In this document: piece after piece, positions 1-64,000 of the stretch
Layout of the letters: every line of letters starts with the position of its first letter
Position numbering within the stretch: the stretch's first letter is position 1
From: Phycisphaerae bacterium
GTDB taxonomy: Bacteria; Planctomycetota; Phycisphaerae; UBA1845; Fen-1342
Length of the DNA: 64,000 nt
Reading direction: 5' to 3'
Assembly: GCA_050115495.1 (NCBI GenBank)
Contig: JASFQK010000001.1
Location: forward strand, 1-64,000
Made by a program: the position numbers and the translations under genes
Notes under the pieces: generated by a model
Database searches by the model: none
Seen by the model: only the letters and a program-made list of their open reading frames with translations
What the model was told of the DNA's origin: nothing

Positions 1-300
1 ACGTCCTTCTGCCGAAAGCGGATCGCCTGCCGCGAATGCCGGGATGCCGGGCCTACGGGCGACGCCTGGCGCGACCGCGAGGGCGCCCCCGAGACCTGCC
101 CGTTCGGCGTGACCGCCGACACGCTGCTGGCCGCCCGCCCCGAACCCTGCTCGGCGGCCGGAGCCGCGTGCGACCACTGGCGAGCCCGGAAATGCCACCT
201 CGACCCCGCCGACTCGCGGTGCCTGTCGGACCTGCGCTTCAAAGGGCCCGCCGGCGACTGCCCGCTGGGCTGGCGGTCGGCACAAGCGGCTGTTGGCTAG
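1..300 (+). CDS. Partial (5'-truncated) Cys-rich hypothetical protein
   Basis: Frame 1 is open from base 1 to TAG at 298-300: TSFCRKRIACRECRD...WR...CPFG...C...C...C...C...CPLGW. Clustered Cys residues suggest metal binding. Confidence 0.5.
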   Translation, partial: TSFCRKRIACRECRDAGPTGDAWRDREGAPETCPFGVTADTLLAARPEPCSAAGAACDHWRARKCHLDPADSRCLSDLRFKGPAGDCPLGWRSAQAAVG

Positions 301-677
301 CGGCGCCGCTCCTGGTCGCCATCGCCAGGACCGTCACGAACGACGGTCAGGCCGAGCAGACGGCCGGAGACCTGGGCCGGCGCGTTAACCGCCAGGTCGG
401 CGGTGCCCGCGGTCCACTCGATCAGAATACGCACGGGCTTGGACCAGTCTTCATCCGTGGCAGCTGGCGCGGGCGAACAGCATATGAACACCTTGGCGAG
501 GCAAGCCCGAGTGCTCCGCGTTCCCCGTTGAAGCTATTCGTACAGCTAGCAGAGCGGCCCTGCCGGGGACGGGCCGTACACTCATTGCATTCTTGGTGAT
601 GCCGAATCGTGGCGATGGTCCGGGCACAAACGGCACACTGCCTGTTCCGGGGGTGGGGGGGTACGCCAACTCAGTGC

Positions 678-705
678 TTGACTTTCGTCCTGGCCTGATT
701 AGGGT
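678..705 (+). promoter_or_regulatory. Putative sigma70 promoter of cas3
   Basis: TTGACT (678-683), 16-nt spacer, TAGGGT (700-705); SD AGGAGG before ATG 738. Confidence 0.35.
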
Positions 706-737
706 TCTGTCTACGGCACGCCAGGAGGGTTAGCGCA

Positions 738-2993
738 ATGACAGACTTCTGGGGACACGTCGCGCCATCACGCGAGGGGAAGGAGTGGGAGCCGCTGGCA
801 GAACACCTACGGCTTGCCGCCGACGGCAACAAGTACTTCGCCGGGGCCGCCGGGTTTGCTGAGGTGTTTGGGGCCGGCGATTGGGGGCGACTGATCGGCT
901 TGTGGCACGATATCGGCAAGTACTCGACGGAGTTTCAGGAGTACCTGCGGCAGGCGAACGACGTCGAGGCCCACCTGGAGACTCGGCAGGGCAAGGTGGA
1001 TCACTCGTCCGCCGGCGCGCAGCATGCTGCCGCGGAGTATCGGGGGGTAACTGGCCAGTTGCTCGCATACTGCATCGCTGGTCACCATGGGGGTTTGCCG
1101 GATAACGTCGATCCGGGGGGCGGTGAATCGGGTCTGGCGAGCCGGTTGAAGAAGGCCATCTGCGACTACTCGGCGACACCGCAGGAGATACTGAAGCAGC
1201 CGAAGCTGCACGCGCCGGTGTTCAAGCCAGAAGATGAAGGCAAGTCCCTCTCCGCCTTCCAGCTTTCGGTGTTCTGCCGGATGTTGTACTCGTGTCTGGT
1301 GGACGCCGACTTCCTGGCCACAGAGGCATTCATGCAGCCGGAGCAGGCGGCGGAGCGCGTGCAGGCGCCGCCGGCGATGGCAGAGTTGCTGACACGGCTC
1401 GACGCTCACCTGGAGCGGCTGGCGGCGTCGGCGGCGAAGGACTCGGCCGTCAACCGCGCGCGGGTGGACGTTCTGGCGCAATGCCGGGAGAAGGCGCGGT
1501 GTGGGCCCGGGCTGTACTCGCTGACCGTGCCCACGGGCGGCGGCAAGACGCTCTCTTCGCTGGCGTTCGCCCTGCATCACGCCATCGCGCACGATTTGCG
1601 CCGCGTCATCTACGCGATCCCGTTCACCAGCATCATCGAGCAGAACGCGAAGGTGTTCCGCGGGGCGCTCGCCGGCGACGGGCCAGACGTGGTGCTGGAG
1701 CACCACAGCAACCTCGAATCGGACAAGGAAACACGCTGGGGACGGCTGGCCGCCGAGAACTGGGACGCGCCGATTGTCGTCACGACGAACGTGCAGCTCT
1801 TCGAGTCGCTGTTCGCCAGCAAGCCGTCGCGCTGCCGCAAGCTTCATCACATCGCCCGCAGCGTCATCATCCTGGACGAGTGTCAGACGCTGCCGGTCAC
1901 GTTGCTGGCCCCGACGCTACGCATGCTGGACGAACTGCGCCGCAACTACGGGTGTACCGTCGTGCTCTGCTCGGCGACACAGCCGGCGGTGGAGCAGCGT
2001 GAGGGGTTCAGGATCGGCCTGGCGGGCGTCCGTGAGATCATCGCCGATCCGCCGGCACTGTCTGCGTCGCTCCAGCGAGTGGACGTGCAACGCGTCGGCA
2101 AGCTCGATAACACGGCCGTCGTCGAGCGGCTCCGCCAGCACGAGCGCGTCTTGTGCGTGGTGAACACGCGTCGCCACGCCCTGGAGCTCTTCACAGCGCT
2201 GTGCGAGGCCACCGATTCTGCGGACGGCGTCTTTCACCTCAGCACGCGGATGTGCGCCGCGCATCGCACCGATGTGCTCGCGCGGATTCGCGAGCGGCTG
2301 GATCCGGCCCGGCCGCAGCCCTGCCGGGTAATCAGCACCCAGTTGATCGAGGCCGGCGTGGACATCGACTTCCCGGTCGTCTTCCGGGCGATGACGGGGC
2401 TGGACTCGCTCGCCCAGGCCGCCGGGCGGTGCAACCGGGAGGGGCGCCTGCCGCGCGGCGACGTCTTCGTATTTGACACGGACGTCGATCCGCGGGGTGA
2501 CCTGCGGTTGCGGCGGCAGTTGGGCAGCGAGGTCGCCCCCGAGCACGACGACCTGCTCGGGCTGGAAGCCATCGAGCACTACTTCCGCCTGCTGTACTGG
2601 ACGCGGCAGGACGAGTGGGATCGGGAGAAGATCCTCGGAGACTTCGGGTTCGGCGGAGGCGGGCTCCATTTCCAGTTCCGTGAGGCAGCGCGGAAGTACC
2701 GACTCATCCCGGATGGCCAGCAGCCGGTGATCGTGCCCTACGGATCGATCGGCGAGAAGCTCGTCGCGGAGCTCCGGGCCATGATCGAGGATCCCGGCCG
2801 CAACTTCGACCGGCGGGCGCAGCGTCACGTCGTGGCGCTCTACCAGTGGGAGTTCGACCAACTGCGCCAGAATCAGGCGATTGCCCAATACCACGAGCGG
2901 TTCTGGGTGCTGGAGAATAACGCGGCCTACGACGAGCGGGTCGGTTTGAGAACTGACGTATCGGGTTTCACTCCCGAAGTGCTGTGCCAATAG
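738..2993 (+). CDS. cas3: CRISPR-associated HD nuclease/helicase Cas3
   Basis: N-terminal HD domain (HDIGK, HHGGL, LVDAD), Walker A PTGGGKT, DECQ, SAT, STQLIEAGVDID, QAAGRCNREG. Confidence 0.97.
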   Translation: MTDFWGHVAPSREGKEWEPLAEHLRLAADGNKYFAGAAGFAEVFGAGDWGRLIGLWHDIGKYSTEFQEYLRQANDVEAHLETRQGKVDHSSAGAQHAAAEYRGVTGQLLAYCIAGHHGGLPDNVDPGGGESGLASRLKKAICDYSATPQEILKQPKLHAPVFKPEDEGKSLSAFQLSVFCRMLYSCLVDADFLATEAFMQPEQAAERVQAPPAMAELLTRLDAHLERLAASAAKDSAVNRARVDVLAQCREKARCGPGLYSLTVPTGGGKTLSSLAFALHHAIAHDLRRVIYAIPFTSIIEQNAKVFRGALAGDGPDVVLEHHSNLESDKETRWGRLAAENWDAPIVVTTNVQLFESLFASKPSRCRKLHHIARSVIILDECQTLPVTLLAPTLRMLDELRRNYGCTVVLCSATQPAVEQREGFRIGLAGVREIIADPPALSASLQRVDVQRVGKLDNTAVVERLRQHERVLCVVNTRRHALELFTALCEATDSADGVFHLSTRMCAAHRTDVLARIRERLDPARPQPCRVISTQLIEAGVDIDFPVVFRAMTGLDSLAQAAGRCNREGRLPRGDVFVFDTDVDPRGDLRLRRQLGSEVAPEHDDLLGLEAIEHYFRLLYWTRQDEWDREKILGDFGFGGGGLHFQFREAARKYRLIPDGQQPVIVPYGSIGEKLVAELRAMIEDPGRNFDRRAQRHVVALYQWEFDQLRQNQAIAQYHERFWVLENNAAYDERVGLRTDVSGFTPEVLCQ

Positions 2994-3024
2994 AAAAAGA
3001 CGGGCCGGACTGTACGTCCGGCCC
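2994..3024 (-). terminator. Intrinsic terminator on minus strand (3' end of mini-guide RNA)
   Basis: Minus strand reads GGGCCGGAC-GTACA-GTCCGGCCC followed by GTCTTTTT; the U-tract is only on the minus strand. Confidence 0.8.
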
Positions 3025-3083
3025 TTGTCACAACCCCAGCAAAGTATGTTTCAATCCGCTGCGAACAAACGACTTGCGCGCAG
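2994..3083 (-). ncRNA. CRISPR-like regulatory RNA (crlRNA/CreR-like mini-guide)
   Basis: Minus strand: hairpin CTGCG-C-GCAAG-TCG-TTTGT-T-CGCAG (3083-3059), exact last 11 nt of the array repeat CGGATTGAAAC (3058-3048), guide ATACTTTGCTGGGGTTGTGACAA (3047-3025), then terminator. The guide matches 3147-3162. Confidence 0.85.
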
Positions 3084-3122
3084 AAACCAACGAAAGGAAG
3101 CTGAGAATTATCGGTGGACAAC

Positions 3123-3151
3123 TTGACCACCGACATCCCACATTTTATACT
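3123..3151 (+). promoter_or_regulatory. Sigma70 promoter of the cas5-cas8c-cas7 operon (target of the mini-guide)
   Basis: TTGACC (3123-3128), 17 nt, TATACT (3146-3151); near consensus in a GC-rich genome. Confidence 0.85.
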
Positions 3152-3323
3152 ATGCTGTGGTTAAACATTCAACTCAAGCGGAAACCGATCATGGCACTCT
3201 ACTCGCCACAACTCGCACGCCCGCCGCCACGGCGGACAACCAAAAGCCCGGCCCCCGGCGGCAATTGCCGCCGGGGGACCATTCTCCCTTGTCCGTGTGC
3301 TAACCGACCAAGGAGAACACACC

Positions 3324-4007
3324 GTGAATTATAACGTAAGGCTCCGAGTTCGGGGGCCGGATGCATGTTTCACACGTCCTGAGATGAAGGTCGAGCGTGT
3401 CTCGTATGACGCGATGACACCCTCGGCTGCACGCGGCGTTCTGGAGGCGATCTACTGGAAGCCGCAGATCTGCTGGGTGGTCCAGCGGATCCACGTTCTC
3501 AACGAGATTCGCTACACCAACCTGCGCCGCAACGAGATCGGCGCCAAGGTGGTCGTCGCCGGCGGCTCTGGCGCTGGCCGAGCCATGAAGGCCGGGCGGG
3601 GACGGCTCGGCCTGTTCGTCGAGGAAGAACGCCAGCAGCGGGCCGCCACGATGCTCCGCGACGTGGACTACCTCGTCGAGGCACGGTTCGAGATCGTGAG
3701 CGGTGACGAACCGCCGGCGAAGCATTACGAGATGTTCCGCCGGCGGGCTGAGAAGGGGCAGTGCTTCCACCATCCCTACCTCGGCTGTCGGGAATGCGCC
3801 TGTGATTTCGCCTGGCACGAGGGCGAGCCGCCGACCGGGTTCTACTCCGCCGGCCAGCCGGGTGCTGAGCCGGCGGAGCGCGACCTGGGGTTCATGCTCC
3901 ACGACATCGACTTCGACAACGACATGACGCCGCGGTTCTTCCGCGCCGTCATGCGGCGGGGCGTGATCGATGTTCCGCCGTTTGAGGCGGCGGAGGTGCA
4001 CCGATGA
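3324..4007 (+). CDS. cas5: Type I-C Cas5 (Cas5c/Cas5d), crRNA-processing endoribonuclease
   Basis: [50 protein letters not shown] start at 3324 after SD AAGGAG. Confidence 0.96.
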
Positions 4008-5779
4008 TCCTGCAAAGACTGGTCGAGTACTACGACCGCCTGGAGGCCGAACCGGAGAGCGACATCGCGCAGTTCGGGTTCAGCCGGCAGAAGATCAGTT
4101 TCGTGGTCGTGCTGAAGGCCGACGGCTCGCTGGTGGAGTTTCAGGATGCCCGCCGGGAAGAGAACGGACGAGCGATCGCCCAGAAACTGGTTGTACCGGG
4201 GTTGGCGAAGTCCTCTGGTTCGGGCATCAACCCGTGCTTTCTCTGGGACAATGCCCAGTACATGCTCGGCTTCAAGGCAGACGACCCGAAGCCGGAGCGT
4301 ACGAAGAAGGCGTTCGAGGCCTTTCGCGATCGGCACACGGGCCTCGAAGAGGAGATCGCCGACGAGGCGTTCTCGGCCGTCTGCCAGTTCTTGCGGACCT
4401 GGAACCCCGACGAGGTGGCCGCCGACGCGAAGCTGGCGGAGATCGCCAGTTCGTTCGGCATCTTCCGCATCGCCGGCCAGGTGGAGTACGTCCACGACCG
4501 CCCGAAGGTCCGCGCCTACTGGCTCGGACAGTTGGACGGTGCAGATGCCGACGCCCCGCGGGTCCCGTCGCTGATCAGCGGTGAGGTGCAGCCGATCGCC
4601 CAGTTGCACAAGCCGAAGATCAAGGGCGTCCGGGGTGCGCAGAGTTCGGGTGCGACGTTGGTCTCGTTCAACGCCGATGCCTACGAGTCGTATGCCAAAG
4701 AACAGAGTCTAAACGCCCCCGTGGGTGTCGCCGACGCGTTCAAGTACTGCACGGCGCTTAACCGTCTGACGGCGGCGCGCGAGCGGCAGGTGCATCTGGC
4801 CGACACGACCGTCGTCTTCTGGTCCGAACGGCCGACGGCCCTGGAAGACGAGTGCTTCGGCATGTTTGAGGTCGATCGAGCAGAAGATCCGGAGGCAGTC
4901 GAGCGGCTGAAGAACTTCTTCGCACGCTTACGTCGGGCCGCCGACGGCGCCGCGTTCGAAGATGGCGACGTGCCATTCTACGTCCTCGGCCTGTCGCCGA
5001 ACGCGGCACGTGTTTCGGTGCGGTTCTGGCTGGCGGGCACGGTGCAGCAGTTCGCCGCGCGGCTGGGGCGGCATCTGGCGGATCTGGAGCTCGCCGGCGC
5101 ACCGCCGGACATGCCACCGATCTCGCTACAGCGCATCATCGATCAGACCGCTCGCGAGCGTGACGACATCCAGCCGCTGCTCGGTGGCGCCGTGCTGGAG
5201 GCCGTCCTGTCCGGCGGGCCGTATCCGGTGTCGCTGGCTGCGGCGGTGCTGCGTCGGCTGCGGGCCGACGGTCAGACGGGCGGCATCAACGGGCACATTC
5301 GCGCCGCCATTCTCAAGGCATATCTGGTTCGCAAGCTGAGGCTCAGGAACCAACAGGAGACCATTGGCATGTCGCTCGATACCGCCTGTCCCCACACGGC
5401 CTATCACCTGGGGCGTCTGTTCGCCGTGTTGGAAAAGACGCAGGAAGAGGCGCTGGGTCGCGATCTGAATGTGACGATCAAGGACCGTTACTTCAGCTCT
5501 GCGTCCGCCAACCCGGTGGCGGCCTTCCCTCGCCTGCTGCGGCTTCACGCACACCACCTCGACAAGCTCGGTGCCGACAAGCGGGGGCTGAAGGTGATAC
5601 GCGAGAAGCTCGTCCAGGAAATCTGCGACCACGTCAACGCCGCGGCGGGCTTCCCGGCCCACCTGCCCCTCGACGAGCAGGGGCTCTTCTTCATCGGCTA
5701 CTACCATCAGCGTCAGGTGTTGTTCACATCCAACAAGACCGAGAGCGAGGCGTCCGCCGTCACCAACAGGGAGGACTAG
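4004..5779 (+). CDS. cas8c: Type I-C large subunit Cas8c (Csd1)
   Basis: [77 protein letters not shown] overlap with cas5. Confidence 0.96.
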
Positions 5780-5782
5780 TCC

Positions 5783-6682
5783 ATGAGTTCCAACAGCAAT
5801 TCGATCGAGAACCGCTACGACATCGTTTACCTCTTCGACATCACCGATGGCAACCCGAACGGCGATCCGGACGCCGGCAACCTGCCGCGAATCGACCCGG
5901 AGACCGGGCAGGGCCTGGTCACGGACGTGTGCCTGAAGCGGAAGATCCGCAACTACGTCGGGCTGCGGTATGGCGAGCAGCCGCCGCACGAGATCTACGT
6001 GAAGGAACGGGCCATCCTCAACAGCCAGCACGAGCGGGCCTACCAGGCCGTCGGCGAGAAGCCCGAGAAGCGCAAGATGCCCAAGGACGAGAAGAAGGCC
6101 CGCGAGATCACAGCGTGGATGTGCGGCAACTTCTTCGACATCCGCACGTTCGGCGCGGTGATGAGCACCGACGTCAACTGCGGGCAGGTGCGCGGCCCGG
6201 TCCAGTTCAGCTTCGCCCGCAGCCTCGATCCGGTCGTTTCCGCCGAACACGCGGTGACGCGGTGCGCCGTGACCACCGAGGCGGAGGCGGAGAAGCAGCA
6301 GGGCGACAACCGCACGATGGGCCGCAAGTTCACGATTCCCTACGGGCTGTACCGCGTGCACGCCTTCGTGAACCCGCACCTGGCGGCGCAGACCGGCTTC
6401 TCGGGCGACGATCTGGAGCTGTTCAAGGAGGCGCTCGGCCAGATGTTCGAGCACGACAAGTCCGCCGCCCGCGCGAACATGCGTCCGGTGCGCTGCATCG
6501 CCTTCAAGCACGACAGCAAGCTGGGCAACGCCCGGGCCGATCAGCTCTTCGCCCGCGTGCACGTCGGGTTGAAGCCGGAGCTGGCCGAGCAGAAGCGCCC
6601 GCCGCGCAGCTTCGCTGACTACACGGTGAACGTGGATGAAAGCGATCTGCCGCAGGGCGTGACGGTCGAGCACTGGATCTGA
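5783..6682 (+). CDS. cas7: Type I-C Cas7 (Csd2)
   Basis: [51 protein letters not shown]. Confidence 0.97.
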
Positions 6683-6762
6683 AGCCGCGTGACCGGCTCG
6701 GCCGCGGGGAGATGCTTCAGTATGCGCATGCCCGTGGCCGGCCGGCCGATGGGGTAACGGAC

Positions 6763-7497
6763 ATGTTCTCCGAAGACGAACTGCTGCCGATCTCAGCGTT
6801 GCAGCATCTGTTGTTCTGCGAGCGGCAGTGTGCGTTGATTCACATCGAGCGTCTGTGGGCGGAGAACCGGCTGACCGTCGAGGGTCGGCACCTGCATGAG
6901 AAGGCGCATGGCGGCCGGGGCGAGCGGCGTGACGGGGCGCAGATTCTGCGCGGACTGCCCCTGCGCTCGCTGCGTCTCGGCCTGGCCGGCGTGGCGGATG
7001 TGGTGGAGCTTCACCCAGCCGCCGCCCGCGACGGGCCAACACCGGCGACCGCCCAACCCGCCGACGTCGCCGCGCCGGCGGGAGCGGCGGCCCCGCCCGG
7101 AACGCCGTTTCCGGTCGAGTACAAACGTGGTCGGCCGAAGTCCAACGACTGCGATCGCATCCAGCTCTGCGCCCAGGCCTTGTGCCTGGAAGAAATGCTC
7201 GGCGTCGCCGTGCCGGCGGGAGCGCTCTTCTACGGGCGTACCCGCCGGCGGCAGGACGTCCTGTTCGACGCCGACCTGCGCAGCCTAACGGAGCAGGCGG
7301 CCGCGCGGCTTCACGAGCTGATCGCTGCCGGTGTCACGCCGGTCGTGCCGCCTCAGCGAAAGTGCCGCAACTGCTCACTCGTGCACCAGTGCCTGCCCCA
7401 GGCCGGCGGTCGTCGGTCAGTCCAGGCGTACATGATGCGGCGACTACGGGAGGGCATGGAGGTGAGCCAAGCCGATCCGGGAGGTGCAGATGCTTGA
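6763..7497 (+). CDS. cas4: CRISPR-associated RecB-like nuclease Cas4
   Basis: ISALQHLLFCERQCAL, ADVVE, PVEYKRG, QLCAQALCLEEM, CRNCSLVHQC Fe-S cysteines; start placed at ATG 6763. Confidence 0.95.
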   Translation: MFSEDELLPISALQHLLFCERQCALIHIERLWAENRLTVEGRHLHEKAHGGRGERRDGAQILRGLPLRSLRLGLAGVADVVELHPAAARDGPTPATAQPADVAAPAGAAAPPGTPFPVEYKRGRPKSNDCDRIQLCAQALCLEEMLGVAVPAGALFYGRTRRRQDVLFDADLRSLTEQAAARLHELIAAGVTPVVPPQRKCRNCSLVHQCLPQAGGRRSVQAYMMRRLREGMEVSQADPGGADA

Positions 7498-8632
7498 GTT
7501 GATCTACCACGATTTCGCTGACCTGAAAGGCCTGTCTCGCATCGACGCCGCCGTTCGCAAGATTGTCGCCAGGAAGGTTGATATCGCGTGCCCATATCTG
7601 GGTCCTGCATACGTGGAAGACGTACTTCGCGGTGCTTCGTCGTTCCGGTTGGTCACAGACATCGACGCGTGCTTTGCCGATCTGCGCAAGGCCGACCGCC
7701 GGGCACTCCTGAACTGGATGGAGCAACACTGCGCGTCCATCCGCCACTTCACACAGTTGCACGCCAAGACGCTGATTGGGGCGAACCAAGCCCTGGTTGG
7801 ATCAGCCAATCTGACCGAGACGGGCGTGAGCAAACGAGCAGAGATGGTTGTCCGTATCCGGGATACGCCGATCGTGCAGGAGGAGCTTGCCCGCTGGTTC
7901 GAGCAGTTGTGGACGAACTCGTCGCCTATAGACGCCGATCAACTCCGCCGTGGCTTGGCGAGTCTGCCTGATCGACGCGCCACCCGGCGGAACGAAGCCG
8001 GCGTTCCTCTTCTCGCGCAGCGCTCGCCGGTCGAGTTCAAGACACGCATCGGCGGCAGGGCGACCCCCAGTGCCAAGAAACGTCGCAAGTCTCCGGAGTT
8101 CGACGAGCCGGCGTTGATCGCCAAGCTCTCCAAGTTCACAGACCGCGCCCGCGTCGAGTTCTTCTTCGACTGGGCCCAGGAGGTGTACGCCGCAGCAGAG
8201 CATCTGCCCGTCCAGCCGACGCTCTTGCTTACCCTGCCCAACAAAGGTGTCTTGACGCTTCAGATCTGCAATCGGTACGCCGTGACAGTCAAGCGCCGCG
8301 ATGTCAGCGACGGCTCCGGTTCGTTCATGTATCCCGCGCAGCAACGCGAGATTCTCGAACGAGATCCACCTCCCTGGCTGGTGAGGATTACCGATTTCCA
8401 ACGGCCACCGCGGGAGCCGCCGCGCCCCATCCCGCTGTATATCCGATTCCGCTTCCCGCTCGGCGACCGCGACCGGAGCACGATTCAACGGAGGTGGCTT
8501 GAGGCGGTCAAGAGCGAGTTCACACGGGAGCAACCCGCCGCGCCGACCGCAATACACCAGCCTCTGCTGAAACGAATGACACTCGAACCCGAATACCGCC
8601 TCAAGATCCTCGATCAGGTCTTCAGCAGGTAA
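7490..8632 (+). CDS. PLD-family (HKD-variant) nuclease-like domain protein with unknown C-terminal domain
   Basis: IACPY, LHAKTLIG, LVGSANLT, GVSKRAEM, WFEQLW; SD GGAGG at 7480; overlaps the cas4 stop. Confidence 0.8.
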   Translation: MLELIYHDFADLKGLSRIDAAVRKIVARKVDIACPYLGPAYVEDVLRGASSFRLVTDIDACFADLRKADRRALLNWMEQHCASIRHFTQLHAKTLIGANQALVGSANLTETGVSKRAEMVVRIRDTPIVQEELARWFEQLWTNSSPIDADQLRRGLASLPDRRATRRNEAGVPLLAQRSPVEFKTRIGGRATPSAKKRRKSPEFDEPALIAKLSKFTDRARVEFFFDWAQEVYAAAEHLPVQPTLLLTLPNKGVLTLQICNRYAVTVKRRDVSDGSGSFMYPAQQREILERDPPPWLVRITDFQRPPREPPRPIPLYIRFRFPLGDRDRSTIQRRWLEAVKSEFTREQPAAPTAIHQPLLKRMTLEPEYRLKILDQVFSR

Positions 8633-8637
8633 TCGCC

Positions 8638-9669
8638 ATGAAGCAACACCTCAACACGCTCTACGTGACGACCCACGGGGCCTACCTGGCCAAGGACGGC
8701 GAAGCGGTGGCCGTGCGCGTCGACGGCGAATGCCGCCTGCGCGTGCCACTGCTCAACCTGGGCGGCGTCGTGTGCTTCGGCGGCGTCGGGGCCAGCCCGC
8801 CACTTATGGCCGCCTGCGCCAAAGCGGGCGTGGCCCTGTCATTCCTTACATCCAGCGGACGCTTCCTGGCCCGCGTCTCCGGCTTCACCCCCGGTAACGT
8901 GCTGCTGCGCCGTGAGCAGTATCGCCAGGCCGACGACGAACCGGCCGCCCTGGCCATCGCCAGGAATTCCGTCTTGGCCAAGATCGCCAACTCGCGGGCG
9001 GTGCTGCAGCGTGGCGCGCGGGATCGCCCCGATGCGCCCGGTAGCGACACGCTACGGGCCGCGGCGGACTATCTGACGCAGGCGCTGCACGACGTGGAGC
9101 ACACGACGTCGCTGGACCAACTGCGCGGGCTGGAGGGAGATGCGTCGCGGGTGTACTTCGGGACCTTCAACGGCCTTATCACGCGTCCGGACGAGTCGTT
9201 CACCTTCCGCGGTCGCAGCCGCCGGCCGCCGCTGGACAACGTCAATGCGCTGCTCTCGTTCCTGTACGCCATTCTGACGCATGATGCGCGGTCGGCCTGC
9301 GAGGCGACGGGGCTCGATCCGGCGGTGGGCTTCCTGCACCGCGATCGGCCGGGCCGGCCGGGGCTGGCCCTCGACCTCATCGAGGAATTCCGCGCGTACC
9401 TCGCCGACCGCGTGGCCCTGTCGCTGATCAACCGACAGCAGGTCCGAGCGGCGGGCTTCGTCCAGGGCGAGACCGGCGGCGTCACCATGGACGACGAGAC
9501 GCGCAAGACCGTGCTGGTGACCTATCAGAAACGCAAGCAGGACGTCGTCGAACACCCGTTCCTCAAAGAGAAGACGACCGTCGGCCTGCTCGTGCACCTG
9601 CAAGCGCGGCTGCTGGCCCGCTACCTGCGCGGCGAACTGGACGCCTACCCGGCGTTAATCATGAAGTGA
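8638..9669 (+). CDS. cas1: Type I-C Cas1 integrase
   Basis: MKQHLNTLYVTT, GNVLLRREQY, LRGLEG, RRPPLDNVNALLSFLY, GFLHRDRPGR, LDLIEEFR. Confidence 0.97.
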   Translation: MKQHLNTLYVTTHGAYLAKDGEAVAVRVDGECRLRVPLLNLGGVVCFGGVGASPPLMAACAKAGVALSFLTSSGRFLARVSGFTPGNVLLRREQYRQADDEPAALAIARNSVLAKIANSRAVLQRGARDRPDAPGSDTLRAAADYLTQALHDVEHTTSLDQLRGLEGDASRVYFGTFNGLITRPDESFTFRGRSRRPPLDNVNALLSFLYAILTHDARSACEATGLDPAVGFLHRDRPGRPGLALDLIEEFRAYLADRVALSLINRQQVRAAGFVQGETGGVTMDDETRKTVLVTYQKRKQDVVEHPFLKEKTTVGLLVHLQARLLARYLRGELDAYPALIMK

Positions 9670-9687
9670 CTCTGTCGGGGCCCAGAT

Positions 9688-9978
9688 ATGTTCGTGCTCG
9701 TGACCTACGACGTCTCAACAACGACCAAGGCGGGCAGGCGGCGGCTGCACCAAGTGGCCAAAGCGTGCCTGGATTTCGGGCAGCGCGCACAGAACTCGGT
9801 CTTCGAGTGCCAGGTCGATCCGGCACAGTTCGCCGAGCTCAAGCACCGCCTGCTTTCAATTTACGATGAAGAGGAGGACAGCATCCGGTTCTACCTGCTG
9901 GGTTCGAACTGGCGGGGCCGGGTCGAGCATTACGGGATCAAGCCGACGGTGGACCCGGATGGCCCGCTGCTGGTCTGA
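9688..9978 (+). CDS. cas2: Cas2
   Basis: VLVTYDV, RRRLHQVAKACLDFGQRAQNSVFEC, DSIRFYLLG. Confidence 0.97.
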   Translation: MFVLVTYDVSTTTKAGRRRLHQVAKACLDFGQRAQNSVFECQVDPAQFAELKHRLLSIYDEEEDSIRFYLLGSNWRGRVEHYGIKPTVDPDGPLLV

Positions 9979-10169
9979 GGATTCCGCCACCACGCGAACC
10001 CACAGCGCACAGGGTTGGCCCGGGAGGTTCGCGGGTTGCGTAAGTTGGTCTTTGACAAGTAGATAGGGTCGTTGGCTGTGTAGCGGATGCTCGCCAGCGT
10101 GTCGTCGCCGCCGGCGTTCGCGGCTTCCGTGTCGTTACATCGGCGGGACAAAGGATTTGGGACAGAAGC
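9979..10169 (+). promoter_or_regulatory. CRISPR leader
   Basis: Non-coding stretch between cas2 and repeat 1; inverted motif CGCGAACC (9993-10000)/GGTTCGCG (10026-10033), a further GTTCGCG at 10116, and a TTGACA hexamer. Confidence 0.8.
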
Positions 10170-12611
10170 GTCGCTCCCCCCGCGGGAGCGCGGATTGAAA
10201 CAGTGCCGGCCGACGACACGCGGGCTCGTGGCGAACGTCGCTCCCCCCGCGGGAGCGCGGATTGAAACAGCGCTCGCAACGTCCAGATCTTCGCGGCCGC
10301 AGCGTCGCTCCCCCCGCGGGAGCGCGGATTGAAACATCGTCGCGCTGGCGCGGCGGATCGGGGCGGCGATGTCGCTCCCCCCGCGGGAGCGCGGATTGAA
10401 ACGTCGTGGCGCAACGAGAGACAACCGACCGTAGTCCAGTCGCTCCCCCCGCGGGAGCGCGGATTGAAACGGCTCCGCCCCGACCAGCGTGCTGCCAGCC
10501 AGGTAGTCGCTCCCCCCGCGGGAGCGCGGATTGAAACCGGATCCACCGCGCACACCGCGCAATGCACGCCCGTCGCTCCCCCCGCGGGAGCGCGGATTGA
10601 AACCCGCTGCTGACCGGGGCGATGACGATCGCGCAGCGTCGCTCCCCCCGCGGGAGCGCGGATTGAAACCTGCCCGCTCGCCGGCGAGCGCAGCAGGGCA
10701 CCCGTCGCTCCCCCCGCGGGAGCGCGGATTGAAACCTCTCACTCAACATCAAAGCTCACCGTCCCTGCCGGTCGCTCCCCCCGCGGGAGCGCGGATTGAA
10801 ACTCCAACGCCCCGCGGCCCCGGGACGGCCTGGGGGGAGTCGCTCCCCCCGCGGGAGCGCGGATTGAAACCGGAGGTGGTGGAGCCGTGAGGAAAGAGAG
10901 CCGTCGTCGCTCCCCCCGCGGGAGCGCGGATTGAAACGGTAGCACCAGCGGGTGGAGCACGTACGACCCGAAGTCGCTCCCCCCGCGGGAGCGCGGATTG
11001 AAACACGGCGGTCGGGACGGAGGGCGACGGGTTCGTGCCGGGTCGCTCCCCCCGCGGGAGCGCGGATTGAAACGGCGACCACTCGATGCTGCCGGCGGCG
11101 CAGTTGAGCGTCGCTCCCCCCGCGGGAGCGCGGATTGAAACGAGCGCCGCGTCGGCGTGACGATCCAAACGGCGTCGTCGCTCCCCCCGCGGGAGCGCGG
11201 ATTGAAACCTGGATTTCTCGCAGATGGATGAGATGGCGGAATGGTCGCTCCCCCCGCGGGAGCGCGGATTGAAACTGCAGCAGCCGCAGCGGCCCGACCG
11301 CTCGCCACCCGTCGCTCCCCCCGCGGGAGCGCGGATTGAAACGGCCGGCCACCAGAAAGCGGATACTTGACGGCCTGTCGCTCCCCCCGCGGGAGCGCGG
11401 ATTGAAACTGCTCCCCCGCCGCAGATCTTTACGGCGGAAGAGGTCGCTCCCCCCGCGGGAGCGCGGATTGAAACTGCGCGCCGACGACTGGGGGGACCGA
11501 AGGGCCGGGTCGCTCCCCCCGCGGGAGCGCGGATTGAAACATTGCCGTGACGGATCGTTAGCGTTAGGAGCCGGAGGTCGCTCCCCCCGCGGGAGCGCGG
11601 ATTGAAACGCCGTACCGAACGCTGACGAGGGCGTGCCCGCCGAGGTCGCTCCCCCCGCGGGAGCGCGGATTGAAACGAAGAGGCGTACGACGTGTGCCTG
11701 GTGTCCAGCGTGGTCGCTCCCCCCGCGGGAGCGCGGATTGAAACACGTAAGGGCTCCTATGCCTCTGTGCTCATCTGGTCGCTCCCCCCGCGGGAGCGCG
11801 GATTGAAACATCATCGCGCTGGCGCGGCGGATCGGGGCGGCGCTGTCGCTCCCCCCGCGGGAGCGCGGATTGAAACTTCTGCGGGGCCATCTCATTCGGC
11901 GGGGAGACGGGTCGCTCCCCCCGCGGGAGCGCGGATTGAAACCAAGTAGGGCATACTGGCCGGGGAGCCGAGCCAGGTCGCTCCCCCCGCGGGAGCGCGG
12001 ATTGAAACGTCGTCGGCGTCCAGCCCGTCAGCCAAACGCACGGGTCGCTCCCCCCGCGGGAGCGCGGATTGAAACCTCGCGCAAGGTCCTCAGGCGCTCC
12101 CGCAGATCGTGTCGCTCCCCCCGCGGGAGCGCGGATTGAAACCTGCTCAAGGATCCCAGCACACCCGCCACCCGTCCGTCGCTCCCCCCGCGGGAGCGCG
12201 GATTGAAACACCCCGTACTCGTGCCGCCCGCCATCGAACCGCACGTCGCTCCCCCCGCGGGAGCGCGGATTGAAACCACGAGGACCAGGAAGGCCTCTAT
12301 CGCGCGGCCGGTCGCTCCCCCCGCGGGAGCGCGGATTGAAACGCTGTACGGCATCAGAGCCCATCCATCGTTTCGCGTCGCTCCCCCCGCGGGAGCGCGG
12401 ATTGAAACGCTGTACGGCATCAGAGCCCATCCATCGTTTCGCGTCGCTCCCCCCGCGGGAGCGCGGATTGAAACAAGGACCTGCACCGCGGCGTGCTGAT
12501 CGCCGTCGCGAGTCGCTCCCCCCGCGGGAGCGCGGATTGAAACATCTTGATGGCGTGAACTACAAAGAGACGTGCTGTGGTCGCTCCCCCCGCGGGAGCG
12601 CGGATTGAGGC
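10170..12611 (+). CRISPR. Type I-C CRISPR array, 37 repeats / 36 spacers (33-37 nt)
   Basis: 32-nt repeat GTCGCTCCCCCCGCGGGAGCGCGGATTGAAAC (stem CGCTCCC/GGGAGCG). The terminal repeat 12580-12611 is degenerate (ends TTGAGGC), supporting + orientation. Confidence 0.99.
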
Positions 12612-13032
12612 AGGCCTGCTCAGCCGAGCTGCGAATCGATACAGCTACCCGTCGCTGTGCAGTCGTCCAACCCAGGTTCCTCAGTCTCGCGGCGGCCAAG
12701 GCCGCATCGCTGCTGCGCTGCGTCCAAGCCTCGTGGATGGCACGGGGCTCCGCGCAGAAACATGGATCACGCGCGCCGCAACTGCCAATGTACAATGAGA
12801 TTACATCAATTCCCACCAGGGGCAGCGGTGGGGCGCGCGGCCGTCTCCGGGTCATCCGCCGGGGGCGCTCTTCAGCCACTGTCGGCGCTACTGACCTCTG
12901 ACCGGGCAGACCGCCCGAACTGTGCCACTGCCAGCGCCCCCGGCGACCGGGAAGCATGCCGGCCTCGCGTCGAACAGAGTTGGCTCGCCATTTCCGAGTC
13001 TCTGGGTCCTATTAGCCGTTGGTTAAGCGAGA

Positions 13033-13048
13033 TGGCACGCGTCGTGCT
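13033..13048 (+). promoter_or_regulatory. Putative sigma54 -24/-12 promoter upstream of gdh
   Basis: TGGCACGCGTCGTGCT has GG-N10-GC spacing, about 115 nt upstream of ATG 13164. Confidence 0.5.
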
Positions 13049-13163
13049 GTGTGACGGGCATCGGCCGGCGATGTGATTGGGGGCATCCCTGGTGCCCGAT
13101 CGCCGGCCACCGCCGACAGTGTACGGCAACGTCCGCTTCGTTTCGAGAGAAGGGATCGGTTAC

Positions 13164-14450
13164 ATGAGTACCAAGCCTTTCAATGCCTTCGCGATGGCCC
13201 AGGCCCAGTTTGACAAGGTCGCTGAGAGCCTTGGATTGGATCAGGGAACCAAAGACCTCTTGCGGCAGCCGATGCGAGAATACCACTTCGGTCTGCCGGT
13301 GCGGATGGATGACGGGACGACCAGGGTCTTTCGCGGCTTCCGCGTGCAGCACAATGACGCCCGCGGGCCGGCCAAGGGCGGTATCCGGTTCCACCCCCAG
13401 GAAACGGCCGACACCGTGCGGGCCCTGTCGATGTGGATGACGTGGAAGTGCGCCGTCGCGAACCTGCCCCTCGGTGGCGGCAAGGGCGGCGTGATCTGCG
13501 AACCGCACAACCTGAGCATGCCCGAGCAGGAGCGCATCTGCCGGGCGTATGTGCGCCAAATCGCGCGGGACATTGGCCCGTTGCGGGACGTTCCGGCGCC
13601 TGACGTGATGACGTCCGGCCAGCACATGCTCTGGATGCTCGACGAGTACGAGCAGATCCGCGGCGAACGTTATCCGGGCGTGATCACCGGCAAGCCCGTG
13701 GGTATGGGCGGGTCCCTCGGCCGGACCGAGGCCACCGGCTACGGTGTCGTTTTCACAGTACGCGAAGCGTTGAAGGAACTGAACATACGGCCGCAGGACA
13801 CGATCGCAGCCGTGCAGGGATTCGGGAACGTCGCGCAATACGCGATCGAGCTATACAGCCAGATCGGCGGAAGGGTCATCGCCGTATCCTGCTGGGACCA
13901 GGAGGATCAGCAGCCGTACACGTTCCGCAAGAAGGACGGCGTGAACCTGGCCGAACTGCGGAAGATCACCGACCGCTTCGGCGGCATCAACAAGCAGAAG
14001 GCCGCCGAGCTCGGGTATGAGCGGCTGCCGGGTGATGCGTGGATCGAGCAGGACGTGGACATCCTCTTCCCGTGTGCACTGGAGAACTCGATCACGGGGG
14101 ACAACGTGTCGCGTATCTCGAAGCGCGTTAAGCTGATCGCCGAAGGGGCCAACGGCCCGACCACGCCGGACGCGGACCACGTGCTGCACGAGCGCAGCCT
14201 GTTCGTCATACCGGACTTCCTGGCGAATGCGGGCGGCGTCACCTGCAGCTACCTGGAGCAGGTGCAAAGCAACATGAACTACTTCTGGCAGAAGGACGAG
14301 GTGCTCGGCAAGCTCGACACCATGATGACTTCAGCCTTCATCGCCGTGAGCGACATGGCGCGCAAGCGAAAGCTCTATATGCGCGATGCCGCGTACACGA
14401 TCGCTATCGCACGCGTAGCGCAGGCGTGCAAGGACAGAGGCTGGGTGTAG
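13164..14450 (+). CDS. gdhA: Glu/Leu/Phe/Val dehydrogenase (glutamate dehydrogenase)
   Basis: RVQHNDARGPAKGGIRFHP, GGGKGG, DVPAPD, TGKP, GRTEATGYG, VQGFGNV, EGANGPTT, PDFLANAGGV. Confidence 0.93.
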   Translation: MSTKPFNAFAMAQAQFDKVAESLGLDQGTKDLLRQPMREYHFGLPVRMDDGTTRVFRGFRVQHNDARGPAKGGIRFHPQETADTVRALSMWMTWKCAVANLPLGGGKGGVICEPHNLSMPEQERICRAYVRQIARDIGPLRDVPAPDVMTSGQHMLWMLDEYEQIRGERYPGVITGKPVGMGGSLGRTEATGYGVVFTVREALKELNIRPQDTIAAVQGFGNVAQYAIELYSQIGGRVIAVSCWDQEDQQPYTFRKKDGVNLAELRKITDRFGGINKQKAAELGYERLPGDAWIEQDVDILFPCALENSITGDNVSRISKRVKLIAEGANGPTTPDADHVLHERSLFVIPDFLANAGGVTCSYLEQVQSNMNYFWQKDEVLGKLDTMMTSAFIAVSDMARKRKLYMRDAAYTIAIARVAQACKDRGWV

Positions 14451-14483
14451 CAGCCCCGAACAAGCGACCTGGCGGGCAGAACG

Positions 14484-16229
14484 ATGGGTGCACAGGCTGA
14501 CAGGGGCGTGTTCCCGCCATTCGACCGCAAGTTCTTTGAATCGGATCGGGACTTCACGGTCATCGGCGGCGGCGAGTTGGGGGGTAAGGCTCTCGGCCTG
14601 GCCACGGCCAAACGCATTGTCGAGGAAGCTCTGCCGCCCGGTTCACTTCCCGGCGTAGAAGTCAGCATTCCGCGTCTGACGGTGCTCGGGACCGGAGTCT
14701 TCGAGCAGTTCATGGAGACGAACGACCTCCGTGAAGTGGCCCTGTCGGACCTGCCGGACGACCGCATCGCACACGCCTTCGTTCAGGCGGAGCTTCCGCC
14801 GGTTTGCGTCGGCGATCTGCACGCCTTGATCGCCCAGACGCACACGCCGCTGGCGGTACGCTCGTCGAGCCGGCTGGAGGACGCGCTGCAGCATCCCTTC
14901 GCCGGCGTCTACGCGACCAAGATGATCCCGAACAACCAGGCGGCGACGGCGGACCGCTTCCGCAAGCTCGCCGAGGCGATCAAGTTCGTGTGGGCGTCCA
15001 CGTTCTTCCGTGATGCGAAAAGCTACATGCGGGTGATCGGTCATCCGCTCGGCAGCGAGCGGATGGCGGTCGTCGTTCAGGAGGTGGTCGGCGAGCGCTT
15101 CGGCGATCGATACTATCCCGTCATCTCGGGCGTGATTCGCACACACAACTTCTATCCGAGCGGTCCGGCCAGGCCGGAGGATGGCGTCGTGAACCTCGCC
15201 CTGGGGCTGGGCAAGACGATCGTCGACGGGGGTGTGACCTGGACGTACAGCCCACGGTTCCCGAACCATCGCCCGCCGTTCGGATCCGCACGCGAATTGC
15301 TGGCGAACACACAGACGCAGTTCTGGGCCGTCAGCATGGAAGCTGCGCCATATGATCCGGTCAACGAAGCCGAGCATCTGGTGCAGTGCGGGCTGGATGT
15401 GGCCGAGTGGGACGACGTGCTGCGCTTCACGGCGTCCACGTACGATGCAGCTTCCGATCGCCTGACGCTGGGTATCGGCGTGGAAGGCCCGCGCGTCCTG
15501 ACCTTCGGGCGGATCCTCGAACTGAACGACGTGCCGCTGAATCACGTTGTGGAGAGGCTGTCGGCACAATGCAAGGCTGCGCTGCAATGCGACGTGGAGA
15601 TCGAATTCGCGGTGACGTTGGACCGCCGGACCGGCCTGCCGGCGCGTTTCGGCTTCCTGCAGGTGCGTCCGATGATGGTCGCCCAGGATTCGGTCCAGGT
15701 GAGTGAGGAGGACTTGTGCGGCGATGGGGCGCTGGTCGCCAGTGAGACCGTGCTTGGGAATGGACGCGACGATTCCATCGCGGACGTCGTCTACGTGAAG
15801 CCGACCGCGTTCGAGGCCAGACACACGCCGGCGATTGCCGCGGAAGTCGAGACACTCAACCGAGAACTCGCTTCGGCCGGTCGGCCCTATGTCCTGATCG
15901 GCTTTGGCCGCTGGGGCAGCAGCGATCCCTGGCTCGGCGTCCCGGCCACGTGGCCGCAGATTTCGGGAGCACGGGTAATCGTTGAAGCCACGTTACCTGA
16001 AATGAACGTGGACGCCAGCCAGGGGTCACACTTCTTCCACAACATGATCAGCTTCGGCGTGCTCTACTTCACGGTCCGGCATACGGACCGTTACGCGATC
16101 GACTGGCAATGGCTTGACGGGCAGCCGGCCTCGTCCGAGACTCGATTCCTGCGGCACGTGCGGCTCGGCGTGCCCCTGGAGGTTCGTGTCGACGGCCGCC
16201 ACGGCCGCGGCGTGATGCTGCACAGATGA
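14484..16229 (+). CDS. PEP/pyruvate-binding (PPDK_N-like) domain protein
   Basis: GGKALGL, LAVRSSSRLED, FAGVY, MAVVVQEVVG, LGLGKTIVDG, EIEFA, LQVRP, GRWGSSDPWLG, SQGSHFFHN. Confidence 0.85.
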   Translation: MGAQADRGVFPPFDRKFFESDRDFTVIGGGELGGKALGLATAKRIVEEALPPGSLPGVEVSIPRLTVLGTGVFEQFMETNDLREVALSDLPDDRIAHAFVQAELPPVCVGDLHALIAQTHTPLAVRSSSRLEDALQHPFAGVYATKMIPNNQAATADRFRKLAEAIKFVWASTFFRDAKSYMRVIGHPLGSERMAVVVQEVVGERFGDRYYPVISGVIRTHNFYPSGPARPEDGVVNLALGLGKTIVDGGVTWTYSPRFPNHRPPFGSARELLANTQTQFWAVSMEAAPYDPVNEAEHLVQCGLDVAEWDDVLRFTASTYDAASDRLTLGIGVEGPRVLTFGRILELNDVPLNHVVERLSAQCKAALQCDVEIEFAVTLDRRTGLPARFGFLQVRPMMVAQDSVQVSEEDLCGDGALVASETVLGNGRDDSIADVVYVKPTAFEARHTPAIAAEVETLNRELASAGRPYVLIGFGRWGSSDPWLGVPATWPQISGARVIVEATLPEMNVDASQGSHFFHNMISFGVLYFTVRHTDRYAIDWQWLDGQPASSETRFLRHVRLGVPLEVRVDGRHGRGVMLHR

Positions 16230-16250
16230 GCTGCGCAGGCAGCGGAGGCC

Positions 16251-19200
16251 ATGATGACAGATCAAAACGATCGCGTCACCGAGATTCTCCGATCCTTGCG
16301 TGAGCGGGCCAAGGAACTCAACTGCCTCTATCAGATCGAAGAGATTCTCAACTCCGAGGATCTGCCGCTGGGGGACGTCTTCCGCGGCGTCGTCGATGCC
16401 ATTCCGCCTGGCTGGCAGTACCCGAACGTGTGCGTCGCTCGCATCCGCTATGAGAACAAGGACCACGCCTTCGGGGACTTTCGCGAGACCGAGTGGATGC
16501 AAAAGGCTGTCATCCGCGTCTACGGCGAACCGGTCGGCACGTTGGAGGTCGCGTACATAGAGCAGATGCCGCAGGCCGACGAAGGCCCCTTTCTCAAGGA
16601 GGAACGCAAGCTTCTGGAGACCGTCGCCGAACGCATCGGCAGTTGCATCACGCACCGCCGATTGTTGGAAACGATGCGCTGCTCGCGGGAGTCGGACCAC
16701 GCGTCACGTCACCGCGGTCGTGAATGGGCGGCCATCCTCGATCTCATGCGTCGCACCGATCAGAGCCTGCTGATGCGCGTAGCGCGCAAGATGATCAACC
16801 ACTTGTGCTGGTGCGGGGTGAAGGAGGCCGGCGACCTCCTGCAGAAGTTCCGCCCGCAGCGCGAGCCGGATGAGCCGGAAGTGTTCTTCGAATCAAACAG
16901 GCCGAGAGGCCGCGATTCCGCCCCGTCAGCCACCTTGCTGGCGGATAGCGTGTTCGAACTGGCTCACGCGCATCTCAGCGACGACGAGATCATCTCCTGC
17001 GTCCACAATTGGGTCCGGCAGGACCGCGCCAGCTTCCTGGTGAACACGCTCGAAGACTCCTCCACGTCGATCTCCGAGGTCAGCGACGCCATACAGCGCT
17101 ACCAGCACGTGGGGCACGAAGAAGTCGAGCTGTCACCGTCGACGCGCAAAGGTCTGCTCGTGTCGCTCGTGCGGCGTTTTCTGTCGGACCAGCTCGAGTA
17201 TATCAACGTCGCCAAGCAGTACGTCGAGATCGGCGACTTCCATCGGCTCGTGCAGCGCATGATCTACCCGACGCGCGGACACGGGAAGACGGGCGGGAAG
17301 GGGGCAGGCCTGTTCCTGGCCTACCAGATTGTGCAGCGACACCGCGCCGACAACGAGCTGCTCGCGGGCATCAAGACGCCGAAGACGTGGTACCTGACCT
17401 CTGACGGCATGCACGACTTCGTGTACTGCAACCATCTCGAGGATGTGTTCTCGCAGAAGTACAAGGAGATCGATGAAGTCCGCCAGGAATACCCCGATAT
17501 CGTGCAGGTGTTCAAGAACTCGCAGTTCTCCGCCGCGATCGTCAAGGGCCTGTCCCTGGCGCTGGACGACCTGGGCGACAGGCCGCTGATCGTTCGGAGT
17601 TCGAGCCTGCTGGAGGACCGCTTCGGGGCCGCCTTCTCTGGGAAGTACAAGAGCCTCTTCCTGGCGAATCGCGGAACGAAGCAGCAGCGACTGGCCGCGC
17701 TGATGGACGCTATTAGCGAGGTGTACGCATCGGCATTCGGACCGGATCCGATCCAATACCGGGCGGAACGCAATCTGCTTGATTTCCAGGAAGGTATGGG
17801 CGTCCTCATTCAGGAGGTCGTCGGCACGCAGGTCGGCGACTACTTCCTGCCGGCTTTTGCCGGCGTGGCCTTCAGCCACAACGAGATCCGCTGGTCGCCG
17901 CGCATCAAGCGAGAGGACGGGCTCGTACGGCTCGTGCTGGGGTTGGGAACGCGGGCCGTGGACCGCCTCGGCGACGACTTCCCGATTCTCGTCTCGCCGG
18001 GCCAGCCTCAGCTCCGTGCGAACGCCACGCCGGAGGAGGTTGCGCGCTACTCCCCCCGTTATCTGGACGTGATCAACCTGCAGACGAACGAGTTCGAGAC
18101 GGTGGATGCCGCCGAGTTCCTCCGGGAGGCGGGCGACAGGATGCCCGCGGTTGAGCAGTTGGTCTCGGTGTACAAAGACGGCCGCCTGCAACAGCCCTTG
18201 GTCGGCAGCATCGATTTCGAGCGTGATGACCTGGTCGTCGCCTTTGAGGGAATCCTCAACCGAACGCCCTTCGTGAAGCAGATCCACGCGCTGCTCAACG
18301 TGCTCGAGCGTGAGCTGCGGCACCCGGCAGACATCGAGTTCGCCTCGGATGGTAAGGACCTCTATCTGCTCCAGTGCCGGGCCCAGGCACCCGCCAAACA
18401 CGCCAAGCCGGCTCCGATTCCGCGCGACATTCCGCCTTCCCGGCTCGTGTTCTCGGCGAACCGGTACGTGTCCAACGGCATCGTGCCGAACATCACGCAC
18501 ATCGTGTACGTCGACCCCGAGCAGTACAGCCGCCTGGGCAGCCGCGAGGAACTGATCGCCGTCGGCCGGGCCGTCGGCAAGCTCAATAAGTTGTTGCCCA
18601 AACGACAGTTCATCCTGATGGGGCCGGGGCGCTGGGGCAGCCGCGGCGACATGAAGCTCGGCGTATCGGTGACATACTCGGATATCAGCAACACGGCGAT
18701 GCTGATCGAGATCGCCCGCAAGACGGGGGACTACACGCCGGACGTTTCGTTTGGCACACACTTTTTCCAGGATCTGGTGGAAGCGGGAATCCGGTACCTG
18801 CCGCTCTACCCGGACGAGGACAACGTTGCGTTCAACGAGCTGTTCTTCACGCGCTCGCCGAACCTCCTCGCGGAGCTCACGCCGGAGTATGCGTCATTGA
18901 GCGACACGGTGCACGTGATTGACGTTCCACGGGCGGCGGACAGCCAGGTTCTCTACGTGCTGATGAACACGGACCTCGATGAGGCCGTAGGTGTGCTCAC
19001 CGAACCCACCGAGTACCTGGAGTACGGCGACGACTCCGGGCGGGCGCTCGCCGCCGCAGGCGGACAGGATTGGCGCTGGCGGGCGCGTATGGCCGAGAGC
19101 GTCGCCGCCCGTCTCGATCCGCAGCGGTTCGGTGTGAAGGCATTGTACGTGTTCGGCAGTACGAAGAACGCGACGGCCGGGCCAGCCAGTGACATTGACC

Positions 19201-19448
19201 TGCTGGTGCACTTCGTTGGGACCGACAGCCAGCGCCAGGAGCTCAAGCGGTGGTTCGAGGGCTGGGGCCAGGCACTCAGTGAGATCAACTACCTCCGCAC
19301 CGGCTGCCGAACCGACAGCCTGCTCGACGTTCACCTCGTCACCGACGAGGACATCACCAAGCGCACGAGTTACGCGGTGAAGATCGGCGCTGTGACCGAT
19401 CCAGCACGTGAGCTGCCGCTCGGCGATGCGCTGCCACCCGCTAAATGA
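16251..19448 (+). CDS. PPDK_N-like domain protein with N-terminal sensory-like region and C-terminal nucleotidyltransferase domain
   Basis: LRERAKELNCLY N-terminus; GGKGAGL, IVRSSSLLED, FSGKYKS, GLGTRAVD, DIEFA, LLQCR, GPGRWGS, SFGTHFF; C-terminal YVFGS...SDIDLLV. Confidence 0.85.
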   Translation: MMTDQNDRVTEILRSLRERAKELNCLYQIEEILNSEDLPLGDVFRGVVDAIPPGWQYPNVCVARIRYENKDHAFGDFRETEWMQKAVIRVYGEPVGTLEVAYIEQMPQADEGPFLKEERKLLETVAERIGSCITHRRLLETMRCSRESDHASRHRGREWAAILDLMRRTDQSLLMRVARKMINHLCWCGVKEAGDLLQKFRPQREPDEPEVFFESNRPRGRDSAPSATLLADSVFELAHAHLSDDEIISCVHNWVRQDRASFLVNTLEDSSTSISEVSDAIQRYQHVGHEEVELSPSTRKGLLVSLVRRFLSDQLEYINVAKQYVEIGDFHRLVQRMIYPTRGHGKTGGKGAGLFLAYQIVQRHRADNELLAGIKTPKTWYLTSDGMHDFVYCNHLEDVFSQKYKEIDEVRQEYPDIVQVFKNSQFSAAIVKGLSLALDDLGDRPLIVRSSSLLEDRFGAAFSGKYKSLFLANRGTKQQRLAALMDAISEVYASAFGPDPIQYRAERNLLDFQEGMGVLIQEVVGTQVGDYFLPAFAGVAFSHNEIRWSPRIKREDGLVRLVLGLGTRAVDRLGDDFPILVSPGQPQLRANATPEEVARYSPRYLDVINLQTNEFETVDAAEFLREAGDRMPAVEQLVSVYKDGRLQQPLVGSIDFERDDLVVAFEGILNRTPFVKQIHALLNVLERELRHPADIEFASDGKDLYLLQCRAQAPAKHAKPAPIPRDIPPSRLVFSANRYVSNGIVPNITHIVYVDPEQYSRLGSREELIAVGRAVGKLNKLLPKRQFILMGPGRWGSRGDMKLGVSVTYSDISNTAMLIEIARKTGDYTPDVSFGTHFFQDLVEAGIRYLPLYPDEDNVAFNELFFTRSPNLLAELTPEYASLSDTVHVIDVPRAADSQVLYVLMNTDLDEAVGVLTEPTEYLEYGDDSGRALAAAGGQDWRWRARMAESVAARLDPQRFGVKALYVFGSTKNATAGPASDIDLLVHFVGTDSQRQELKRWFEGWGQALSEINYLRTGCRTDSLLDVHLVTDEDITKRTSYAVKIGAVTDPARELPLGDALPPAK

Positions 19449-20304
19449 GCGTGCGGGTCGCGGCCGCCGGATTGGCCGGATCGAATCTGACCAGGGCGAG
19501 CTCCGGGCCGTCATGGGCGGCGGAGAAGCAGTGCGTGCGGCCGATGCGCTGTGACCATGCGCCCGTGATCCGGGCCGACTCATGAACGTGGCCGTGCAAG
19601 GTGACGAGCGGCTGCTTTTCCTCGATGAATCGCCTGATGGCGATGCTCCCCACGTGAACGTCTAGTGGCGCGTGGTCGACCTGCCTGCCGTCCAGCGCGG
19701 CGCGGTCCAGCGTGGTCTCATGAGGCGGGGAGTGGAAGAGCAGAATCGCCCGCTCCAGAGACCGATCACCAACCAGCGCATCCAGATCGGCCTTGATCGT
19801 GCCGTACCTGATCCGGTTCTCCGGGACCGGGACGGAGCGGTGACCCTCTTCCGGCGATACGCAGCCGGGATCGGTGAATCGCGATACGTCGTAGCGCTCC
19901 CAGTCCTTCAGCAGAAACGGCGAGGGCGGCACACAGGCGTAGCCGTAGATGTCGTAACCGCTGAACGCCGCCCGGCGGTCGTGGACGTACTGCCACACCC
20001 CCGTCGTCTCGGCGGCGATGACAGCGGCCTCTTCGCGCTGGGCGTCGTCATTACCGAGAATCAGAAACACGCGCGGGTATCCGCCCCCCAGCGTGTCCCG
20101 GAGCCTCTTCAACTCCCGCACGAGAAACCCGTCCACGAAGTCATCGTTGTCGAGATCCGGCGATGCGATGGCCGCAAAGCCCGGGGGCAGCAAGTCCCCG
20201 CCCAGGAACACCGCACTCGGGCGCTGCGTTTCGATGAGCTGGAACAGTGTCTGGTACCGGCTCAACTGGCCGTGCAGATCAGATACGAAGAAGCAATCGG
20301 GCAT
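19441..20304 (-). CDS. Calcineurin-like metallophosphoesterase (Icc-related)
   Basis: SDLHG, GGDL, GNDD, FHSPP, LHGHVHE; start placed at ATG 20304. Confidence 0.88.
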   Translation of the reverse strand: MPDCFFVSDLHGQLSRYQTLFQLIETQRPSAVFLGGDLLPPGFAAIASPDLDNDDFVDGFLVRELKRLRDTLGGGYPRVFLILGNDDAQREEAAVIAAETTGVWQYVHDRRAAFSGYDIYGYACVPPSPFLLKDWERYDVSRFTDPGCVSPEEGHRSVPVPENRIRYGTIKADLDALVGDRSLERAILLFHSPPHETTLDRAALDGRQVDHAPLDVHVGSIAIRRFIEEKQPLVTLHGHVHESARITGAWSQRIGRTHCFSAAHDGPELALVRFDPANPAAATRTLI

Positions 20305-20560
20305 CGCTTGACTCGCGCGCGGTCCGGGGCACTGTGCGCAATCATACCTCGGCCTCCTGTTGCCGCGAAACGAACGAGTGAACCGGCTCCGGATGCCCCG
20401 GGTCAACCGCACTCGGTCGTCACCCGTGCGCGGAGCGCTCCGCGCAACCCGTTGTGAACCGCCGCGAGTTTGGCTGACCAAGTGATGCCCATCGCGGCTG
20501 GCGGCGGGGAAGGATGCGGCTTGCCGCCGCCGGGCCGTTCTTCTGGGGACGCCCCGCCGC

Positions 20561-20953
20561 TTACTCCTCCGCCTCCAGGTAGTGCACACGGAGACACTCC
20601 GGGCACAAACCGTGCGAGAACTCGGCGTCGGTATGGTCCGAGATGTACGCCTCGAGTTGCCGCCACTCTTCCCCGACACGCACGCGCTTGCAGAAGCAGC
20701 AGATGAGCTGGAAGCCTTCGAGATAGCGGAGCCGCCGCAGGGTCCGATAGGTCCAGCACATCGTCGCCGCCGCCAGGACCGCCACCATCACCGATTCGAG
20801 GAGGCTCTCCTGCCAGTTCACCGGCGTCGCGGGCGCGCCGAGCAGTCGATGCGGCAGGTCGAGTAGCTCGTCGGCCCATAGCAGGAGGATGGCGAGGCCG
20901 AAGCCGACGGCTTCGAGTGTGAGGACGAAACGGAGCGAGGCGGTTTTGCTCAT
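20561..20953 (-). CDS. Small two-TM membrane protein with C-terminal Cys/His metal-binding motif
   Basis: Two hydrophobic segments, then ICCFCKRVR...W...EAYI...FSHGLCPEC. Confidence 0.8.
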   Translation of the reverse strand: MSKTASLRFVLTLEAVGFGLAILLLWADELLDLPHRLLGAPATPVNWQESLLESVMVAVLAAATMCWTYRTLRRLRYLEGFQLICCFCKRVRVGEEWRQLEAYISDHTDAEFSHGLCPECLRVHYLEAEE

Positions 20954-21257
20954 TGTCGGGTGCCTCCCGGAGCCGGAGTGCCGGCAACAGGAACGAACCG
21001 GCCGCCGAGCGCCCGTCCTCACCCGGCGTACGCCGCAACCGAGTCTATCGCCGCCCCTCCCCCCCGACCAGAGCGCCCCAACTCCGCCCGGAACACACGT
21101 GCGACCGAACATTGTGACGGCCGTGCCGCAGCCGCCGATCCGCCCCGTCGGCCGTCCCTTCGCGATCATGGCGCACGCCCGCTGGCAAGCCCCCAATGGC
21201 CCCACACATCGACACATCCGCGTTGCCACGGGTCGGCCGGCCGGCTAACATGCCATC

Positions 21258-24248
21258 GTGTCATCCGGGGTAGACATTCTCCTGATTACCGCGGCGGAAG
21301 GTGAAGACGACGCCGTGCGCGAAGTCGACGCCGGCGGCCTGGGCCAGTGGACCGAGACGCCCGGGCCGGACGGATACGGCTTCAAGATCTGGGTGCGCGA
21401 CTACCGAACGGCGACCGGCCGGCCGCTGCGCATCGCCCTGACGCGGGCCTTCCAAATGGGAGCAGCGGCGTCGGGAAATGCCGCCGGCCGACTCACCGAC
21501 TTCTTCAAGCCGCAGTGCCTGGCGATGTGTGGCGTCTGCGCGGGCCGGCCCGGGTGGACGAACCTGGGCGACGTCATCGTCGCCGATCGGGTGTGGTCCT
21601 ACGACGCCGGCGAGTTGGTCAGGGCCAAGCCCGGCGCGAAGCCGGTGTTTCACTCGGACACGTTTCAGCATCCACTCCGTCTCCAGTGGACGCAGGCCGC
21701 CCAGAGCTTCGTGCCGCCAACGCGCGACAGGCTCCTCCGGCGGCGGCCCAGGTCGCGGGAGCTACAGACACTGTGGCTGTTGAAACAGCTCCTCGACGGA
21801 AAGAACCCAGGTACCCACACCAGCCGCGCAACGATGTGCGCCAACTGGGGCGAAATCATCGCCGAACTCGAGACGCAGAGTCACATCAAGCGGACGGCGG
21901 GGCAACTCGAGCTCACTGAGGCAGGTCGCGAGTTCATCCAGAACGAACTTGCCAAGAATCGTGGCCGGCTCCCCAGGCGGCCTCCCTGGAAGATCCACGT
22001 CGGTCCGCTGGGCACGGGGACCCGCCTCATCCGCGATGTGGACATCTGGTCGTTCCTCGAAGACCAGCAGCGCCTCGTCCGCGGCTTCGACATGGAAGCA
22101 TCGGTCATCGGCATGACCGCGCTACTCCAGGACGTCCCGCGCATGATCGTCGTCAAGGGCGTCATGGACTACGGCCTGCCGGACCGCCACCGCGGCTTCC
22201 GCCCGTTCGCCGCCCGCGCAGCGGCGGAGGTGCTGATCGCCTTCCTGCGGGAGCACCTCGAACCGCGCAAGGGGCCGGAGATCCTGAAGGCGCACACGCG
22301 GCCATTGCCGGCGACTCCGAGCCCGGCGACGCTGCTCAACGCCACATACGAAGCCGTGTCGTTCAACCGAGATGCCTGCGTGGCGTTGTGGAACGACCTC
22401 GACGCCTGGTGCACAGCGCCAGACGCCATCAGTGTGCGGCTCGTCGTCGGGCCGGGCGGCAGCGGCAAGACACGCTTGTTCATCGAGTTCGCCCACAAGT
22501 TGTGCGAGAAGGGGTGGCAGGCCGGCTTCTGGCCGGAGGGGGCACCGCTGGAGGACCTCGAAACGGTTCTCGCTTCGCCCAATCCGACGCTCATCGTGAT
22601 CGACTACGCGGAGGCGCGGCCGGAGCTGGCCAAGCCGCTGAAGGTCATTGCCGAGCGGGGCGACGGGTCGACGCTGCGCGTGGTGCTGCTGGCCCGCGAA
22701 GTGGCGGATTGGTGGCATTCGCTGCGCCAGCGAGACGCTGCGGTCGAAGATCTGCTCATGCGCCACAGCCCAACGGCCGTGGCGGCCGTTCCGGTGGAAG
22801 GCCCGCTCCGACAGCAGCTCTTCGAGCAGGCCCGGGCGCGTTTCTCCAAGCTGCGCGGGCAGCAACAGCCGCTCACACCGGTCGATCTGACCGACGAACG
22901 CTTCGGCCGTGTGCTGTACCTGCAAATGGCCGCACTGGCCGTGGTGGATGGCCTCGAGCCGGCGGCCGACAAGCTGCTCGACGGGATCGTGATGCACGAA
23001 CAGCACTTCTGGGGGCATCGCTTCGCGGCGGCGAACGATGGCGACGACATCGCGCAGGCCGAGTTTCGGGAAGCCGGCGCCCGCTGTGTGGCGGCACTGA
23101 CGCTGAGAGGCGGAGCGGCCACGCCAGACGAAGCGGAGGCGATCAACCGCTCGGCGAAAGGACCGTCCCAGAAGGGCTGGGTACGGTTCCTCGAAAGCCT
23201 GTATCCGGGCCGGCCGGATGACAGGGGCACGGCCCGGTATATCGCCGGACTCGAACCCGACCTGCTCGGCGAGGAACTGGTCGCCCGCGTACTGGCGGAT
23301 GTGCACACCCCGCCGACATACCTGGCTGACGTCTGCGCGGACAGCAAGCCGCCGGCATTGCACCAGGCTTTCGTTGTGCTGGGGCGTCTCTCTCTGCGCG
23401 ACGAACGGGCGCTCGGCTGGATGGAGCGGCTGCTGACCGAAGATGTCAACGCCCGCGCTCCGGCGGCGTTCCTGGCGGCGATGACACTGGGCCGGTTGAG
23501 CGCCTACGCCGGACTCGGCCGGATCCTGGCGGAGCAACTCGAACACAGCGGGACAGCAGAAGTAGCCGGTTTCATCGAGGGCCTGGCCCCCGAGCAGACC
23601 GTTTCCCTGCGTGAGGTCTGTGCCTGGGCCACACGCCGGCTGCTGGACGCACTACCTGCCGATAGCACGGACGAGGCGAACCTCAAAGAGCGTGCCGGGC
23701 TGCTCAATAATCTGGGCAACAGGTTGAGCGACCTGGGTTGTCGTGAGGAAGCGTTGGCGGCGTCGCAGGAGGCGGTGGACATTCGGCGCAGGCTGGCGGC
23801 GACGCGCCCGGACGCCTTCCTGCCGTATCTGGCGACGAGTCTGAACAACCTGGGCAACAGGTTGCGCGAACTGGGTCGCCGCGAGGAAGCGCTGGCGGCG
23901 ACGCAGGAGGCCGCTGAACACTATCGCAAGCTGGCCGCGACGCGACCCGACGCCTTCCGGCCGGATCTGGCCATGAGCCTGAACAACCTGGGCAACAGCT
24001 TGAGCGAACTGGGTCAGCGTGAGGAAGCGTTGGCGGTGGCGCGCGAGGCGGTGCAGTTGTACCTGCCCATCGCCGCAGCCGTGCCCGCCCGGTACTTGCG
24101 GGAATGCGCTATCGCCGCCCGCAGTCTCCTGAAGCGCTGCGAAGAGAGCGGGCTCGATCCGGATGCCGAGCCGCTTCTGGCCGAAGCGGCGGCGCTGATC
24201 GCGCGATTCATGCCGACGGAGGGGGCCGGAGCAGACGCTGTCGAGTAA
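21258..24248 (+). CDS. PNP/MTA-SAH nucleosidase-like + P-loop (STAND-like) NTPase + TPR protein
   Basis: CGVCAG...LGDVIVAD, FDMEAS, VKGVMDY; Walker A GPGGSGKT, Walker B LIVIDYAE; C-terminal LNNLGNRL..LG.REEAL repeats. Confidence 0.85.
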   Translation: MSSGVDILLITAAEGEDDAVREVDAGGLGQWTETPGPDGYGFKIWVRDYRTATGRPLRIALTRAFQMGAAASGNAAGRLTDFFKPQCLAMCGVCAGRPGWTNLGDVIVADRVWSYDAGELVRAKPGAKPVFHSDTFQHPLRLQWTQAAQSFVPPTRDRLLRRRPRSRELQTLWLLKQLLDGKNPGTHTSRATMCANWGEIIAELETQSHIKRTAGQLELTEAGREFIQNELAKNRGRLPRRPPWKIHVGPLGTGTRLIRDVDIWSFLEDQQRLVRGFDMEASVIGMTALLQDVPRMIVVKGVMDYGLPDRHRGFRPFAARAAAEVLIAFLREHLEPRKGPEILKAHTRPLPATPSPATLLNATYEAVSFNRDACVALWNDLDAWCTAPDAISVRLVVGPGGSGKTRLFIEFAHKLCEKGWQAGFWPEGAPLEDLETVLASPNPTLIVIDYAEARPELAKPLKVIAERGDGSTLRVVLLAREVADWWHSLRQRDAAVEDLLMRHSPTAVAAVPVEGPLRQQLFEQARARFSKLRGQQQPLTPVDLTDERFGRVLYLQMAALAVVDGLEPAADKLLDGIVMHEQHFWGHRFAAANDGDDIAQAEFREAGARCVAALTLRGGAATPDEAEAINRSAKGPSQKGWVRFLESLYPGRPDDRGTARYIAGLEPDLLGEELVARVLADVHTPPTYLADVCADSKPPALHQAFVVLGRLSLRDERALGWMERLLTEDVNARAPAAFLAAMTLGRLSAYAGLGRILAEQLEHSGTAEVAGFIEGLAPEQTVSLREVCAWATRRLLDALPADSTDEANLKERAGLLNNLGNRLSDLGCREEALAASQEAVDIRRRLAATRPDAFLPYLATSLNNLGNRLRELGRREEALAATQEAAEHYRKLAATRPDAFRPDLAMSLNNLGNSLSELGQREEALAVAREAVQLYLPIAAAVPARYLRECAIAARSLLKRCEESGLDPDAEPLLAEAAALIARFMPTEGAGADAVE
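23690..24070 (+). repeat. Intragenic 138-nt (46-aa) TPR repeats, about 3 copies
   Basis: aa(t/c)aa(t/c)ctgggcaac at 23706, 23844 and 23982. Confidence 0.85.
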
Positions 24249-24397
24249 CCGCATTCCTTCGACAACTCGACACGCCAAGCGCCGCCGCCTCGTTGAACCC
24301 GCCCACCGCCTTTTCCACTCGGACCCCCACCGTTAAGATCCGCGCCGCCGGCGGGTGTTTGCCGGCGCGTGTGGCGGATCGCGATCGGAGACCGTGC

Positions 24398-25102
24398 TTG
24401 CCCGAACACCCTGACAGCTCAGCAGATACAACGACCCCCGTCCGCAACGAGCGGCCCGGCGGCAGTCTCGAATCGCCCGCCAACGGCGTCAGCAAGCTGC
24501 GGCCGCCCTGGATCCCCATCGCCGCCGCCTGCGGACTAGCCCTGCTCGCCCTCTTCTTCGATCAGCGCATTACCGACTACCTCACCGACGAGCACGTCCG
24601 CCAGCGCATCATTCAGATATTCTGGATTCCCGTCGCCCTGTTCTTCTACATCTTCATGCTCGCCGTGCTGGCGTCGTTCCCCAACCGCTGGCGGCTGTCC
24701 GAAGGGTTCCTGGCGGCGGTGCTGCTGTCGGCCCTGCTGACGCACCTGCTCAAATGGGCGGTCGGCCGGGCCCGGCCGCAGACCGACGTCGGCTCGTTCT
24801 GCTTCCGCCCGTTCCGCTGGATCGAAGACGTGGGCGGCTTCACCTGGGGTGGTGACTTCGCCTCGTTCCCCTCCGGCCACAGCAGCGCCGCGGCGACACT
24901 GGCCGTACTGCTGGGCATCTATTTCCCCCGCGCCCGCTGGGTGTTCTACTTCTTCGCCGGCATCATCGGGCTCGAACGGCTGATCAACGACAAGCACTAC
25001 CTCTCAGACGTGCTGGCCGGCTTCGCGCTGGGAGCGCTATCGGTCTACTTCTGCGTCCGCGTGCTCGGCCCGCACTACTACCAGCGCGAACTGCCGCACT
25101 GA
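24398..25102 (+). CDS. PAP2-family membrane phosphatase
   Basis: KWAVGRARP, SFPSGH, ERLINDKHYLSDVLAG; TTG start inferred from SD CGGAG. Confidence 0.88.
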   Translation: MPEHPDSSADTTTPVRNERPGGSLESPANGVSKLRPPWIPIAAACGLALLALFFDQRITDYLTDEHVRQRIIQIFWIPVALFFYIFMLAVLASFPNRWRLSEGFLAAVLLSALLTHLLKWAVGRARPQTDVGSFCFRPFRWIEDVGGFTWGGDFASFPSGHSSAAATLAVLLGIYFPRARWVFYFFAGIIGLERLINDKHYLSDVLAGFALGALSVYFCVRVLGPHYYQRELPH

Positions 25103-25129
25103 CACCGGCGAGCGCAGCCGGCCCAACAC

Positions 25130-25465
25130 TCACGCCGCCTCGGGCTCCACCCGCACCGCCGTCCCGAAGACGAGAATCTCGGCCAGGCCGGCGGCGATCA
25201 TGGACGTCGTCATGCGCACGCTGAGGATGGCGTTGGCCCCCAGGCTGCGGGCCTCGTCGACCATCTGGTCGAGCGACTGCTCGCGCGACTCGGCCATCAG
25301 CTTGCGATACTCCGGCACCTCGCCGCCGACGATGTTCCGGCACAGCGCGACGATGTCGCGGCCGACGCTGCGGGCCCGCACCGTGTTCCCCCGCACCAGC
25401 CCCAGCACCTCCACCACCCGGTAGCCCGGCAGATTCGGCGTGGTTACGACCAGCATCTCGCTCAT
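25130..25465 (-). CDS. YbjQ/UPF0145 family protein
   Basis: TTPNLPGYRVVEVLGLVRG, NIVGGEVPEY, GANAI, FGTAV. Confidence 0.9.
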   Translation of the reverse strand: MSEMLVVTTPNLPGYRVVEVLGLVRGNTVRARSVGRDIVALCRNIVGGEVPEYRKLMAESREQSLDQMVDEARSLGANAILSVRMTTSMIAAGLAEILVFGTAVRVEPEAA

Positions 25466-25899
25466 CTCTCGATGTCCTTGTACTTGTCCTGGCGACGAGC
25501 CGCCAGACGCTCCCACAACACCGTCACCAGCAGCAGCGCCCCGCCGCCGAGCATCGTCAGCACGCCGACTCGCTCCAGCAGGGCGACCGACGGGTCACGC
25601 GAGAATTCGTACAGCCCGAAGCCGACCAGGACGGCGGCGGCGCCGACGATCAGCAGCCAGCTCAGCCCCCGGGTCGCCTTGAACGTTGCCCCGGCCATAA
25701 CGGACCTCCATTCATCCTCGCGGGGCTGGGGATACGCCAGCCCGCGCACCTGTTCCCGCAGCCGCCGCAAATCGGCCAGCTTCTCCTGCCACTCCGGCCG
25801 GCGGCGCAGGAGAACCTCCACCTTCTGGCTCTCCTGCTGCGTAAGTTCGCCGTCGAGGTAGGCGGACAGCTTCTCTTCGTTGAGGTCGAGCTCACTCAT
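25462..25899 (-). CDS. Putative membrane anti-sigma factor
   Basis: LSAYLDGEL N-terminus, two TM helices, directly downstream of the ECF sigma gene. Confidence 0.8.
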   Translation of the reverse strand: MSELDLNEEKLSAYLDGELTQQESQKVEVLLRRRPEWQEKLADLRRLREQVRGLAYPQPREDEWRSVMAGATFKATRGLSWLLIVGAAAVLVGFGLYEFSRDPSVALLERVGVLTMLGGGALLLVTVLWERLAARRQDKYKDIER

Positions 25900-25903
25900 C
25901 GGC

Positions 25904-26413
25904 TCACCTGTCATCCCGCAGCCGGTCGCGCAGGGCCAACCGGGCACGATGCAGACGCGACATCACCGTGCCCATCGGGATACGGAACACTTCGGCCACT
26001 TCCGCGTAGGACAGGTCGTGATAATCCCGCAGGAGCAGGATCTCCCGCATCTCCTCGGGCAATTCGTCGAGCGCCTGCCGCAAGTCGACCAGCGCCTCGC
26101 GCGTTTCCGCGTGCGCCGGCGGGTCGGCAACGTCGCGGGCGGGCGGGTCATAATCGAGCGGGGCCGCGGCCCGCGCCCGCCGACGGCGCAACACATCGAC
26201 GCATTTGTTCCGCAGCGTCCGGTAAAACCAGCCACGCGGATCGCGACCGGCCTGCAATCGTCGGCGGCCCGCCCAGACGGCGGCGAGGGCGGACTGGACC
26301 GCGTCAAGCGCGTCGTCGTGGTTACGCAGCATTTGCCACGCATACGCAAAACCACGGCGTCCGACAGCGTCGAGCACGGCCACCAACTCCTCGTCCGCCG
26401 GCCCTGCCACCAT
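25904..26413 (-). CDS. ECF RNA polymerase sigma factor
   Basis: DALDAVQ, WFYRTLRN..VD..RR, LPEEMREILLLR...LSYAEVAE...GTVMSRLHRAR. Confidence 0.92.
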   Translation of the reverse strand: MVAGPADEELVAVLDAVGRRGFAYAWQMLRNHDDALDAVQSALAAVWAGRRRLQAGRDPRGWFYRTLRNKCVDVLRRRRARAAAPLDYDPPARDVADPPAHAETREALVDLRQALDELPEEMREILLLRDYHDLSYAEVAEVFRIPMGTVMSRLHRARLALRDRLRDDR

Positions 26414-26639
26414 ATTCGTCAACACCTCAACCGCGGGACCTGCCCCGCGTGCCAACCCCCATTACGCCGAACGGGCGCCATTATTCCACGAATCCCGCCC
26501 GCCGGCGCGGGAGACCGGACGCCCGTTTTGGGCGGTATCCCGGGAACCGCTCCCCCGTCGGCGGCGACTAAGGGGGTACTGCGGCGGCCGGTCGCCGCCA
26601 ATCCGTCAGAACCCGCGACCCAGACTCGGAGGTACAGCC

Positions 26640-27827
26640 ATGCTCCGGCGTCACTGCCTGATGACCCGCCTGTTACTCGTCCTCGCGGCCATGGCCGCGG
26701 CCGGCCCCGCTTCCGCCGGCATCAAGCTCATCACTCTGCCGCCACGCGAACGCGTCGAGATTCAACTCGACAACCCAGTCGTCACGCTCGTCGAGGAGGA
26801 GCGGCTCGTGCCGCTCGCCGCCGGCGTGAACGAGGTTGTCTTCGCCTGGGCCAACACGGCCATCGATAAGGGCAGCATCCAGTTCCGCTGCCTGACCGAC
26901 CCCGAGCGCATCAAGGTCCTCTCCGTCTCCTATCCGCCGAACGAGAACGCCCTCACCTGGCAAGTCAGTGCGCCCGAGGCCGGTCCGGCCCGCGTGCGCA
27001 TCAGCTACGTCATCGGCCAGCTCAACAAGTCGTTCAACTACCGCGCCACCGCCGCCAACGACGAAAAGACCCTCACGCTCTGGCAGTACATCCAACTGCA
27101 CAACCAGGCCAACGAGGAGTTCGGCGTCGCCGGCATGTGGGCCGGATTCGGCGAGCGTTTCGAACGCCCCATCGGCATCAACGAAACCAAGCGGCTCCTG
27201 TCGGCGAAGTTCGTCAACGTGCCCGTCCAGAAGACCTACACCGCCGACCTGTCGCTGTTCGGCTATCTCGACGCCGGCAAGCGGCAGCTTCGCGTCCCGA
27301 TGCACTACGTCCTGAAGAACGACCGGGCCCACGGCCTCGGCGAATTCGCCCTGATGCCCGGCAAGGTTCGCATCTTCCAGGATGACGGCCGCGGCACGAC
27401 CGCGTTCATCGGCGAAGACTGGGGCGGCTTCACCCCGCGCGACGACGAAATGAAGCTCTATCTCGGCGTCGCCCAGGACATCGTGCCCAAGCGCACGATC
27501 GACCGCCGCGAGTCCATCCGCATCCTCGGCAACCTGCACGACTACGACATCGTCGTGAAATACGAGATCGAGAACTTCAAGGATCAGGCCGTCGTCCTCG
27601 ACATCGCCGAGTCGCTGCGCGACCTCCGCCAGGAGATCGGGCGCGGCAGCGACCGCCCGGTGGAGTGGGAACTCGTCCCCGACTGTACGCTCGCCGAGTT
27701 GATCGACGCCGAGAAGACGACGGAAGACAAGGTGGTCTTCCACGTGCCGCTGCCACCGCGCGGCGCGGACCAGAAGGCCCCAGTGCAGGTGCACACGCTG
27801 CACGTGCGGATCAAGAACGAGTGGTAA
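26640..27827 (+). CDS. Secreted DUF4139-like protein
   Basis: Signal peptide; TLVEEERLVPL..GVN, LMPGKVRIFQDDG..FIGED, KLYLG, YEIENFK. Confidence 0.7.
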   Translation: MLRRHCLMTRLLLVLAAMAAAGPASAGIKLITLPPRERVEIQLDNPVVTLVEEERLVPLAAGVNEVVFAWANTAIDKGSIQFRCLTDPERIKVLSVSYPPNENALTWQVSAPEAGPARVRISYVIGQLNKSFNYRATAANDEKTLTLWQYIQLHNQANEEFGVAGMWAGFGERFERPIGINETKRLLSAKFVNVPVQKTYTADLSLFGYLDAGKRQLRVPMHYVLKNDRAHGLGEFALMPGKVRIFQDDGRGTTAFIGEDWGGFTPRDDEMKLYLGVAQDIVPKRTIDRRESIRILGNLHDYDIVVKYEIENFKDQAVVLDIAESLRDLRQEIGRGSDRPVEWELVPDCTLAELIDAEKTTEDKVVFHVPLPPRGADQKAPVQVHTLHVRIKNEW

Positions 27828-27841
27828 CGAGGAGACCGGCC

Positions 27842-29242
27842 ATGAAACGCCCGACGATATTCGCCCTGGCGCTGCTGATCGCCGCGACCGCGGCGGCCAC
27901 CGCCCGCAACGTCGACCTGTCCACGATCCCGCCGCGCGACAGCGTGCAGCTCACCATCTACAACAGTGAGGACCTGACGCTCGTCCGCGAGACGCGGCAC
28001 ATCACCTTCAAGAAAGGCGTGAACCCGCTCCAGTTCTCCTGGGCCAACACGCTGATCGACCCGACGAGCGTCGAGCTGCGCTTCCGCACGCACGCCGACG
28101 AGCTCGACCTGCTCGATACGACCTTCCCCCACGACAAGCCGCAGATGCTCTACTGGAACGTCCGCAGCGAACTCGACGGCGACGCCGTCGTCGAGATCAC
28201 CTATTTCACCAGTGGCATCACCTGGTCGGCAGATTACGTGTGCACCACCGACCCCGCCGAAACCGAAATGCTCTTCGAGGGCTTCGTCCAGATCACCAAC
28301 AACTCCGGCGAGGACTACGCCGACGCCCAGGTCCGCCTGGTGGTCGGCACGATCAACCTCGTCGAGAAGGTGGCCGACCTCGCCCGCCGCGGCGTCATCA
28401 GCGCCGATGATTATGCGCAGTTCAGAGATGCGGGCGTCCGCGAGCGGGGACGCCTGGGCGTGACCCGCATGGCCGTGGCCGCCTGCATGGACAAGGCCGA
28501 GGAGGAACGGTCCAAGGAGATCATCAAGGAAGGCCTCTCCGAGTACTTCATCTACACCATCGAAGGCACCGAGACCATTCCGCACATGTGGTCCAAGCGC
28601 ATGCGCTCGTTCCAGGGCCTGGCCGTCCCCTTCCGCATCGAGTACCGCTACCGCCCCGCCGAGTACGGCGATCAGCTCGTCCGCCTCTTCCTGCTCCGCA
28701 ACGATGAGGCCAGCGGCCTCGGCACGACGCCCCTGCCGGACGGCATCGTCCGCCTGTACCGTGACAACAGCCGCGACGGGCTCTCCATCCTGACGTGGCA
28801 GTCCATCCAGTACGTCCCGATCGGGCAGGAAATCGTCCTGAACCTCGGGCCGGACCCCGAGGTCATCCACGAGCGTATCCGCCTGCGAAGCTGGCGCGAC
28901 AATTTCTGGTTCCACCGCTCCGGCGCCAGCGTGCACTACAGCCCCACCGAAGGACACCGTATCGAGATCAACGACACCGTCGAGGGCTGGCACGACAACG
29001 AGCAGTGGATCGAACGCATCCGCAACTACCGCGCCAAGCCGATCGACGTCGAGATCCGCCGGACGTTCCCCGGCCACGTGATCTTCCGCAGCCAACTCGA
29101 TCCGAAGCTTTACGACTGCCAGAGTCCGCAATTCCGCTTCACGGTGGACGCCGGGGAGAAGCTCGACGCCGAGTACCTGCTCATCACGCGGCAGGGCTAC
29201 ACCGCCAAGCAGCAGAACGTGACGCTCGAACCGGGCCAATAG
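27842..29242 (+). CDS. Secreted DUF4139-like protein
   Basis: Signal peptide; VQLTIYNSEDLTLVRETR, IDPTSV, GITWSADY, NNSGEDY, GLGTTPLPDGIVRLY. Confidence 0.75.
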   Translation: MKRPTIFALALLIAATAAATARNVDLSTIPPRDSVQLTIYNSEDLTLVRETRHITFKKGVNPLQFSWANTLIDPTSVELRFRTHADELDLLDTTFPHDKPQMLYWNVRSELDGDAVVEITYFTSGITWSADYVCTTDPAETEMLFEGFVQITNNSGEDYADAQVRLVVGTINLVEKVADLARRGVISADDYAQFRDAGVRERGRLGVTRMAVAACMDKAEEERSKEIIKEGLSEYFIYTIEGTETIPHMWSKRMRSFQGLAVPFRIEYRYRPAEYGDQLVRLFLLRNDEASGLGTTPLPDGIVRLYRDNSRDGLSILTWQSIQYVPIGQEIVLNLGPDPEVIHERIRLRSWRDNFWFHRSGASVHYSPTEGHRIEINDTVEGWHDNEQWIERIRNYRAKPIDVEIRRTFPGHVIFRSQLDPKLYDCQSPQFRFTVDAGEKLDAEYLLITRQGYTAKQQNVTLEPGQ

Positions 29243-29361
29243 CTCGGCAAGCGGTTGTTCCACAGGACTTTGCAGCCACCCCGCCGGGCCACCGACGCCG
29301 CGACGGGGTGGTTTCGTCTCACAACAACCCCAGGTCGCGGGGGGCGTTTGCCGCCGATAGA

Positions 29362-32624
<3,263 letters not shown>

Positions 32625-32628
<4 letters not shown>

Positions 32629-32741
32629 CGTGCGACCTCCGCGCCGGACGTCTTCCGTAGCGTCGGCCCCCCGTGGCCGACGTCGAACCCCAACAACCCC
32701 TCGTCATCGCCCCGTAGCGTCCGACCTCCGTGTCGGACGTC
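32625..32741. repeat. Cluster of 3 GTAG-type REP-like palindromes
   Basis: GTAACGTGCGACCTCCGCGCCGGACG (32625), GTAGCGTCGGCCCCCCGTGGCCGACG (32657), GTAGCGTCCGACCTCCGTGTCGGACG (32714). Confidence 0.8.
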
Positions 32742-32785
32742 GACCACCAAGAACGCCCCGCCCGCGCGCACACTGCCCGCCGGCA

Positions 32786-32820
32786 GACTTCTGACTTCTG
32801 ACTCCTGTCTTCTGACTTCC
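32786..32820. repeat. Heptamer tandem repeat (GACTTCT)x5, degenerate
   Basis: GACTTCT GACTTCT GACTCCT GTCTTCT GACTTCC. Confidence 0.8.
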
Positions 32821-32824
32821 TCTT

Positions 32825-33913
32825 CTATCCCCTCGTTCGCGGCCGTCGATTCGGCGGCGGCTCGCCTTCCGGCCGCCCGAAGATCATCCGCCCCGCCGAC
32901 GTTTGCAGCACACTGGTCACGACCAGCGTCACTTCCTGGTTGATCCTCTCGCGCGAGTTCTCGGCGACGACCATCGTGCCGTCCTCGAGGTACCCCACAC
33001 CCTGCCCCAGCTCCTCGCCCGGCTTGATGACCTTCACCACGATCGTCTCACCCGGCATCACCACAGGCTTCATGGCGTTGGCCAGGTCGTTGATGTTGAT
33101 CACGTCCACGCCGCGGAGCTGCGCGATCTTGTTGAGGTTGTAATCGTTCGTGACGATGCGGCCGTCGATCTTCTTGCCCAGGGCGACGAGCTTCTGATCG
33201 ACGTCGCCGCCTTCCTCGCCCGCCGGCAGCCGGGCGTCGGAGATCTTGATCTCGACCTTGTCGTTCGTCTGAAGCTTGTTCAGCATGTCCAGCCCGCGCC
33301 GCCCGCGATTGCGCTTCAGCTTGTCCGAGCTGTCGGCGATGGTCTGCAACTCCTGAAGGACGAAGCGTGGGATCAGCAGCGGCGAGTCGATGATCCGCGT
33401 CTCGCAGATGTCGGCGATGCGCCCGTCGATGATCACCGACGTGTCCAGAATCAGCGCCCGCGACCCGCGCGACTGCTTCGTGAACTCGACGTACGGAATC
33501 ACGAAGCGCACGTCGTCCTTCGTCTGGAGGATGAAGCTGATCGCCAGGTAGCAACACACGATCGCCAGCAGCAGCTTCATCCCCGCCAGCACGGGGTTCG
33601 GTTTGCCCTGCTCAATGGCGTCGGCCAGGGAAGGCGCGTACGTGCCCACCACCATGTCGAGAATCACGCCCAGCCCGTACGCCACGACCATACCCACGAC
33701 CAGCCCCAGAAACGCACCCGATAGCGCCGCCAGCGACTTCCGCGGCACAAACAGGTCCAGGGCCACCATCGCACAGCCCACCACCAGCGCCGCCACCATC
33801 AACGTCGCCCGATGCTGGCTCAACTCGCCACCGGCTTCGGTCTCCCCGACCGCCGAGAAACCCACGGCGGCGATCAGGACGAGGAACAATGCCCGCAGTA
33901 CCCACAGCACCAT
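32825..33913 (-). CDS. Membrane PIN/TRAM domain protein (YacL family)
   Basis: LDTSVIIDGRI, ELQTIADSSD, RGRRGLD, TNDYNL, GVGYLEDGTMVV, VLQTSAGRMIF. Confidence 0.92.
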   Translation of the reverse strand: MVLWVLRALFLVLIAAVGFSAVGETEAGGELSQHRATLMVAALVVGCAMVALDLFVPRKSLAALSGAFLGLVVGMVVAYGLGVILDMVVGTYAPSLADAIEQGKPNPVLAGMKLLLAIVCCYLAISFILQTKDDVRFVIPYVEFTKQSRGSRALILDTSVIIDGRIADICETRIIDSPLLIPRFVLQELQTIADSSDKLKRNRGRRGLDMLNKLQTNDKVEIKISDARLPAGEEGGDVDQKLVALGKKIDGRIVTNDYNLNKIAQLRGVDVININDLANAMKPVVMPGETIVVKVIKPGEELGQGVGYLEDGTMVVAENSRERINQEVTLVVTSVLQTSAGRMIFGRPEGEPPPNRRPRTRG

Positions 33914-33939
33914 GTCGATCTCCCCTATACAATGAGGTT

Positions 33940-35790
33940 ATGTATGAGAGCAGCGATTCTCCACACCACGTCGGCCGCGGCCGGGTCAGCGCCGGGACTC
34001 GCCCGCACACCACCCCCGAAGCCGTGCCGTTCACACGAAACCGGCATTCTACGGCCCGATCCCGCCGAGTCCTAGGGGCTGCGGCCCTCACTCTCGCCCT
34101 GCTCAGCTCATTCGCACCGGCCCAGGAGCCGGCCGCCGCCAACCTCGAACTCCGCGCCGAGCTCACCCGCCTGCTGAAGGCCGGCTCGCCCGACCAGGCC
34201 GTCCGCACCGCCCAGCAGGCCCTCCAACACCACCCCGACGATCCCGGCGTTCGCCACGAATACGTCGCTCTCCACCTCGCCCTGGCCCGCGACTGGCTCG
34301 CCGCCCGGCAATACGACGCCTGCCTCGCCGCCCTCGAAGCCGTCCTCGCCGTCGAGCCCCAAAACGAGACCGCTCTCGCCCTGCGCACCCGCATCCGCGA
34401 GGCCCGCGCCCGCCTCGACGATCAGGTCAGCGAGGTCCGGGAACTACTGCGTTTGGAGCTGTTCGACGCCGCCTTGGCCCGTCTGCGCGAGTCCATCGCC
34501 CTCCGGCCGGACCTCACCGAGTCGCTGCAGGATGACCTGCGTGCCGCCTGGCTCGGCGCCGCGGACGACCACTACCTCGCCCGCAACTTCGCCGAGGCCT
34601 TCGCCCTGTACGAGGAAGCGCTCGCCCGCGACGGCGGCGCGCCGGCGGACGTGCATTCGCGCTGGGTCCTCTCGCTGGCCCTGGCTTTATCGGAGACGGA
34701 CGCCGCCGAGCCGCTGGACCCCAACGTCGCCGGCGAGTTGCTCGCCCGGGCCATCGACGTTTTGCGCCGCACAAACGAGCCGGTGCTCGGGCAGGTGGTT
34801 GGCGGTTTGCTCGCCGAGCGTGCCGGGCACCTTGTCGACGCCGGCCGCACCTACGCTGAGGCCCTCGGCCAGACGTGGGAGCTGCCACCGGTGGACCGCC
34901 GACGGGAGACGGTCGCCAAGCTGCGCCGCCAGGCCGTGGCCCGCGTCCGCGCTCTGTACCAGGTCACGCCAACCCGGCGGCGCGAAGGCGAATGGACGAT
35001 CGCTTTGCCTGACGTGTGGAAGCAGCGCCGCACGCCGCACTTCGACGTCTACGCCCGCAACGACCTGATCGCCACGCGCGTCGCCGAGACACTCGAATAT
35101 CACTACCCGCGCCTCGCCGAGTGGCTGGGTGTGCCCGCCCGCGATGCATGGGACCCGCCGCTCGAAATCCGCGTGCACGCCACGCGCGACGACCTGCACA
35201 CCGCCACCGGCACGCAGGGTATCACCAACGCCGTCAGCCGCACGCGTCTCCAGGGTCAGCGCGTCCTCTCGCGCAAGCTCGAAGTGTTCCAAGCCGATCC
35301 GTGGTTGCTCAGCGCCACGTTGCCGCACGAGCTGACGCACGCCCTATTGCACGACGCCTATCTTCAGAACAGTCCCGCCCTGGCCATCGACGAAGGTCTC
35401 GCCCTCCAGGCCGAGCCGCCCGCCCGGCGACTCATGTACCGCCGCCGGCTCACGGGTTCGCCCCCCGCGCCGGCGGAGCTACTCGCCGCCACCACAACCG
35501 GTGCGGATCTCGAACGCTTCTATGCCCAGGCCGACGCGTTGACGAGCCTGCTGCTCGACCGGCAGGGCAGTCGGCCGGCGGCGCAGACGCAACCAACGCC
35601 GATACCCGCCTTGCTGGCGGCGTTGCGCACCAGCCCGGCGGACAAGTGGTGGCAGCGCTTCGGCTGGTCGTCAGAGGCACAGATGAGCGCCGATTGGCAG
35701 ACTTGGTTCGCCGCCCGCGCCGCCCCGCCGCGCATGCCCCTCATGATCCGCGTCCCTCCCGCCCCCGAGCACCGCCAGCCGCATCCGTAG
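33940..35790 (+). CDS. TPR-containing exported protein with C-terminal peptidase MA-like domain
   Basis: Hydrophobic signal-like segment, TPR-like helices, TPHFDVY, LPHELTH, DEGLA; start uncertain. Confidence 0.65.
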   Translation: MYESSDSPHHVGRGRVSAGTRPHTTPEAVPFTRNRHSTARSRRVLGAAALTLALLSSFAPAQEPAAANLELRAELTRLLKAGSPDQAVRTAQQALQHHPDDPGVRHEYVALHLALARDWLAARQYDACLAALEAVLAVEPQNETALALRTRIREARARLDDQVSEVRELLRLELFDAALARLRESIALRPDLTESLQDDLRAAWLGAADDHYLARNFAEAFALYEEALARDGGAPADVHSRWVLSLALALSETDAAEPLDPNVAGELLARAIDVLRRTNEPVLGQVVGGLLAERAGHLVDAGRTYAEALGQTWELPPVDRRRETVAKLRRQAVARVRALYQVTPTRRREGEWTIALPDVWKQRRTPHFDVYARNDLIATRVAETLEYHYPRLAEWLGVPARDAWDPPLEIRVHATRDDLHTATGTQGITNAVSRTRLQGQRVLSRKLEVFQADPWLLSATLPHELTHALLHDAYLQNSPALAIDEGLALQAEPPARRLMYRRRLTGSPPAPAELLAATTTGADLERFYAQADALTSLLLDRQGSRPAAQTQPTPIPALLAALRTSPADKWWQRFGWSSEAQMSADWQTWFAARAAPPRMPLMIRVPPAPEHRQPHP

Positions 35791-35800
35791 CGAGCCGTTG

Positions 35801-35879
35801 AAAAAGGGGACTGGCTCCGCGCGCCAACAGGCCCGCGTGTCTCGAACAACCGCAACAGCGCGGTGCCTGTCCCCTTTTT
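35801..35879. repeat. MITE-like inverted-repeat element
   Basis: AAAAAGGGGACTGGCTCCGCGC ... GCGCGGTGCCTGTCCCCTTTTT (22-nt IR, 2 mismatches); the same left end recurs at 54782. Confidence 0.75.
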
Positions 35880-36066
35880 CATCGGCGGCCGACGCGCAAA
35901 ATCGGTAGGAAGCGAGGTAGGCCGGGCTCTGCCCGCCGCCTCCTGTCGTTCGACGTCGGCCGACCGTGTAGGAACCTGTAGACTTGCCCGGCCGACACTG
36001 CACACCTCGCCGAAGACATGCTAGGCTTCAAGCAGGGAGCCGGGGACCGGGGCAGGAGAAAACGCC

Positions 36067-36666
36067 ATGCAACGACTGACTGTGTTGCTCTGTGCGTGGG
36101 CGGTCCTGGCCTGCTCGGGATGCACGATCACCAATTGGGACTGGGGGGGCATGTTCGACGCCGTAGACCCTCAACTGAGCGCATTGTACGTCGTCGCCTA
36201 CCATGTGAATTGGCTGGGCGAGGCCGAACTGCTGAACCTCCCCGGGTCGACGTTTGAGGTCGACCCGGATTTCGTCCGCGCTGAGGTCTGCCGACCCGCC
36301 ACGCCGGCACGCTGCGGCCTGGCCGGCTTCGGCGTGATAGACGACAATGACACCGAAGCGCTCTTATTCGTGGGTCCATCGGATGGCTGGCACAACATCC
36401 TGGGGTCGGCAGAGCAGAAGCTCGGAGCGGTCCGCAAGCCCAGCGACTGCGAGGTGGCCGTATCGTTCTACCTGTCGTGCGACGAGCTTCCTGCTGATCG
36501 CCTCGCCAGACTAACCTTCACAACGCGGGATACGCCCACCGTGCCGCCCAAGGTCGAAGTACGCTGCTCCTCGGCGTCGCTGGTCTCCGCGGACGCACTG
36601 ACGACTCAACCGGATAAGGGGGACCCTCCCGACACCGCTCGGCCAACAGCAGACCCCCGCTACTGA
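36067..36666 (+). CDS. Hypothetical lipoprotein
   Basis: SD AGGAG; signal peptide ending LACSGC. Confidence 0.6.
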   Translation: MQRLTVLLCAWAVLACSGCTITNWDWGGMFDAVDPQLSALYVVAYHVNWLGEAELLNLPGSTFEVDPDFVRAEVCRPATPARCGLAGFGVIDDNDTEALLFVGPSDGWHNILGSAEQKLGAVRKPSDCEVAVSFYLSCDELPADRLARLTFTTRDTPTVPPKVEVRCSSASLVSADALTTQPDKGDPPDTARPTADPRY

Positions 36667-36673
36667 CCGCCGT

Positions 36674-38791
36674 TCACGCCGCGTCGATCAGCGCCAGCTT
36701 GTCGCCGTAGAGGCGCTTCAGCTCCGGCAGCAGCAGCCGATGCTCGGCCTCGCGCAGCGTCGGATCGCGCCGCACGATATCGAACGCATCAGTCCGAGCC
36801 TGCTCCAGCAGGGCGAAGTCCCGAATCGCATCGCCGAACCGCAGCTCCGGCAGACCGTGCTGCCGCGTGCCAAACAGCTCGCCCGGACCGCGCTGCCGCA
36901 GATCCGCCTCCGCGATGCGAAAGCCATCCGTCGTCTCGGTCATCACCGCCAGCCGCTCGGCCGCCTTGCCCCGCCCGCCCGCGCGCGTCACCAGCACGCA
37001 CAGACTGTCGCGCGGCCCGCGCCCGATCCGCCCGCGAAGCTGGTGCAGTTGCGACAGACCGAACCGCTCGGCGTGCTCGACGATCATGATCGTCGCGTTG
37101 GCCACGTCGACACCGACCTCGACCACCGTCGTAGCCACCAGCGCCTGCACTCGACCCGCAGAGAAGTCCCCGACGACTTCCTCTTTCTCCGCCGACTTCA
37201 TCGCCCCATGCAGCAGCGCCACGCGCAACCCTTGCCACGGCCCGCTCGTCAGCCGCTCGTGCGCCTCAACCGCCGACAGCAGCTTCCCGCGCCCCGCCGC
37301 GGACCCCGCAGCAACCTCGTCCGTCGCCGTCGTCTCACCATCGCCGATCGTCGGACACACCACGTACGCCTGCTCGCCCCGCTCCAGCCGCGCCCGCACC
37401 TCGCGCATCACCGCCGGCCACTGCCGCGCCGGCACCACGCGTGTGTCGATCCGCCCTCGTCCCGGCGGCGACGCCCGCAGGCACGACACATCCAGATCGC
37501 CGAACACCGTCATCGCCAGCGTCCGCGGAATGGGCGTGGCCGTCATCACCAGGTAATGCGGGCTCGGCCCCTTCGTGCGAAACGTCGCCCGCTGCACAAC
37601 GCCGAACTTGTGCTGCTCATCGACGACCACCATCGCCAGCCGGTCGAAGACGACGTCCTGTTGAATCAGCGCCTGCGTGCCCACCACCAGATCGAGCTCC
37701 CCCGCCTCGATCGCCGCCAGATTCTCCTGCCTCTGTCGGCGGCCGGCCTGCCCGCTGAGCAGCACGCTCCGCACGCGGCTGCCCGCCAGGTAACGAGCGA
37801 TGTTCGCGTAGTGCTGCTGTGCGAGGATCTCCGTCGGCGCCATGATCGCCGCCTGTCGCCGATGAGCGACGGCCACCAGGCACGCATACAGCGCCACGAC
37901 CGTCTTCCCGCTGCCGACGTCACCTTGCAGCAACCGCGTCATCGGCCGGCCGCTGGCCAGATCCGCCGCGATCTCCCCCACCACCTCGTCCTGCGCCGCC
38001 GTCAGCGCGAACGGAAACCGCGCCCGAATCCGTCGATCAACCTCCGCCGACACGGACAGCGCCTGTCCCGCCTCCAGCTCCTGCGACCGCCGGCGGCGCA
38101 GCGCCATCGCCAGCTCGAGCAGCAGGAACTCCTCGTACGCCAGCCGGGCCCGCGCCTTCCCCAGCGCCGCCTCATTCTCCGGAGCATGCATCTGCCGCAC
38201 GGCCTGCTCGCGCGTCGGCAGTTCGTGCCGCGACCGCAACCCCTCCGGCAGAAACTCCGCCACCGGCAGACTTGGCTGCGCCAGCACCTCCTGCACAACC
38301 CGCCGAATCACGAACGAACTCACACGAGCGTTGGCGCGATAGACACCGACCTGCCGCGCCCCGCGCCCCTGCGGCAGCACCACCGTGTCTTCATCGAAGA
38401 CCTGCACGCGCGGCTGCACCAGCTCGATGCGATCCTGGTATTCCTGCGTCTTACCGCTGGCGATCACCGTCACCCCGACGCGCAGTTGCTTCGCTGCATA
38501 CGGCCGCTGAAACCAGCGCAGCACGCACGTCCCCGTCCCGTCGTCAATCTCCGCCGACGCCCCGCCCCCTCGTCCGCCGCGCAGGCGCACCACCGACCCC
38601 TGCACCGTGGCGTTCATCCCCGCCACGAGATCGGCGATCTCAACCTCGCCGCACTCCTGGACAAAGCGAAAGGGGAAGTACTCGAGCAGGTCGCCGACCG
38701 TGTTCAGGCCGAGACTGCCCAGCGCCGCCGCCCGGGCCGGACCGACGCCCTTGATGTACTGGAGCGGACTATCACTGTAGAGCGTGGCCAT
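36674..38791 (-). CDS. recG: ATP-dependent DNA helicase RecG
   Basis: IKGVGP, RLLQGDVGSGKT, MAPTEILAQQH, DEQHKFG, MTATPIPRT, TTVVEVGVD, QLRGRIGRG, DGFRIAEADL. Confidence 0.96.
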   Translation of the reverse strand: MATLYSDSPLQYIKGVGPARAAALGSLGLNTVGDLLEYFPFRFVQECGEVEIADLVAGMNATVQGSVVRLRGGRGGGASAEIDDGTGTCVLRWFQRPYAAKQLRVGVTVIASGKTQEYQDRIELVQPRVQVFDEDTVVLPQGRGARQVGVYRANARVSSFVIRRVVQEVLAQPSLPVAEFLPEGLRSRHELPTREQAVRQMHAPENEAALGKARARLAYEEFLLLELAMALRRRRSQELEAGQALSVSAEVDRRIRARFPFALTAAQDEVVGEIAADLASGRPMTRLLQGDVGSGKTVVALYACLVAVAHRRQAAIMAPTEILAQQHYANIARYLAGSRVRSVLLSGQAGRRQRQENLAAIEAGELDLVVGTQALIQQDVVFDRLAMVVVDEQHKFGVVQRATFRTKGPSPHYLVMTATPIPRTLAMTVFGDLDVSCLRASPPGRGRIDTRVVPARQWPAVMREVRARLERGEQAYVVCPTIGDGETTATDEVAAGSAAGRGKLLSAVEAHERLTSGPWQGLRVALLHGAMKSAEKEEVVGDFSAGRVQALVATTVVEVGVDVANATIMIVEHAERFGLSQLHQLRGRIGRGPRDSLCVLVTRAGGRGKAAERLAVMTETTDGFRIAEADLRQRGPGELFGTRQHGLPELRFGDAIRDFALLEQARTDAFDIVRRDPTLREAEHRLLLPELKRLYGDKLALIDAA

Positions 38792-38857
38792 GCTCGTCGC
38801 GCGGCGCAGTGCCGCCGGCACCCGCCGCGTTCAGGTTCGGACCTGGCCGGCCTCGCG

Positions 38858-39241
38858 TCAGGGAATGGTCAGCCGCGTGCCGATCCGCAGCACGTTCTTG
38901 TCCGGAACCGCCGCCCGGTTCGCTTCCCAAATCACCTTCCACTTCGACTGATCGTTGTAGTACTGGCGGGCGAGCCTGTATAACGTGTCACCCTTGCACA
39001 CGACGTGCGTGCGCGCCCCACCGGCCGCGGGCGCGAGCGGTTCATCCGCCGGCGCCGCGGGCGCCGCATCCCACTCCACCGGCTCACCCACGTACGCGTC
39101 GTCCGTCGGCGGTTCCTGCTCCATCTGCGTCAGCGGCGTGTAGGGCTGCTCCACGTGCGTCTGGGGTTGGTTGTTCGGTTTCTGACAGGCCGTCAAACAA
39201 ACGGCCACAGCACAGACCAGCATCAAGGCCAGGGACTTCAC
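38858..39241 (-). CDS. LysM domain lipoprotein
   Basis: Lipobox LTAC; HVVCKGDTLYRLARQYY...IWEAN...LRIGTRLTIP. Confidence 0.88.
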   Translation of the reverse strand: MKSLALMLVCAVAVCLTACQKPNNQPQTHVEQPYTPLTQMEQEPPTDDAYVGEPVEWDAAPAAPADEPLAPAAGGARTHVVCKGDTLYRLARQYYNDQSKWKVIWEANRAAVPDKNVLRIGTRLTIP

Positions 39242-39494
39242 GGCGACTCCTCCTCGTTCCATGAGCATCGGGCGCATCCGTTGCGCCTCATGTGACCCGA
39301 ATGCCGATAACTTGTAAAGACGGGGCCGTACCCCCGCCGAGTCAGCGGTATCGCTCTCGACTGTCGGAATATGTCAACTGCCGGAGGGCTTCTCGTCAGT
39401 GCCGCACCCGGGCGTTACACTCCCGCTGGCGACGCGATGGGGGGGCGTTCCGGGCGAGACCCAAAGGAATCCTCACGATTATTGGAGACTGGCC

Positions 39495-42251
39495 ATGAGA
39501 CACAACCCAATGTGGTGGTTCGCGTGCCTGCTCGGCACGCCCGTAATCCTCCTTCTGGCCCTCACGCCACTCCTGGCCGCCCAGGAGCAGGCCACGCCCC
39601 CCGGCGCGGAGGTGGCCCAAAACCCCCCGCCGGCGATGTTGCAGAAGGAGGCGGCGCCCCCCAAGGACAAGAACCCCAAGCGCTTCGCCGACATCGACGA
39701 CGTCACGAAGGACATGGGCAAGCTCTCCGGCCTGTTCGACATCTACCGCTTTGATCCGTCCGATAAAAAGCGGGATCCCGAGAAGCTGCTTGCCAGAATC
39801 CCCGCCAAACTCCTCGGCCAGGACATCCTCTTCGCCACCAGCATCTCCCGCGGCGCCCAGGCCGGCTTCATGTGGGGCGACGCCCTCATCCGCTTCGAGG
39901 TCGTCGGCGACCAGCTCAAGCTCGTCACCCCCGACCTCCGCTACGTCCACAAGAACGGCGCCCCGGTCACGGAGGCCGTCGAACGCACCTACACCGGCGG
40001 CTATATCGCTGCCGTCCCCATCAAGGCCATGTCCCCCCAGGGCGATGTCATCATCGACCTGGAGGCCCTCCTCAAATCCGACCTCGCCGAAGTCGGCCGC
40101 GGCCGCGTCCGACCCGACCTCAGCACCTGGAACACCGTCAAGGTCTTCCCCGACAACGTGCTCATCGACGTCGACCTGGCCCTTTCCGGCGGGCAGGGTG
40201 GATCGTCGGTCGGCGTCGCCTACGCCTTCCGCCGGCTGCCGCCCCTGAACGCCTACAAGCCGCGCCAGGCCGACCCGCGCATCGGCTACTTCCTCACCGC
40301 CCAGATGGACTGGTCCAAGGGCTACAACGAGCGTGAGACTTTCGATCGCTATATCCACCGCTGGAAGCTCGAGAAGCAGGACCCCTCCCTCGAACTCTCC
40401 CCGCCCAAAGAGCCCATCGTCTTCATTATCGAGAAGAGCGTGCCCATTCAGTGGCGACGCTGGATCAAGGAAGGCATCGAGGAGTGGAACCGCGCCTACG
40501 AGAAGATCGGTTTCACCGGGGCGATCGTCGTCCAGCAGCAGACCGAAACCAACGAGTACGCCGACTACGACCCCGAGGACGCCCGCTACAACTTCCTCCG
40601 CTGGGGCGTGACCGGCCGCGGTTTCGCCATGGGTCCCTCGCGCGTTGACCCACGCACCGGCCAGATCCTCGACGCCGACATCTTCTTCGACGACGCCTTC
40701 ATCCGCGCCTGGATGTACGAGTTCGACCTCTTCGCCCCCAGTGCCGCGGCCGAATCCAAGGGCCCCGGCTTCACCGAGTGGCTGCGGGCCAACCCGGAAT
40801 TCGTCCCCGAGTCGATCAAGCAGAGCTGGGCCGAGCAGGACACCGACCCCGAGCAGACCTTCTGGGCCGACCTCGAGGGCAAGCTCTGCGCACACGGCCG
40901 CAGCGAATGCTGCTACGCCGCCGGCATGCAGCGCGAGTTGGCCATGGTTCAGCACGCTCTGATCGCCACCGGCTCCGGCCCGAAGAAGCTCCCCGAGCGC
41001 CTGATTGGCGAGGCCATCCGCGAGATCGTCACGCACGAGGTCGGCCACACGCTCGGCCTGCGCCACAACTTCAAGGCCTCCGCCTGGCTCTCGCTCGACG
41101 AGATCAAGCGCCGTCGCGACGAGACCGACTTGCCCTCAACCGCCTCGGTCATGGACTACAACCCGCTGCTGTTCTTCACCGGCGACAATCTCGAAAACGT
41201 CCGGCACTTCGTCTCGCCGTGCATCGGCCCCTACGACGAATGGGCCATCGCCTACGGCTACGCCATCCCCCAGGGCAAGTCGGAAGACGACATGCTCAAG
41301 GAAATCGCCAGCCGCTGCACTGAGCCGGAGCTTCAGTTCGCGACAGACGAGGACTCCAACTGGCTCTATTCGCCCGATCCGCTGGTCAACACCTACGACC
41401 TGTCGTCCAACCCGATGGACTTCGCGCAGTCACGTATTGACCTCTGCGACGAGCTGCTGAAGAACATCACCGACTGGGCCATCCAGAAAGGCGAGCCGCG
41501 CTACTACCTGACGCAGGCCTTCACCACGGTTTGGTATCAGCGCTACAGCAACCTCGACTACGTGGCCCGGCTCGTCGGCGGCCAGTACTTCTACCGCGAC
41601 AACCAGGGCGATCCCGACGCTCGCCCGGCGTTCGTCCTCGTCGAGCCCAAGCTGCAGCGGGCCGCCCTCAAGTACCTCGGCAAGACGCTCTTCCAGGACC
41701 AGTTCTTCCGCGTCGATCCGGGGCTGCTCAACATGCTGGCACCGTCGCGCTGGTCGCACTGGGGCTCGCGCGCACCCAACCGCATCGACTACCCCATCCA
41801 CGGCCGCATCTCCACGATGCAGACCATGGGCCTGCTGAACCTCATGGCCCCGCCCGTGCTCGAACGCATCTACGACGCCGAGCTCAAGGCCACCGGCGAT
41901 GACAAGTTCACCGTGGCCGAGCTGCTCACCACGCTGAACGAGCAGATCTGGCCGCAGCTTGGCAAGGCCGAGGACGGCACCTACACGGACACCAAGCCGC
42001 TCATCAGCTCCATCGAGCGCAACTTGCAGCGGGCCCACCTGCTGATCCTCTGCAGCCTCGGCGGCGCCTCACCGGGCAGCACGATGTCCGCGGACGTGCA
42101 GTCGATGGTCCGCCTCGCCCTGCGTGATCTGAGCGAGCAGATGGCCCGAGCCCTCCAGTCGCCGAAGCTCGACTTCGCCTCGCGCGCCCACCTGGTCGAA
42201 AGCCAGTCGCGTATCGAACGCACGCTGGCCGCACCGTTCCAGGGCCGCTAG
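39495..42251 (+). CDS. Secreted zinc-dependent metalloprotease (DUF5117/DUF4953, EcxA-like)
   Basis: PRQADPRIGYF, YIHRWKLE, DPRTGQILDAD, HEVGHTLGLRHNF, SVMDY, GPYDEWAIAYGY. Confidence 0.9.
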   Translation: MRHNPMWWFACLLGTPVILLLALTPLLAAQEQATPPGAEVAQNPPPAMLQKEAAPPKDKNPKRFADIDDVTKDMGKLSGLFDIYRFDPSDKKRDPEKLLARIPAKLLGQDILFATSISRGAQAGFMWGDALIRFEVVGDQLKLVTPDLRYVHKNGAPVTEAVERTYTGGYIAAVPIKAMSPQGDVIIDLEALLKSDLAEVGRGRVRPDLSTWNTVKVFPDNVLIDVDLALSGGQGGSSVGVAYAFRRLPPLNAYKPRQADPRIGYFLTAQMDWSKGYNERETFDRYIHRWKLEKQDPSLELSPPKEPIVFIIEKSVPIQWRRWIKEGIEEWNRAYEKIGFTGAIVVQQQTETNEYADYDPEDARYNFLRWGVTGRGFAMGPSRVDPRTGQILDADIFFDDAFIRAWMYEFDLFAPSAAAESKGPGFTEWLRANPEFVPESIKQSWAEQDTDPEQTFWADLEGKLCAHGRSECCYAAGMQRELAMVQHALIATGSGPKKLPERLIGEAIREIVTHEVGHTLGLRHNFKASAWLSLDEIKRRRDETDLPSTASVMDYNPLLFFTGDNLENVRHFVSPCIGPYDEWAIAYGYAIPQGKSEDDMLKEIASRCTEPELQFATDEDSNWLYSPDPLVNTYDLSSNPMDFAQSRIDLCDELLKNITDWAIQKGEPRYYLTQAFTTVWYQRYSNLDYVARLVGGQYFYRDNQGDPDARPAFVLVEPKLQRAALKYLGKTLFQDQFFRVDPGLLNMLAPSRWSHWGSRAPNRIDYPIHGRISTMQTMGLLNLMAPPVLERIYDAELKATGDDKFTVAELLTTLNEQIWPQLGKAEDGTYTDTKPLISSIERNLQRAHLLILCSLGGASPGSTMSADVQSMVRLALRDLSEQMARALQSPKLDFASRAHLVESQSRIERTLAAPFQGR

Positions 42252-42328
42252 GCCGACGCGCACGAACCACAACGGGACGGCCGCCACGAACCCCGCGGCG
42301 GCCGTCCCGTACAACAACTGTGGCACCC

Positions 42329-42472
42329 GTAGCGTCCGAGCTCTGTACCGGACGTCTCCGCCGGATCCGGGCTCCGTACCGAACGTCTTCGTAGCGTCGG
42401 CCCCCCGTGGCCGACGTTGCCTGGAACAAACGCCCCGCACGCGAACGTAGCGGCCGACATCCGTGTCGGCCG
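42329..42472. repeat. Second cluster of 3 GTAG-type REP-like palindromes
   Basis: Copies at 42329, 42391 and 42447; 42391-42416 is identical to 32657-32682. Confidence 0.8.
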
Positions 42473-42554
42473 TCGATCACCGGAATGCGGCCGCAACGCA
42501 ATCATCTGCTACAATGCGCCGGGCAATGAACCCGCTGCACAAGAGGTCTGACGC

Positions 42555-42875
42555 ATGGACATGCACATCGTTATTCGTAACGTCGAAGACGGCGGCGAGC
42601 TCCGCCACTACGCCGAGGAACACCTGTCCCACGCCCTGGAACGCTTCGAGGACCGCATCCTCACGACCACCATGCGCCTCGAGGACGTCACCGGCCCCGA
42701 CAAGGGCGGCGTCGACAAGCAGTGCAGCATCGAGGTGCGCCTGCGCACCGGCGAAGTGCGCATCAAGGAAACCGGCGACGACTTCTTCGCCACGATCAGC
42801 ACCGCTCTCGACCGCCTCAAGGCCGCCATCAGCCGCGAGACGGCCAAGGCCAAGCGCGGCATCGGCGAGGGCTAA
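42555..42875 (+). CDS. hpf: HPF/RaiA family ribosome-associated protein
   Basis: LERFEDRI...LEDVTGPDKGGVDKQCSIEV...ALDRLKAAISR. Confidence 0.8.
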   Translation: MDMHIVIRNVEDGGELRHYAEEHLSHALERFEDRILTTTMRLEDVTGPDKGGVDKQCSIEVRLRTGEVRIKETGDDFFATISTALDRLKAAISRETAKAKRGIGEG

Positions 42876-42911
42876 CGCGCCGCCGCGGGCCGAGACACCG
42901 GAGGCCAAGCC

Positions 42912-43166
42912 ATGGCGCCGCCGGACAAGTCCGCCTACAAGCAAGCCAAGAAGGAGCTGAAGGCCGCGCAGAAAGCGGCCAAGAAGGGCCAGTCCGTCCC
43001 AAGCGCTCCAACCCCGTCATCGGCCGACCCGGATTCCCCCGCCGAGCGTGCCGCCCGCGCCGCTGAGCGCAAGGTGATGCTGGAGCACTGGCGCATCTGG
43101 CTGGCGGTCGCCGGCCTGCTGGTGGCTGTGCTGACGTTGCTGTTCACGTTGCTGCGCAGGGGATGA
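42912..43166 (+). CDS. Small membrane protein
   Basis: SD GGAGG; Lys-rich N-terminus and C-terminal TM helix. Confidence 0.6.
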   Translation: MAPPDKSAYKQAKKELKAAQKAAKKGQSVPSAPTPSSADPDSPAERAARAAERKVMLEHWRIWLAVAGLLVAVLTLLFTLLRRG

Positions 43167-43175
43167 AGTCGGCGC

Positions 43176-44948
43176 CTATTCCTCCGGCGGCACGGACAAC
43201 GTCGGCGCCGTCCCGTCTGTGGCGAGGCGTCGCAGCATCTGCCGGAACAGGGCCCAGACCCGCTCGCGATTGACCGGGGCGTCGGTGTGCCGGAGCACCA
43301 CCAGGTACCACGGCCCGCCGGGCTCATCAACGCCGGTCAGACGCACAAGATCCGGCACATATCCGCGGCTGACCAGCGTCCGCGGCCACTGCTGCTCAAC
43401 CGTCCAGCCCCAGTGGGCGATTCCCTCGGCCACCTGCCGCGGCGTCTCCCCGTTGTGCAGATTGAAGTAGACGAGTGACGGCTGGTCATCGAGGAAGAAC
43501 CACGGGGCCACGTTCTTGTCGTGCCCCGGCGAGCGCATCCGCTCGTCCGCCTTGACCTCCCGCCGGCCCACCTCCGGCGTCACCAGCCCGTTCATGTCGT
43601 AGATGTGCAGGCCGGAGTAGTAGCCCAACGCGCCGATCGCGCCAGCGATGGTCGAGGCACCCGGACCGAAGTTCTCCTGCGTGTACGCCTTGAGAGCCAG
43701 CCCCTCCAACCGCCAGCGCCAGCGGTTGTTCACCTGCTGCTGCCACTTGCCATATTCGCTGAGGTAGTTCGGCGTGTTGCGGCGGAAGTGGAAATTGGCC
43801 CGCACATTGTGCGGCACGAGATGCCGGTCCCAACCCGGTAGCGCCCCCAGCACGACCACCGCCAACCCGACCAGCAGCGCCGCTCCGCGTCGCCACGCCC
43901 GCTGGCCGCCCAGGTCCTCCAGCATCCACGCCAGCAGAATCGTGTTGAACGCCAGCCCCGGCACGAGGAACCGCCCCATCGCCATGAAGTCCCCGGCCGT
44001 CACGATGGCGTACGCCGGAAACGCCCAGGCCATCGCCGCCACCGCCAACCCGATCGCCCGCCGACCCCGCCGCAGCACAAACCAGCTCGTCACCACCAGC
44101 AGCAGCGGCGTGACAAAGCTCAGCGCATAGACCGCAACATAGTCGAAGCCGCGTTGGAGCAGCGCCGCCGACAGCCCGGCCTTGGCATACGCCGTGTTCG
44201 GCAGCAGGCTCTGGAAGTACCACCAGCGCCAGCCGAAGTACACGCCACAGCCCACGCCGACGACCAGCACGAACGGTAGCCACGGCCGCAGCCGGCGTTG
44301 GCCCGCCAGCCAGCGTGACACCAGCGCCATGACCGCCATCACCACGACCCAGGCGATGCCCTCCACCCGCACCAGGCCCAGCAGCAACCCGCAGATGCCG
44401 GCTCCCACACCGTCGATGTCATCCGCCCGCAGCACCAGCCGGTCGAACACCAGGAAGATCAGCAGGGCGAACGGCATCGTCGCCAGCCCGCCCGTCGACC
44501 ACAGCGCGTACGGCGGAAAGAAGCCGAGACTCAGCGCCGCCACGCCGGCCACGGGCAGGCTCAACCCCAGCCGCCGATGCAGTCGGTCGAACACCAGCAG
44601 CAGCAGCGCACTACCGCAGCCTGCCGACAGCAGCGGCAGCAAGAATGTGATATCCAGCCGCAGCCACTCGACGACCGCCCCGATGATCACCCACAGGAAG
44701 TTACTGTAGCCCTCGACCGGCACGCTTTCGGTGAGATTGTAGCGCAGCCCGTGGCCCATGGCCAGGTTGTGGGAATAGCGGTAGGAGATGAACGCGTCGT
44801 CGGTGACGAACCAGAAGCGGCGCACGAGGTACGCATGCGCCAGCCAGATCAGGGTGAACACACCAATGTAACCGAGATCACCCGGCGAGCGCCACCCCGC
44901 CGGCGCTGTCGGTTCCCCGGTTCCACCCTGCTTGTCCGCGCGCACCAT
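43176..44948 (-). CDS. Polytopic GT-C-like membrane glycosyltransferase
   Basis: TDDAFISYRYSHNLAMGHGL...VEGYSNFLW, LPNTAYAK, GDFM..RF, YDMNGL; start uncertain (44948 or 45014). Confidence 0.7.
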   Translation of the reverse strand: MVRADKQGGTGEPTAPAGWRSPGDLGYIGVFTLIWLAHAYLVRRFWFVTDDAFISYRYSHNLAMGHGLRYNLTESVPVEGYSNFLWVIIGAVVEWLRLDITFLLPLLSAGCGSALLLLVFDRLHRRLGLSLPVAGVAALSLGFFPPYALWSTGGLATMPFALLIFLVFDRLVLRADDIDGVGAGICGLLLGLVRVEGIAWVVVMAVMALVSRWLAGQRRLRPWLPFVLVVGVGCGVYFGWRWWYFQSLLPNTAYAKAGLSAALLQRGFDYVAVYALSFVTPLLLVVTSWFVLRRGRRAIGLAVAAMAWAFPAYAIVTAGDFMAMGRFLVPGLAFNTILLAWMLEDLGGQRAWRRGAALLVGLAVVVLGALPGWDRHLVPHNVRANFHFRRNTPNYLSEYGKWQQQVNNRWRWRLEGLALKAYTQENFGPGASTIAGAIGALGYYSGLHIYDMNGLVTPEVGRREVKADERMRSPGHDKNVAPWFFLDDQPSLVYFNLHNGETPRQVAEGIAHWGWTVEQQWPRTLVSRGYVPDLVRLTGVDEPGGPWYLVVLRHTDAPVNRERVWALFRQMLRRLATDGTAPTLSVPPEE

Positions 44949-45081
44949 CAGGCGGATTCCCGGCGGCCACGCCGCGGGCGCTGCGCCCCGGCCCGCGCCG
45001 GTCGCCTGCGCCATGCATGCCTGGCGCCACAATCACGAAAGGGCGCGAGTATAGCTGCGGCCGCCGGGCCGGACAAACCGC

Positions 45082-46389
45082 CTATGCCACCGCCGCCACC
45101 GCCTTCAGGTCGGCCTGCGCGTCGCTGCCGGTAAGCTGCAAGTCGTACTGCTCCTGGAGGATCTTGAACACGTTGGGCGAAACGAACGCCGGCGGGTTCG
45201 GCCCCACGCGAATGCCCTTCACACCGAGGTACAGCAGCGTCAGCAGCACGGCCACCGCCTTCTGCTCGAACCACGACAGAACGATCGTCAGCGGCAGCTC
45301 GTTCACCGAACAGTTGAACGCCCTGGCCAAGCCCACCGCCACCTGGATCGCCCCGTATGCATCGTTGCACTGCCCCATGTCCAGCAGCCGCGGAATCTCG
45401 CCGACGCCCTCCAGCGCGATCGTCCCGAAATCCTCGTTGCGAATGCGGAACTTCCCGCAGCCCAGCGTTAGCACCACCGAGTCGCGCGGCGTCGCCGCGG
45501 CGTACTGGGCGAAGTAGTTGCGGCCCGGCTCGGCCCCGTCGCAGCCGCCGATGAGGTAGAAGTGGTTGAGTTGCCCCTTCTTCACCGCGGCGACGATCTT
45601 GTCCGCCAGCCCGAGCAGCACGCTGTGGTGGAAGCCGATCGTGGACTCGCGCACCGGTTCTTCGGGCAGCGGCTCGCAGCGCTTGGCACACTCGATGACC
45701 TCGGAGAAGTCGCTCGACTTCAGCCGCCGGCCGCCGGGAACCGCCGTCACCCGCGTCGTGAACAGCCGATCCTGGTACGCCTTGCTCGGAATGAGCACGC
45801 AGTTCGTGGTGGCCAGCACGGGGCCGTTGAACGCGGCCCATTCCTTGCGCTGCTTCTGCCACGCGTCGCCGTAATGGCCGGCCAGGTGGCTGTGCTTGCG
45901 CAACTCCGGGTACATGTGGGCCGGCAGCATCTCGCCGTGCGTGTACACGTTGATGCCCGTGCCGCGCGTCTGTTCGAGCAGGTCGCTCAGATCGACCATG
46001 TCGTGCCCGGTGACCAGAATGCCCGGGCCTGCTCGCGTGCCCTCGTAGACCTTCGTGGGCGATGGACTGCCGAACCGCTTCACGTGTCCCTCGTCGAGCA
46101 TCTGCATCACCCGCAGGTTGTGCTTGCCGCAATCCAACACGAGCTCGAGCAGCGTGTTCATATCGAAGTTCACGTTCGTGACCGTGGCGAACAGGGCCTC
46201 CTCGACGAACGCATCGACTTCTTCATCGACCATGCCGAGCCGCCGGGCGTGATGGGCATACGCCGCCATCCCCTTGACCCCGTACAGCAGCGTCTCCTGC
46301 AACGATTGCATATCCGGGTCCTTCCCGCAGACGCCGATCTCGGTGCAGCCGACTCCCTTGAATACCTGTTCGCACTGGTTACAGAACAT
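45082..46389 (-). CDS. hcp: Hybrid cluster protein (hydroxylamine/NO reductase), short form
   Basis: MFCNQCEQ...GC..GVCGK, TGHD, THGEMLPAH, TTNC, GGCDG, CGK, GQCND, SWFEQKA. Confidence 0.95.
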   Translation of the reverse strand: MFCNQCEQVFKGVGCTEIGVCGKDPDMQSLQETLLYGVKGMAAYAHHARRLGMVDEEVDAFVEEALFATVTNVNFDMNTLLELVLDCGKHNLRVMQMLDEGHVKRFGSPSPTKVYEGTRAGPGILVTGHDMVDLSDLLEQTRGTGINVYTHGEMLPAHMYPELRKHSHLAGHYGDAWQKQRKEWAAFNGPVLATTNCVLIPSKAYQDRLFTTRVTAVPGGRRLKSSDFSEVIECAKRCEPLPEEPVRESTIGFHHSVLLGLADKIVAAVKKGQLNHFYLIGGCDGAEPGRNYFAQYAAATPRDSVVLTLGCGKFRIRNEDFGTIALEGVGEIPRLLDMGQCNDAYGAIQVAVGLARAFNCSVNELPLTIVLSWFEQKAVAVLLTLLYLGVKGIRVGPNPPAFVSPNVFKILQEQYDLQLTGSDAQADLKAVAAVA

Positions 46390-46501
46390 GACCGCTCCTT
46401 GTCGTGCATGTGGCATGGGTCAAGCCGGCGCGCCACCCACGCAGCGCGCGGCGACGCTTGCCCACTCGGGAGAAGTGTCGGACAATCCATGGTCACTCGC
46501 C

Positions 46502-46515
46502 TTGATTTGTATCAA
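46502..46515. promoter_or_regulatory. FNR/HcpR-type binding site
   Basis: TTGATTTGTATCAA is a perfect TTGAT-N4-ATCAA between the divergent hcp and Crp/Fnr genes. Confidence 0.85.
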
Positions 46516-46548
46516 CCGAGACCGGCGATTTCCGCGGAGACCAGTGAA

Positions 46549-47247
46549 GTGGATGCGGCGTGTCGAGATATCCTGCGTGACTGCGGCTTGTGCGCGAGCC
46601 TCGGCGATGCGTCGCTCGACCTGCTCGCCGCCGCCGGCACGATCCGGATATTTCGTCGGGGCGAATTCGTCTTTCGCCAGGGCGACCCCTGCCCCGGCCT
46701 CTATGTCGTCGGCCAGGGGCTCATCCGCGTCTACAAGCTGGCCCCGTCGGGCAAGACGCACGTGCTGCACTTCGCCGGCCCGGGCAAGACCTTCGCCGAA
46801 GTCGCCGCCATCGGCGGATTCACGTGCCCGGCGCATGCGGAAGCCGTCGAGGACACCCGCTGCGTCCTGATCCCGGTGGAGCCGCTGCACAGCCTGCTCG
46901 ACGACAACCACGCCCTCTGCCGCGAGCTGCTCGTCGGCATGTCGCGCTGGGTGCATCAGCTCATCGGCCTGCTCGAAGACGTCGTCCTCCGCGACGCCGG
47001 CGGCCGCGTCGCCCGCCACCTGCTCGCCTCGGACACGACCGGCGGCCACGAGGCCTTCGCTCTGCCCGTGCTGAAGAAAGACCTCGCTTGCCACCTCAAC
47101 CTAACCAGCGAAACGCTCTCCCGCACGCTTCGCCGACTCGCCGCCACCGGCCTCATCGAGCTCTATCCCGACCAGAGCCTGCGCATCGCCAACACCGACG
47201 CCCTGCGCGAGGTCGCCGACGGCATCCTGCCGGCGGAGTTCGACTGA
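46549..47247 (+). CDS. Crp/Fnr family transcriptional regulator (HcpR/DNR-like)
   Basis: VFRQGD...GLIRVYK, FAEVA, HTH with LTSETLSRTL; GTG start inferred from SD GGAGA. Confidence 0.9.
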   Translation: MDAACRDILRDCGLCASLGDASLDLLAAAGTIRIFRRGEFVFRQGDPCPGLYVVGQGLIRVYKLAPSGKTHVLHFAGPGKTFAEVAAIGGFTCPAHAEAVEDTRCVLIPVEPLHSLLDDNHALCRELLVGMSRWVHQLIGLLEDVVLRDAGGRVARHLLASDTTGGHEAFALPVLKKDLACHLNLTSETLSRTLRRLAATGLIELYPDQSLRIANTDALREVADGILPAEFD

Positions 47248-47320
47248 GCCGTGTTGCCCTCGCCGCCGGCTTGGCCGATCATGCCGTTCAGCCGACCGAA
47301 TCGGCGACGGACGCGAGGGT

Positions 47321-48190
47321 ATGCTGGAACGGTCCCTGGACGAGTTTGAGGCGATCTTCGAGCGGGCGACCATTCCCGTGCTCGACATCCGCGAACTCGC
47401 CCTGACCCGCCTCTCCGCCGTCCTGAAAGGCGACCCGCTCGACGCGTCGATCGTCGCCTTGGCCAGCCACATGCAGCGGCGCTTCGACGCCGAAGTGCAG
47501 GTGTACTGGCCCGCCGGCCGCGAGGCGGCGCTCGAACCGGCCCGTGCCGCCGGCCTCACGCCCGCCGAGCGCCCCTTCGCCTCAACGGCGGAACTGGTCG
47601 GCCAGGTGGCTATCAGCCGGCGACAGCTCATCCTCGTGCCCGAGCCAGCCAAAGAGGGTCAGCGCCTCCTCGACGTCGCCGCCCTGATCCAGGGCACCGC
47701 CCCGCCCGTGCTGCTCGTCCGCCGGCCGATCGCCCAACCCGAAGAGGTCTTCCGCCGGATCCTGCACAGCCTGACGGGAAACTTCCGCCAGACGCAGAAC
47801 TTCTCGTACTCCTTCACGCTCGTGGAGAACACCGGCGGGTCACTGCTGCTGCTGCACACCATCGACGAAACCGACCTCGCGGACGTGCGACACGCCCTGC
47901 GCGTCTCGCCACACGTGCCCGCCGATGGACGACAGGAGTTGCTCGCCGGCCTGAGCAAACAGGGGGAGCGCTATCTGAAGGCGGTCGTCGCCGCCAGCCG
48001 CAAGTACCCCTACGAAGTGACCTATCGCCTCGCCCTGGGCGAGGTAGTGCCGACGGTGCAGGAGGAGCTGCGCCGCGGCGGACATACGTTGCTCGTCGTC
48101 GGCCACCACCGCGAGGGCCACAGCTTCATCGAGGCGGCCGACTACGAGCTGATGCACGAAGTGCTGGACATCCCGGTATTGGCCCTGTAG
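47321..48190 (+). CDS. Universal stress protein-like protein
   Basis: PPVLLVR, LLLLHTID, LLVVG, C-terminal DIPVLAL; tandem USP-like layout. Confidence 0.65.
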   Translation: MLERSLDEFEAIFERATIPVLDIRELALTRLSAVLKGDPLDASIVALASHMQRRFDAEVQVYWPAGREAALEPARAAGLTPAERPFASTAELVGQVAISRRQLILVPEPAKEGQRLLDVAALIQGTAPPVLLVRRPIAQPEEVFRRILHSLTGNFRQTQNFSYSFTLVENTGGSLLLLHTIDETDLADVRHALRVSPHVPADGRQELLAGLSKQGERYLKAVVAASRKYPYEVTYRLALGEVVPTVQEELRRGGHTLLVVGHHREGHSFIEAADYELMHEVLDIPVLAL

Positions 48191-48221
48191 CGGCGCGGCC
48201 CTACCGCCCGCGGAATCACAC

Positions 48222-49616
48222 GTGGAAATGGACGCTGTATCGCTGTCGCCGCTGCTGCTCGCCACCGCCGAGCCTGCGGCCGCGGTGCCCCACTACCAGA
48301 CCTGGATCTGCGCGGCCATCCTCGTGATCACGCTCGTCGTCCTGGCCAGCGAACGCATCCACAAGACCGTGCTGGCCCTCCTCGCCGGGGGCGTCTGCCT
48401 GCTGCTCGGCGACCTGTGGGGCTACTTCCCCCACGACGCCGGCCACCACCTGCCCCCCTACATCGCCATGATCGAGTGGGAGGTGATCGGCATCGTCATC
48501 GGAGCGACCGTCTTCGTCGAAATCGCCGCCCGCTCCGGCATCTTCACCTTCCTCAGCATCCGCATGCTCAAGGCCAGCGGCGGCGACCCCTTCCGCCTGC
48601 TCGTCCTCTTCTCGATCCTCACCGCCGTGTTCAGTGCCTTCCTGGACAACATCACGGCGATGATCATCATCGGTTCGCTGACCATCGTCGCCTGCCGCAA
48701 GCTCGCCCTCGACGCCAAGCCGTTCCTCATCACCGAAGGAATCATGACCAACGTCGGCGGGCTGCTCACGCTCATCAGCTCCCTGCCCAACATCATCGTC
48801 GGCCAGGCCGCCGGGATCAGCTACCTCGACTTCGTCATCGTCGCCGGCCCGTACACCGTGCTGGCCACCGTCGTCACGCTGATCGTCGCCCGCTTCTGTT
48901 TCGGCAAGGCGGTCGCCCCGCTGCGCGACCCCGCCGAGCGCCGGCACAACCGCGAGCTCGCCCTCGCTTTCGACGAATGGGAAACCGTCGGCAGCAAGCG
49001 CTTCTTCTACACCTCGATCGTCGCGGTCGTCGTGGTGATCCTGGCCTTCGCCCTGCGACCGCAGATCCCCATCCTGCGCGACTTCGGCATCGAGGTCGTG
49101 GCCATGGGCGCCGCCGTGATCATGCTTCTCCTGCACGCCCACGACGTCGAGGAAGACCTCAGTCACGTGCAATGGTCACTGGTCTTCTTCTTCATCGGCC
49201 TGTTCACGCTGATCGGCGTGCTCGAGCGCGCCGGTGTCCTGCACTACATCGGCGTCGCCCTGGAGAAGCTCACCACCTACACCGGCCACGTCGGCCTCAT
49301 GTGGTTCACCGCCGCCTTCAGCTCCGTCACGGACAACATCCCCCTGGCCGCGATGCTGGCCCGCATCTTCGGTCCCACCCCCGAGGCCGCCCAGGCCGTT
49401 GCCCCCGTCCAATGGTGGGCCATCGTCTTCGGAGCCAACCTCGGCGGGAACATCACCCCCATCGGCTCCGCCAGCACCGTCGTCGCCGTCACCATCCTCA
49501 AGAAAAACGGACTCAGGATCACCTTCCTCGAGTTCGTCCGCCTCGGCGCGATCTTCGCGGCGGCACAACTCCTCCTCGGCAGCGGTTACCTGCTCATCCT
49601 CCGCGCCATCCTCTAA
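48222..49616 (+). CDS. ArsB/NhaD (SLC13/IT superfamily) permease
   Basis: SAFLDNITA, NVGGLLTLISSLPNII, SSVTDNIP, GANLGGNITPIGSA. Confidence 0.88.
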   Translation: MEMDAVSLSPLLLATAEPAAAVPHYQTWICAAILVITLVVLASERIHKTVLALLAGGVCLLLGDLWGYFPHDAGHHLPPYIAMIEWEVIGIVIGATVFVEIAARSGIFTFLSIRMLKASGGDPFRLLVLFSILTAVFSAFLDNITAMIIIGSLTIVACRKLALDAKPFLITEGIMTNVGGLLTLISSLPNIIVGQAAGISYLDFVIVAGPYTVLATVVTLIVARFCFGKAVAPLRDPAERRHNRELALAFDEWETVGSKRFFYTSIVAVVVVILAFALRPQIPILRDFGIEVVAMGAAVIMLLLHAHDVEEDLSHVQWSLVFFFIGLFTLIGVLERAGVLHYIGVALEKLTTYTGHVGLMWFTAAFSSVTDNIPLAAMLARIFGPTPEAAQAVAPVQWWAIVFGANLGGNITPIGSASTVVAVTILKKNGLRITFLEFVRLGAIFAAAQLLLGSGYLLILRAIL

Positions 49617-49709
49617 GGTCGCCATCCCCTGGAAAAACAACACCTTTTTATGTCTTTGTTGTCGTAAATATTTTTGTACAAACGACTTATTGCATTTTTC
49701 CGATACCCC

Positions 49710-49770
49710 TTTACTTTGAACAGGTGTATCGTATACTTGTTTTGAACAATCGTTCAGTACACGTGTTCAA
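49710..49770 (+). promoter_or_regulatory. Promoter and tandem TetR-type operator array
   Basis: TTTACT-16-TATACT; TTGAACAGGTGTA (49716), TGAACAATCGTTCA (49743), TACACGTGTTCAA (49758). Confidence 0.7.
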
Positions 49771-49783
49771 CGGAGCCTCGACG

Positions 49784-50434
49784 ATGGCCACGGACGAAAC
49801 CATCAAACGGATCCTCGACGCCGCAGGTCCGATCTTCGCCGACAAAGGCTTCCGGGAAGCGCACGTCCGCGACATCTGCGAGGCCGCCGGCGTAGGTCTC
49901 GCCTCCGTGAACTACCACTTCGGCGACAAGAACCAGCTCTATGTGCGGGTCGTCGAGGCCGCCTTCGAGTACGTCATCCAGAACGAACCGACGCCCACGT
50001 GGCCGCCGGGTACGCCACTCACCGAACGGATGCGGACTTGCATCCACGACCTTGCCCGCCGAACACTGCGACCCAAGGACGAGTCCTGGCAGGAACGTCT
50101 GCTGACCCGCGAGATCCACGCTCCCACACCCGGCTGCGAGGGAGTCATCCACAAACACATCAACGAGCATCTCCAACCGCTCACGGCCCTCCTCAACGAG
50201 GTCTTGCCGGCGGACTTGCCCGATATCGAACGGTGGCGCTACGTGCTCACCATTACCGGCCAGATCCTGCATTACGACAGCCATCGCGACGTCATCGCCG
50301 TGATCATAGGCGAGGCGGCGGACGGACCAGCCTTCAGCGCCGAGGCCCTCGCCGAGCACATCACCCGCTTCACGCTGGCCGCCCTGGGGCTCGCCCCAAC
50401 CCTCGGACAACAAACAGGGAGTGACCCTTCATGA
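49784..50434 (+). CDS. TetR/AcrR family regulator (CecR/YbiH-like)
   Basis: RILDAAGPIFADKGF...RDICEAAGV..ASVNYHFGDK..LY; C-terminal AEHITRFTLAAL. Confidence 0.9.
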   Translation: MATDETIKRILDAAGPIFADKGFREAHVRDICEAAGVGLASVNYHFGDKNQLYVRVVEAAFEYVIQNEPTPTWPPGTPLTERMRTCIHDLARRTLRPKDESWQERLLTREIHAPTPGCEGVIHKHINEHLQPLTALLNEVLPADLPDIERWRYVLTITGQILHYDSHRDVIAVIIGEAADGPAFSAEALAEHITRFTLAALGLAPTLGQQTGSDPS

Positions 50435-51699
50435 GTACGCTCGATACGGCGACGCAGCAATCCACCACCGATGCCCCTCAGCCGGTGCAGACCCGCGGAC
50501 GGGGAGGCCGCTGGCTCCTCGGCATCGGCGGCGGCCTGATCGTCATCGCTGCCATTGCCGGCGGTGGCTATCTGATGAACCGCGACAAAGCCACCGCGGC
50601 CGATCCCACTGAGACCGACGCACGCCCGGCCGTACACGCCATCGTCGCCCCGGCCCGCCAGATGGAGTTCCAGAACACGCTCGTCGCGCAGGGCAACGTC
50701 CAGGCCAAGAACTTCGCGATGATCTCCCCCCGCGTCGCCGGCACGCTCGAGACCATCATGGTCGACGAGGGCGATACGGTCGAAGCCGGCGTCACGCGCC
50801 TGTTCCAGACCGACTCGGTGCGGCTGGCCAAGGCACTCGAAGTGCGCGAGCACGAGGTCAACGTCGCCGAGCAGTCGCTGCGTGAGAAGCGGGCCTCACT
50901 GGAGAAGAGCCAGGCCGACTTCGACAAGGCCGAGTACGACTGGAACCGCTACCAGGACCTCTACGCCCGCGGCGTGTCCTCCCAGGATGAATACGAAGAA
51001 GCCGAGGCCGAGTACCGCCGTTGCACGGCCCTGCTCAAGCTCGCCGACGCCCAGGTGGACTTGGCCGACGCCCAGTTGGCCCAGTCCCGTTCGGCCCAGG
51101 CCATCGCCGAAAAGGATCTGGCCGACTCCCTCGTCGTCGCCCCGATCAGCGGGCGGGTCACCGCCCGCTACCAGGAACCGGGCGAGATGGGCGCGCCGGG
51201 CCAGCCCGTCCTGCGCATCGAGGATCCGTCGCTGCTGGAGGTGTCGGTGTACCTGCCGGCACAAGCCTACGGCAACGTCGAACCCGACCAGACGCCGATG
51301 TGGGTCACCGTCAACGGCGTGGACCTCGGCGAGCACGCGGTGAGCTACAAGAGCCCGACGATTGACACCACCCTGCGAACGTTCGAGGCGCGCTGCCTGC
51401 TGCCCGATCCGCCCGCGGCCGTCGCCGCCGGCGCGATGGCCGACGTGCGCGTCGTGCTCGAGCGCCGCCAGGGCCTCGGCGTGCCGCGCGATGCGCTCCA
51501 GCGGCGCAGCGGAGGCGAGGTCGTCTTCATCGTCGAGAACGATCAGGCGCGGATGATCCCCGTGGACGTCGGCCTGGAGACGGACGGCATGGTCGAGGTC
51601 AGCGGCGAAGGGCTGACCGCCGGCGCGGCGGTGGTCACCGTCGGCGGCTACTTCCTCGATCCCGGCCAGCCGGTCACCGTGCAGCAGGAGACGCCCTGA
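50431..51699 (+). CDS. RND efflux periplasmic adaptor (MFP)
   Basis: N-terminal TM, ISPRVAG..V.EGD.V, coiled coil, VVAPISG, GVPRDAL. Confidence 0.92.
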   Translation: MSTLDTATQQSTTDAPQPVQTRGRGGRWLLGIGGGLIVIAAIAGGGYLMNRDKATAADPTETDARPAVHAIVAPARQMEFQNTLVAQGNVQAKNFAMISPRVAGTLETIMVDEGDTVEAGVTRLFQTDSVRLAKALEVREHEVNVAEQSLREKRASLEKSQADFDKAEYDWNRYQDLYARGVSSQDEYEEAEAEYRRCTALLKLADAQVDLADAQLAQSRSAQAIAEKDLADSLVVAPISGRVTARYQEPGEMGAPGQPVLRIEDPSLLEVSVYLPAQAYGNVEPDQTPMWVTVNGVDLGEHAVSYKSPTIDTTLRTFEARCLLPDPPAAVAAGAMADVRVVLERRQGLGVPRDALQRRSGGEVVFIVENDQARMIPVDVGLETDGMVEVSGEGLTAGAAVVTVGGYFLDPGQPVTVQQETP

Positions 51700-54600
51700 T
51701 GTTTCTCTCCGACGCCTCGGTCAAGCGACCGATTGCGATGAGCTGCATCATCATCGGGCTGTCCCTGCTGGGCCTGAACGCCTATCGCAAGATGGGCCTC
51801 GAGCTCATGCCCCGCATCGACCTGCCCTACATCACCATCACGACGCTCTACCCCGGGGCCAGCCCCGAGGAAATCGAAACCGACATCGCCAAGCGCATCG
51901 AGGACCAGGTCGTCGGCATCGACGGCCTTAAGCACGTCAGCTCCTCATGCATGGAAAACGTTTGCCAGACGCTGCTCGAGTTCCACCTCGACGTCGACGT
52001 CGACATCGCCGCCACCGACGTGCGTGAGAAGATCGACCTGGTCCGCGCCGACTTCCCCGAAGGCGTCGAGGACCCGCAGATCCTCAAGTACGACGTCAAC
52101 TCCAAGCCGATCATCCAGTTGGCCCTCACCGGCGACGTCCCGGTCGATGAGCTCTACGACTACGCCGACAACACGCTCAAGGACCGCCTCACGGTCATCT
52201 CCGGCGTGGCCGAAGCCAGCCTGATCGGCGGCGCCGAGCGCGAGGTGCACGTCTCCCTCGACCGGGACGAGCTCGCCGCCCGCGGCCTGTCGAGCACCGA
52301 CGTCGTCACCGCCGTCCAAAACGGCGTGCGCACGATCCCCTCCGGCCGCGTGCGCGAACGCGGCACCGAGTATTCGGTCAAGTTCGACGCCGACTATGAC
52401 CGCGTCGAGGACATCGGCAATCTCGAAGTCGCCAACCGCGACGGCCAGCGTTGCTATCTCAAGGACATCGCCGACGTCGACATGTCCACCGAGGAGCTGC
52501 GCCAGGCCGCCGAAATCGACGGCCGCCCCTGCATCGCCATCAAGGTCGTCAAGAAAGCCGACGCCAACGCCGTCAAGGTCGTGCACAGCGTCCGCGACGC
52601 ACTGGACCGGCTTCAGGCGGAGCTGCCCGGCGGCATGGAGCTCGTCTGGGTCACCGACGACGGCACCTTCACCGAGGCCACCGTCAACAGCGCCTGGATC
52701 AACGTCGGCCAGGGCATTCTCCTGACCGCCGCCATCCTCTTCATCTTCCTCTACAACCTGCGGGCCCTGCTGGTCGTCTCGATCACCATGCCGCTGACGA
52801 TCATCATCGGCCTGTTCTTCATGCAGTTGTGCGGCTTCACCCTGAACTTCTCGACGCTGGTCTCCATCGGTATGTCCGTGGGCATCCTGGTGACCAACTC
52901 GATCGTCGTGCTCGAGGCGATCGTCAAACGGCTGAACGAAACGGGCAATCCGAAGGAAGCCGCCCGCCTCGGCAGCAGCGAGGCCTTCGTCGCCGTCCTG
53001 GCCAGCGCCGGCACGAACATCGTCGTGCTGTTCCCCATGGCCATGATGGGCAGTCTCGTCGGCCTGTTCACCCGGCCGTTCTCGGTCACGATGCTCATCA
53101 TGACCGCCGTCTCACTCTTCATCTCCTTTACGCTGACGCCGATCCTCTGCGCCGTGCTGCTCAAGCCGCAGGCCCCCAACTCGCGCTCGCTGCTCACGCG
53201 GCTGGAGCGCGGCTGGAACCGCGGTTTCGACCGCGTGATCGCCGCCTACCGCGCTGTACTGACCTTCAACGAGCGGAACCGCCCCGTCGCCGTGCTCACG
53301 CTGCTCGTCGTCGCCGCCATCCTCGTGCACTCGCTGCGCCTCGGCGGCAGCCTCGGCACCAGCATGGCCACCGACGCCGACCGCGGCGAAGTGGCCGTCA
53401 AAGTCGAATTCCCCTCGCGCTACAGCCTGAATCAGACCCGAGAGCGCGTCGCCGAGATCCAGGACATTCTTCGCGACCTGCCCGAACTGCGCCACACGCT
53501 CGCCGTCATCGGCAAGGTCGAAGGCGTATTCGGCCAGTCCTCCGAAGGTGTCCAGCTTGCCCAATTCACCCTCAAGTTCTCCGAGCGCACCGAGCGCACG
53601 CTGACCATTCACGACCTCATGACCAACATCCGCTCGCGGATGGCCGGCCTCCCCGACGCCATCGTCACCGTCAGCATGCCCTCGTTCATCGGCGGGCAGG
53701 AAGCCGACGTCCAACTCGAGATCGCCGGAGACGACTTCACCGCCCTCGACCGCATGGCCCTGGCCAGCCGCGACCTGGCCGAACGCATCCCCGGCCTGCT
53801 GGACTTCGATACCACCGTGCGCACCGGCAAGCCCGAGCTACGCGTCCGGCCGCAACGCGCTGTGCTGGCCGATCTCCAGTCGCCCGCCACCGGCCTCGGC
53901 ATGGCCCTGCGAGCCAACATCGAAGGCCTCGAGGCCGGCACCTACAAGCGCGGCGCCCGTACCTACGACATCGTCGTCAAGCTCGACGAGCAGCCCGGCA
54001 AGGACCAGGTTGCCGGCTTCCTCTTCCCGGGCGGCGCCGGCCACCCCGTGCTGCTGACCGGCCTGGGCAGCGTCGAGGAGGACCTCGCCCCCGTGCAGGT
54101 CATCCGCAAGGACAAACGCCGCGTCTCGAAGCTCTTCGCCAACCTCGGCTCGACGTTGCCCCTCGGCACCGCGGTCAACGAGATCAGCGCCACTATCGAC
54201 GATCACAAGCTGCTGCCGACCGGCTTCGATTACGACTTTGCCGGCCGCTACGAGACGATGTCCGAGGGGCAGGAAGCGCTCGGCGAGGCCGGCCTCATCG
54301 CCGTCATGCTCGTCGTGCTGACGCTCGCCGCCATCCTCGAATCGTTCAAGCAGCCGATCCTGATTCTGGTCACGCTGCCGCTGACGCTCATCGGCATCTT
54401 CTGGTCTCTCGCCCTCACCGGTAACAACGTCGAGATCTTCGTCATCATGGGCGGCGTCATGCTCATCGGCATCGTCGTCAACAACGCCATCCTCATCATG
54501 GACCAGTTCAACGTCCACGTTCGCGAAGGTGTGCCGCGCCACATGGCGATGGTGAGCGCAGCCTGCGAACGCTTGCGCCCCATCGTCATGATCACGCTCG

Positions 54601-54773
54601 CCGCCGTCCTCGGCATGCTCCCCATGGCCTTCGGCCGCGGCATCGGCGCCGAGATGCGTAACGCCATCGGCATCTCCTCCGCCGGCGGCATCCTCGTCTC
54701 CGGCATTCTGACCATGCTGGTCATGCCGATCCTCTACGACCTCTTCACCCGCCGCGGCACCGCCAAACACTAG
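51699..54773 (+). CDS. RND efflux permease (AcrB/AcrD/AcrF family)
   Basis: LSDASVKRP, YPGASPEEIE, ILESFKQP, GIVVNNAI, RLRPIVMITL. Confidence 0.95.
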   Translation: MFLSDASVKRPIAMSCIIIGLSLLGLNAYRKMGLELMPRIDLPYITITTLYPGASPEEIETDIAKRIEDQVVGIDGLKHVSSSCMENVCQTLLEFHLDVDVDIAATDVREKIDLVRADFPEGVEDPQILKYDVNSKPIIQLALTGDVPVDELYDYADNTLKDRLTVISGVAEASLIGGAEREVHVSLDRDELAARGLSSTDVVTAVQNGVRTIPSGRVRERGTEYSVKFDADYDRVEDIGNLEVANRDGQRCYLKDIADVDMSTEELRQAAEIDGRPCIAIKVVKKADANAVKVVHSVRDALDRLQAELPGGMELVWVTDDGTFTEATVNSAWINVGQGILLTAAILFIFLYNLRALLVVSITMPLTIIIGLFFMQLCGFTLNFSTLVSIGMSVGILVTNSIVVLEAIVKRLNETGNPKEAARLGSSEAFVAVLASAGTNIVVLFPMAMMGSLVGLFTRPFSVTMLIMTAVSLFISFTLTPILCAVLLKPQAPNSRSLLTRLERGWNRGFDRVIAAYRAVLTFNERNRPVAVLTLLVVAAILVHSLRLGGSLGTSMATDADRGEVAVKVEFPSRYSLNQTRERVAEIQDILRDLPELRHTLAVIGKVEGVFGQSSEGVQLAQFTLKFSERTERTLTIHDLMTNIRSRMAGLPDAIVTVSMPSFIGGQEADVQLEIAGDDFTALDRMALASRDLAERIPGLLDFDTTVRTGKPELRVRPQRAVLADLQSPATGLGMALRANIEGLEAGTYKRGARTYDIVVKLDEQPGKDQVAGFLFPGGAGHPVLLTGLGSVEEDLAPVQVIRKDKRRVSKLFANLGSTLPLGTAVNEISATIDDHKLLPTGFDYDFAGRYETMSEGQEALGEAGLIAVMLVVLTLAAILESFKQPILILVTLPLTLIGIFWSLALTGNNVEIFVIMGGVMLIGIVVNNAILIMDQFNVHVREGVPRHMAMVSAACERLRPIVMITLAAVLGMLPMAFGRGIGAEMRNAIGISSAGGILVSGILTMLVMPILYDLFTRRGTAKH

Positions 54774-54781
54774 CCGCCGAG

Positions 54782-54959
54782 AAAGGGGACTGGCTCCGAG
54801 CCCCCAGCGCTCCCCCGAACGCAATAAAAGGGGACATTCTACTTTATCCAACCACTCCCTCCCTCAGAAAGTAGAATGTCCCTCTTAAGTGTTCGTATTC
54901 GCGTGTCCCCTTTGCCCCTCTGTTCCTTTGTTCCTCCGCTCCTCTGCCCCTTCGCCCCT
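54782..54959. repeat. Composite repeat: nested AAAGGGGAC-type inverted repeats plus degenerate octamer tract
   Basis: Outer ends AAAGGGGACTGG (54782)/TGTCCCCTTT (54904); inner GGGACATTCTACTTT/AAAGTAGAATGTCCC; then ctttgccc ctctgttc ctttgttc ctccgctc ctctgccc cttcgccc. Confidence 0.7.
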
Positions 54960-55011
54960 CCAACCCCGCCCGGCGCGTTACAATGCCCCCGGTCGATCCG
55001 GAGGACCCGCC

Positions 55012-55875
55012 ATGACGACCCGACTCCTGCTTCTGGCCGTGGGGTTGGTCGCGGCGGCGGTGCTCCTGCTGTCGCTTGTTCCGCAGGACTCGCCACCGCC
55101 GGACAGAATCACTCCCGCCACCTCTCAGCCACCGACAACCCAAGCCGCCGACCTGCCACCCCACGTCACACGCGACGAAAACGGCGCCCTGCAATGGCCC
55201 CGGCCGCGCACCAAGGATCGCGAAACCGACCGCCACCGCATGGTCGCCACGCAAATCGCCCGCGGCGACCACACCAGTCAGGCCGTCACCGACCCGCGCG
55301 TCCTCGACGCCATGCGCGCCGTCCCCCGCCACGAATTCGTCCCCGAGGACCGCCGCCGCAGCGCCTACGCCGACACGCCACTACCCATCGGCTACGGCCA
55401 GACCATCTCGCAACCCTACATCGTTGCCCTGATGACCGAACTCCTCTGCGTCGAGCCCGGCCAGAAGATTCTCGAAATCGGCACCGGTTCCGGCTACCAG
55501 GCAGCGGTGCTCAACGAACTCACGCCCTTCGTCTACTCAATCGAGATCGTCGCCCCGCTCCATCGCCAGGCCTCCGACCGCTTCCGCCGACTCGACTACC
55601 AGACGATTCAGCTCCGCGAAGGCGATGGCTACGACGGCTGGTCGGAAGAGGCCCCCTTCGACGGCATCATCGTCACCTGCGCCGCCGGCCACGTTCCGCC
55701 GCCGCTTTGGGACCAACTGAAGCCCGGCGGGCGCATGGTCATTCCCGTCGGCGGCATTTACGACACGCAGCGTCTGCTCGTGCTCGAGAAGCAGGCCGAC
55801 GGCTCGCGTCAGAGCCGCAACGTCTTGCCGGTGCGCTTCGTGCCGATGACGGGCAAAGCCCAACAACAACCATGA
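55012..55875 (+). CDS. pcm: Protein-L-isoaspartate O-methyltransferase with N-terminal membrane anchor
   Basis: VPRHEFVP, LPIGYGQTISQPYIVA, LEIGTGSGYQAA, GDG..GW..APFDGI, VRFVPM. Confidence 0.95.
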   Translation: MTTRLLLLAVGLVAAAVLLLSLVPQDSPPPDRITPATSQPPTTQAADLPPHVTRDENGALQWPRPRTKDRETDRHRMVATQIARGDHTSQAVTDPRVLDAMRAVPRHEFVPEDRRRSAYADTPLPIGYGQTISQPYIVALMTELLCVEPGQKILEIGTGSGYQAAVLNELTPFVYSIEIVAPLHRQASDRFRRLDYQTIQLREGDGYDGWSEEAPFDGIIVTCAAGHVPPPLWDQLKPGGRMVIPVGGIYDTQRLLVLEKQADGSRQSRNVLPVRFVPMTGKAQQQP

Positions 55876-58346
55876 CCGCGGCTCCCGCCGACCCACCGCT
55901 CGCCCCGCGTCTGGCCTCAACCGCCCTCGCCGTCGCCTGCCTCAGTGCCGGCCTGCTCGCCTGGGAAATCGAACTGATGCGCCGGCTGCTCATCGAGCGC
56001 TGGCATCACTTCGGCTACCTCGTAATCAGTGTGGCCCTACTGGGCTTCGGCGCCAGCGGCACACTGCTCGCCCCACTCGCTGGCCGCATCCGCCGCCGCC
56101 CACAGCGCTGGCTCTTCGCCCTGTCGGCGGCGTTATTCGTCGCCCTGCTCGTGTTACCGCGTGTCGCCGCCGAGTTGCCGGTAGCCGCTCGCTTCATTCC
56201 TCAGGACTTGTGGCGCCAGGTCGGCTGGTGGTCGCTGTACTGGCTCGCAGCGCTCATACCCTTCCTCCTCGGCGGAGCGTACATCGGCGCCGCCCTCCTG
56301 ACCGCCGGCCCGCACGTCGGCCCCATCTACGCCGCCAATCTCGTGGGCAGTGCCATCGGTGCCGCCGGCGCCGCGCTGCTCAGCTCCAGATTGGTGCCGA
56401 TTCACGCGCACTGGCCCTGGCTGGCGGCGATTCTCGTCGCCGTGCTCTGCGGACCGCTCCCGCCCGCCGCCCGCTACAAGCACTGGCCACGGCTCGCGAT
56501 CGTCGCTGCGCTCACTCTCGCCGCCGTCGCCACCGAAACCAGCTGGCCGCTCGCCCCCGTCTACGACGAGCACAAGTACGCCGCCCGCCTGCAACTCCTG
56601 GCCAAACAAGACGCGGTCCGCCGCATCGCCGCCCGGGCCGATCCCCACGGCTACGTCGAACTCTACGCCAGCAACCTGTTCCACGACCTGCCCTTCCTCG
56701 CCCTCAGCAGCCCGCCCCCGCCGATGTTCAGTCTCGTCGTCAACGGCGATCCCGCCGGCTCGGTCCTGCGCATCGACGACGCGTCCGGCGCCGCCGTCAT
56801 GGACCGCACGCTCATGGCCCTGCCCTATCGCCTGCTGCCGGAGCGCCCCCGCGCGCTCCTGGCCGGCGAGACCGGCGGCACAAACGTCTGGCTCGCCCGG
56901 CGTCAGAACGCCGCCCGAATCGATGCGACCCAGCCGAACACCGCCATTTTCGACCTGCTCCGCGCTCACGCGCCCGCGGTCCTCGCCGACGACCACGTCC
57001 ACTGGCACACGCACCACACACGCGCCTTCCTCGCCACCGCCCCGCCCGGCCAGATCGACCTCATCCAGATCGCCGCCGTCGAGGGCCTCGGCTTCGGCGC
57101 GACCGGCCTGCACGGTCTCGCCGAAGATCACCTGCTGACCGTCGAGGGTCTCGCCGCCGGCCTGCGGGCCCTCAGCGACGACGGTGTCCTCGCTGTCTGC
57201 CGCGGCCTGCAATACCCCGGCCGCGAGAACATCCGCCTGCTGGCCACCCTGTCGGCCGCCCTCGAAAGCGCCGGCATCCGCGACGCCGGCCCGCATCTCA
57301 TCCAGGTCCGCGACTACCTCGGCATCTGCACGCTCGCCCTGAAGCAACCACTCGACAACACACGCCGCCAGAAGCTGCGCGACACCATCACCGAACTCGG
57401 CCTCACCCCCATCTGGTATGACGGCGTCCCCGCCGCCGACCTCAACCGCCCCGACGTACTGGAAGACCCGCCCGGCCATCCGCACGACTGGCTGCACGAA
57501 GCCGCCGTCGAGATCCTCTCCCCCCGACGACAGGCGTTCTTCAACCGCTGGCTGCTCAACGTCCGCCCGCCACATGACGACAGCCCGTTCTTCTGGGATT
57601 TCTACAAGCCCGGGGCGATCGCCGCCCTGAAGCAAACCTACGGCGATCTCTGGCTCACCCGCGCCGAGCTCGGCCGCCTGTTCCTCTACGTCTCGCTCGT
57701 ACTCACGTCGGCCGCCGCGGTCGTGCTGATCCTGCTACCGCTCGGCGTTGTCGAGCTGCTCCGCCGACGAAGCACCGCCCGACAACAGCGCGCCAATCAG
57801 GGAAGGGGAAACGCGCCGCGTATGGTGCTCTACTTCGCCGGCATCGGCCTCGGCTTCATGGGCATCGAGATGGCCCTCATCAGCCGCGCCATCCGCTGGC
57901 TCGGCGAACCCGTGCTGGCCAGCGCCCTCGTCATCGGCGGACTGCTCGTGCTCAGCGGCGGCGGCAGTCTCATCTCCCGCCGAATCGTGCGCCAGCGGAT
58001 CTGGCTCGCGCCAACAATGGCGGCCACAGGAGCCATCGCCCTGTGGCTGCTCGGTTGGGGCCTGACCGGCGGCGTGTGGTGGCTGCTGGCGGCGGTGCCC
58101 ACCGCCTGCTGCCTCGGCATGTCGCTACCCAGCGGCATCCATCAACTGAATGAGCATGCCCCCCGGCTCGTCCCCTGGGCGTGGGGTGTCAACGGCGTTG
58201 CTTCGGTCTGCGGTACATCCGCCGCCATCGCCCTGGCCATGATCGGCGGCTATCACATCGTGATGCTCGCCGCGGCGGCTGCGTATGCCCTCGCCGCCGT
58301 GGCCGCTATCTCACGTGCCCCCGCGCCCGCCGTGTGCTTGCCTTAA
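55872..58346 (+). CDS. Polytopic membrane protein with spermidine-synthase-like SAM-dependent domain
   Basis: ISVALLGFGASG, YAANLVGSAIG, LLTVEG, DDSPFF, YFAGIGLGFMGIE, WAWGVNGVASV. Confidence 0.75.
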   Translation: MTAAPADPPLAPRLASTALAVACLSAGLLAWEIELMRRLLIERWHHFGYLVISVALLGFGASGTLLAPLAGRIRRRPQRWLFALSAALFVALLVLPRVAAELPVAARFIPQDLWRQVGWWSLYWLAALIPFLLGGAYIGAALLTAGPHVGPIYAANLVGSAIGAAGAALLSSRLVPIHAHWPWLAAILVAVLCGPLPPAARYKHWPRLAIVAALTLAAVATETSWPLAPVYDEHKYAARLQLLAKQDAVRRIAARADPHGYVELYASNLFHDLPFLALSSPPPPMFSLVVNGDPAGSVLRIDDASGAAVMDRTLMALPYRLLPERPRALLAGETGGTNVWLARRQNAARIDATQPNTAIFDLLRAHAPAVLADDHVHWHTHHTRAFLATAPPGQIDLIQIAAVEGLGFGATGLHGLAEDHLLTVEGLAAGLRALSDDGVLAVCRGLQYPGRENIRLLATLSAALESAGIRDAGPHLIQVRDYLGICTLALKQPLDNTRRQKLRDTITELGLTPIWYDGVPAADLNRPDVLEDPPGHPHDWLHEAAVEILSPRRQAFFNRWLLNVRPPHDDSPFFWDFYKPGAIAALKQTYGDLWLTRAELGRLFLYVSLVLTSAAAVVLILLPLGVVELLRRRSTARQQRANQGRGNAPRMVLYFAGIGLGFMGIEMALISRAIRWLGEPVLASALVIGGLLVLSGGGSLISRRIVRQRIWLAPTMAATGAIALWLLGWGLTGGVWWLLAAVPTACCLGMSLPSGIHQLNEHAPRLVPWAWGVNGVASVCGTSAAIALAMIGGYHIVMLAAAAAYALAAVAAISRAPAPAVCLP

Positions 58347-59166
58347 GGACCACCGCCGCCCCCACCACGATGCTCAAGCCGCCGAGACCGGCCAGCATCG
58401 ACTTCGGCCAGCGCCGCGAGACAGTCACGCTGCGCCCCTCCATCCCCACCTTCTTCAGCGCCAGCACCAGATCATCAAGCGGCACCCGCATGTGCCCGTC
58501 GCATTCCGTCATGAAGCGCCCCCCCTCGCCCTCCACGGACGAATAGCTGCCACCCTTTTCGACCGGCCCAGTCATGATCCGCCGGACGACGCGCTCCGGC
58601 GCATCCGCCGGCGCGTCACGCAACAGACTCTGCACGCGAGCCAGCGACGCCGGCGCCCGTTTTCGCACCTGCCGCAGCCACTCGGTCAGCAGCCGGCCCA
58701 TATACGCATCCGCCGCGTCGAACACATCCTCCTGAACAGGAGCCTCCAGCGTGCCGTGCTTCGTCGGCTCCCAGGTCAGCGTGAACTTGGTGTGCAGGTC
58801 AGCGGCCCCGTCGCGCAGCTCCGGCCAGCCGACCGCCGCCACTTGCTCCGGCACCGGCGGCAGCACCACCCGATAATCACCCAGTCGCAGATCGCCCGAC
58901 CCGATCGACAGCGGCCAGTCTCGACCGCCGATCTCCAGGCCCACGGCGACGTCCGTGGCCCGGCGCCAGGCATCGCGCTGCGCCTCGGCTTCGGCGGCCC
59001 GCTCACGCTCCACCGTGCGGACCTCAGCAAACATGAACGCGCCGACCAGGACAAGAACCAACCCCACGACCAGCAACATGCCCAGCACCGGCCGCCGCGG
59101 GACCAGCACAATCACGCCCACGCCGAGCAGCAACAGCAACAACACCGCGATGACGCCCACGCTCAT
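58306..59166 (-). CDS. Hypothetical membrane protein
   Basis: Two N-terminal TM helices and one C-terminal TM helix; follows the kinase in the same orientation; about 40-nt convergent overlap with the previous gene. Confidence 0.6.
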   Translation of the reverse strand: MSVGVIAVLLLLLLGVGVIVLVPRRPVLGMLLVVGLVLVLVGAFMFAEVRTVERERAAEAEAQRDAWRRATDVAVGLEIGGRDWPLSIGSGDLRLGDYRVVLPPVPEQVAAVGWPELRDGAADLHTKFTLTWEPTKHGTLEAPVQEDVFDAADAYMGRLLTEWLRQVRKRAPASLARVQSLLRDAPADAPERVVRRIMTGPVEKGGSYSSVEGEGGRFMTECDGHMRVPLDDLVLALKKVGMEGRSVTVSRRWPKSMLAGLGGLSIVVGAAVVLKASTRRARGHVR

Positions 59167-59185
59167 GTTCCACTCCCGGCGTGCC

Positions 59186-62100
59186 TTACACAACAACGGC
59201 GTTCGACCGCCGGTGCGACGGCCAACCCAACAGCACAACCGCCACCAGCATCGGCACGACCGTGGCCAGCGCCGGGCTGACGATCGCTTTCGGTTCGATG
59301 GTCCGCCAGTCCGTTTGGAGCAACCCCTGCCAGGCAATGCTCGCCTCGGGCGACAACGCGTTCACCACCGCCCACAACAGCAGCGCACAACCCAGGCAGC
59401 CACGCAGCAGGTGCGCGCCGCCCCCGCGCCGCCGGGCCATCAGCAGCAGAGCACCGCCGGCCACCACCAGCCCGAGCATGAGTGCCCCCGGCACGCCGTC
59501 GCGGATGAAGCTCAACAACTGCGGCGGCAACTCACCCGAGCCCCGCTCCTCCGCCCACTGGCTCAGCGCCCCATGGCTCACCGCCAGCACGACCCCCGCG
59601 AGCAGCAGCAGCTTGCCCACAAACGACACGCCCGCATCCACCGTCCGTCCCACGAACGACGGCGCCGACGCGTCGATGATCACCGGCTCGACCGGCTCCA
59701 TCGCTTCCGCCGCCGGAGGCGCCACGCGATCCTCCGCCACGGCCACCGCCGGCCCCGCCGACGTGCTCGCCCAGCCGGCGTCCTCCGCCATGTCGTACTC
59801 ATCGTCTGCCGGCGGCGGTGGCGGTACCTGGTTGCCGACGGTCGAACCGCCGCGCCGACCGGGCGCGAGCAGCGCCACCAGGGCCACGACACTCCCCACC
59901 ACCAGTCCAAAGATCGCCCCCGCCTGCTCATCCCCGTGCGGCATCTCGGTGTACGCGAGAATGCTGCTCATGCCCGCCGCCAGCGTCAGGCCCAGCGAGA
60001 CCACGAGCATGCGCATCGTCCCGCCCCAGATCGTCCGCCGCCGCTGCTGAAACGTCTTCGTCAACAGGAAGGGCAGCCATGCCAGACCGCCCAGCAGCGC
60101 AAACAGCAGCGCCGCACCAGCGTCGCCGCAGGGCGCCACGCTGATCAGGGTAACCAGCGCCGACACCATCCCCACCAGTACCAGCAGGCTCAGCACGCCG
60201 AACACGCCCTGCAGCATGTGGCTGCGCGGCCGCGTGCCGTCCGCCTCCAAAGCCACCAGCGTGACCGCTCCCCCCGCCACCAGCCCGAAGATCGTCCCGC
60301 CCAGCTCTTCATTATCCAGCTCCATAAAGGCCGTCACGCTGACCATGCCCGCCACCAGCGTCAGCCCCAGCGAGACCACCAGCGGACGCAACGTCCCACG
60401 CCACAACCCGCGCTGGCGCTGCTGATACGTCTTCGTCAGCAGAAACGGCAACCACGCCACCCCGGCCAGCGTCGCAAACAGCAACCCCGCACAGGCCTCT
60501 CGGTCGCGTCCGAAAACCCAGTTGTATTCCCCGTCGTGCGTGTAGCACTGCGGCGGCGCGATCACCAATACAAAGAACGCCCCCAGCGCGCACGCCACCA
60601 CCAGCGTGCTCAGCACACCATACCACCCGCGCACGGCCGCACTCCGCGGCGGGCCGGTCTCCACTTCGACGGGCGGCGCCGGCGGCGGGCCCTGGCGGAC
60701 CGGCGTCCGGCTCCCCGCCGGGTCACGCCACCGCACCGCTAACCGGCCCCACAGGCTGTGACGCCGGCTCCGCCCGCCCGGACCAGACGGCGGTGTCGTG
60801 CCCGTCGCGACCCCAGGAGTACCGCCCCACAACGATGCCCCCGCCTGCGTTAGCAGTGACATCGTCGCGCACAGACACGCCGCCGGGAACGAGAATTTCC
60901 CGGCGTCCAGAATCGCCGCCGCGATCGCCCCGATGATCGCCGGCCACACCGCCCGCCCGGCGCTCACCTCGCCCCGCTGGCCCGCCTCGATGCGCCCTGT
61001 CCAATCACACAGGACCAGCACCGCCAGGAGCGCCACCAGCATGCGGGCCAGTGGCTCGCTCTCCTCGGCCGCCACGGCGAAGGCGGGGACCATGAACATC
61101 GCCGTCACCCCCGCATACGCCAGCCGATTCCACATCCCTCCCTTCCACGCCGACCAGCGCAACACCCGGAAGTACGCCACCAGCGGACCAGCGCAGCCGG
61201 CCACGTTCGCCAGCACAAAGACGATCGCCCGGTCGATGTTGCCCGTCACCAGCGCCAGGCCGAGACCCACCGCTACGGCCACCGCCACCAGCACGAACCG
61301 CTGCGCCCGCCGGGCCCGCAACGCCTCCGTCTGCACCGGATCCCGCCGCGGCCCGCCGCCCGCCTTGCGCCGCAGCTTCTCCGCCGCCCGCTCCAGCTTC
61401 TGCGAAAACCGGTCCACCTTCTCCTGGTACCGCCGCCCCATCTCGTCCGCCCGCCCGGCCCGCTCGCGCACGTCCAGCGGCGGCACCGGTGGCAGGCGCG
61501 GCGGTGTGGTCATCGTCCGCTCCGGATCGAGCGCCTCCGGATGTCGCGGCCCGCGCGTCAGCGTCGCCGGATCGAACGACGCGATGCTCGCGTCCACATC
61601 GGCGCACTGCCGCAGCTCGTCCGCCATCTCGTTCGCGCTCTGGTAGCGGTCCTTCGGATCCTTGGCCAGGGCCCGGGCGATTACGTTGGCGAACGGCTCG
61701 GGAATGCCGCTGAGATCCGGATGGTCCGTCAGGTGCCGCATCAGGATCTCGCCCATGCTCGACCCCGTGAACGGCAGGCTGCCGGTCAGCAGCTCGAACA
61801 GGATCACGCCCACCGCGTAGATATCGATCGCCTGCGTGTAGCTGCCCGAGCCGATCTCCGGCGCCATGTAGTGCACCGTGCCCACGCTCACCGTCTGCCC
61901 GCTGTGCCGGCTGACGGACATGTGCTTGCTCAGCCCGTAGTCACCGATCTTCACGTAGCCGTCGTCGTAGAACACATTCGCCGGCTTCAGATCGCGGTGC
62001 ACGATGCCCCGCTCGTGCAGGTAGGAGAGCCCGCGGGCCATACCGTCCACGAAGAACGCCGCTTTCTGCGGCCCCAGCCCTCGCGGCTCGGCCAGCATCA

Positions 62101-62386
62101 GCTCGCGCAGCGACGGCCCGCTCACGTACTCCATGATGACGAACGGATCGCCCTCGCTGTTGTGCCGCACGTCGTAGATCGTGATCAGGTGCGGGCTCTT
62201 CAGGTTCATCACGTGCGAGATGCCGCGCAGCTCGATCTCCGGGTTCTCACGCAGGTACTTCAGCGCCACCTGCTTCCCCGAGTCGGTCAGGGCGTAGTAC
62301 ACCTCGCCGAAACCACCGCGACCGACGGCCCGCTGCACCGTGATCCCATCCAGCGGTCGATCGCCATGTCGAAACGTGTACGCCAC
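59186..62386 (-). CDS. Hanks-type Ser/Thr protein kinase with large multi-TM C-terminus
   Basis: GRGGFGEV, VALK, HRDLKPAN, DYG, GTVHYMAPE, DIYAVG; numerous TM segments follow. Confidence 0.92.
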   Translation of the reverse strand: MAYTFRHGDRPLDGITVQRAVGRGGFGEVYYALTDSGKQVALKYLRENPEIELRGISHVMNLKSPHLITIYDVRHNSEGDPFVIMEYVSGPSLRELMLAEPRGLGPQKAAFFVDGMARGLSYLHERGIVHRDLKPANVFYDDGYVKIGDYGLSKHMSVSRHSGQTVSVGTVHYMAPEIGSGSYTQAIDIYAVGVILFELLTGSLPFTGSSMGEILMRHLTDHPDLSGIPEPFANVIARALAKDPKDRYQSANEMADELRQCADVDASIASFDPATLTRGPRHPEALDPERTMTTPPRLPPVPPLDVRERAGRADEMGRRYQEKVDRFSQKLERAAEKLRRKAGGGPRRDPVQTEALRARRAQRFVLVAVAVAVGLGLALVTGNIDRAIVFVLANVAGCAGPLVAYFRVLRWSAWKGGMWNRLAYAGVTAMFMVPAFAVAAEESEPLARMLVALLAVLVLCDWTGRIEAGQRGEVSAGRAVWPAIIGAIAAAILDAGKFSFPAACLCATMSLLTQAGASLWGGTPGVATGTTPPSGPGGRSRRHSLWGRLAVRWRDPAGSRTPVRQGPPPAPPVEVETGPPRSAAVRGWYGVLSTLVVACALGAFFVLVIAPPQCYTHDGEYNWVFGRDREACAGLLFATLAGVAWLPFLLTKTYQQRQRGLWRGTLRPLVVSLGLTLVAGMVSVTAFMELDNEELGGTIFGLVAGGAVTLVALEADGTRPRSHMLQGVFGVLSLLVLVGMVSALVTLISVAPCGDAGAALLFALLGGLAWLPFLLTKTFQQRRRTIWGGTMRMLVVSLGLTLAAGMSSILAYTEMPHGDEQAGAIFGLVVGSVVALVALLAPGRRGGSTVGNQVPPPPPADDEYDMAEDAGWASTSAGPAVAVAEDRVAPPAAEAMEPVEPVIIDASAPSFVGRTVDAGVSFVGKLLLLAGVVLAVSHGALSQWAEERGSGELPPQLLSFIRDGVPGALMLGLVVAGGALLLMARRRGGGAHLLRGCLGCALLLWAVVNALSPEASIAWQGLLQTDWRTIEPKAIVSPALATVVPMLVAVVLLGWPSHRRSNAVVV

Positions 62387-62440
62387 CGCATATCCTCCGC
62401 GCGCCGGCGGCTCCCGCCGCCCGGACGCCCGCCGTCCTCA

Positions 62441-64000
62441 TTACGCCAGCGGTTCGTCCTGCATCTCGTAGACCTTCATCGTCAACCGTACATCGCCGAA
62501 ATCGTGCGTCGTACCCAGCCGCAGCGCCTTCGCGTCGCCCAGCTTCCCACCGCCCGACGTCGCCTCTCGCCCGCACAACCGCCCACCCCGATCGAACAGC
62601 ACGACCTGCGTCGCTCCGTCGGGGGTGCGCACGTGGCAGCTAGTTTGCGGCCCGATCAGACCCGTCTCGCGGAACAGCAGCACCTGGCTTACATCCTGCG
62701 GCAGCCGGCACCGGTGCGACACATGCAGCACGGCCGTGTCACTCCGCACGCTCGGCTTGCGGAACACCAGCTTGCCGCCCGGCTCGAGCACGATCCGGTC
62801 TCCGTCCCGCAACAGCGTCCGCTGCACGTCGCGCCGATTCACCCGCACTCGCCCATGCGCCACCAGGAAGTAATCGCCGCCGTCGCGCACGATGTCCGCA
62901 TGATGCGACCGAATGCTCGCCGGAATCGGCACGTCGATCTCCCGACTGCCACCCGACCGCCCCAGCCGCACACGATCCTGCCCCAGCACCAGGCTGCTCC
63001 CCGCCCCATCCACCAGCAGCAGCAGCGCCTTTCCCCCCAGCAGCGCATCGTGCGGACTCGCCGGCGGCGGTGGCGGCACAACCTCGTTCGCCCGCACCGT
63101 CGGCGCAGCTTTCGCCGGCGCGGCCGCCGGCCCCGCCATCGTCGCCAGCAGACCCAGCGGCGACGCCAGCAGCATGTCCTGACCCTCGGTGATCCGCGTC
63201 AGCGCCGCGTGCAACTCATCCACCCAACCCAGCCCCGACCGCGCCGCCCGCAGCCGCAACACCGTCTCCCGCAAACCGGCGTAGTTCCGCTCGCCGAGCT
63301 GCTCCGCCGCCCGCCCCCACAGCCCCGCCATCCGCTCGTACACTTCCAGCCCGGGATGCCACGCGCTCAGCGCCCCCAGCCCCGCCCGCGCCGCCAGGAA
63401 CCGCCCCAACTGCCCCTGCCGCAGCCATTCCTCCAACACGCGCTCGTACGCCGTCGCCAGCCGACCGGCGAACGCATCGCTCTCCCGCGAGCGTCCGTGC
63501 CGCTCACCCGCCTCCTGCCACAAACGCAACGCCGTCGGCACGTCGCCACGATCCAGCGCGTCCCCCGCCTGCGTCAGCAACTCCGCACTGCGCTGCACCC
63601 GGATATCCAGCCGCTCGCGCAGATCCTCGCGCTGCTGCGTATCGTCAACCCGCTCGATGGCCAGCCGCCCCGAATCCAGCCGGCCGGCCTGCACGTTCGC
63701 CGCCGCCTCGTCATAGACCGCCCGCTCGGCGGACTCCCGCTGCCGCCGCTCGGCGGTGTGGGCCTGCACGCGCTGCCGCAATTCCTCCGCTTCGGGTCCG
63801 CCCCGCCCCACGGCCTGCAAACGCTCCAGGTCTTCCCCCGCCGCCTCGTAACGACCCGCCTGCAAGTGCAGCCGTACCCGCGCCAGCAGCGGACGCACCA
63901 GGTCATCCAGCAGCTTCTGCCCCCGCCGCTGCTCCCGGATGTCCGGTTCGGCCGCCAGCCCGTACGCCTCGTCGAGGCGTCCCTCGGCCAGCGCCCGCTC
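62441..64000 (-). CDS. TPR-like + FHA domain protein (5'-truncated by window edge)
   Basis: Frame is open to the window end; helical N-terminal part; VRLGR...SIRSHHADI...VRVN...LRDGDRI. Confidence 0.8.
   Translation of the reverse strand, partial: ERALAEGRLDEAYGLAAEPDIREQRRGQKLLDDLVRPLLARVRLHLQAGRYEAAGEDLERLQAVGRGGPEAEELRQRVQAHTAERRQRESAERAVYDEAAANVQAGRLDSGRLAIERVDDTQQREDLRERLDIRVQRSAELLTQAGDALDRGDVPTALRLWQEAGERHGRSRESDAFAGRLATAYERVLEEWLRQGQLGRFLAARAGLGALSAWHPGLEVYERMAGLWGRAAEQLGERNYAGLRETVLRLRAARSGLGWVDELHAALTRITEGQDMLLASPLGLLATMAGPAAAPAKAAPTVRANEVVPPPPPASPHDALLGGKALLLLVDGAGSSLVLGQDRVRLGRSGGSREIDVPIPASIRSHHADIVRDGGDYFLVAHGRVRVNRRDVQRTLLRDGDRIVLEPGGKLVFRKPSVRSDTAVLHVSHRCRLPQDVSQVLLFRETGLIGPQTSCHVRTPDGATQVVLFDRGGRLCGREATSGGGKLGDAKALRLGTTHDFGDVRLTMKVYEMQDEPLA

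Follow-up and report, generated by a model that had tools for sequence, protein, structure and literature searches.

Does a CRISPR-Cas system of type I-C that carries a lone, decayed repeat beside its effector genes use that repeat to regulate itself? This question is raised by the window, by which we mean the whole 64,000-nt stretch of DNA that was analyzed. The CRISPR locus in the window belongs to subtype I-C and is complete, and it also has cas4, a PLD-like open reading frame, cas1, and cas2. It lies in a genome with a G+C content of 67% (assembly size, 5.97 Mb; completeness, ~92%). The one sequencing run listed for it is a DNA run, from which the assembly may have been built. The intergenic spacer between cas3 and cas5c is 330 nt long, with cas3 ending at position 2993 and cas5c starting at position 3324. 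Very probably, as judged from the sequence, this spacer holds a minus-strand gene for a CreR-type, crRNA-like RNA (a crlRNA encoded by a solitary repeat unit) that would steer Cascade to the promoter of its own genes without cleavage. The following features define the locus:

738-2993: cas3, with its stop codon at 2991-2993
3324-6682, plus strand: predicted regulated operon cas5c-cas8c-cas7
3324-4007, plus strand: cas5c
4004-5779, plus strand: cas8c
5783-6682, plus strand: cas7
10170-12611, plus strand: cognate CRISPR array, with 36 identical 32-nt repeats (GTCGCTCCCCCCGCGGGAGCGCGGATTGAAAC) and a degenerate terminal (37th) repeat

The array spacers are 33 to 37 nt long. When the 35 spacers were compared with their own genome, there was no full-length match, and only short chance matches (24 nt or less) were recovered.

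Anatomy of the cas3-cas5c spacer

A sequence-only reading of this DNA had described a minus-strand hairpin ending directly before an 11-nt sequence shared with the array repeat, followed by a 23-nt guide and an intrinsic terminator. Each of these parts was present, the guide at 3047-3025 and the terminator at 3024-3002 plus a T-run. Together with the promoters and the target, the spacer contains the following features:

3059-3083, minus strand: pseudo-repeat hairpin, with a CUGCG/CGCAG outer stem, a 1x1 mismatch, a 4-bp inner stem, and a 5-nt loop
3048-3058, minus strand: 5' handle of 11 nt, CGGAUUGAAAC (= CGGATTGAAAC), which matches the array repeat's 3' end exactly
3025-3047, minus strand: spacer-like guide of 23 nt, ATACTTTGCTGGGGTTGTGACAA, whose positions 1 to 16 correspond to the target with mismatches at 6 and 12
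2992-3024, minus strand: intrinsic terminator of the putative guide RNA gene, a stem-loop (3024-3002) of 9 bp, 8 of them G-C, followed by GTCTTTTTCT
3144-3162, plus strand: target site, with a putative TTT PAM (3144-3146) and then a 16-nt protospacer-like match (3147-3162)
3123-3151, plus strand: predicted sigma-70-type promoter of cas5c-cas8c-cas7, TTGACC-N17-TATACT, with its -10 box at 3146-3151
3144-3172, minus strand: candidate guide-gene promoter, TTGAAT (3172-3167)-N17-TATAAA (3149-3144), recognized by eye
3163-3323, plus strand: cas5c leader, with a 26-nt perfect palindrome (3252-3277) and a hairpin (3282-3317)

The identity between the handle and the array repeat extends beyond the 11 nt first described to 12 nt (GCGGATTGAAAC, 3059-3048), with G3059 included. 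Allowing at most one mismatch, the handle 11-mer has 37 matches in the window compared to 0.60 expected, comprising the 36 array repeats and the copy in the cas3-cas5c spacer. The 12-mer likewise has 37 copies in the 5.97-Mb assembly (36 in the array and one here), while a reversed control has none, making 3059-3048 the only copy outside the array. A mini-array, with two repeats flanking one spacer, was ruled out by this single handle copy in the window and in the assembly; we rejected that reading because a second repeat is absent 3' of the guide. The hairpin found there is the terminator, which is unrelated in sequence to the repeat and which may also serve in place of a crRNA's 3' repeat hairpin. 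An Rfam scan of 2800-3400 with E values up to 10 returned sub-threshold chance hits only, one of them a 15-bit CRISPR-DR9 fragment that falls on the handle.

The minus-strand hairpin (CTGCG...CGCAG, 3083-3059) ends exactly at the predicted Cas5c cleavage site. Its fold energy does not stand out from chance (z = -0.89; an equally good fold was seen for 38 of 200 shuffles), and it is far more degenerate than the pseudo-repeat hairpins of the comparison loci described below. In the minimum-free-energy (MFE) fold of the region, part (most) of the handle is base-paired to upstream U-rich sequence. Owing to this degeneracy, the shuffle-like energy, and the pairing of the handle, processing of the hairpin by Cas5c is not assured.

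Guide positions 1 to 16 are the same as the plus strand at 3147-3162 except at positions 6 and 12 (14/16), with TTT immediately ahead of the match, just as had been claimed; positions 17 to 23 are unmatched. The longest exact run is 5 nt, which is why a seed-6 repeat search did not list the guide/target pair. In the whole assembly, the gapped seed pattern ATACTNTGCTGNGG occurs at the guide and target sites only. The PAM of type I-C systems is described as TTC (10.1101/2024.12.27.630466). TTT is reported to work as a PAM in three type I-C systems, ranking second-best in Legionella pneumophila and Xanthomonas albilineans and fourth in Bacillus halodurans (PMC5602111; 10.1101/2021.10.18.464778).

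The PAM and target overlap the predicted -10 box (3146-3151), 173 nt before cas5c. A promoter scan of 2900-3400 returned TTGACC-17-TATACT as its sole site (10/12 matches, a match to consensus only; 0.2 sites expected), in line with the claim that the target overlaps the -10 box of this promoter. Positions 3084-3200 form an island of 44% G+C. On the minus strand, the candidate guide-gene promoter faces the cas5 -10 box and spans the target. It was missed by the scan because the last base of its -10 hexamer is A and not T, and it might drive the guide gene. At the other end of the element, the terminator tail extends into the cas3 stop codon, and the T-run (2998-2994) lies just past that codon. 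This T-run sits on the guide strand; on the plus strand, that of cas3, nothing but TTGT comes after the hairpin.

Recurrence of the design in type I-C loci

To our comparison set of 80 loci encoding Cas5c relatives we added the window (n = 81) and screened the 1.3 kb upstream of cas5 for the handle motif ATTGAAA[CT] followed by a gapped seed match within the same region. Among the 22 sites examined, 8 sites in 7 loci had a gapped match of 14 to 17 nt (the window, L003, L005, L015, L019, L028 [twice], and L039). That is, 6 of the 80 other type I-C loci have a ATTGAAAC-ended pseudo-repeat upstream of cas5 and then a guide that matches its own locus. As background, 319 of 211,526 pseudo-guides (0.0015) gave any 14-nt gapped match. 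The guides all differ among the seven matching loci. Position 6 is mismatched in all seven and position 12 in six, and the PAM is the canonical TTC at all six comparison loci versus TTT in the window. Like the anatomy and the genome uniqueness of the element in the window, the recurrence of its design in type I-C loci is directly observed, and these other loci support the proposed autoregulatory function.

Individual loci resemble the window in further ways. A terminator-like hairpin lies directly after the guide, on the same strand, in L003 and L019, and L019 also has a promoter ahead of its guide unit. The L039 target sits immediately beside the -35 box of a promoter directed into the repeat unit and cas5, and no cargo gene intervenes. 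Toxin-like cargo lies behind the target in L019 (PIN), L015 (NYN), and L028 (HicA). Three Neisseria/Eikenella loci (L064, L069, and L070) have a clear pseudo-repeat before cas5 and no target within the 1.2 kb covered; according to the literature, their targets are found further upstream, ahead of cargo genes.

The element is not conserved by descent, since it is absent from L001 and from the five loci in the genomes of relatives. L001 encodes the closest Cas5c relative (78% identity), and there cas3 abuts cas5 without an intergenic spacer. In none of the five loci did a guide adjacent to TTGAAA[CT] have a local target. When 61 genomes were searched at the DNA level (60 relatives in addition to G000), matches outside G000 fell in cas coding sequence only. 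Guide/target covariation across orthologous cas3-cas5 spacers, which had been suggested as a check, accordingly found nothing to work on: no orthologue turned up in the 61 genomes, the 80 loci, or the metagenome and viral scans. Three candidates from those scans were rejected. Two loci from a metagenome pattern scan were ordinary array spacers that start with the same 11 nt by chance. One locus from a viral scan for a phage mimic had no GG before ATTGAAAC and no obvious repeat-like hairpin upstream, and by eye we judged it to be a chance match.

Proposed autoregulation and its alternatives

The guide of the lone decayed repeat has its match in the promoter that serves the Cascade genes, and the system therefore most probably holds down its own expression. 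The guide gene would be transcribed away from cas5 and would stop at the intrinsic terminator beside the cas3 stop codon. Cas5c would then cut the precursor between 3059 and 3058, where the degenerate hairpin has its base, to give a product consisting of the 11-nt handle CGGAUUGAAAC, the 23-nt guide, and the 3' hairpin. Loaded with this RNA, Cascade (Cas5c, Cas8c, Cas7, and Cas11) would recognize the TTT PAM at 3144-3146, and guide positions 1 to 5, 7 to 11, and 13 to 16 would pair with the template strand across the -10 box and the start region of the promoter for cas5c-cas8c-cas7. Since pairing ends after 16 nt, a full R-loop should not form and Cas3 should remain unlicensed, such that the Cascade complex would stay in place as a repressor. 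The cognate array would be the source of crRNAs competing for Cascade. Should free Cascade drop, either through uptake by array crRNAs or through a block by anti-CRISPR proteins, the promoter would open and more Cascade would be made. We infer transcription of the guide RNA, its processing, Cascade binding, repression, and the lack of cleavage from the letters of the DNA.

Could the element instead be an inert relic? The 12-nt repeat end would then be a decayed leftover of array rearrangement, the hairpin would be the terminator of cas3, and the likeness between guide and target would be without function. Such a relic might well have a statistically unremarkable hairpin ahead of the handle and be missing from the nearest Cas5c relative and from the five loci of relatives' genomes, and stand-alone repeat-like sequences are reported to be common in type I-C (34% of 1206 loci; PMC10120712, Table 1). 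However, a relic leaves unexplained why a 14/16 match, unique in the genome and broken at exactly positions 6 and 12, should be flanked by a TTN PAM and fall on the -10 box, 100 nt away. It also leaves unexplained why the T-run is on the guide strand and why six other loci, compared with a background of 0.0015, show the same layout with unrelated guides. We regard it as unlikely. It is also very improbable that the RNA is produced and taken into Cascade but serves as a decoy, sequestering Cas proteins or acting on some other target, with an incidental match to the promoter. Some solitary repeat RNAs do no more than sequester Cas proteins (Racrs; PMC10651486), and short seeds leave room for other targets, a caveat that is also expressed by Shmakov et al. 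(PMC10120712). But the gapped 14-nt seed has no further site in the assembly, which is ~92% complete, and the sole site has a putative PAM and sits on the promoter of the effector operon.

A guard of the CreTA type would give the guide another role. It would be a CreA antitoxin RNA, the silenced promoter would drive a CreT-like small RNA toxin in the 160-nt leader, and loss of Cascade would arrest the cell, not merely raise Cas levels. Known CreT RNAs are described (10.64898/2026.06.02.729485) as joining a Shine-Dalgarno sequence to a mini-ORF, either rare-codon or two-proline, and to a hairpin rich in G+C. The leader in the window has a frame at 3191-3334 with an ATG start, three consecutive Pro codons, and then two Arg codons, along with the palindrome at 3252-3277, which is very stable, G+C rich, and genome unique; the toxin-like cargo behind the targets in L019, L015, and L028 is also consistent with a guard. 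Yet no canonical Shine-Dalgarno sequence precedes the leader ATG (GGAA only). The frame, which is the sole one in the leader, runs for 47 codons through the hairpin into cas5, so there is no mini-ORF ending before the hairpin, and the Pro codons are 10 codons in rather than directly before a stop. Furthermore, the frame has a GC3 of 0.56 versus 0.75 to 0.93 for the cas genes and no Pfam match, and DNA of 67% G+C yields open frames by chance. Taken against these points, a CreTA-type guard is quite unlikely.

Relation to described elements

The autoregulatory reading makes the element a further example of an already described switch, a conclusion that is well supported. Novelty had been implied by the sequence-only reading, but the mechanism, its type I-C form, and the design of a single repeat with a hairpin or terminator had all been described previously. 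CreR dates from a 2023 report, and its autorepression, as well as the relief of this by anti-CRISPRs, has been described (10.1101/2023.03.10.532045; 10.1101/2024.10.29.618823). In 2024, experiments demonstrated type I-C crlRNAs from solitary repeats that carry mismatches at positions 6 and 12 (10.1101/2024.12.27.630466). What that reading had taken as established (the Cas5 cut, the 11-nt handle, the flipping of every sixth base, a TTC-like PAM, and repression by CreR) agrees with the papers cited here.

Type I-C solitary repeat units, described in Neisseria and others, share with the window both the subtype and the position between cas3 and cas5c. They give rise to crlRNAs of 48 to 50 nt with one repeat-like sequence, an 11-nt handle, a short guide, and a 3' hairpin (10.1101/2024.12.27.630466), and the predicted processing would yield the same parts here. 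According to the same source, Cas5c cuts 3' of the hairpin to leave the 11-nt handle, guide positions 6 and 12 are unpaired, and the crlRNAs pair over 16 bp with a mismatch at position 6 and TTC or TTA PAMs, repressing promoters in reporter assays. The element in the window likewise has about 16 nt of complementarity to a promoter region, mismatches at both 6 and 12, and a putative TTN PAM. Cascade with such a crlRNA represses without cleavage, as we propose here from the sequence. Nevertheless, the layout is unlike that of the type I-C cases in the literature, whose units are found immediately ahead of cas5c on the cas strand and whose targets, next to a -35 box, precede inserted cargo defense genes (Nezha, Gabija, and "CRISIS"). 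In contrast, the single decayed repeat in the window is on the opposite strand, beside the cas3 stop codon, and it has a true intrinsic terminator, a TTT PAM, no cargo gene, and a target that covers the -10 box of cas5c's own promoter.

CreR is a degenerate CRISPR-derived RNA that takes the effector to its own cas promoter through partial pairing (10.1101/2023.03.10.532045). Its autorepression is lifted when crRNAs or anti-CRISPRs take up the effector, and in both respects it resembles our proposal. The experiments in that work concern types I-B, I-E, and V-A, with type I-C elements confined to supplementary figure S7. Most type I CreR genes are built as mini-arrays containing two pseudo-repeats, unlike the single pseudo-repeat here; a single pseudo-repeat with a rho-independent terminator has been described for the V-A CreR (10.1101/2024.10.29.618823). 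The regulatory mini-arrays of Shmakov et al. (PMC10120712) have much in common with the window. They comprise repeat-like sequences in long cas intergenic regions, with the seed beside the better-conserved repeat, transcription opposite to cas3, a mismatched sixth position, a PAM-flanked target in the effector promoter, and a patchy distribution among close relatives. Their study treats types I-E, I-F1, I-B, and I-D in detail and for type I-C gives frequencies only, where 7% of the 1206 loci had a mini-array; single-repeat elements such as this one would not be counted there as mini-arrays. CreTA (PMC9458426; 10.64898/2026.06.02.729485) is similar in its degenerate repeat, its partially matching guide, and the repression of a promoter by Cascade, which is proposed for the window. 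However, CreTA has the CreT toxin RNA, whereas no convincing toxin gene follows the target here.

If our autoregulatory reading is true, a Planctomycetota-like, high-G+C example joins the autoregulatory guide RNAs of Cas systems, although understanding of the mechanism is unchanged by the present locus. Such elements escape array finders yet affect the strength of CRISPR expression and the response to anti-CRISPRs. The combination of a handle motif and a gapped seed near TTN makes for a simple screen, which could be used to annotate them in bulk.

The cas5c leader has one more feature, a hairpin at 3282-3317 that pairs UUCUCCCUU with the cas5 Shine-Dalgarno sequence AAGGAGAA. Based on this burial of the ribosome-binding site, the Pro-Pro-Pro-Arg-Arg frame, and the genome-unique palindrome, we considered whether the leader under the silenced promoter might act as a CreT-like stalling RNA or as a second switch, at the level of translation, and we find this improbable. 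If it were true, we would be dealing with a CreTA-like guard of type I-C or with a homeostat with two layers, transcriptional and translational, and one Cascade on the face-to-face -10 boxes would shut off both the guide gene and the cas operon.

The type I-C locus and its predicted guide RNA element

By ORF calling and comparison with Pfam and NCBIfam, a complete type I-C CRISPR-cas locus lies at the start of the window. The array repeat forms a hairpin (7-bp stem, 5-nt loop), after which come the 11 nt CGGAUUGAAAC.

Type I-C locus in the window
738-2993, cas3
3324-4007, cas5c, GTG start after AAGGAGAA
4004-5779, cas8c
5783-6682, cas7
6712-7497, cas4
7484-8632, phospholipase D (PLD)-like ORF
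8638-9669, cas1
9688-9978, cas2
from 10170, CRISPR array, 36 identical 32-nt repeats (GTCGCTCCCCCCGCGGGAGCGCGGATTGAAAC) and a degenerate 37th, spacers of 33-37 nt

The spacer between cas3 and cas5c (330 nt) carries an element on its minus strand. The sequence-only reading had proposed a hairpin, handle, guide, and terminator, and we found each of them in place.

Predicted guide RNA element in the cas3-cas5c spacer
3083-3059, minus strand, pseudo-repeat hairpin CTGCG...CGCAG
3058-3048, minus strand, handle CGGATTGAAAC
3047-3025, minus strand, guide ATACTTTGCTGGGGTTGTGACAA
3024-3002, minus strand, terminator stem-loop of 9 bp (8 G-C), then the tail GTCTTTTTCT

The terminator's T-run, just after the cas3 stop codon, sits on the guide's strand, and the final two tail bases overlap the stop codon; the cas3 strand has only TTGT after the hairpin. 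The handle had been equated with the end of the array repeat, and the identity in fact extends to 12 nt. Across the assembly (5.97 Mb, 85 contigs), this 12-mer has 37 copies, 36 in the array and one in the element, the sole copy outside the array; its reversed control does not occur. When one mismatch was allowed, the 11-nt handle had 37 matches in the window against 0.60 expected. The pseudo-repeat hairpin is far more degenerate than that of the array repeat. It was not better folded than shuffled sequence (z = -0.89; 38 of 200 shuffles were equally good), and in the minimum free energy fold a longer helix takes in part of the handle. At the level of sequence, the hairpin is almost completely rewritten, and the 12 nt at the predicted cleavage site are untouched.

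Guide positions 1 to 16 are identical to plus-strand positions 3147-3162 except at 6 and 12, and the target has TTT directly before it, as had been claimed. Searching the whole assembly with the gapped guide pattern returned exactly two sites, the guide and the target. The pair was not listed by a repeat finder with a seed of 6 because its longest exact run is 5 nt. A consensus promoter scan of positions 2900-3400 identified one promoter-like site, TTGACC-17-TATACT (3123-3151), and the target and its PAM overlap the -10 box of this predicted cas5c promoter, in agreement with the earlier claim. The region 3084-3200 is 44% G+C, compared with 67% for the genome, and the target lies just 161 nt (3163-3323) from cas5c. 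By eye, we recognized a candidate minus-strand promoter, TTGAAT-N17-TATAAA (3172-3144), that faces the cas5 -10 box head-on. Its -10 hexamer ends in A, and for this reason it was left out by the scan.

Recurrence in other type I-C loci

Our screen covered the window and the best 80 of at least 594 Cas5c relatives, for each of which 1.2 kb of DNA upstream was included. Within 1.3 kb upstream, every ATTGAAA[CT] was taken as a possible handle end, and the next 24 nt were compared from position 1 with other sites of the same region, ignoring every sixth base. The motif was present at 22 sites in 18 loci. Eight of these sites, in seven loci, had a gapped local match of 14 to 17 nt, which was absent at the remaining 14. 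As a control, pseudo-guides were taken from every position of the same upstream regions, and 319 of 211,526 (0.0015) had a gapped match of 14 nt at another site of their region, with more than half of these (165) stemming from the duplication in locus L028. A repeat end combined with a PAM-flanked seed match is therefore approximately 200-fold above background.

Loci with a gapped guide-target match
Window, this genome, PAM TTT
L003, Tautonia, PAM TTC
L005, Isosphaeraceae, PAM TTC
L015, Desulfobacteraceae, PAM TTC
L019, Kiritimatiellia, PAM TTC
L028, gammaproteobacterial MAG, two copies of the repeat unit, PAM TTC
L039, Roseovarius, PAM TTC

The guides of the seven loci are all unrelated in sequence, with a mismatch at position 6 in every locus and at position 12 in six. 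This pattern is one of predicted guides covarying with their targets among independent loci. A terminator-like hairpin directly follows the guide on its own strand in L003 and L019, as in the window, and the unit lies on the strand opposite cas5 in these three loci and L005. In L019, the repeat unit is preceded by a promoter (TTGACA-17-TAGATT). In L015, the target covers a TATAAT box, and in L039 it abuts the -35 box of TTGACA-16-TATGCT, a promoter that reads into the repeat unit and cas5.

Other loci usually contain a small cargo gene between target and cas5. This cargo is toxin-antitoxin-like in L019 (a Phd/YefM-like ORF and a PIN_3 gene, 342-1201), L015 (an NYN-domain gene, 430-1050), and L028 (a HicA-like gene, 579-791). 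The ORFs in this position in the two Isosphaerales-type loci, L003 (778-1005, 75 aa) and L005 (724-975, 83 aa), are homologous (36% identity, E = 2e-17, shared motif DRLPYTS[ED]FD), have no Pfam family, and are candidates for CRISPR-supervised cargo. The window and L039 lack a cargo gene of that kind between target and cas5. With no cargo and 161 nt to cas5c, the window element therefore represents a "pure" form, in which the regulated unit would be the Cascade operon itself. Separately, a 30-aa ORF in L039 (1001-1093) has a leucine-rich hydrophobic core (MIKPPKEPLSWINLVEACLRLLLLLVGLFR) and is flanked by the repeat unit on one side and by the promoter predicted to be targeted by Cascade on the other. 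It looks like a small membrane peptide and may be a CRISPR-repressed toxin.

The CreR principle and its type I-C form are already known, and the window element is a probable further example. Degenerate CRISPRs are described as autorepressing Cas genes of types I-B, I-E, and V-A, with a supplementary figure noting creA-like elements for types I-C, I-D, I-F, and I-U (10.1101/2023.03.10.532045). Shmakov et al. report regulatory mini-arrays transcribed opposite cas3 with sixth-position mismatches and, of 1206 type I-C loci, 34% with a repeat-like sequence and 7% with a mini-array (PMC10120712). Experiments have established solitary repeat units in the cas3-cas5c interval. Their 48-50-nt RNAs, which Cas5c cuts 3' of the hairpin, have a handle of 11 nt and a 3' hairpin. 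The pairing extends over 16 bp, is broken at position 6 (and 12), and adjoins TTC or TTA; the promoters repressed are those of Nezha, Gabija, and further cargo systems (10.1101/2024.12.27.630466). For V-A, a CreR with one pseudo-repeat and then a rho-independent terminator has been described, and phage mimics directed at type I-C loci exist (10.1101/2024.10.29.618823). In contrast to the published type I-C cases, the window unit lies opposite cas5 beside the cas3 stop, closes with a full intrinsic terminator, has no cargo gene, has its predicted target on the -10 box rather than in the vicinity of the -35 box, and has TTT as its putative PAM. That PAM is reported to rank second in efficiency in Legionella type I-C and in Xanthomonas albilineans, and fourth in Bacillus halodurans (PMC5602111; 10.1101/2021.10.18.464778). 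These differences are variations in layout that leave the principle unchanged. What the window adds is a variant layout, along with a simple screen able to find such units.

Proposed mechanism and alternatives

Sequence, together with the comparison among loci, supports the earlier proposal that Cascade represses its own operon through a mini-guide of the CreR type. From the anatomy and what is established for type I-C, we infer the following steps. A minus-strand transcript would start upstream of 3083, from the candidate promoter at 3172-3144, and stop at the intrinsic terminator. Cas5c would cut it between 3059 and 3058, leaving an 11-nt handle, the 23-nt guide, and a 3' hairpin (~65 nt including the U-tail). 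This length would be near that of a normal crRNA from this array (11 + 35 + 21), with the hairpin ~12-14 nt closer to the handle, a spacing suggestive of a Cascade with two fewer Cas7 units. The complex would read TTT, pair across positions 1 to 16, and stop, with the incomplete R-loop failing to license Cas3. Once bound, it would mask the cas5c-cas8c-cas7 promoter at its -10 box and start site, and probably also the -10 box of the guide gene itself. Array crRNAs or anti-CRISPRs that deplete free Cascade would relieve the block.

The element could instead be an inert relic without function, a reading that fits its weak pseudo-repeat hairpin and the lack of orthologues in our searches. In the closest Cas5c relative among the matches listed (L001, 78%), cas3 abuts cas5. 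In a DNA search of 61 genomes (this one and 60 relatives), every match in the other genomes fell in coding sequence, five loci from the relatives' genomes lacked a comparable element, and metagenome and viral pattern scans gave chance matches only; none of these searches found a true orthologue. Such patchiness has been reported for regulatory elements of this kind (PMC10120712), with which the window element agrees. We consider a relic improbable given a genome-unique, PAM-flanked match with the 6/12 pattern on a predicted promoter, and given that the same design recurs in other loci. A guide for a distant target, or a pure decoy, is the least probable explanation: the assembly is 92% complete, which leaves some room for it, but contains no other seed site.

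Slightly less probable than a relic is a CreTA-type guard, in which the cas5c leader would encode a CreT-like toxin RNA. A 47-codon frame that opens with ATG and encodes Pro-Pro-Pro-Arg-Arg lies in the leader together with a genome-unique, perfect 26-nt G+C palindrome, a combination that recalls the reported build of CreT RNA, namely a Shine-Dalgarno sequence, a mini-ORF, and a hairpin (10.64898/2026.06.02.729485). However, a canonical Shine-Dalgarno sequence is absent, and the frame continues through the hairpin into cas5, has no family match, and has a GC3 of 0.56, compared with 0.75-0.93 in cas genes.

The cas5c leader and other genes of the locus

The leader contains two structures. The palindrome (CCCCCGGCGGCAATTGCCGCCGGGGG, 3252-3277) has no second copy in the 5.97-Mb assembly and lacks a downstream T-run on the plus strand; it could be an RNA-stabilizing hairpin or a protein operator. 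In a hairpin at 3282-3317, UUCUCCCUUG pairs with the cas5c Shine-Dalgarno sequence (CAAGGAGAA), pointing to control of cas5c at the level of translation. Because the open frame 3191-3334 passes through this hairpin and overlaps the cas5 start, its translation could in principle open the hairpin.

Upstream of cas3, an ORF at 36-599 (187 aa) had no match in Pfam or NCBIfam. The PLD-like gene (7484-8632), between cas4 and cas1 and overlapping the end of cas4, encodes 382 aa with a nuclease or phospholipase domain (PLDc_2, E = 1e-9) and weak, sub-threshold similarity to DpdK and DISARM DrmC. It is unusual in a type I-C adaptation module.

Follow-up and report, generated by a model that had tools for sequence, protein, structure and literature searches.

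Among nucleases of the phospholipase D (PLD) type, Nuc and NucT are secreted or periplasmic enzymes that cut DNA non-specifically. Nuc of Salmonella (PDB 1byr/1bys) and NucT (6ehi) are minimal dimeric nucleases with a single HKD motif per chain and no C-terminal DNA reader. The type IIS PLD restriction endonucleases BfiI (2c1l) and NgoAVII/NgoFVII (4rct) have B3-like pseudobarrel C-domains and are encoded with methyltransferases, according to the accessible text of one report (PMC12191111). The same text describes a larger group in which a PLD N-terminal domain is joined to variable C-terminal domains, with sensors common to McrB-like GTPases, and reports experiments showing that a PLD nuclease encoded by one gene and carrying its sensor at the C terminus acts in phage defense (PMC12191111).

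Here, we describe a phospholipase D–type gene of one wetland bacterium that sits within a type I-C CRISPR operon, in the interval between cas4 and cas1. Unlike Nuc and NucT, its product P0001 carries a C-terminal domain that is predicted to read DNA. P0001 resembles the END group, or “PLD plus variable C-terminal recognition domain” group (END-PaCF1, BfiI, and SauUSI), as far as that group is set out in the accessible text of the report (bioRxiv 2025.03.31.646159 = PMC12191111): it is likewise the product of one gene that has no methyltransferase beside it, and it likewise joins a PLD domain of the BfiI/NgoFVII type, N-terminal and with a single HxK, to a separate C-domain, predicted here to choose the substrate. 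The iEndoIII sensor of the END group is described there as also occurring with McrB-like GTPases (PMC12191111), and Atlas models suggest the same for the C-domain of the P0001 family. P0001 differs from the END group in lying within a cas operon, and it is known here from sequence and models.

The PLD gene within the type I-C operon

Pfam analysis demonstrated that the genes around the PLD gene form a complete I-C cas set in the window, that is, the whole 64,000-nt stretch of DNA analyzed; all features given below lie on the + strand. The set comprises cas3, encoding an HD nuclease and helicase (738..2993; Cas3-like_C_2, 1.4e-17; DEAD, 1.3e-11; Cas3_HD, 2.9e-07), cas5d (3297..4007; Cas_Cas5d, 5.4e-44), cas8c/csd1 (4004..5779; Cas_Csd1, 1.1e-168), and cas7 (csd2; 5783..6682; Cas_Cas7, 4.2e-104). 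These are followed by cas4 (6712..7497), which is apparently intact (Pfam, 1.8e-20; TIGR00372, 115.9 bits vs. a cut-off of 65) and whose translation contains four cysteines (C36, C218, C221, and C227) along with DVVE and EYK motifs. Downstream of the PLD gene lie cas1 (8638..9669; Cas_Cas1, 1.4e-100), cas2 (9688..9978; CRISPR_Cas2, 6.4e-26), and a CRISPR array of 37 repeats of 32 nt (10170..12611), of which 36 are identical and the last has two mismatches (repeat search, 0 chance matches expected). All 37 matches fell inside the array, and no solitary CRISPR repeat was found between the cas genes. As in the canonical I-C adaptation module, cas4, cas1, and cas2 are all present and apparently intact, but here cas4 and cas1 are split by a 1.14-kb foreign gene that is absent from all seven related loci.

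The longest frame of the PLD gene runs from a GTG start at 7484 to 8632 and encodes 382 aa, whereas translation from the ATG at 7490 yields the 380-aa PLD-fold protein P0001 (7490..8632). This ATG overlaps the stop of cas4 (6712-7497) at the sequence ATGCTTGA, and inspection revealed a Shine-Dalgarno-like GGAGG within the 3' end of cas4 (7480..7484), 5 nt ahead of the ATG. The TAA of the PLD gene ends at 8632 and the ATG of cas1 begins at 8638, leaving a 5-nt gap. An earlier reading of this DNA, made from the sequence only, had reported a 380-aa ORF overlapping the cas4 stop and ending 5 nt before cas1, and these coordinates confirm it. Given the start overlap and the 5-nt gap, the PLD gene would be co-translated with the adaptation genes. 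A scan of positions 6500-10300 found 0 promoter-like and 2 terminator-like sites, at or below the shuffle expectation.

A contig (X2) obtained in an independent run from another study spans 6304-7642 with approximately 97% identity and bridges the cas4/PLD junction; an assembly artefact was rejected on this basis. X2 leaves the PLD/cas1 junction unbridged; that junction is spanned by X1 alone, possibly the source sample itself.

In the closest related I-C loci (7/7), cas4 is followed by cas1 within 120 nt, compared with 1,140 nt here; the earlier reading had given the canonical I-C order as cas4-cas1-cas2 without an ancillary gene. The PLD gene was not found in six genomes of the same genus and 18 of the same family, and neither 40 relatives nor 400 sampled genomes of the phylum contained a full-length match. 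It is a lineage-specific gene. The GC3 of the PLD gene (0.745) is below that of every cas gene (0.78–0.93), and comparison of the junctions with the seven relatives revealed no common sequence marking the insertion borders. The sequence-only reading had left three roles side by side: prespacer supply, backup defense, and passenger insertion. Absence from the seven I-C loci and the relatives, the lowest GC3, and the location of homologs outside cas operons favor an inserted passenger or backup defense, while prespacer supply gained no support.

Domain organization and predicted activity of P0001

The N-terminal part of P0001 (residues 1–157; 7490..7960) is a single-HKD PLD domain. PLDc_2 (PF13091) matched residues 53–141 with 38.7 bits against a gathering cut-off of 27, and the same family was matched in all 53 family members examined. 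P0001 shows the alpha/beta fold of PLD proteins and has one HKD unit per chain, with a single PLDc_2 stretch and a different fold in the remainder of the chain. Its motif consists of H91-A-K93, G104-S105-A-N107, and E118, and the predicted catalytic set is H91 (7760-7762), K93, S105, N107, and E118 (7841-7843). P35, D57, H91, K93, S105, N107, T109, and E118 are invariant across the 53 sequences, and the H, K, S, N, and E among them presumably match the catalytic residues of Nuc. The canonical Asp position of HxK(x)4D is occupied by Ala98 in P0001, and just 11 of the 53 members have an Asp at K+5; this Asp is structural rather than catalytic. A single HxK...GSxN...E motif without the canonical Asp, as had been described from the sequence, was thus corroborated by Ala98 and by the PLDc_2 score.

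A search of PDB sequences with P0001 (phmmer) returned nothing significant (best E value, 0.18), and similarity to Nuc and NucT was marginal (profile E values, 0.22–0.25), the HKD Asp not being kept in P0001. RE_NgoFVII was matched in 41 of the 53 family members (E ≤ 0.01). In the comparison with BfiI and NgoAVII/NgoFVII, P0001 scored 17.9 bits against PF09565, under the cut-off of 23.8; BfiI and NgoFVII have methyltransferases, whereas P0001 has none adjacent. The best PADLOC and NCBIfam matches of P0001 were DISARM DrmC and Dpd DpdK, across the HxK-GSxN region. Membership in either was rejected by the NCBIfam cut-offs (DrmC, 30.1 vs. 133 bits; DpdK, 31 vs. 100 bits), and Pfam scans of 40 window ORFs detected no DISARM or Dpd partner domains.

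The PLD domain is followed by a basic linker (RRATRR...KKRRKS; residues ~158–205; 7961..8104) that is predicted to be disordered (pLDDT, 49–63) and is poorly conserved, with gap-rich, variable alignment columns. The earlier description had included this linker, which is of low confidence in the structure model. The remaining residues (206–380; 8105..8629) form a conserved alpha/beta domain, double-wing-like and predicted to be a DNA reader, with R262, W336, E343, H356, and R370 nearly invariant. The sequence-only reading had not recognized this domain, then put at about 170 aa; likewise, no Pfam family covered the region of approximately 175 aa in any of the 53 members.

The structure model gives the C-domain six beta-strands and a match to alpha/beta double-wing folds; the domain resembles double-wing DNA binders such as YjbR and the MotA C-terminal domain. 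Atlas models of two family members separately matched McrB-family clusters in their non-ATPase part (TM, 0.74 and 0.77), and the second also matched another McrB-lid cluster (0.73), T5orf172/MUG113 (0.65), and GmrSD_C/DUF5655 (0.64). An Atlas feature-based search gave no usable match, and a fold model built from only three sequences (pLDDT, 44.6) was of no use. The C-domain profile had 0 matches among PDB sequences; among longer proteins, 11 of 11 matches were PLD fusions, with no other fusion partners and no Cas domains. The EndoIII fold is all-helical. END (iEndoIII) membership was rejected on the six-strand model and on the absence of an HhH-GPD family in the 53 members, and the modeled C-domain likewise appears distinct from EVE, helicase, and pseudobarrel domains.

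By sequence, the C-domain does not belong to the McrB-N, YjbR (MmcQ), or T4 MotA double-wing domains or to DUF5655. The Pfam HMMs of YjbR (PF04237) and DUF5655 (PF18899) found no match in a six-frame search of this genome (E ≤ 0.001) or among the 53 family members (E ≤ 0.01). YjbR is approximately 120 aa long, whereas the C-domain of P0001 is larger, and its C-terminal helical hairpin is conserved (H356 and R370). That the C-domain is neither YjbR nor DUF5655 by sequence, and that its profile lacks a PDB match, runs counter to a restriction role.

With a probability of roughly 55%, we consider P0001 to be a self-contained restriction-type DNA endonuclease, composed of a single-HKD PLD domain and a double-wing-like domain, that was inserted in the I-C operon of this lineage and would be expressed together with the cas genes. 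In the predicted mechanism, the PLD domains of two copies associate and jointly build one active site, in the manner of Nuc and BfiI, and this site would cut DNA metal-independently via a phospho-histidine intermediate at H91. The C-domain would select the DNA substrate, which is the role of the variable reader domains in BfiI, SauUSI, and the END nucleases. Modified (phage) DNA is predicted as the most likely target, in a type IV-like restriction, because no DNA methyltransferase gene is adjacent and the look-alikes of the C-domain occur in McrB-, GmrSD-, and T5orf172-type proteins; P0001, predicted to respond to modified or foreign DNA, would probably sense modification. Pfam searches for a DNA methyltransferase found none among the 12 ORFs at 36-14450 and none among 148 neighbor ORFs of 11 haloarchaeal homolog loci. 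Such a nuclease would provide an innate defense layer expressed along with Cascade/Cas3 and the adaptation genes, and if it aided spacer uptake at all, this would be a side effect of the DNA ends that it generates. The family fits the known pattern of single-gene PLD defense nucleases with exchangeable reader domains.

Homolog neighborhoods and alternative explanations

The two-domain family is genuine yet sparse, with 377 cluster representatives (E ≤ 1e-10) in bacteria and haloarchaea. An exhaustive search was required to define it; a word-indexed search recovered only 2 relatives, and a single-protein search for related loci in genome contigs recovered none. Of 301 Halobacteria sampled, 14 carried the family, as did 1 of 79 genomes of another phylum. 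A phage collection contained no homolog and viral contigs contained only two weak N-domain matches, a scarcity that neither supports nor refutes a defense role. A metagenome scan yielded 42 loci, of which the sole full-length one (L039) lies on a 1.3-kb contig without context.

Neighborhoods were available for 14 other full-length homologs, a small sample in which 13 are haloarchaeal and from which the closest relative, P0002 (45% identity), is left out. The flanks examined around these 14 contained no cas gene, and a tblastn search of 71 loci, with all seven Cas proteins of the window as queries, gave no match, although distant cas types would be missed in such a search. Placement within a cas operon was seen only in this genome and in the X2 strain variant. 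One haloarchaeal homolog (1/14 loci) ends 143 nt ahead of a CRISPR array, and the repeat of this array also starts a G585 contig with a full I-B cas operon. Neighbors of the homologs include an Mrr-type REase, integrases, and transposases, in regions that are variable and island-like. The expectation from the sequence-only reading that homologs would occur near cas or defense genes held in part: none lies inside another cas operon, but the Mrr-type enzyme and the single CRISPR array are neighbors. Status as a regular CRISPR component is disfavored, and P0001 is likely a stand-alone defense enzyme that landed in the operon.

Replicon genes also occur near the homologs. Cdc6/Orc genes adjoin L003, L036, and L107, ParA/ParB and a VRR-NUC gene adjoin L002, integrases lie near L102, L105, and L107, and one homolog is located on a Halobacterium megaplasmid. 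As a counter to the defense reading, Cdc6 or ParA/ParB beside several homologs could indicate a role in plasmid or replicon maintenance. It is conceivable, though unlikely, that P0001 is a mobile-element or replicon nuclease for plasmid or provirus maintenance, repair, or recombination that was inserted by chance in the cas operon as a neutral passenger. These neighbors, together with the transposases, would suit such an origin, and so would the frameshift in the L003 homolog, which suggests dispensability. The PLD ORF in the I-C operon, however, is intact, retains all predicted catalytic residues, and is maintained in a second population, and that it is packed into the operon with no intergenic DNA speaks for selection acting on its expression. 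Moreover, the look-alikes of the C-domain occur in restriction-type proteins, and Cdc6 and integrase neighbors are also typical of the haloarchaeal islands that are home to defense genes.

We regard as improbable a genuine accessory of CRISPR adaptation, which would act alongside Cas4 and Cas1-Cas2, for instance by cutting (modified) invader DNA up into prespacers, and would couple restriction and capture physically or kinetically. It would explain the exact position between cas4 and cas1, with the start over the cas4 stop and the 5-nt gap, and the recurrence of the cas4/PLD arrangement in a second, approximately 97% identical population from another study. The haloarchaeal homolog 143 nt from an array points in the same direction, but the two G585 contigs, one with this array and the other with the I-B operon, are only putatively joined. 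According to a further report, restriction cutting promotes the uptake of new spacers (Maguin et al., 2022, as cited in PMC12216489). Against this, the PLD gene occurs in none of the seven closest I-C loci, no cas gene lies in the flanks examined of the 14 other full-length homologs, and the C-domain accompanies PLD only and never Cas domains (11/11 matches). The terms “phospholipase” and “HKD” are absent from the main text of a survey of CRISPR-linked genes (10.1101/270033). Nothing found here supports a direct part in acquiring spacers. A more specific proposal, slightly more doubtful still, is that a restriction enzyme built into the adaptation module, and made in one round of translation with Cas4 and Cas1-Cas2, reads modified phage DNA via a double-wing domain of a hitherto undescribed sort and passes the ends directly to I-C spacer capture.

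The least probable alternative is an inert or non-DNA PLD-fold protein, either a DNA/ligand-binding regulator (cf. TrmB/TrmBL2 and FAM83) or a phospholipid/polyphosphate enzyme, for which the missing canonical Asp and a weak PP_kinase_C match in 4 of the 53 members could speak, but against which stand the invariant H, K, S, N, and E and an N-terminus (MLELIYHDF...) that, by eye, lacks a hydrophobic leader.

Significance of the family

The gene defines an uncharacterized two-domain family whose C-domain has no Pfam family. Under the preferred reading of P0001 as a restriction-type nuclease, the look-alikes of its reader in McrB-, GmrSD-, and GIY-YIG-type proteins suggest that this reader may represent a new type of specificity module in modification-dependent restriction; if so, it would be of interest to phage defense and to epigenetic-DNA tools. 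The placement between cas4 and cas1 in two populations provides a natural construct for asking whether a restriction nuclease inside the module raises spacer acquisition. If the enzyme were indeed built into the adaptation module, innate restriction and adaptive memory would be hard-wired to each other, a link possibly echoed by the haloarchaeal homolog at the edge of an I-B array. If the gene is a mere passenger, it would still mean that a foreign gene can be accommodated in a cas operon even without intergenic DNA around it.

An extra gene within a type I-C cas operon

The window contains a complete type I-C cas operon (738-9978, + strand), in which all cas genes gave strong Pfam matches, and a CRISPR array of 37 repeats downstream of cas2 (10170-12611). 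The gene order is cas3, cas5d, cas8c/csd1, cas7, cas4, an extra ORF, cas1, and cas2. The extra ORF (7490-8632) encodes the 380-aa PLD-fold protein P0001 and runs from an ATG, which GGAGG precedes by 5 nt, to a TAA; an in-frame GTG is also present two codons 5' of the ATG. As described in the sequence-only reading, the ATG overlaps the cas4 stop (ATGCTTGA), and 5 nt separate the TAA from the cas1 ATG. Because a scan of 6500-10300 found no promoter-like sites and no terminator-like sites above chance, the PLD gene would be transcribed and translated with the cas operon. Cas4 looks intact (TIGR00372, 115.9 bits; four Cys), and Cas1 and Cas2 are full-length.

Between the RecB-type motifs of Cas4 (7009-7104; residues about 100-131) lies an Ala/Pro-rich insertion, AAARDGPTPATAQPADVAAPAGAAAPPGTP, which brings the protein to 261 aa. 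Directly 5' of cas3, a 187-aa ORF (36-599, +) had no Pfam or NCBIfam match. Two long ORFs lying within or mostly within the array, 10756-11895 (-; 379 aa) and 12028-12957 (-; 309 aa), gave no significant family match and are almost certainly spurious. The cas locus is chromosomal, and genes for glutamate dehydrogenase, Mfd, RecG, and an AcrB-type pump are located 3' of it. Further along the window (14484-19448, +), PPDK_N (ATP-grasp-like) domains occur in two large proteins encoded side by side, of which the second also has a nucleotidyltransferase domain. At 21258-24248 (+), a possible Avs-like sensor of 996 aa combines a novel STAND NTPase 5 domain with TPR repeats at its C-terminal end.

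The arrangement was compared with contigs of two sequencing runs. A single contig of X1, possibly the source sample itself, spans 5500-10199 with zero differences from the window. X2, a sediment run of another study and year, yielded a 1,339-nt contig over 6304-7642 that crosses the cas4/PLD junction at approximately 97% identity and a second contig matching 7617-7779 and 7936-8233; no X2 contig bridges the PLD/cas1 junction. These contigs rule out an assembly artefact as the source of the cas4-PLD arrangement, and the PLD gene thus directly follows cas4 in two or more natural populations. The X2 gene is mostly 97-100% identical to that of the window, with segments 7779-7936 and 8233-8538 not alignable at 90%; one divergent segment has 153 letters in place of 156 over the catalytic core (residues 97-149). 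Divergence in X2 is thus mosaic within the gene, yet the gene flanks are nearly identical to the window.

Origin of the inserted gene

The distance from the end of the cas4 alignment to the start of cas1 is 1,140 nt in the window versus 3-112 nt in all seven I-C loci compared from related genomes (Cas1 50-78% identical), and tblastn with P0001 found nothing in these seven closest loci. Among 40 relatives (six of the same genus, 18 of the same family, and 16 of the same order), there was no full-length match to P0001 and only three weak partial ones (E 7.5e-7 to 3e-4). Four of 400 sampled genomes of the phylum matched the PLD part of the profile alone. Both the GC content (0.614) and GC3 (0.745) of the PLD gene are lower than in every cas gene (cas GC3, 0.78-0.93). 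In a quick maximum-likelihood tree of 53 full-length members, a long branch with full support unites P0001 and its closest relative, the metagenomic protein P0002 (45-48% identity). Only six members are strongly acidic, a make-up that we take to be a haloarchaeal signature, and they form one clade. The PLD gene is horizontally acquired and now sits within the operon without intergenic DNA.

Domain architecture of P0001

An exhaustive profile-free search counted 538 cluster representatives similar to P0001 at E<=1e-3, 377 at E<=1e-10, and 20 at E<=1e-30. Many relatives are 365-400 aa long and align end to end; many others match only over residues ~1-165 and bear many other C-terminal regions. 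Of 32 such N-domain-only relatives scanned, 30 had PLD-type Pfam families alone, one had an HTH and DUF7225, and one had a sub-threshold winged helix.

The N-terminal domain (residues 1-157) matches Pfam PLDc_2 at 38.7 bits (cut-off, 27), and the AlphaFold2 model built from the 53-member alignment is confident (mean pLDDT, 90.7). P35, D57, H91, K93, S105, N107, T109, and E118 are invariant in the alignment. At the canonical Asp position (Lys + 5), P0001 has Ala, and just 11 of the 53 members have Asp; the absence of Asp thus characterises the family and does not mark a lesion in P0001. The HxK...GSxN...E motif without the canonical Asp, the basic linker (residues about 158-205, variable in length and of low confidence in the model), and the unrecognised C-terminal domain of about 170 aa that the sequence-only reading had proposed were all borne out.

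That C-domain (residues 206-380) has an alpha/beta fold that is predicted well, including a conserved helical pair at its C-terminal end, and R262, W336, E343, H356, and R370 are near-invariant. None of the 53 members shows a Pfam family for this domain, which also lacks matches among PDB sequences. In a word-indexed search of longer proteins, all 11 matches were fused with PLDc_2, including annotated proteins of Natronobiforma and Haloferax, and no other context was found. In the ESM Atlas, the P0001 C-domain aligned over 167 residues (TM 0.74) with a Bacteroidota "McrB family" cluster, the matched part of which bears no Pfam family. For the C-domain of the Natronobiforma homolog, the cluster of the family itself came first (TM 0.81), followed by the McrB cluster that P0001 had matched (0.77), a further McrB-lid cluster (0.73), T5orf172/MUG113 (0.65), and GmrSD_C/DUF5655 (0.64), with YjbR, DUF5655, and TfoX_N clusters lower (0.45-0.50). 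Identity with YjbR or DUF5655 by sequence was ruled out, as family matches were absent. Judged cautiously from these models, the C-domain is a double-wing-like module with predicted DNA binding and structural look-alikes in four kinds of restriction-type proteins. The fold and conserved residues of P0001, like the insertion of its gene, are established.

Family neighbourhoods and proposed function

The family, defined by this two-domain architecture, was present in 14 of 301 genomes of a haloarchaeal sample and in one of 79 genomes of a second phylum. Neighbourhoods of full-length homologs were read at 14 other loci, namely L002, L003, L036, and eleven haloarchaeal genomes from the sample of 301; this is a small sample, 13/14 haloarchaeal, that does not include the P0002 contig. 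In the bacterial MAG locus L002, the order is parA, parB, a tetrapyrrole-type methylase gene, the homolog, and a VRR-NUC gene. The homolog of the Halobacteriales MAG locus L003 (10001-11107) adjoins Cdc6 and a PolD small-subunit-like gene and is frameshifted, being split over frames 2, 3, and 2, which reflects a pseudogene or an assembly error. On a Halobacterium megaplasmid (L036), the neighbours are hypotheticals, GNAT, Cdc6, a PD-(D/E)XK nuclease, transposases, and an integrase. Integrases also occur near the homolog in L102 (adjacent), L105, and L107, transposases in L100 and L107, and Cdc6 directly 5' of it in L107. The Cdc6, ParAB, and integrase neighbours would suit a passenger gene whose nuclease serves a mobile element or replicon, a reading that we consider rather unlikely.

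At the eleven haloarchaeal loci, 148 ORFs neighbour the homolog at distances of up to about 8 kb; many had no family at all, and none had a Cas domain or encoded a DNA methyltransferase. A crude tblastn of the window's seven Cas proteins, which distant cas types would escape, found nothing in 71 fetched loci. The gene immediately 3' of the L100 homolog (9156-11972, -) encodes a protein of 938 aa that joins a PQQ-type beta-propeller to a C-terminal restriction nuclease domain (Mrr_cat); PADLOC type IV/Zorya-Mrr models match this protein as well. Three syntenic haloarchaeal loci carry a CARF-type HFX_2341-like gene (PADLOC CARF3, E about 1e-160; L100 3407-4378, L103 2292-3278, L106 302-1261) 0.4-4.7 kb from the homolog, and the intervening DNA varies in content and looks like an insertion hotspot. 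In the haloarchaeal genome G585, the homolog stop lies 143 nt before an I-B-type CRISPR array that reaches the end of contig C70 (L110 8975-9387). Contig C72 (L112 1-10500) opens inside an array that shares this repeat and orientation, and then carries cas6-cas8b-cas7-cas5-cas3-cas4-cas1-cas2; a join of the two contigs through the array is plausible but unproven. In this small sample (13/14 loci haloarchaeal), the family is thus not a recurrent cas gene, but defence genes or an array do lie close to some homologs (the L100 Mrr-type gene and G585). Its distribution is patchy and associated with genomic islands.

A true accessory of adaptation is an attractive reading given the position of the gene in the adaptation module and given work, cited in PMC12216489, in which cuts made by restriction enzymes are reported to supply spacer acquisition. 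A single lineage and one array-adjacent homolog speak for such a role, which is quite improbable. An inert or non-DNA PLD protein is very unlikely given the invariant catalytic set.

The closest functional precedent for P0001 is the wider group to which the END nucleases belong, PLD defence nucleases with an inactivated EndoIII C-terminal domain. As outlined in PMC12191111, members of this wider group are single-gene defence endonucleases with a BfiI/NgoAVII-like PLD N-domain and exchangeable C-terminal recognition domains that set the DNA to be cut, and their sensor domain is also found with McrB-like GTPases. P0001 fits this pattern of PLD plus C-terminal domain, but with a different C-domain. 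Neither the PLD fold nor the "PLD plus reader" design is new; searches of open-access full text found nothing that describes the C-domain, the family with both domains, or a PLD gene located in an I-C adaptation module, and "phospholipase" and "HKD" have zero occurrences in the main text of a preprint on CRISPR-linked genes (10.1101/270033). In the preferred reading, as a defence nuclease, P0001 would form a homodimer via its PLD domains, and one shared active site would cleave DNA through a phospho-histidine intermediate at H91, with the DNA selected by the double-wing C-domains. Because no methyltransferase partner is present, the target would probably be modified foreign DNA.
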